The position numbers were made by a program, and so were the translations under genes. Positions 1 through 19,228 of a DNA stretch of 19,228 bases are shown here, piece by piece. This stretch comes from an uncultured bacterium (lineage in GTDB: Bacteria; Hydrogenedentota; Hydrogenedentia; Hydrogenedentales; JAEUWI01), in contig CAXBPH010000124.1 in assembly GCA_963977445.1 (NCBI GenBank), forward strand, positions 1 to 19,228, given 5' to 3'. How positions within the stretch are numbered: position 1 is the stretch's first letter; each line of letters begins with the position of its first letter. The notes beneath the pieces were generated by a model. The model saw only the letters and a list, made by a program, of their open reading frames with translations. It ran no database searches and was not told where the DNA came from.

Positions 1-405
1 GGCGTTGCTCGATAGCAGATAACGATTTTTTATCTAGTGAAGCCCAACTTCTTATTGGTTAATGATACGGCGACCACCGAGACCTTCACTTGGCTTCGAG
101 CCCGAAACTCTTCCAGCGTTCCGTCAGGATTTGAAACGATGTCAATTCGCAAACGCTCAAGGTCCGATGGAGAAAAAGCGGATTTCCTCCCAGGGTTCTG
201 TGGTTTCGGGAGAACCGAACCCGTGTCATGATACCGCTTTAATATATTCTTAACCGTCCCCTTGGGTGCCTTGAAACGCTTGGCAATATCACCCATTGAT
301 TGGCCGTCTTCAATTCGCGCGGCCACGACACGATTTCTAAGTTCGATTGCTGTAGGTTTCATGACCTAAGCACAACATCGTAGCTATATTAAATTAAAAG
401 TCTAT
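1..405 (-). mobile_element. IS630-family insertion sequence, partial (runs off the left window edge)
   Basis: Contains an IS630-like HTH ORF ending LGFTR at an A6 run, after which another frame reads KKSLSAIEQR. An AT-rich end at ~385-405 abuts a TA at 406-407, where similarity of the neighbouring gene fragment stops. IS630 elements target TA. Confidence 0.75.
30..362 (-). CDS. IS630-family transposase, N-terminal HTH ORF (OrfA-like; possibly inactivated)
   Basis: MKPTAIELRNRVVAA...IAKRF...TVKNILKRYHDTGSVLPKP...PDGTLEE...LGFTR is typical of IS630/Tc1 N-terminal domains. The stop TAA overlaps the A-run where KKK or a frameshift normally occurs. Confidence 0.8.
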   Translation of the reverse strand: MKPTAIELRNRVVAARIEDGQSMGDIAKRFKAPKGTVKNILKRYHDTGSVLPKPQNPGRKSAFSPSDLERLRIDIVSNPDGTLEEFRARSQVKVSVVAVSLTNKKLGFTR

Positions 406-406
406 T

Positions 407-700
407 AGCACGTCGCGCCATGGCTATCAGGGGCTTCATGGTGGCGCAACGGTGGATTATGCCGTTGAATTCGGGGGCCGCATTTGGCAATCCATGGGAG
501 AGTGGTACCACGTCTTCATCGGGTTTGCGCAGTAAATAGGGGATGTAGCCTGCGGAAATATCGAACGACACGGAGGGCACGTTCACTCCGTTCCCCCGCA
601 ATGACCCCAACAATGATGTCGAATATCGCTTCTTGCGGAGGATAATCCAGATCGCCGCCATCGCCGGCGTGCCGGGGCTCGTGAGCTTAGCGGGAACGGT
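407..700 (-). pseudogene. Internal fragment of an RtcR-like sigma54-interacting transcriptional activator
   Basis: Open frame from 700 reads ...KLTSPGTPAMAAIWIIL...SVSFDISAGYIPYLLRKPDE...GLPNAAPEFNGIIHRCATMKPLIAMARRA. This resembles the SPGTPAM motif and linker leading into the AAA+ domain (F-x-x-IIH...M...I..ARR.A). No N-terminus and no AAA+ Walker motifs are present. Confidence 0.6.
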
Positions 701-710
701 CTAAATGGGG

Positions 711-752
711 GAGAGCCCGGCAAGAATACCTACGTATACTGTGCCGGGTCTC
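711..752 (-). terminator. Imperfect inverted repeat downstream of the oxidoreductase operon, possible terminator
   Basis: GAGAGCCCGGCA (711-722) / TGCCGGGTCTC (742-752), ~40 nt past the last stop codon. The loop is long and there is no good U-tract. Confidence 0.3.
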
Positions 753-789
753 AGCTCGTCAAGTCTGGCAGAATTTGAACCCGATCGTG

Positions 790-1017
790 CTAATCCTCCA
801 GCTTCCGAAGGTAGAAGTGGAGTAGTCCGAAGTTCAGTAGGAAGCACGCTGCGCTTGCCAGGGCCGCTGGGATTACCACGGCACTGTTTCCGCCGAGATA
901 GGCTTCCATCGTGGCCGTGAGTAGCCACAGCTGCAACACGGCAATCAGCGATACGATACACAAAATCGCCGTGACAATGGTCATGCGCTGGCTGCGCGCA
1001 AAGTGGGATTGCTTCAT
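790..1017 (-). CDS. Small 2-TM membrane protein (75 aa, DUF6755-like)
   Basis: ATG at 1017 overlaps the Rieske stop (ATGA), with GGAG upstream. [43 protein letters not shown]...PAALASAACFLLN has two hydrophobic helices. The longer 1209 start overlaps the Rieske gene. Confidence 0.8.
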   Translation of the reverse strand: MKQSHFARSQRMTIVTAILCIVSLIAVLQLWLLTATMEAYLGGNSAVVIPAALASAACFLLNFGLLHFYLRKLED

Positions 1018-1562
1018 GCCGTATTCTCCGCCATGCCCACGGCGATAATGCGATCGTCGCGCACTTCTAGGCGGACAGCGGGCAACGCGCGCCGGGGTGG
1101 CCCCGCGAGCGGTTCGCCCGTGTAGAGGTCGAAGGACCCATGGTGGCATGGGCAGTGAAACTTGCCCTCTTTTGGCTGGGGGATGACGGGGCAGGAGAGG
1201 TGGGTGCACTTCTGGCCGTAGGCCAGGTGTTCGCTCTCGGAAACGCGCACGAGCACGCAGGCGTCACCGGGGTCCGGATAGTGAAAGACCTTTGCGTCGC
1301 CTACGGCAAGTTCGCCCGCGCCGGCAATATCCATCTCGGGCAGGGGGCCACGCGCTTTCTTCCGCTCGCTCTCCACGACGATATAGCCCTGCCCTGCGAC
1401 GAAGGCGAGACTCGTGAGGCCCATGAGTTTGGTAAAGTCTCGCCGTGAGCGGTATTCATCGTCGGCCACGTCAATGGGAAACTGTTCCCGCCACGCGGGC
1501 TGCTTGGCGGTATCGTCTGGATTCGGCACGGAGGCACGTTTTTTTTGCTTGTCGTCGCTCAC
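1014..1562 (-). CDS. Rieske [2Fe-2S] protein with a twin-arginine-like motif and membrane anchor (182 aa)
   Basis: CTHLSC and CPCHHG boxes, GPP motif, and SRRDFTK followed by a hydrophobic stretch. GTG start at 1562 overlaps the upstream stop (GTGA), with GGAG upstream. Confidence 0.9.
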
Positions 1563-2209
1563 GGGAGCTTCTCCCCATCGTTCATGGCGCTGAACATCAT
1601 GTCGTCCTCCAGAGAATTGCCGAAGGGCGTCGTGTCCAGCGCGGCTGTCACGTCGAGATGGTTGGCCGGCGATTGCCGGGGTACCATCGTGTTTACTTTG
1701 GTCGTAATCGTTTGATTTCCGAACTGGAAGGTATTGACCGGTCGGGAGCTCGGGCGCAGTTCGTCGATTTCCGAACGCGAGCCGAAAAACAGGGCCTGAC
1801 TCGGACAGACCGAGGCGCACATCGGTTTTTTTCCGATCGACGTGCGATCGTAGCACATGTCACATTTCATCATGAGGTGCATACTGGTGTTCATCTTGGG
1901 CACGCCAAAGGGGCACGCAAGCACGCAGTTGTTGCAGGCAATGCATCGCGGTTTGCGCGCTGTCTGCACCACACCATCGGCCGTCCGCTTGATGGCGTCC
2001 GCCGGGCAGACTTCGGCGCAGGTAGGGGAGTCGCAGTGCATGCAGACCACGGGCACGGTCTGGGTCGAGGTGGCCCGGTCGATGTAGTCCAACTGGATCA
2101 TCGATTGGCCTTTGTGCGTGTCGCACTCGGAGCAGGCTTGTACACAGGCGTTACACCCGATACAGCGGCTTTGATCAATGAAGAATTCCTGGGTCTCTGA
2201 AACGGCCAT
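1559..2209 (-). CDS. 4x[4Fe-4S] electron-transfer subunit (DmsB/NrfC/FdnH-like)
   Basis: [41 protein letters not shown]...[13 protein letters not shown] overlap with the upstream gene. Confidence 0.93.
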
Positions 2210-4470
2210 TAGGACACCTCCTGTGTTGGGCGCTCGGCTGCGGCCGCAGTTTCGGCTTCATCCGGGTTTGCCTTGCGCAGGCGCGCAGCACAGACCTTGT
2301 ATTCCGGTATCTTGGAAATCGGGTCCTGGGCGGAAATTGTGAGCTGGTTGGCGCTTTTGCGCCCCGGCCAATGGTAGGGGATGAAAATAGTATCCGGCCG
2401 GATGGTTTTTACCACCCGCGCCCGAAGTGTACAGGTTCCACGCCGCGATTCCGCAGTGACCCACTGTCCATCATCTATACCCAGCTTCGCTGCCATCCGC
2501 GGATGAACCTCAATGAAGGGTTCTGGGCAATGGTCGAGCAGGGGGCCTATTCGTCGCGTTTGTGCTCCAGAAAGAAAATGACTTACTACGCGGCCGGTGG
2601 TCAGCATCAGCGGATACTCCACGTCCGTATCTTCGGTGGGTGGCGAGTACATGGATACGTTGAACCGCGCCTTCCCATCGGGAAAGTAGAAGGGGCCCTC
2701 GCCCTTAGCTACGGGATTCCAGGACCCGGGCTCAAAGAGCCGGGGGGTGCCGGGATGGTCGTCTGCGGGGCAGGGCCAGAAGATGCCGTCGTTCGCTTCA
2801 ATTTTTTCGTAGGTGATGCCGGAATAGTCGGCCACACCACCCTTGGAGGCCGCGCGGAGTTCGTCCATGATATCGCAGGCCGAGGCAAAGGTGAACCCAT
2901 GGGTACGATTCAGTGCGCGGGCGATGTCCTGGATGATTTGCCAGTCTGGTTTGGCGTCGCCGGGGCATTCTACGGCGGGGTTGATCTTAATCACCCGGCC
3001 CTCGGTAGAGGTGACCGTGCCTTCATCTTCCTCTTGCAGCGAACCCGGCAAGACGATGTCGGCGAAGGCCGCGCTCTCGCTCATGAAGAAGTCGATGGCA
3101 ACATAAAAGTCCAGTTTCTCGAGTGCGCGCTGGACGAATGCATTGTCCGGCAGCGACACCATGGGGTTGAAGCAGATCGAAAGGAGGCCACGAATCTCGC
3201 CCGCATCGATCTTACGTATCATCTCGTAGGCGTCCACACCGGGTTGTGGCAGGGACTCGGGCGTTACCCCCCAAACGCCGGCCACATGGGCGCGGTGCTC
3301 CGGATTCCCCAGATCACGCCCCCCGGGGAGCATGTCCGCCTTCTGTCCGTGTTCCCGCCCACCTTGGCCATTCGCCTGGCCCGTGATGGTGCTATAGCCA
3401 CAGCCCTCCCGGCCGATGCGGCCGGACGCGAGCACGATATTGATGGCTCCGAGGCAATTTTGTACGCCGTGCGAGTGGTGTTCGATACCGCGGGCGTGAA
3501 GGAGGAAGCTGGTCTTCGCCGTGCCCCACCACTCCGCGGCCTGACGGATGGACTTCTCTGCAATACCCGTCACTTCTGCTGTCCGCGCAGGTGTCCACTC
3601 ATGCACATGGGCCGCCAGATCATCGAAACCCACCGTGTGTGTGTCGATGAAGGGGTGATCCAGCCAATCGTTTTCGATCATCAAGTGCAATACGCCGTTG
3701 AACAGTGCGACGTCACGGCCCGGCTTGATGGGCAGGTAGAGATCGCTCATGCGGCCTGCCGGGGTAATTCGCGGGTCCACGGTGATGATTTTTGCGCCAT
3801 TTTCGCGGGCCTGCCAGAGGTAGTCGGTCGTGATAGGGGCGCATTCGGCCACGTTTGCACCGCTGACCCAGATAACGCCGGCCTTGATAATGTCGCTCCA
3901 GGGATTGGCGGCCCGGTCGATACCGAAGGACTTCTTGTTTGCTGCGGCCGCGCTCACCATACAAAGCCGACCGTTATAGTCGATGTAGGGTGTCTTCAGG
4001 CATACCCGGGCAAATTTACCCATGAGGTACGTCTTTTCCGTCGTGAGGCTGGCACCACTGAGGACGCCGAAGCCCCCGGGGCCGTGTTCCTGCTGTATGC
4101 GTTCGATCTCTGCGGCTACCCGCGCGATGGCGGCGTCATAGCCCATGGCCTTGTATCCACCGGGGGCGTTGGTGTCGCGCTCATAGGCGTGGAGCAAGCG
4201 GTCGGGATGGGCGCCCTGCAGGTAGCGTTTGACCCCTTTGGGGCAGAGTTTGCCCTGGTTGAAGGGAAAATCGTAGCGCGGTTCGAACCCGATAACCTGA
4301 TTGTTCTTGACCAGCAGTTTCACGCCGCATTGCTGTCCACAAAAACAGCAATGGGTGTCGACCACCTTGTCGGGGGTGACGCCGGGGTCGAGCTGCATGC
4401 CCGTGGATACGGAATCATGGGGCCCGAAATGTTCTCGAAGGGCCGAATCGGTTGCGGAATGGGTAGCCAT
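2209..4470 (-). CDS. Mo-bisPGD oxidoreductase catalytic subunit, NasA/NarB/NapA-like (probable nitrate reductase)
   Basis: HCCFCGQQC...LCPKG [4Fe-4S] motif; NGRLCMVSA (Cys Mo ligand followed by Met, as in Nas/Nap); [30 protein letters not shown]-terminus. No Tat/Sec signal. Confidence 0.9.
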
Positions 4471-4481
4471 TGAACGTACTC

Positions 4482-5627
4482 CTAAGGATGAAAGTTAGCC
4501 GCGTCTTCGCTGCCCAGTGGTCCCTCCCCGAAGCCGGGGTTTGCATAGACTGGCATGGGAAGCGGGAGCGTCGCGGAAATCCCGGAAGCACTCAACTGAA
4601 GCTGGCTCTGGGCCAGGGCGAACATCGTGCGGCGGCAGGGCGGGCAAACCTGCTGGTAGTGTGCCAACGCTGGATTGCCCTCCACCTCGTATCGGTAGCC
4701 CAACTCGTGCTCGGCCTGAATGAGGTCGTTGATGTGCATCTCCGACGCGAAGGGATGGTCGCACCGTGCACAACGTGCGGGGGCTTCCCGCTTCGCAACA
4801 TCCTTGTAGAATTCGACACCCAATTGGGCGGGACGCTGGAAGATGTGAAAGAACTTGCCGAAGGGAAGCCACATCAGCGTGAAGATAACGGTTACCGCGT
4901 GGGCCAGTGCGAGAAAATCATAGCCGTAGCCTTCCAGCCACGTGTAGCTCACCGTGAGCAGCAGGCCACTCACACTGACGGCGAACAGCAGGATCAGAGG
5001 GAGAAAGTCTTCGGAGAAGGTCTGCAGCGCCGCCGCACCTTCGTCCCGCATTCGGCGTCGCATGGCCAGCATCACCCCCGGAATAACCATCAATGACGCC
5101 CAGACCAATCCATGAAACACCAGAAAGGCGAACCAGGAATCGTGGGGCATGGCAATTGTTGGAAATCCGAATACCATGATGCGGTACCAGTCGAGCCGGT
5201 CTGGCAGCGATTCGAACGAGATCCAGCCAAATACGAGGGGAAAGGTAATCGCCACTGCGAGGACACATCCCCACATGATCAGCATGTGCGCCAGCCATCG
5301 GAGTATGCCACGCTTCAGCATGAAATCATTGAGGGCGAACTGCCCACCCACCCGGGTGAGCCATAGCCGCATATTACCTGAGCGGTGATTGCGCTTGAAA
5401 AAGGTCTGCCAGCCACGCCGCCAGAACAGAGCCGTGGGGGGCCGCTGCAGCCAGACGGCGTAGCGGTAGGTAATTCCGAATGTCGCGAAAAGTGTCGCGA
5501 AGGTATACGCCACAAGGGGGGCATCGAAATGTTGGAGGTTCCGGGAACCCACCACAATCAGCAGCCCCAGAATTGTGGTTACGATGAGGGCACGAAGCCC
5601 TGCTTGAAAAACACCTGCTCGCATCAT
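4482..5627 (-). CDS. NarI/DsrM-like cytochrome b-type integral membrane protein with a C-terminal CxxC...CxxC domain
   Basis: About 6 hydrophobic helices with His at positions typical of heme b ligands ([31 protein letters not shown], also FHGLVW). The soluble tail carries CARC and CPPC. AAGGGG lies before ATGATG. Confidence 0.75.
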
Positions 5628-5681
5628 ATCCCCTTACTGGTACTTAACACGTAATGAAGCACTCTAACAGATAGTGAAAGG

Positions 5682-5733
5682 ACAACAAAAGGGGAGGCGA
5701 AGTGTGACGCGTTTGGAGGGACGCATCGCCCCC
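5682..5733 (-). terminator. Putative intrinsic terminator or attenuator between mobB and the oxidoreductase operon
   Basis: The minus strand reads GGGGGCGA-TGCGT-loop-ACGCG-(bulge)-TCGCCTCC followed by CCTTTTGTTGT. Confidence 0.4.
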
Positions 5734-5862
5734 GTAAGCCCTTCTCTGACAACAGGGCGTGATTTCCAGAGGGCACCAGCTGCAGTGATCGCAATGCCTC
5801 ACGTTGGTGGACTGGGTGGTCGCTACGAGAGAAAAAAGCACGGCCTCGAATACAAAAGCGGA

Positions 5863-6903
5863 TCAATTTCCGGTACCCACAGCGAGCATTTCAGACGAAC
5901 AGGCCGATGTGCTGCGGCTGAGCCCGTCTTTTCGCAAATCTTTTGGGATAATTGGACAATGAATATTGACGTTCATTGAAAGAGCCTCTGGTTCCCTCGC
6001 CGTTTCCAAAATTCCACGGGCCCGCCAGTCGTACAATGCGAAAGAGGGTTCAGCATGATCCGCGATGCTTGGTTTCGGTAGGATTGCCCACGTACCCGGC
6101 CCACGCTGATCAAGCAGCCATTGAATCGCGTGAGACGAAAGGAAGGACGGGTCGCCCGTGACAAAAAGCCACTGACACCATGGATCCCAGCGGAGGGCTG
6201 CCAGCATTCTGGCGAAGGGTCCTTGGTTGTCGGGCACGGCCGGCAGGAAATTCAGATTTGACCGAACTGCGGGCGTCGCGACACTACCAAGGAGCGTTAC
6301 GGAGTCGACATGGGCCGTCAGGGCCCTTCCTATCGTCTCGCTCCAGAAACGTTCCCGACGATCAGGCGAAAGGTCGTCCGCTTCGCTTCCGACGAGAATT
6401 CCGCCCCGGACGGGAGTACGTCTGGATTGCGCGCGTAGCCAACTGCGCAAAAATTTATGGGTGTGCTTTACGCGGTCATCATCACGGCCCAACACCATCG
6501 CGAAAGGCCCGTCAGATTCAGGTGGACTTGACTCACCCTCACTACAAAGCCAGATCTTCGCAGGAAGGGCCGTGGACTTGTGCCCTTCGACAAGTACAAC
6601 GTCATGCTGGCGTAATAGCAGTTCGATAGCGCTTGGCAAAGAAGGTATCATTTCTATGGGAAGACGAAGGAATCCTTGACTCGGGCAATGGGCCAAGACA
6701 GTCGCTCCTGCATTGAAGAGTCGATCGGTGTCTTTTCCTGGTCGGTCCAACTGAAGGCCGTGGGCATCGTGCTTTATGACAGCGACGGCAAGACCGTCGG
6801 CGCGAAGCAAAGGGAGTAGCTTCTCGAGCAGGGTGGTCTTGCCTGCACCGCTGTAACCACAGATCCCGAGAACCGGCATGCGGTCGAGGATTGATTCAAT
6901 CAT
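5863..6903 (-). CDS. mobB: Molybdopterin-guanine dinucleotide biosynthesis protein MobB fused to a degenerate MobA-like domain
   Basis: GICGYSGAGKTTL Walker A, VAVIKH, DRPGKDT and VLVEGHK are MobB motifs. The C-terminal half has MobA-like remnants (GILVG, GPFARMLAAL, WLFVTGDPSFL, EPSFALY). Confidence 0.85.
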   Translation of the reverse strand: MIESILDRMPVLGICGYSGAGKTTLLEKLLPLLRADGLAVAVIKHDAHGLQLDRPGKDTDRLFNAGATVLAHCPSQGFLRLPIEMIPSLPSAIELLLRQHDVVLVEGHKSTALPAKIWLCSEGESSPPESDGPFAMVLGRDDDRVKHTHKFLRSWLRAQSRRTPVRGGILVGSEADDLSPDRRERFWSETIGRALTAHVDSVTLLGSVATPAVRSNLNFLPAVPDNQGPFARMLAALRWDPWCQWLFVTGDPSFLSSHAIQWLLDQRGPGTWAILPKPSIADHAEPSFALYDWRARGILETAREPEALSMNVNIHCPIIPKDLRKDGLSRSTSACSSEMLAVGTGN

Positions 6904-7188
6904 AGCACTCTATTCTCTTTCCGTTGAATGGCTCGGAGTATCTTGCTCCGCCGAAGTTGCTGCCCCCGCAGTGGGGGAGGACGGCAGATGCACAATGATT
7001 GAGTCGAGCGCCGAGGCAAACGGCCCCATATATCGGGTCTAAATTAGAATTTTCCAACGTGTCCAACATCCAGTCCTGCAGATTGAGTTCGTAAGAAATT
7101 GGCCTTACGACACCGAGCACTCGCCCGCCTGTCCCTGGGGGACATTGTCACGGGGAGTCTCAATGGTAGGATTGCGTATGCCTTGGCA

Positions 7189-7461
7189 CTACGTGGCATC
7201 GCCTTGGCCAAAGACTATCGTAACCAGCAGCACGCAGTCGGTCTTCGCTTCGATGGAATGCACGGTTCCTCCTTCGATGTGAAGCCAAGTGAGCGGTCCA
7301 TCCACCTTGTGGGGCGGCACCGTGTTTCCCGCGCGCGTGAATAGCCGGACCGCTTCAAAGCGATCCGTCTTCACCAGTGCGACGGTGTGCGTGTCTGTGT
7401 TCTGGGGTCCGAATGTCTCCAGGTCTATGACTTCGCCGGGGACAGCGTGTTCGATGGCCAT
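7189..7461 (-). CDS. Small cupin-domain protein, apparently with an internal in-frame deletion
   Basis: MAIEHAVPGEVIDL...LVKTDRFEAVRL...AGNTVPPHKVDGPLT | WLHIEGGTVHSIEA...LLVTI. AGGAG RBS. The segment between cupin motifs 1 and 2 looks absent. Confidence 0.75.
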   Translation of the reverse strand: MAIEHAVPGEVIDLETFGPQNTDTHTVALVKTDRFEAVRLFTRAGNTVPPHKVDGPLTWLHIEGGTVHSIEAKTDCVLLVTIVFGQGDAT

Positions 7462-7531
7462 CTATTTTCTCCTACGTGTTGCGTGTTGGTGTGCATTTGC
7501 TCCTGCAGAGGGGCTACCGCAACGATGACGG

Positions 7532-8248
7532 TTATCGTCGACTTTCTTCGGTAGCCAGGGCCCTGGGAAACAAGATGTTGTTCTCTTTGTGGATATGCTG
7601 ATGCAGGTCCATCTCAAGTTCGTGAAGACCGTCGAGAAGGGCCCGATAGGTGTTACAGGCCCAATCTGGCGGGGTGTAACCATCCGTAAGACGGCTCATG
7701 TCCTCGAGTCCATTGCCCGAGGTGTCGTGTTCCGCCTCCATGGCCCGAATCGGGTTGGCAAGTGTGCCGAAGGGCATATCCGGCAAGGTATCCGATTGGG
7801 CCAACTGACTTATGACGGGAAAGAGAATCCGTTCCTCTTTCATCATATGGGCCGAGAGTTCTTCCGCGAGCGCGTGGACAACCGCTGCAAGTTCTGCCAA
7901 TCGCGCATCTTTGTCGCCGTGAACCTTGGCCACTTTTGCGGACATCTGTTGCATCCGGGGAAGCTCCCGAACGAGATAGGCGTGGTGCGTTGTCACAATG
8001 TGCTTTGCCAGTTCGTCAAGCGGCATGGACGTATAATCGGTGGCATCTTCCGCAGAACCCGACGTATCCATCTCGTTGATAGACGCCAGGACCTTATCGA
8101 CATTGTGGCCTTTTTTGGCGCACGCTTCCACGAGTGGCTTCTTACCGCCACAGCAATAATCTATACCGAGTTCCTCGAAGACCCGGGCGCGACTCGGTCG
8201 TTCTCGCACCAGTTCACCAACGGTTTGTTGTGCAGTTAATGTACTCAT
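7532..8248 (-). CDS. ric: Iron-sulfur cluster repair di-iron protein (Ric/YtfE/ScdA)
   Basis: GIDYCCGG N-terminal motif; hemerythrin-like HHAYL, HMMKEERILFP, EHD and HIHKENNILFP. Confidence 0.96.
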   Translation of the reverse strand: MSTLTAQQTVGELVRERPSRARVFEELGIDYCCGGKKPLVEACAKKGHNVDKVLASINEMDTSGSAEDATDYTSMPLDELAKHIVTTHHAYLVRELPRMQQMSAKVAKVHGDKDARLAELAAVVHALAEELSAHMMKEERILFPVISQLAQSDTLPDMPFGTLANPIRAMEAEHDTSGNGLEDMSRLTDGYTPPDWACNTYRALLDGLHELEMDLHQHIHKENNILFPRALATEESRR

Positions 8249-8250
8249 GA

Positions 8251-10557
8251 TTAGGACTCCTTATTCAGTTCGTCGCCTTCCGGCGCATCTAATTCCATGT
8301 TTGCATCCAGGTGACCCGCCACGGACCAGCCCGTCTTGAGACCCAGAACAAACCATCCCAATGCCAACACGCCTATGGCGAATATGGTATCGCCAATGAC
8401 GCGTAGCCATCTCAGTGTATCCATCAAATCGGTTTGCGTGAATTCCGCAGAACGGGCCATCCACATGCCATCATTGACGCTTGCCCAAGCCTGCAGAATG
8501 CCGCGGGGAAGGTCACTGAGGCCGACCATAAGGGCCAGGCCAATGTTGATCGACCAGAAGGCAAAGCACAACACGGGCGTCTTCCAGACCTGGTGCGCCG
8601 CCATACTCTTCAGGCAGAACAGCATCAGCCCGATAGCCAGCATGCCGTATACGCCGAATAGTGCGGTGTGTCCGTGCACAGCCGTGGTGTTCAGCCCCTG
8701 CATATAATAAAGGGCAATGGGTGGGTTGATGAGGAAGCCGAAGAGTCCGGCGCCCACCAGGTTCCAAAAGGCTACGGCAACGAAACAATAGACCGGCCAT
8801 TTATAGCCGGAGACCCAGCCCTGTAGACGGCTTACGGACAGGTTGCCGTAGGCCTCGAATCCAATAAGGACCAAGGGCACCACTTCCAAGGCGCTGAATA
8901 CGGCGCCCAAGGCCAACACGGCCGTGGGGGTACCAGAGAAGTAGAGGTGATGGAACGTGCCGATAATACCGCCGGAGAGAAAAATACTGGTTGCGAGAAG
9001 CACTGCCGCGGTCGCGGTGCGCACCTTAACCAACTGAAGGCGGGTAAAGAGGAACGCGATTACTACCGTGGTAAAGACTTCGAAGAATCCTTCAACCCAC
9101 AGGTGGACCAACCACCAGCGCCAGTACTCTGCGATGGCCAGGTTGGTCTGCCGTCCCCACATGAGGCCCGCACCGTAGAAAAGCGCGATGGCAATGCACG
9201 AGATAGAGAACAGGGCCAGGAGGTGCCGATTGGGCCCGGGCTTGCGCATCGCCGGCCACAAACCGCGCCCCATAAGAAAGAGCCAGATGAACAGACCAAT
9301 GAAGAGAAAGATCTGCCAGAATCGGCCCAGGTCCACATATTCGTAGCCCTGATGGCCGAACCAGAAGTTCATCTCCAGTCCCATTTGTTGACGGGTGCCA
9401 TACCAGGTGCCAAAGAGCGTGCCCACAACAATCACGAGAAGGGCACCAAAGAGCACATTTACGCCCAGGCGCTGGTACTTCGGTTCCCGTCCTACCACGG
9501 CAGGTGCCAGATAGAGACCTGTGGCGAGAAAGGCTGTTGCTATCCAGAATATCGCCAACTGGGTATGCCACGTGCGTGTTACCGCATAGGGGAGGATTTC
9601 GGCGAGTGGAATGCCATAGAATCCCGAACCCTCTACGCCGTAGTGCGCGGTTATCGCTCCCATGCTTACCTGGGTCACGATGAGGCCCATGACTACCCAA
9701 AAGTATTTTACAGTCGCCTTCATGGAGGGGGTGGGATCGAAGGCCAGCATTGGATCCCGATCGGGGATGGGGGGCGCGTCTTCCTCCCGTGATTTTTCCA
9801 AAACATAGTACCAGGAGAGTGCCCCAATACCCGCCAACAGCACAATAACGCTGAGTACGGACCAAACCAGTATTGCTGCGGTGGGCTGGTTGTCGATAAG
9901 GGGTTCTGGGGGCCAATTATTGGTATAGGTGATATCTGTGTCTGGGCGATTCGTGCTGCACACCCAGGCCGCCCAGAAGTAAAACGATGCCAAATCGTCA
10001 CGCCGTTCCGCGTCGGGTAGTACATTTTTTGGAATGGCATAGGCCTCACGGAGATGGTCTAGCGAGGCATCGCCGCTGTAGAGGAGCTTGTAGTGTTCGG
10101 ACACCGCAGCGATGGCCTCGGCCCGAAGGTCGGAAACCACCAGGTCACCCGTATCCGGGTTATACGTATTGGTACGAAGTTCCCCCTTCAGACGGGCCTT
10201 TAAGGCCGCCTGCTGCTCGGGATGCAGGTCCGTGTAGGCCTCAACGCCATAGTCTGCCTTGGTCCAATGGGCCAGGAGCCATTCCGACTCTCGATGCAGA
10301 AAATCTGCCGACCAATCCGGTGCCACGTAGGAGCCATGACCCCAAACCGTGCCCACCTGCTGGCCACCGGTAGACTGCCAGACGTTCTGTCCGTCTTTGA
10401 TATTCTGTCCGGTGAAGAGCACGTCACCCGACGTCGTGACCACCCGATCAGGAATCGGGGGCGCTTGTCGATAAATCTCGAAGCCATAATAACCAAGCAC
10501 CGAAAAAGATGCGGACATCACGACAAATAAGCCTATCCATAACTTGCGATATTCCAT
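8251..10557 (-). CDS. norB: Quinol-dependent nitric oxide reductase (qNOR, long NorB/NorZ)
   Basis: GTVWGHGSYVAPDWSAD, YTNNWP, RTWHTQL, EYVDLGRFWQ, WWLVHLWVEGFFEVF, GTFHHLY, SALEVVPL and VHGHTALFG; 768 aa multi-TM protein. Confidence 0.97.
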   Translation of the reverse strand: MEYRKLWIGLFVVMSASFSVLGYYGFEIYRQAPPIPDRVVTTSGDVLFTGQNIKDGQNVWQSTGGQQVGTVWGHGSYVAPDWSADFLHRESEWLLAHWTKADYGVEAYTDLHPEQQAALKARLKGELRTNTYNPDTGDLVVSDLRAEAIAAVSEHYKLLYSGDASLDHLREAYAIPKNVLPDAERRDDLASFYFWAAWVCSTNRPDTDITYTNNWPPEPLIDNQPTAAILVWSVLSVIVLLAGIGALSWYYVLEKSREEDAPPIPDRDPMLAFDPTPSMKATVKYFWVVMGLIVTQVSMGAITAHYGVEGSGFYGIPLAEILPYAVTRTWHTQLAIFWIATAFLATGLYLAPAVVGREPKYQRLGVNVLFGALLVIVVGTLFGTWYGTRQQMGLEMNFWFGHQGYEYVDLGRFWQIFLFIGLFIWLFLMGRGLWPAMRKPGPNRHLLALFSISCIAIALFYGAGLMWGRQTNLAIAEYWRWWLVHLWVEGFFEVFTTVVIAFLFTRLQLVKVRTATAAVLLATSIFLSGGIIGTFHHLYFSGTPTAVLALGAVFSALEVVPLVLIGFEAYGNLSVSRLQGWVSGYKWPVYCFVAVAFWNLVGAGLFGFLINPPIALYYMQGLNTTAVHGHTALFGVYGMLAIGLMLFCLKSMAAHQVWKTPVLCFAFWSINIGLALMVGLSDLPRGILQAWASVNDGMWMARSAEFTQTDLMDTLRWLRVIGDTIFAIGVLALGWFVLGLKTGWSVAGHLDANMELDAPEGDELNKES

Positions 10558-10653
10558 CTGTTCTACTCACTTTCTAGCTGCATTTACACCGGCTGCGATA
10601 CATTCGTAAAATAATCTGTGGTCGTACCACCAAAACGCTCGACACAGGCTACA

Positions 10654-10667
10654 TTGAGCACGTTCAA
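10654..10667. promoter_or_regulatory. Possible FNR/DNR-type binding site upstream of norB
   Basis: TTGAG-CACG-TTCAA versus the consensus TTGAT-N4-ATCAA (8/10 match), ~100 bp upstream of the norB start. Confidence 0.35.
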
Positions 10668-10835
10668 ACGGAATTCAGAACCCACCTCCAAGAAGCTCCC
10701 CACGAAACAAAACAACGTGCATCATGTTGCGAGCTCATTTCATCGATTTAAGCGGAACGCCACTCCTATTCAGAAGCCATCTACATGAATGACATGTGTT
10801 TATATGATTATGGGCCAAAAAAATAGTACGACGGA

Positions 10836-11228
10836 CTACAAGGCACTGGACGGAACACGATGCGCAACGATATCTGCCAATGTCGATTCCTTAAGGAGCC
10901 TGAGGTAGTCATCTCGAATGGTAACCCACTTGAAATGCATTGCACAGGGGGTAGTTGCTGAACACGATGAATTTCCCATGAAACAACCTTCCACGACATC
11001 AAAAAGACTTATCTTTTCAGGGGGGCGCGCTAACTGAAACCCACCACCTTTTCCTTTTTGGGAGCTTACAATGCCCGACTGAATCAGTCCTTGCAGAAGC
11101 TTACCCAAATAATTCTGGGGTGCGTCTATCCGAGTAGCGATACTCGAGGCACCCTGAAACTCTCCGGGTCGCTCTGCGAGCGCCGCAACGGCTTTCAACG
11201 CATGTAGGGCTGTCTTGGAAATCATCAC
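10836..11228 (-). CDS. Rrf2-family transcriptional regulator with C-x6-C-x5-C-x2-H putative Fe-S ligands (start GTG 11228 or ATG 11225)
   Basis: IATRIDAPQNYLGKLLQGLIQSGIVSSQKGKGGGFQLARPPEKISLFDVVE winged HTH; CFMGNSSCSATTPCAMH; ESTLADI. Confidence 0.92.
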   Translation of the reverse strand: MMISKTALHALKAVAALAERPGEFQGASSIATRIDAPQNYLGKLLQGLIQSGIVSSQKGKGGGFQLARPPEKISLFDVVEGCFMGNSSCSATTPCAMHFKWVTIRDDYLRLLKESTLADIVAHRVPSSAL

Positions 11229-11249
11229 ATCAATCCTTATTCACATGCG

Positions 11250-11278
11250 ATTATAGGTTATAGGATTCGTGTTGTCAA
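11250..11278 (-). promoter_or_regulatory. Perfect-consensus sigma70 promoter for rrf2
   Basis: The minus strand reads TTGACA (11278-11273), a 17-nt spacer, then TATAAT (11255-11250), followed by an AAGGA RBS and the rrf2 start. Confidence 0.85.
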
Positions 11279-11581
11279 GATGATTCTTACTACCCGACGC
11301 GACCATGTATTTCCTGAATACTCATCCGTCTCGGGATAAGTGTGTTCTTGGCCATCGTTTGGGTTCAGAATGTACGTCAAATGTGCCAGCTACCCGCACC
11401 GACGCCCCAGGAACCGCCCCTGCTAAACACGTGACCACCGTATTTCAATGCATATTGATAGGGACGGAATTCCGAGAACCATTGACTGAGACCTCAACCA
11501 TAGTCCAATCGATTCTCTGTACCCGGGGTACAAACGCTACGGGAACTCCTGACTGCGAGGCACAACCCAGCATCCGATGTG

Positions 11582-11911
11582 CTAATCGTGGATTGTGATT
11601 CCAAATTGAGACTCGAAATCAGATAGGGTGTACTTGCGTATCGCGTCCCATGTGAGTTCGGCACAGGCCTTCTGGCAGGCCATGCATCCGACGCATTCGT
11701 CAAAAATTATCTGTACGGGGGGAATGGGTATGGTGTACTGGTCGGCCGGTACCGGCCGAATACAATCTGTCGGGCAAAAGGGCACGCAAACCTGGCAACC
11801 GGTGCAATTGTCCTCGTCCACCACGGCCATGAATTTTGGTCGTTTTTTCTTGGTCGCCAGGTTTTCAATTACCCGTCCTACCTTCTTGTAGTGGTCATAT
11901 GTGCCAGCCAT
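11582..11911 (-). CDS. 2x[4Fe-4S] ferredoxin-like protein (109 aa)
   Basis: CTGCQVCVPFCP and CVGCMACQKAC motifs. The ATG at 11911 has GGAG 7 nt upstream and is preferred over the 11956 start. Confidence 0.88.
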   Translation of the reverse strand: MAGTYDHYKKVGRVIENLATKKKRPKFMAVVDEDNCTGCQVCVPFCPTDCIRPVPADQYTIPIPPVQIIFDECVGCMACQKACAELTWDAIRKYTLSDFESQFGITIHD

Positions 11912-11998
11912 GATAGATCTCCGGGACCGTGTTTTCAGGGGACAAAAGCATTCCAAAGCGCACCGAAAATGTACGCTTGATTTTTTGAATCTCTATAG

Positions 11999-12014
11999 TG
12001 GACAATTATATCCA
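11999..12014. promoter_or_regulatory. Imperfect palindrome in the divergent ferredoxin/bc-operon promoter region, candidate operator
   Basis: TGGACAATTATATCCA (reverse complement TGGATATAATTGTCCA), 37 nt upstream of the HEAT gene start. Confidence 0.35.
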
Positions 12015-12051
12015 GAATAGGCCGGAGGTGCAAGCCATAGGATAGACCGCC

Positions 12052-12999
12052 ATGTTCAAGGACGATGACAAACAGAACGAAGGGGAGAACGTGGACAGGG
12101 AAGGGACCGCGCCGCCGCGGCAAGGATTGCGGCGCGTTATGCTGTTCTCCTTCTTCGTCGTCCCTTTCTGTATTGCCGCCCTAGGAGTGGCTTTGTTCAC
12201 CGGGGTCTGTATGCTCACTATGGATGCGCCGAGCATTTCCAGTTTACTTGACGACGTCCGGCATGGATACAGCAACAAACGGTGGCAGGCGGCGTATCAG
12301 TTGGTTGCCTTGTTGGACACAAGCCCGCCAGTCAGACTGAGCGAGGATGACGTCGCTCGCTTCAAAGACACCTTCGCGGAGGCCGACCCCAATACGGATC
12401 AGGAGATTCGTCAGTACCTCGCACTGGCCATGGGCTGCACACGAAACAGTGCCTTTGCGCCCTTGCTATTGAACGCGCTGGCCACGGAACCGGAAGTATC
12501 AAAACCGTTCATCGTGCGGTCCCTGGGACGCTTGGGTGATCCCGCTGCAGCACCCATGCTTGCGACGTACCTGGGCGACGAAACACCCTCGGTCCGCCTC
12601 GAAAGTGTAATCGCCCTCGGTGCCCTGGGGGTCCCAGAGAGTGTAGGGGCGCTGCAGTTGGCCTTAGAAGATTCAGAACCAAATATACAGTGGGATGCCG
12701 CAATCGCCCTGGCGAAACTGGGAGACGGCGCGGGCCAGCCCACGCTGTTGGCCCTGCTGGATAGAGCCTATCTTGCCACGTTTCCAGAGATAGACCCCTC
12801 GGAAACCAATCGCATCCTGGGGGTAGCCATCCAAGCCGGTGCGCTCCTCAACGATCCAGCGCTGGAGCGGGCCATCGCGCAGCTGGCTTCGAGCGATAGC
12901 AATATGACGGTACGGCAGATAGCGTCGGAGACGATTAAGTATCGGAAAGTGGTGGCGAATCAAAATTTGCCGATTAGCCTAGAGGGACAGGGGATATGA
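12052..12999 (+). CDS. Membrane-anchored HEAT-repeat (PBS lyase-like) protein
   Basis: N-terminal TM helix (LFSFFVVPFCIAALGVALF) followed by repeats IRQYLALAMG, VRLESVIALGALG and IQWDAAIALAKLGD. ATGA overlap with the Rieske gene. Confidence 0.85.
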   Translation: MFKDDDKQNEGENVDREGTAPPRQGLRRVMLFSFFVVPFCIAALGVALFTGVCMLTMDAPSISSLLDDVRHGYSNKRWQAAYQLVALLDTSPPVRLSEDDVARFKDTFAEADPNTDQEIRQYLALAMGCTRNSAFAPLLLNALATEPEVSKPFIVRSLGRLGDPAAAPMLATYLGDETPSVRLESVIALGALGVPESVGALQLALEDSEPNIQWDAAIALAKLGDGAGQPTLLALLDRAYLATFPEIDPSETNRILGVAIQAGALLNDPALERAIAQLASSDSNMTVRQIASETIKYRKVVANQNLPISLEGQGI

Positions 13000-13538
13000 C
13001 CGCTGATGATAAGAATGCAGGGACCCGGGAAGAGACGGGGCAGCCCACCGCTGGTGGTCGTCGAAGTTTTCTGGTGTCCGCCATTATGATTGGCTGGCTC
13101 TCCTTCGCGGGGACCGTGGTCGCCATGTCGGCGGCCCTCCTTCGATTTGCCTTTCCCAATGTACTCTTTGAGAAGCCCCAACAGTTCGCTGCTGGAATCC
13201 CGGAAGATTACGTAGACGGTCAGGTTTCGTTGCGCTGGAAAGACGCCCATGGCGTTTGGATTGTGCGCGACGGCAACCAGCTCTATGCCCTGCTTGCTTC
13301 GTGTACCCATCTCGGTTGCACACCGAACTGGCAGGAGGGAGACCGGAAATTCAAATGTCCGTGCCACGGAAGTGGATTTCATCTGAGTGGCATCAATTTC
13401 GAAGGTCCGGCCCCGCGCCCACTGGAACGCTGCGGCATTACATTGAGCGCGAATGGTCAATTGGTGGTGGATAAGAACAAACGATTTCTCTACGAAAAGG
13501 GCGGTTGGTCCGATCCCGTTTCCTATGTGCAGTTATAG
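12996..13538 (+). CDS. qcrA: Rieske iron-sulfur subunit of a Rieske/cytochrome b complex (QcrA/PetC-like)
   Basis: GRRSFL Tat motif plus TM anchor; CTHLGCTP, CPCHGSGF and EGPAPRPL. Confidence 0.92.
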   Translation: MTADDKNAGTREETGQPTAGGRRSFLVSAIMIGWLSFAGTVVAMSAALLRFAFPNVLFEKPQQFAAGIPEDYVDGQVSLRWKDAHGVWIVRDGNQLYALLASCTHLGCTPNWQEGDRKFKCPCHGSGFHLSGINFEGPAPRPLERCGITLSANGQLVVDKNKRFLYEKGGWSDPVSYVQL

Positions 13539-13553
13539 TCCCAACCTGGAGAG

Positions 13554-14348
13554 GTGTTGATGGCCAAACGAGATAGAAACTGGTTGACCTGGCTGCGGGA
13601 GAGTCAGGTGTACACCTCGATATTCCGCGTTGGGATACCCAAGGATCGACGGGAACGGATGCTCGCCATCCTGACCAATGTATTTCTCCATCTCCACCCG
13701 GTATCCATCCCGAAGCACGCCGCTAAATTGACCTACACCTGGTGTATGGGGGGGCTCTCCTTCTTTCTCTTTCTCACCCTGATCGTCACCGGCATCCTGC
13801 TCATGTTCTACTACCGGCCCACCATTGAGTATGCCTACGGGGACATTATCGACCTCAAAGAGCAGACGCCCATGGGCATCATGCGGGAACTCCATCGCTG
13901 GGGTGCCCATGCCATGATTATTGCTGTCTGGCTCCATATGTTCCGGGTGTTCATGACCGGCTCCTACAAACGCCCCCGGGAATTCAATTGGGTCGTGGGC
14001 GTTGTTCTACTCGTCCTGACCATGTTTATGAGTTTCACCGGCTATCTGCTCCCCTGGGACCAACTGGCCATGTGGGCCGTAACGGTTGGCACCAACATGG
14101 GCGCGGCAACGCCACTCCTGGGTGTCGACGGGCCGGGCGCGGCCCTCCTGAGCATCGGGGATGTAAACCTTGTGCACAGCGGCGCGGACGCGCGCTTCGC
14201 CTTACTGGGCGGAAGATTCGTTGGGGATGCGGCCCTCCTGCGTTTCTATGTGCTCCACTGTGTCGCGGTGCCCTTTATCCTGGTAATCGGCATGATGATC
14301 CACTTCTGGCGCGTACGAAAGGACGGGGGCATTTCCGGTCCACTATAG
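13554..14348 (+). CDS. qcrB: Cytochrome b6-like N-terminal subunit (QcrB/PetB-like); likely start ATG 13560
   Basis: [25 protein letters not shown]...[27 protein letters not shown]...IHF; ends GISGPL like PetB. Confidence 0.95.
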
Positions 14349-14354
14349 GGTGGG

Positions 14355-15494
14355 ATGGCAGACCCCGAAATTGACATGGTAGAACTCTTGAAATCGGCGA
14401 CAAATCTGATTGCGAATCCGCCCGTACTATTTACCCTTATTCTTGTTGCCTTCTTTTTCCTGTTTCCCATAAACAATTGGTTTCAGTCCTGGAACCGACG
14501 GATGGGATTGGAGGCTTTGTGGACCCCCCGCGGGGCCTGTCTGGGTGCCTTTGCGATGACCTTATTTCTCGGGATCGGTGTAATGGACGCCAATTTCCGG
14601 GCGGTGGTCATGAAACCCGACAACGTACCCATCGTCGGCCTCGTTTATCTGGTTCCCTTCTTCCTCTGGTTGGCCATGAAGCAGGCCACCGAAAATGACC
14701 GCCGTCTACGCGCGGGCCAGCCACCTGCCGAGCACGACCCGGATGACAATCGGGTCCTCGTCTGGCCCGATCTGGTATACATCGAGCTAATCGCCCTTGT
14801 CCTGATGACGGTTTTTCTCATCGTGTGGTCCCTCGCAATCGCGGCCCCCCTGGAGGGCCCCGCCAACCCGACTGTCTCGCCAAACCCATCCAAGGCACCG
14901 TGGTACTTTCTGGCCCTTCAGGAGATGCTCGTTTATTTCGACCCCTGGATCGCCGGCGTCGTCCTGCCCGCACTGATGGTTTTTGCACTCATGGCGATAC
15001 CCTACATCGACAACAATCCCAAGGGTCAGGGCTACTACAGCTTCAGCGAGCGTAAGATGGCCATCGCCCTCTTTCTATTCTGCTGGCTTGTGCTCTGGGT
15101 TCTGCTTATCGTCGTGGGGACCTTTCTTCGGGGGCCCAACTGGAATTTCTTTGGCCCCTTCGAATACTGGGATGTTCACAAGACCGTTGCACTGGACAAC
15201 ATCAACCTTTCGGAGTACGTCTATGTTCTCTGGATGGGCACGGGCTTACCCGACAGCGTACTGCTCCGCGAGATCTGGGGCATCCTATTGCTCCTGGGAT
15301 ATTTCCTCGTAATGCCGCTGCTTCTCGCCCGTACGCTGCTAAAGCAACACCTTCAATCGCTGGGGGCCCTTCGTTACAGCGTCTTTGTCATGGTGACGTT
15401 GATCATGTTTTTTTTGCCCATAAAGATGTACCTGAGGTGGCTTTTCACTCTGAAATACATCATCGCGATACCCGAGATTTCCTTCAACATCTGA
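14355..15494 (+). CDS. Cytochrome b6 subunit IV-like protein (PetD/QcrC-like) with extra N- and C-terminal TM helices
   Basis: VWPDLVY, APLEGPANP...PNPSKAPWYFLALQEML (Qo-loop equivalent of PEWY), IPYID and GTFLRGPNWNF. Confidence 0.88.
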   Translation: MADPEIDMVELLKSATNLIANPPVLFTLILVAFFFLFPINNWFQSWNRRMGLEALWTPRGACLGAFAMTLFLGIGVMDANFRAVVMKPDNVPIVGLVYLVPFFLWLAMKQATENDRRLRAGQPPAEHDPDDNRVLVWPDLVYIELIALVLMTVFLIVWSLAIAAPLEGPANPTVSPNPSKAPWYFLALQEMLVYFDPWIAGVVLPALMVFALMAIPYIDNNPKGQGYYSFSERKMAIALFLFCWLVLWVLLIVVGTFLRGPNWNFFGPFEYWDVHKTVALDNINLSEYVYVLWMGTGLPDSVLLREIWGILLLLGYFLVMPLLLARTLLKQHLQSLGALRYSVFVMVTLIMFFLPIKMYLRWLFTLKYIIAIPEISFNI

Positions 15495-15503
15495 TGGTGC
15501 CCT

Positions 15504-18282
15504 ATGAACCCTGAACGTGACAACGAACAACGCTACTACGCCATGCCGAAACTCCACCGCTGGTTTGCGGTTGGCAGCGTGCTCTTGCTCCTGGCCACGC
15601 TGGCGCTGATTCTGAACGATCACTATCGCCCCTGGAAAACCTACCAGCGGGTGTACCAACAGCGCGATATCGCCCTGACGGAAGCGCGCCTGGCCACACT
15701 CCATGAAGCCATAGACCGGGGCACCCCGTCGGCGGGCGAAAGCGAAGAGGGGGTAGAGGACGACCCCTTCGCCGAAGATAGCTTGCCTGCCCCAGAGGCC
15801 GAGTCCCAGGAGGGGGAATCGGACACGCCGTCGTTGGAGGTCATGCGTCGAGAGGTGGCACGCCTGGAGAAAAAACTGGACCAACAAGATTCCCGGCGCA
15901 TGGGGATGGGGGGGGAGCTGCTGGCCCTCGTTCGTGACCTTCCCATCGTGGACCTGTCCGCACCGACCTATCGTGTCGAACAGATCGTTGTGCACGAGAG
16001 CCCGGAAGACCTTCACTTTACCCAGGTGCCCCGGGTTGATCGCTGTATGACCTGTCACGCGGGTATAGATAATGCGGACTTCGCCGATGAGGAAGAACCT
16101 TACAGCGCTCATCCCCGCCTGTACCTCTTCGTGTCGTCCTCATCGCCCCATCCCAAAGCGCGCTTTGGCTGCACCGCCTGTCACAGGGGCCAGGGGCGCG
16201 GTACCGAGTTCTACTCCGCCTCCCACACGCCCGATTCGCCCCGTGAAGCCGCCATCTGGGCCGGGAATCACGGTTGGAAGGAGAATCCCCATTCGGAATC
16301 TCCCATGATTGAGACCCCCTATCTCGAAGCCAGTTGTCTGCCGTGCCACCGAGACCAGAGCCGGGTGCCGGGCGCGGAAAAACTCAATTGGGGACTTGCA
16401 CTCATCGAGACGGCCGGATGTTCGGGCTGTCACACCATGGACCACCTGGGAGAACGCCCCAGGCCTGGTCCATCCCTCCGGCGTATCGCTGCCAAGAGTA
16501 CAGAGGCTTGGGTACAGGCCTGGATCCGAAACCCCGCGAGTATCCGGCCCGATACATGGATGCCCCACGTTTTCGCCGAAACGGAAGGGGTTGTCGGCCT
16601 TGGAGACGCCCGCGGTGAAACAGAATCGGCCGCAATTGCCGCGTATCTTTTTGGTGCGAGCGAGGCCTTCGAATTTCTGGCGACCCCGACGGAAGGGGAT
16701 TCCCTGCGTGGGGCGGAGGCCTTTATGGCCCTCGGTTGTGATGCAGGGGCCCCACCTGACCGGCCTCGGTGAAAAAACCAACCGGGACTGGCTCTTCAAC
16801 TGGCTCAAGAATCCCGCTCACTATAGCCCCGACACGGCGATGCCCAACCTGCGCCTTTCCGATGGAGAGGCCGCCGACCTGACGGCCTACCTCATGGGCG
16901 GAATCGTTTCTGCGGCCGCAGCTTCCGAAACACCCCTGAATGACCAGCTCGCGCGGGAGATTCTTCGTGAACATCGCGTCCGTCGCGAGCCCGCCGAAGC
17001 ACTCGATGAGGCACTTGCCGCGTTGAGCGGTCGACCGCTACACGAGGAGCTTGGCAGGCGGCTGATAACGCACTACGGGTGCGCGGGGTGTCACGACATT
17101 CCCGGCGCGGAAACAGAGGCCCTTATCGGCCCGGAGCTCAGTAATCTCGGTCGGAAGCCATTACACGAATTCGACTTTGGTATCGATGTTACGGGCTCCC
17201 CAAATAAGTCCGCGTGGCTCCTGACGAAACTGTCGGCGCCGAGAAGCTTCGACCAGGGCCAGGAAAAGGAAGCCCTCGACCGACTTCGAATGCCCCAGTT
17301 CGACTTCAGCGCCGAGGAGCGGGAAGCAATTGTAACCGCGTTGCTGGGGTTTGCGGAAGTGCCTGAAGGGCATGTGCTGAACCGGCATCTTAGTGAACGG
17401 GAATCCGCCATCGAGGCGGGGCAACGACTCATCCGGGAGAATCACTGCACGGGATGCCATATGCTCGAAGGGCACGGCGGGGGATTGAATCCGACGCTGA
17501 CGGAATGGCTCAAGCAGTCGAAAGGCTACAGTGACGTGGAGGCCCATGCGATGACCCCCGTCTATGGGCCGCCCAACCTGGATGGTGAGGGCAGCAAGGT
17601 GCGCAGCGATTGGCTCTTCGCGTTTTTACGCGCGCCGGAAACGATTCGTCCCTGGCTTCATGTTCGTATGCCGACCTATGTGCTTAGCGACGATGAACGC
17701 AATAGTTTGGTGCGCTATTTCGCCGCGCTCGAAGAGGAACCCTTTCCTTTTGTGGCGACGGAAGCGCCCGATATCTCCAGCCCCCTGTTTGAAGCGGGTC
17801 GAAAACTGTTCTCGGAAGACTACTTCGCCTGTGGAAGTTGTCACATTCAGGGCGATATTTTTCCCGGGGGTGATGCCGATGGATGGGCACCTGATTTTGC
17901 GCTGAGCGCCCGTCGTCTCAAACCGGCCTGGATAACGAAATGGCTCTATGACCCCCAAATCGTACAACCCGGGACGAAGATGCCGACCTATTTTGATCCC
18001 GAGTACTTCAACGATTCCGGGCCAGACGATATCCTTGGCGGGGATGAGCACCAGCATATTATCGCCTTACGCGATTATGTACTTGGTATTTCCTCCGAAG
18101 GCCCTCCGCCAACAAACGAAACCCTACCGGATGTGGAGGAAGTAAACGGGGTTGCCGATGACACCACGGCGGTTGGGACCGCGCCCGTGGACCCCTTGGC
18201 GGATGACGAACCGGAACTGCCCGAAAAGATGGAATCTGACAGCGACCACGACGGGACGGGTCCCGACGTTGCAACCTTCTAA
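15504..18282 (+). pseudogene. Membrane-anchored multiheme cytochrome c (7 intact CxxCH plus 1 broken), split by a frameshift at ~16740
   Basis: Frame 1 (15504-16772): TM anchor, CMTCH, CTACH, CLPCH, CSGCH, then GDSLRGAEAFMALGC. Frame 2 (from 16741): MQGPHLTGLGEK...WLKNP...MPNL, CAGCH, CTGCH, CGSCH. Residues 16309-16740 of the second ORF look like out-of-frame junk. Confidence 0.85.
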
Positions 18283-18327
18283 CCAACACGTAAACCCATA
18301 GCAACCAACGAAACAGGAGATCCGCTC

Positions 18328-19047
18328 ATGAGAGCCACAAGAATGCTTCAAAAGACAGGTGTACTTACCGTAGCGCTGACTACGCTCGGGTTACTGGCGC
18401 AGGCTGGAACGATTACCGGGTCCGTTCGCTTTGAAGGAACGCCACCGGAGATGAAAGCAATTGATATGAGCGGCGATGACGGGTGTGTCTGTGATACGGC
18501 AAATCCCCCACGTGCGGAAGCGCTGGTGCTGGGAGCGGAACAGGGTATGGCGAATGTCTTCGTTGAAATCGTGTCGGGATTGCCGGAGAAGGAATACGCT
18601 GCGCCGCAGGAGCCCGTGGTGCTGACGCAGAAAGGCTGCCTCTATACCCCGCACGTCTTCGGAATCCAAGTTGGCCAGTCACTGGATATTCTGAACCCCG
18701 ATGGCATTCTGCACAATGTACACAGTTTTTCCAAGGTCAATTCGCCGTTCAATCTTGCCATGCCCAAGTTTAAGACGAAAATCTCCAAATCCTTCGAAGA
18801 GACCGAGCCCATGTTTGCCTTCAAGTGCGACATCCACCCGTGGATGGGGGCCTATTGTGTCGTGGTGGATCATCCGTTCTTTGCGGTCACCGGGAAAGAT
18901 GGGAACTTCAGCATCACCGGGTTGGACGCAGGCACCTATGAAATAGAGGTGACCCCCGAACGTCTTGGAGCGCAAAAGGCGACGGTAACGGTTACGTCAG
19001 ATGACACCCAGAGCGCCGACTTTGTCTTCTCACGGTCGAAGAAGTAG
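18328..19047 (+). CDS. Secreted protein with a cupredoxin-like copper motif flanked by carboxypeptidase-regulatory-like beta segments
   Basis: Signal peptide ending AQA; GTITGSVRFEG; QKGCLYTPHV; NPDGILHNVH; FKCDIHPWM; HPFFAVTGKDGNFSITGLDAGTYEI. AGGAG RBS. Confidence 0.8.
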   Translation: MRATRMLQKTGVLTVALTTLGLLAQAGTITGSVRFEGTPPEMKAIDMSGDDGCVCDTANPPRAEALVLGAEQGMANVFVEIVSGLPEKEYAAPQEPVVLTQKGCLYTPHVFGIQVGQSLDILNPDGILHNVHSFSKVNSPFNLAMPKFKTKISKSFEETEPMFAFKCDIHPWMGAYCVVVDHPFFAVTGKDGNFSITGLDAGTYEIEVTPERLGAQKATVTVTSDDTQSADFVFSRSKK

Positions 19048-19069
19048 TCGGCCGCGCGGAACACGTCTT

Positions 19070-19210
19070 CTCCGATTGCACGCCCGCCCTTGTGCAATCG
19101 GAGCTACTGCGGGCGAGCCACCATGGCCGCCCGCAGTATGTATCTATCGGGCAACATGTCCTGTGCCGGCGCAGGGCCCGTCATGGGCCCTACGTGCGAC
19201 GTCATCACGT
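19070..19210. repeat. Cluster of adjacent inverted repeats downstream of the operon
   Basis: CTCCGATTGCAC/GTGCAATCGGAG (19070-19103); TACTGCGGGCG/CGCCCGCAGTA (19105-19138); AGGGCCC/GGGCCCT (19173-19191); ACGTG/CACGT (19192-19210). Confidence 0.75.
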
Positions 19211-19228
19211 GAGGGTCACAAGAATTCG

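Follow-up and report, generated by a model that had tools for sequence, protein, structure and literature searches.

The window (the whole stretch of 19,228 nucleotides analyzed here) carries five tightly packed genes for a molybdenum subunit, an Fe-S protein, a membrane anchor, a Rieske protein, and a small membrane protein, which raises the question of what enzyme they could form. A previous sequence-only reading held that this mix matches none of NarGHI, NapAB, or NasAB, and family scores, a tree, and the set of subunits all support this. The explanation that we moderately favor is that the five genes encode a single cytoplasm-facing, membrane-bound complex that would reduce nitrate to nitrite. 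Our literature searches found no publication describing this complex, including its biochemistry, and the design has apparently never been studied.

Layout and conservation of the operon

The ORF list of the window gives five ORFs at positions 790-5627, all on the minus strand. They and their upstream neighbors are as follows:

790-1017, minus strand: small membrane protein gene (75 aa; ATGA overlap with the Rieske gene)
1014-1562, minus strand: Rieske gene (182 aa, GTG start; GTGA overlap with the ferredoxin gene)
1559-2209, minus strand: ferredoxin gene (216 aa; TAATG overlap with the Mo gene)
2209-4470, minus strand: Mo subunit gene (753 aa)
4471-4481, minus strand: anchor/Mo gap (11 nt)
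4482-5627, minus strand: anchor gene (381 aa)
5628-5862, minus strand: region upstream of the operon (235 nt, presumed promoter/regulatory)
5863-6903, minus strand: MobB-MobA-like fusion, bis-MGD cofactor synthesis (PF03205, E 5.7e-26; weak PF12804; TIGR00176, 91.4 bits)
7532-8248, minus strand: RIC/YtfE, di-iron Fe-S repair protein (Pfam; TIGR03652, 261.6 bits)
8251-10557, minus strand: qNOR, quinol NO reductase (Pfam)
10836-11228, minus strand: Rrf2 regulator (Pfam; Rrf2 superfamily 92 bits, NsrR only 36.7 bits)

The coordinates agree with the tight coupling claimed earlier (11-nt gap, then TAATG, GTGA, and ATGA overlaps). The five-gene content given by the sequence-only reading also stood, while the order in its title did not: from 5' to 3', the operon reads anchor, Mo subunit, Fe-S ferredoxin, Rieske, and small membrane protein.

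All five genes were found in 63 of 80 related loci, and the gene order was unchanged in all 80, which span more than 10 phyla. Sixteen loci had no Fe-S match, but 14 of them stop within or right behind the Mo gene, at a contig end. This survey, which the earlier reading had proposed, indicates that the partner genes are conserved together, and with order and strand constant in the 80 loci up to the contig limits, chance cannot account for the arrangement. Among the phyla with carriers are Acidobacteriota, Chloroflexota, Verrucomicrobiota, Gemmatimonadota, Armatimonadota, Planctomycetota, Myxococcota, Deinococcota, and Bacillota, and the cassette also occurs in cultured Deinococcus (D. wulumuqiensis and D. 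psychrotolerans) and Brevibacillus (B. laterosporus). This subunit design is widespread among soil and water bacteria.

In 40 of 54 evaluable loci, a gene for an anion transporter adjoins the cassette or is found in its vicinity: SLAC1/TehA is directly downstream in 22, MFS is directly downstream in 10, and either of the two is found at most 6 kb away in a further 8. A NarK/NarU-type gene immediately follows the DUF6755 gene in Deinococcus, and P0122, P0169, and P0204 have anchors that are fused to NarK. As previously noted, neither a transporter nor a nitrite reductase gene is among the five ORFs of the window. The window operon has no adjoining transporter gene either, a peculiarity of the window and not of the family.

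mobB and qNOR, already named as neighbors, both lie upstream on the same strand according to Pfam. mobB directly precedes the operon, and with a MobB match in none of the 80 related loci, this neighbor is specific to the window. A consensus scan listed no sigma-70-like site in the region between them (5628-5862) and a perfect TTGACA-17-TATAAT at 11278-11250; no operator-like word common to 5628-5862 and other intergenic regions was found. Going by their family matches, the Rrf2, qNOR, and RIC genes (7532-11228, minus strand) are an NO-stress context, and the operon thus sits with NO-detoxifying genes in the window. In the genome under study, it was probably acquired laterally.

The five subunits

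The Mo subunit matches PF04879, PF00384, and PF01568. Its best match is the NasC model, at 789.8 bits (cut-off 1100), followed by NapA (245 to 256 bits), arsenite_ox_L (125.7 bits, cut-off 359), and narG (64.8 bits, cut-off 1084). It harbors an N-terminal [4Fe-4S] motif and a Cys ligand within GRLCM, a sequence present in 66/66 relatives; it also has the GQxNxxGGRE motif, which 64/66 relatives share. The phylogeny suggested earlier was run and placed the Mo subunits with NasC: they form one clade (SH-aLRT 100) whose sister is NasC beside NirB, and FDHs fall outside (SH-aLRT 100). This is in good agreement with the claim that RLCM and GQxNxxGGRE mark the NasA/NapA clade, as NasC score and tree both point to the Nas/Nap radiation and not to the NarG type. 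Judged by these matches, the product is a NasC-like catalytic Mo-bisPGD subunit.

The ferredoxin is of the Fer4_11/DmsB-like type in Pfam, scoring 100 bits with the DmsB model and 36.8 bits with narH, and its best solved relative is FdnH (1kqf_B, E 7.7e-27). It has a conserved C-terminal extension and 16 invariant cysteines, compatible with four cluster motifs. By its profile and cysteine pattern, it is a four-cluster [4Fe-4S] electron-transfer subunit of the DmsB/FdnH/NarH class.

The anchor has no match in Pfam and only weak NCBIfam matches, to QmoC and TcuB in their NarI-like portions (E ~1e-5), although more than 7115 homologs exist, with 65-87% identity across phyla. Four histidines (113, 171, 242, and 260) and four cysteines (285, 288, 327, and 330) are invariant. 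Six TM helices are predicted (N-in/C-in), followed by a cytoplasmic Cys4 domain (CxxC...CxxC) and a conserved tail, GPLGxEDxxNFHP. Compared by VIA, the structure model (pLDDT 74) gave Z 11.6 with EtfD and Z 10.9 with NarI (1q16_C), the next row being at 7.7; for helical bundles, 10.9 lies below what the tool rates as safe. Foldseek returned no match for the model at E <= 0.001. In hhalign, H242 and H260 ('WLPFGKFFH') were paired with the helix-V His pair of the NarI encoded in the same genome ('IPFTRLVH'), at a probability of only 12%. The resemblance is moderate, and we regard the anchor as a NarI-like, putative di-haem cytochrome b with candidate haem ligands among its histidines. The 16 cysteines, VIA, and hhalign thus favor the earlier view that a Nas-type catalytic subunit is joined here with a four-cluster ferredoxin and a NarI-like anchor. 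In the part of Wells et al. (2020; PMC7331816) available to us, such subunits accompany no member of the Nas/Aio/Nap/FDH clade.

The Rieske protein (PF00355) starts with a conserved tail, QPxWRxDFPIDWPxDxY, followed by the twin-arginine motif SRRDFTK, one TM helix, and a respiratory-type domain in which the two disulfide cysteines are present (CTHLSC, CPCH). RR[DE][FL] ahead of the helix, CxHxxC, and CxCH are each conserved in 63/64 relatives. Profile matches include the Thermus bc Rieske and AioB (E ~1e-15), and the best fold match of the model (pLDDT 84.7) is AioB (1g8j_B, E 3.4e-8, rmsd 1.4 A, 30% identity). The small membrane protein is a DUF6755 protein (PF20540, E 2.9e-26; 91.9 bits, cut-off 27), as it is named in a Deinococcus record ('DUF6755 family protein'), and was found in 63 of 64 loci reaching that far. 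It is probably a two-helix hairpin with both ends in the cytoplasm.

Orientation, substrate, and role of the putative complex

Several features suggest a cytoplasmic active site. A Tat-like motif is found on none of 66 Mo subunit orthologs and none of 64 ferredoxins, and neither protein has a signal peptide. Because of the NarK fusion, the N terminus of the anchor would be inside, and given this, the strongly basic loops 60-106 and 186-202 would place its C-terminal domain inside as well. The Rieske domain, by contrast, appears to face outward, as suggested by the RR motif, the disulfide Cys boxes, and its AioB/bc-type relatives. Against this, the C-terminal flank of the Rieske helix is more basic than the N-terminal one, so that the positive-inside rule favors a cytoplasmic Rieske domain.

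Alternatively, the catalytic module could be periplasmic and anchored by the cytochrome b, with the Mo subunit and ferredoxin exported on the Rieske Tat signal. The twin-arginine motif is indeed found on the Rieske only, and AioB, its closest fold, binds its own Mo subunit directly and carries AioA across the membrane. The accessible part of PMC7331816 moreover puts AioA near NasC/NasA. We nevertheless consider this arrangement very unlikely: nitrate/nitrite-type transporters beside the cassette or fused to the anchor would be superfluous for a periplasmic enzyme, the large conserved C-terminal domain of the anchor is predicted to be cytoplasmic, and the highly conserved Rieske tail before the RR motif fits cytoplasmic docking better than an n-region.

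In the cytoplasm-facing complex that we favor, the NasC-like Mo-bisPGD subunit and the ferredoxin would dock at the cytoplasmic face of the NarI-fold di-haem cytochrome b, where its Cys4 domain and conserved tail, possibly along with the Rieske N-terminal tail, would serve as docking sites. The twin-arginine signal-anchor would insert the Rieske so that its [2Fe-2S] domain lies outside, over the distal haem, and DUF6755 would contribute two more helices to the membrane bundle. The most likely electron donor would be (mena)quinol, acting at the outer face at a site to which both the cytochrome b and the Rieske domain belong. From there, electrons would cross the membrane via the two haems and pass along the Fe-S wire to Mo, where nitrate would be reduced. 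This would represent a NarGHI-like redox loop with a Nas-type catalytic subunit at its core. Where relatives have a NarK, SLAC1/TehA, or CLC-type transporter adjoining or fused to the anchor, it would let nitrate in and nitrite out, and the nitrite would serve the host's own nitrite pathway, often periplasmic NrfA.

The substrate could instead be chlorate, selenate, or another oxyanion, or the complex could run in reverse, oxidizing a cytoplasmic substrate and sending electrons out via the Rieske to periplasmic acceptors. Sequence alone cannot give the substrate in the Mo-enzyme superfamily, the NasC score is under its curated cut-off, and the genome already has two nitrate reductases; for the reverse direction, AioB-like Rieske proteins, as in Aio, normally take electrons from Mo and carry them away. 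Even jointly, these possibilities seem quite unlikely to us, since the Cys-Met and GQxNxxGGRE signatures, common to Nas/Nap, show little or no variation, the transporters linked to the cassette or fused to the anchor belong to the NarK nitrate/nitrite family, and no other respiratory nitrate reductase is recognizable in 38 of 50 carriers, 12 of which have NrfA.

These counts come from 50 carrier genomes, which are MAGs and possibly incomplete. NarG was over the cut-off in 10 (plus 2 fragments) and NapA was found in none of the 50, while NrfA was present in 19, including the 12 without NarG or NapA. NirB was over the cut-off in 2 (plus 1 partial), and NirA-like proteins (380 bits or more) occurred in 8 (plus 2 partial), with 0 over the cut-off; NirK was over the cut-off in 4 and reached E <= 1e-40 in 8. 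No counted nitrite reductase was found in 17 of these possibly incomplete genomes, NirS having also been sought, without a positive control.

A further explanation is an assimilatory NasC variant, modeled on NasG/NirD serving NasC in Paracoccus, which would receive electrons via the ferredoxin-like subunit and the Rieske and make nitrite solely for ammonium synthesis. This would fit the NasC model as best match, the sister position to NasC beside NirB, and the presence of a sirohaem nitrite reductase (NirB or NirA-like) in about 10 to 13 of 50 carriers. In the part of Heylen and Keltjens (2012; PMC3475470) available to us, the linked nasC, Fe-S, and Rieske genes of Bacillus bataviensis are likewise interpreted as an alternative system for assimilation. 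However, the genome under study already holds a canonical Nas-NirBD-NarK cluster with a Nas-reductase fusion, two other genomes (G007 and G041) likewise have a separate NasC beside NirB, and no sirohaem nitrite reductase was seen in ~37 of the 50 carriers. Across the 80 loci, the cassette has no recurrent nitrite reductase neighbor (NrfA abuts it in two), Crp/Fnr-type regulators are neighbors in 10, and in the window the neighbors are Rrf2, qNOR, and RIC. In addition, soluble assimilatory systems are not known to require a membrane anchor with two haems, a Rieske facing outward, and a four-cluster wire. We therefore consider this explanation unlikely; the separate Nas cluster, NarGHJI, and the carrier counts rather suggest that the enzyme is not simply assimilatory. 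Because the genome holds both Nas-NirBD-NarK and NarGHJI, the operon, most likely read as a nitrate reductase, is its third such system. Current gene surveys probably misfile this enzyme under nitrogen assimilation.

Comparison with known systems

Like NarGHI (E. coli, PDB 1Q16), the operon combines a Mo subunit that would face the cytoplasm with a four-cluster Fe-S protein and an anchor of the NarI fold, whose helix-V His pair could be aligned, and NarK-type transporters are frequent companions. However, its catalytic subunit is Nas-type, with a Cys ligand and 753 aa, its ferredoxin (216 aa) is less than half of NarH, and there is no NarJ gene. The anchor has two additional N-terminal helices and a Cys4 domain, and neither the Rieske nor DUF6755 has a NarGHI counterpart.

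With NasC/NasA (Bacillus NasBC, Klebsiella NasCA, Paracoccus NasC-NasG-NasB), the Mo subunit shares motifs, a sister-clade position, and the lack of a signal peptide, and PMC3475470, in the part available, describes Paracoccus NasC as likewise using a Rieske-type protein, NasG. Unlike these systems, the operon lacks an NAD(P)H/flavin partner and a nitrite reductase, its partners are membrane-bound, its Mo subunit scores under the NasC cut-off, and its Rieske is not NirD-type but respiratory, Tat-anchored, and disulfide-bearing.

In AioAB, too, a small Tat-signal Rieske (AioB, the best fold match) is joined to a Mo-bisPGD subunit that belongs to the same broad radiation, but AioA is periplasmic and has no Cys ligand, and Aio has neither a four-cluster subunit nor a cytochrome b anchor. 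The operon of the periplasm-facing haloarchaeal Nar, also a nitrate reductase, likewise includes its own Rieske gene (NarB) and cytochrome b gene (NarC). Its NarG-type catalytic subunit carries a Tat signal, and NarC is a bc-type cytochrome, whereas here we find a Nas-type subunit without a signal and a NarI-like cytochrome b with no PF00033 match.

Finally, among the closest systems are Streptomyces Nar1, a system dependent on the bcc-aa3 supercomplex, and a NarI::Rieske fusion in the same genome. In the latter, the NarI of the NarGHJI operon (contig C272) has at its C terminus the motif 'SRRYFLQG', then a helix and a Rieske domain. An RR motif and a helix here link a cytochrome b of the NarI type with a Rieske facing outward, which speaks for an outward Rieske in the window operon too. 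Both, however, work with canonical NarG/NarH, while the operon described here has a separate Rieske gene and a Nas-type catalytic subunit.

Layout and conservation of the cassette

The window is one entire contig of a genome of 7.1 Mb in 464 contigs. Its operon and the adjoining minus-strand features are as follows.

4482-5627, minus strand: membrane protein (anchor), 381 aa
2209-4470, minus strand: molybdopterin (Mo) subunit, 753 aa; 11-nt gap after the anchor gene
1559-2209, minus strand: ferredoxin, 216 aa; TAATG overlap with the Mo gene
1014-1562, minus strand: Rieske protein, 182 aa; GTGA overlap with the ferredoxin gene
790-1017, minus strand: small membrane protein DUF6755, 75 aa; ATGA overlap with the Rieske gene
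389-661, minus strand: unassigned ORF, 90 aa, downstream of the operon
30-362, minus strand: IS630/Tc1-type transposase HTH fragment, 110 aa, directly downstream of the operon
5863-6903, minus strand: fusion of MobB with a C-terminal MobA-like nucleotidyl-transferase domain (weak PF12804 match)

The sequence-only reading had proposed this five-gene set, and its membership stands, although the order of subunits in its title is not that of the genes. The 11-nt gap and the TAATG, GTGA and ATGA junctions were re-read in the sequence, and the motifs that it had named and the neighbors mobB and qNOR also proved correct.

That reading took the tight coupling as a sign of one complex. Indeed, the partner genes are conserved together. 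Throughout the best 80 related loci the cassette lies on a single strand in constant order: downstream of the anchor gene, the Mo gene was matched at 78 loci, the ferredoxin and Rieske genes at 64 each, and DUF6755 at 63. Sixteen loci gave no ferredoxin match, and 14 of these stop inside or just past the Mo gene. Locus L071 stops 531 nt past the anchor, locus L016 has no ferredoxin match despite further DNA at the locus, and at L056 the DUF6755 match alone is absent. The cassette is one conserved unit. A scan of one genome per species returned at least 560 carriers, and the anchor was matched by more than 7000 protein clusters at 90% identity and by 320 clusters at 50% identity (E <= 1e-30). 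Carriers belong to the Acidobacteriota, Chloroflexota, Verrucomicrobiota, Gemmatimonadota, Armatimonadota, Planctomycetota, Myxococcota, and Binatia; the cultured ones are represented by four Deinococcus plasmids and one Brevibacillus laterosporus replicon. In the Deinococcus wulumuqiensis record, the genes are named, in order, "MFS transporter," molybdopterin oxidoreductase, 4Fe-4S dicluster protein, Rieske protein, DUF6755 family protein, and nitrate/nitrite transporter.

Branches within the cassette clade of the Mo subunit tree are short and do not track phyla, a pattern suggesting that the cassette has spread laterally. In the phylum of the window organism, DUF6755 was found in 5 of 135 genomes, and it was detected neither in the genus's 8 other species nor in the family's 14 other genomes. 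We also considered base composition as a sign of transfer, and this signal was weak: the operon is only mildly unusual, with a G+C content of 59.7% against 56.4% for the genome, and 3.8% of same-size genome windows are equally high. The argument for acquisition therefore rests on distribution.

The MobB neighbor is peculiar to the window, with no match beside the cassette at the 80 related loci. In the window, the operon lies on the same strand as genes for an Rrf2 regulator, qNOR, and the Fe-S repair protein RIC. No 16-mer common to the four minus-strand intergenic regions was found (up to 3 mismatches, both strands; 0 against 0 to 11 in 20 shuffles), so co-regulation by the Rrf2 protein is without support. 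The Rrf2 protein could not be assigned to NsrR (36.7 bits; cut-off, 182). The 628 nt between RIC and mobB (6904-7531) hold two ORFs of 74 and 90 aa with no Pfam match, as well as the sole perfect inverted repeat found, TCGTAAG-N8-CTTACGA. At 11250-11278 on the minus strand, upstream of the Rrf2 gene, TTGACA and TATAAT stand 17 nt apart, an exact match to the sigma-70 promoter consensus. A divergent operon for a bc-type complex occupies 12052-18282 on the plus strand and encodes a HEAT-repeat protein, a b6f-like Rieske protein, the N-terminal part of cytochrome b, a cytochrome b C-terminal-like protein, a multihaem cytochrome c, and a further cytochrome c. Two ORFs of this operon overlap, one of 422 aa (15504-16772) and one of 657 aa (16309-18282), and the true start of the 657-aa ORF is probably later.

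Subunits and phylogeny of the Mo subunit

The Mo subunit contains the Fe4S4, molybdopterin, and dinucleotide-binding domains of Pfam. Its top score was to the NCBI NasC model (789.8 bits, below the cut-off of 1100), the Fdh-alpha model gave 549 bits, and its orthologs in 48 of 50 carrier genomes scored 747 to 819 bits against the NasC model. The phylogeny that the sequence-only reading had called for was run as a quick maximum likelihood tree of 42 rows (LG+G4, SH-aLRT support only, rooted on Escherichia coli FdhF), which includes neither AioA nor cyanobacterial NarB and in which the row G023_Nas_fusedlong (branch length, 5.16; probably translated in the wrong frame) is to be disregarded. All 25 cassette Mo sequences formed a single clade with a support of 100. 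The sister of this clade consists of NasC-type genes beside NirB in two carrier MAGs (G007 and G041) and in Deinococcus aquaticus. A neighboring branch holds proteobacterial NasA, the other Nas of the window genome, and E. coli NapA, and the formate dehydrogenases fall outside (support, 100). The sequence G003_C9 also lies inside the cassette clade; it is a second, partial NasC-like gene of a Terriglobia MAG (contig C9 of G003, 345590-347110; L112), and it branches together with the cassette sequence of Deinococcus.

The anchor has no Pfam family match, PF02665 included; its only profile matches, both faint, were to those halves of QmoC and TcuB that resemble NarI. Its structural model (pLDDT 74) resembled EtfD (VIA Z 11.6) and NarI (1q16_C; VIA Z 10.9, 184 residues aligned, rmsd 4.9), both about three VIA Z units above the next row (7.7). 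Foldseek returned no match for this model at E <= 0.001; the probability was 0.96, with E values of 0.23 to 0.42. The alignment with the genome's own NarI by hhalign was likewise weak (E 0.0024, probability 12%), and it paired H242...H260 of the anchor ("WLPFGKFFH") with the helix-V haem ligands of NarI ("IPFTRLVH"). Two further histidines, H113 and H171, are invariant in the anchor, and together with H242 and H260 they could plausibly provide a two-haem arrangement. After its last helix, the anchor carries a Cys4 domain and a conserved tail.

The 16 invariant cysteines of the ferredoxin fit four cluster motifs, and its nearest solved relative is FdnH. The Rieske protein has the respiratory (bc/b6f/Aio-type) features, as judged from its sequence: a twin-arginine signal-anchor, with SRRDFTK immediately before a hydrophobic helix, and both boxes with their disulfide cysteines (CTHLSC and CPCH). 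The RR motif was present in 63 of 64 orthologs, as were each of the CxHxxC and CxCH boxes. Top matches of its profile in the PDB were the Thermus bc Rieske protein, AioB, and QcrA. Conservation extends to the 25 residues N-terminal of the RR motif (QPxWRxDFPIDWPxDxY), which is unusual in a signal peptide and suggests a cytoplasmic docking role for this tail. The fifth product matched DUF6755 (PF20540) with 91.9 bits, above the Pfam gathering score of 27; the name was not found in the literature searched.

Substrate, sidedness, and electron transfer

Among the 54 loci with enough downstream DNA, the cassette is directly followed by a SLAC1/TehA-family gene in 22 and by an MFS gene in 10; 8 further loci have one or the other within 6 kb, and 14 have neither. 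The Deinococcus MFS gene scores as NarK/NarU. One of the 14 is the operon's closest relative (L002, proteins 82 to 87% identical), where a MarR regulator and a CLC chloride-channel-family protein with CBS domains lie downstream of the cassette (13131-15528); the CLC family is the third anion-carrier family seen beside it. In most relatives, an anion transporter gene occupies the position downstream of the operon that corresponds to 30-661 in the window, where the contig ends. Because of these anion carriers and the invariant Nas/Nap motifs, nitrate is the likely substrate and nitrite the likely product.

In three proteins of the 50%-identity library (P0122, P0169, and P0204), the anchor is fused behind a complete NarK domain, which places its N terminus in the cytoplasm. 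With the N terminus inside and basic loops at 60-106 and 186-202, the C-terminal domain of the anchor would be cytoplasmic as well. No Tat motif was found in the 66 Mo subunits or the 64 ferredoxins. Taken together, the NarK fusion, the basic loops, and the lack of a Tat motif on the Mo subunit and ferredoxin argue for an active site in the cytoplasm and a Rieske domain outside the membrane. Co-export of the Mo subunit with the Rieske protein, as in an Aio-like enzyme, is a less likely alternative, to which the AioB-like fold of the Rieske domain lends weight: the best superposition of its model (pLDDT 84.7) was on AioB, with an rmsd of 1.4 A over 116 columns. Three apparent fusions of the anchor with the Mo subunit were dropped as evidence for a cytoplasmic location, P0260 and P0221 because they look out-of-frame (Arg/Pro/Ala-rich runs) and P0261 because the tail of its anchor is missing.

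The "MFS transporter" label found on stand-alone anchors at NCBI (P0013, P0015, P0035, P0036, P0085, and L097:8854-9966) probably spread from the NarK-fused forms; the window's anchor stands alone, and no MFS domain was found in it by Pfam search. At JGI, members of the family carry names as different as "nitrate reductase gamma subunit" and "ribosomal protein S27AE."

If the active site is cytoplasmic, a quinol or a periplasmic carrier would be oxidized on the outer side of the membrane, either directly at the Rieske cluster and distal haem or close to them. The two haems of the anchor would take the electrons across the membrane to the four [4Fe-4S] clusters, from which they would pass to the cluster within the Mo subunit, and nitrate would be reduced at Mo-bisPGD. 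The charge separation over the membrane would conserve energy in a NarGHI-like manner. Of all this, the joint conservation of the genes is observed, and we infer the steps beyond it.

A bolder version, which we regard as rather improbable, takes the outward Rieske domain as the point where electrons enter from a high-potential periplasmic chain and not as a spare part of a quinol site. Cytochrome c, reduced by the bc-type complex whose genes lie 6 kb away in the window, would feed the Rieske cluster, from which the electrons would move inward over the membrane to nitrate through the two haems. In a variant, the Rieske protein and the NarI-fold cytochrome b would together form a Qo-like bifurcating site. 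If electrons did enter from the periplasm, nitrate respiration would run via complex III plus an electrogenic transmembrane step, and the charge conserved per nitrate would be roughly three times that of NarGHI. Either version, if true, would add a fourth class to the prokaryotic nitrate reductases, one with bioenergetics of its own.

Nitrogen genes of the carriers and relation to known systems

The genome of the window has two other systems of this type. Contig C3 (L092:5952-14591) encodes a NirB-NirD fusion of 1003 aa, a NarK transporter of 448 aa, and a 1201-aa protein with a Nas-type Mo domain fused to a NirB-like FAD/NAD(P)H reductase domain, and is a canonical assimilatory cluster. Contig C272 holds a canonical NarG, NarH, NarJ, NarI operon with an Rrf2 regulator upstream. 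The cassette is thus the third nitrate-reductase-type system of the genome. The NarI of C272 (438 aa; L093:452-1768, minus strand) runs at its C terminus into "SRRYFLQG," a hydrophobic helix, and a Rieske domain (CTHLGC...CPCH), a predicted internal twin-arginine signal-anchor that links NarI to an outward Rieske domain.

The 50 carrier genomes profiled for nitrogen genes, which are MAGs of unknown completeness, are summarized below.

Nitrogen genes in 50 carrier genomes
NarG: above cut-off in 10, plus 2 fragments
NapA: found in none
NirB: above cut-off in 2, plus 1 partial
NirA-like: 8 with at least 380 bits, plus 2 partial; none above cut-off
NirK: above cut-off in 4; 8 at E <= 1e-40
NrfA: found in 19
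NirS: found in none, in a search without positive control
None of these nitrite reductases: 17 carriers (MAGs)

In the 38 carriers without NarG and NapA, the cassette is the sole candidate besides other Nas-like proteins, and 12 of these 38 have NrfA. In two unrelated MAGs, NrfA, the pentahaem nitrite reductase (PF02335, E about 1e-133 to 1e-135), adjoins the cassette (L115:3278-4477 on contig C39 of G007 and L116:2292-3518 on contig C108 of G037), lying upstream of the anchor in one locus and downstream of DUF6755 in the other. G007 and G041 have a separate NasC-NirB pair besides the cassette. The picture is that of a general nitrate-to-nitrite module that would feed different nitrite fates. 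The cassette is often the sole recognizable non-assimilatory nitrate reductase candidate of its hosts, and its enzyme may be the main nitrate reductase in many of them. Given this nitrogen-gene picture, a membrane-coupled dissimilatory enzyme fits better than a purely assimilatory one; in some hosts, the enzyme may nevertheless serve assimilation. The observation of the sequence-only reading was confirmed, and its interpretation as a membrane-bound oxyanion (probably nitrate) reductase is supported as far as computation reaches.

We found no description of the five-gene complex in the open-access literature searched; the available text of PMC10100899, PMC3578206, PMC3362086, and PMC1978522 does not mention the cassette. 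Heylen and Keltjens 2012 (PMC3475470) describe a linkage of nasC with Fe-S and Rieske proteins in Bacillus bataviensis; the available part of that paper reads it as an alternative assimilatory system and makes no mention of a membrane subunit. The narB gene of M. smegmatis was dispensable and unexpressed according to the portion available of PMC7816997. In the accessible text of Wells et al. 2020 (PMC7331816), Nas serves assimilation only, and no member of the Nas/Aio/Nap/FDH clade pairs with four-cluster or membrane-anchor subunits, a stated rule that the cassette breaks.

Database names mislead, in that the stand-alone anchor is labeled "MFS transporter." The catalytic gene is probably tallied as "assimilatory nasA" in present surveys. 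If the enzyme is membrane-coupled, surveys based on narG and napA would miss a large share of the nitrate-reducing potential of soil and water, and those based on nasA would over-count assimilation. Because cultured carriers that are non-pathogenic exist, the question is directly testable.

Textbook bacterial nitrate reductases are of three kinds, Nar, Nap, and Nas, and the claim that the cassette mixes features in a way that matches none of them is supported. A NarG-type catalytic subunit has about 1200 aa and an Asp ligand, unlike the window's Mo subunit with its 753 aa and the Cys in GRLCM; at 64.8 bits against the narG model TIGR01580 (cut-off, 1084), it is not NarG-type. The ferredoxin reached only 36.8 bits against the narH model (cut-off, 524); with 216 aa and all four cluster motifs kept, it is of the same class as NarH and not an ortholog. 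NarJ is matched by neither the five products nor the upstream MobB fusion, and the genome's NarJ belongs to the separate NarGHJI operon. In contrast to NapA, which has a Tat signal and NapB/NapC as partners, no cassette Mo subunit (0 of 66) has a Tat-like motif; the NapA models gave 245 to 256 bits (cut-offs, 904 to 930), and by Pfam the window's operon has no cytochrome c gene. Unlike Nas systems, which draw electrons from soluble NAD(P)H, ferredoxin, or flavodoxin and are linked to an assimilatory nitrite reductase, the operon contains neither a flavoprotein nor, as the sequence-only reading had noted, a nitrite reductase by domain and profile searches, and neither recurs across the 80 loci. 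The large subunit of arsenite oxidase, AioA, has no Cys ligand. The Mo subunit differs from AioA in having one and scored 125.7 bits against arsenite_ox_L (cut-off, 359), while the Rieske protein resembles AioB in profile and fold, yet reached only 42.7 bits against arsenite_ox_S (cut-off, 95.65). The anchor also differs from bc-type complexes in matching no PF00033/PF00032-family cytochrome b; the window's true bc-type operon has PF00033 (12996-15494). Overall, the subunit architecture is new and the kind of enzyme known, and the cassette is widespread, mis-annotated, and testable in cultured bacteria.
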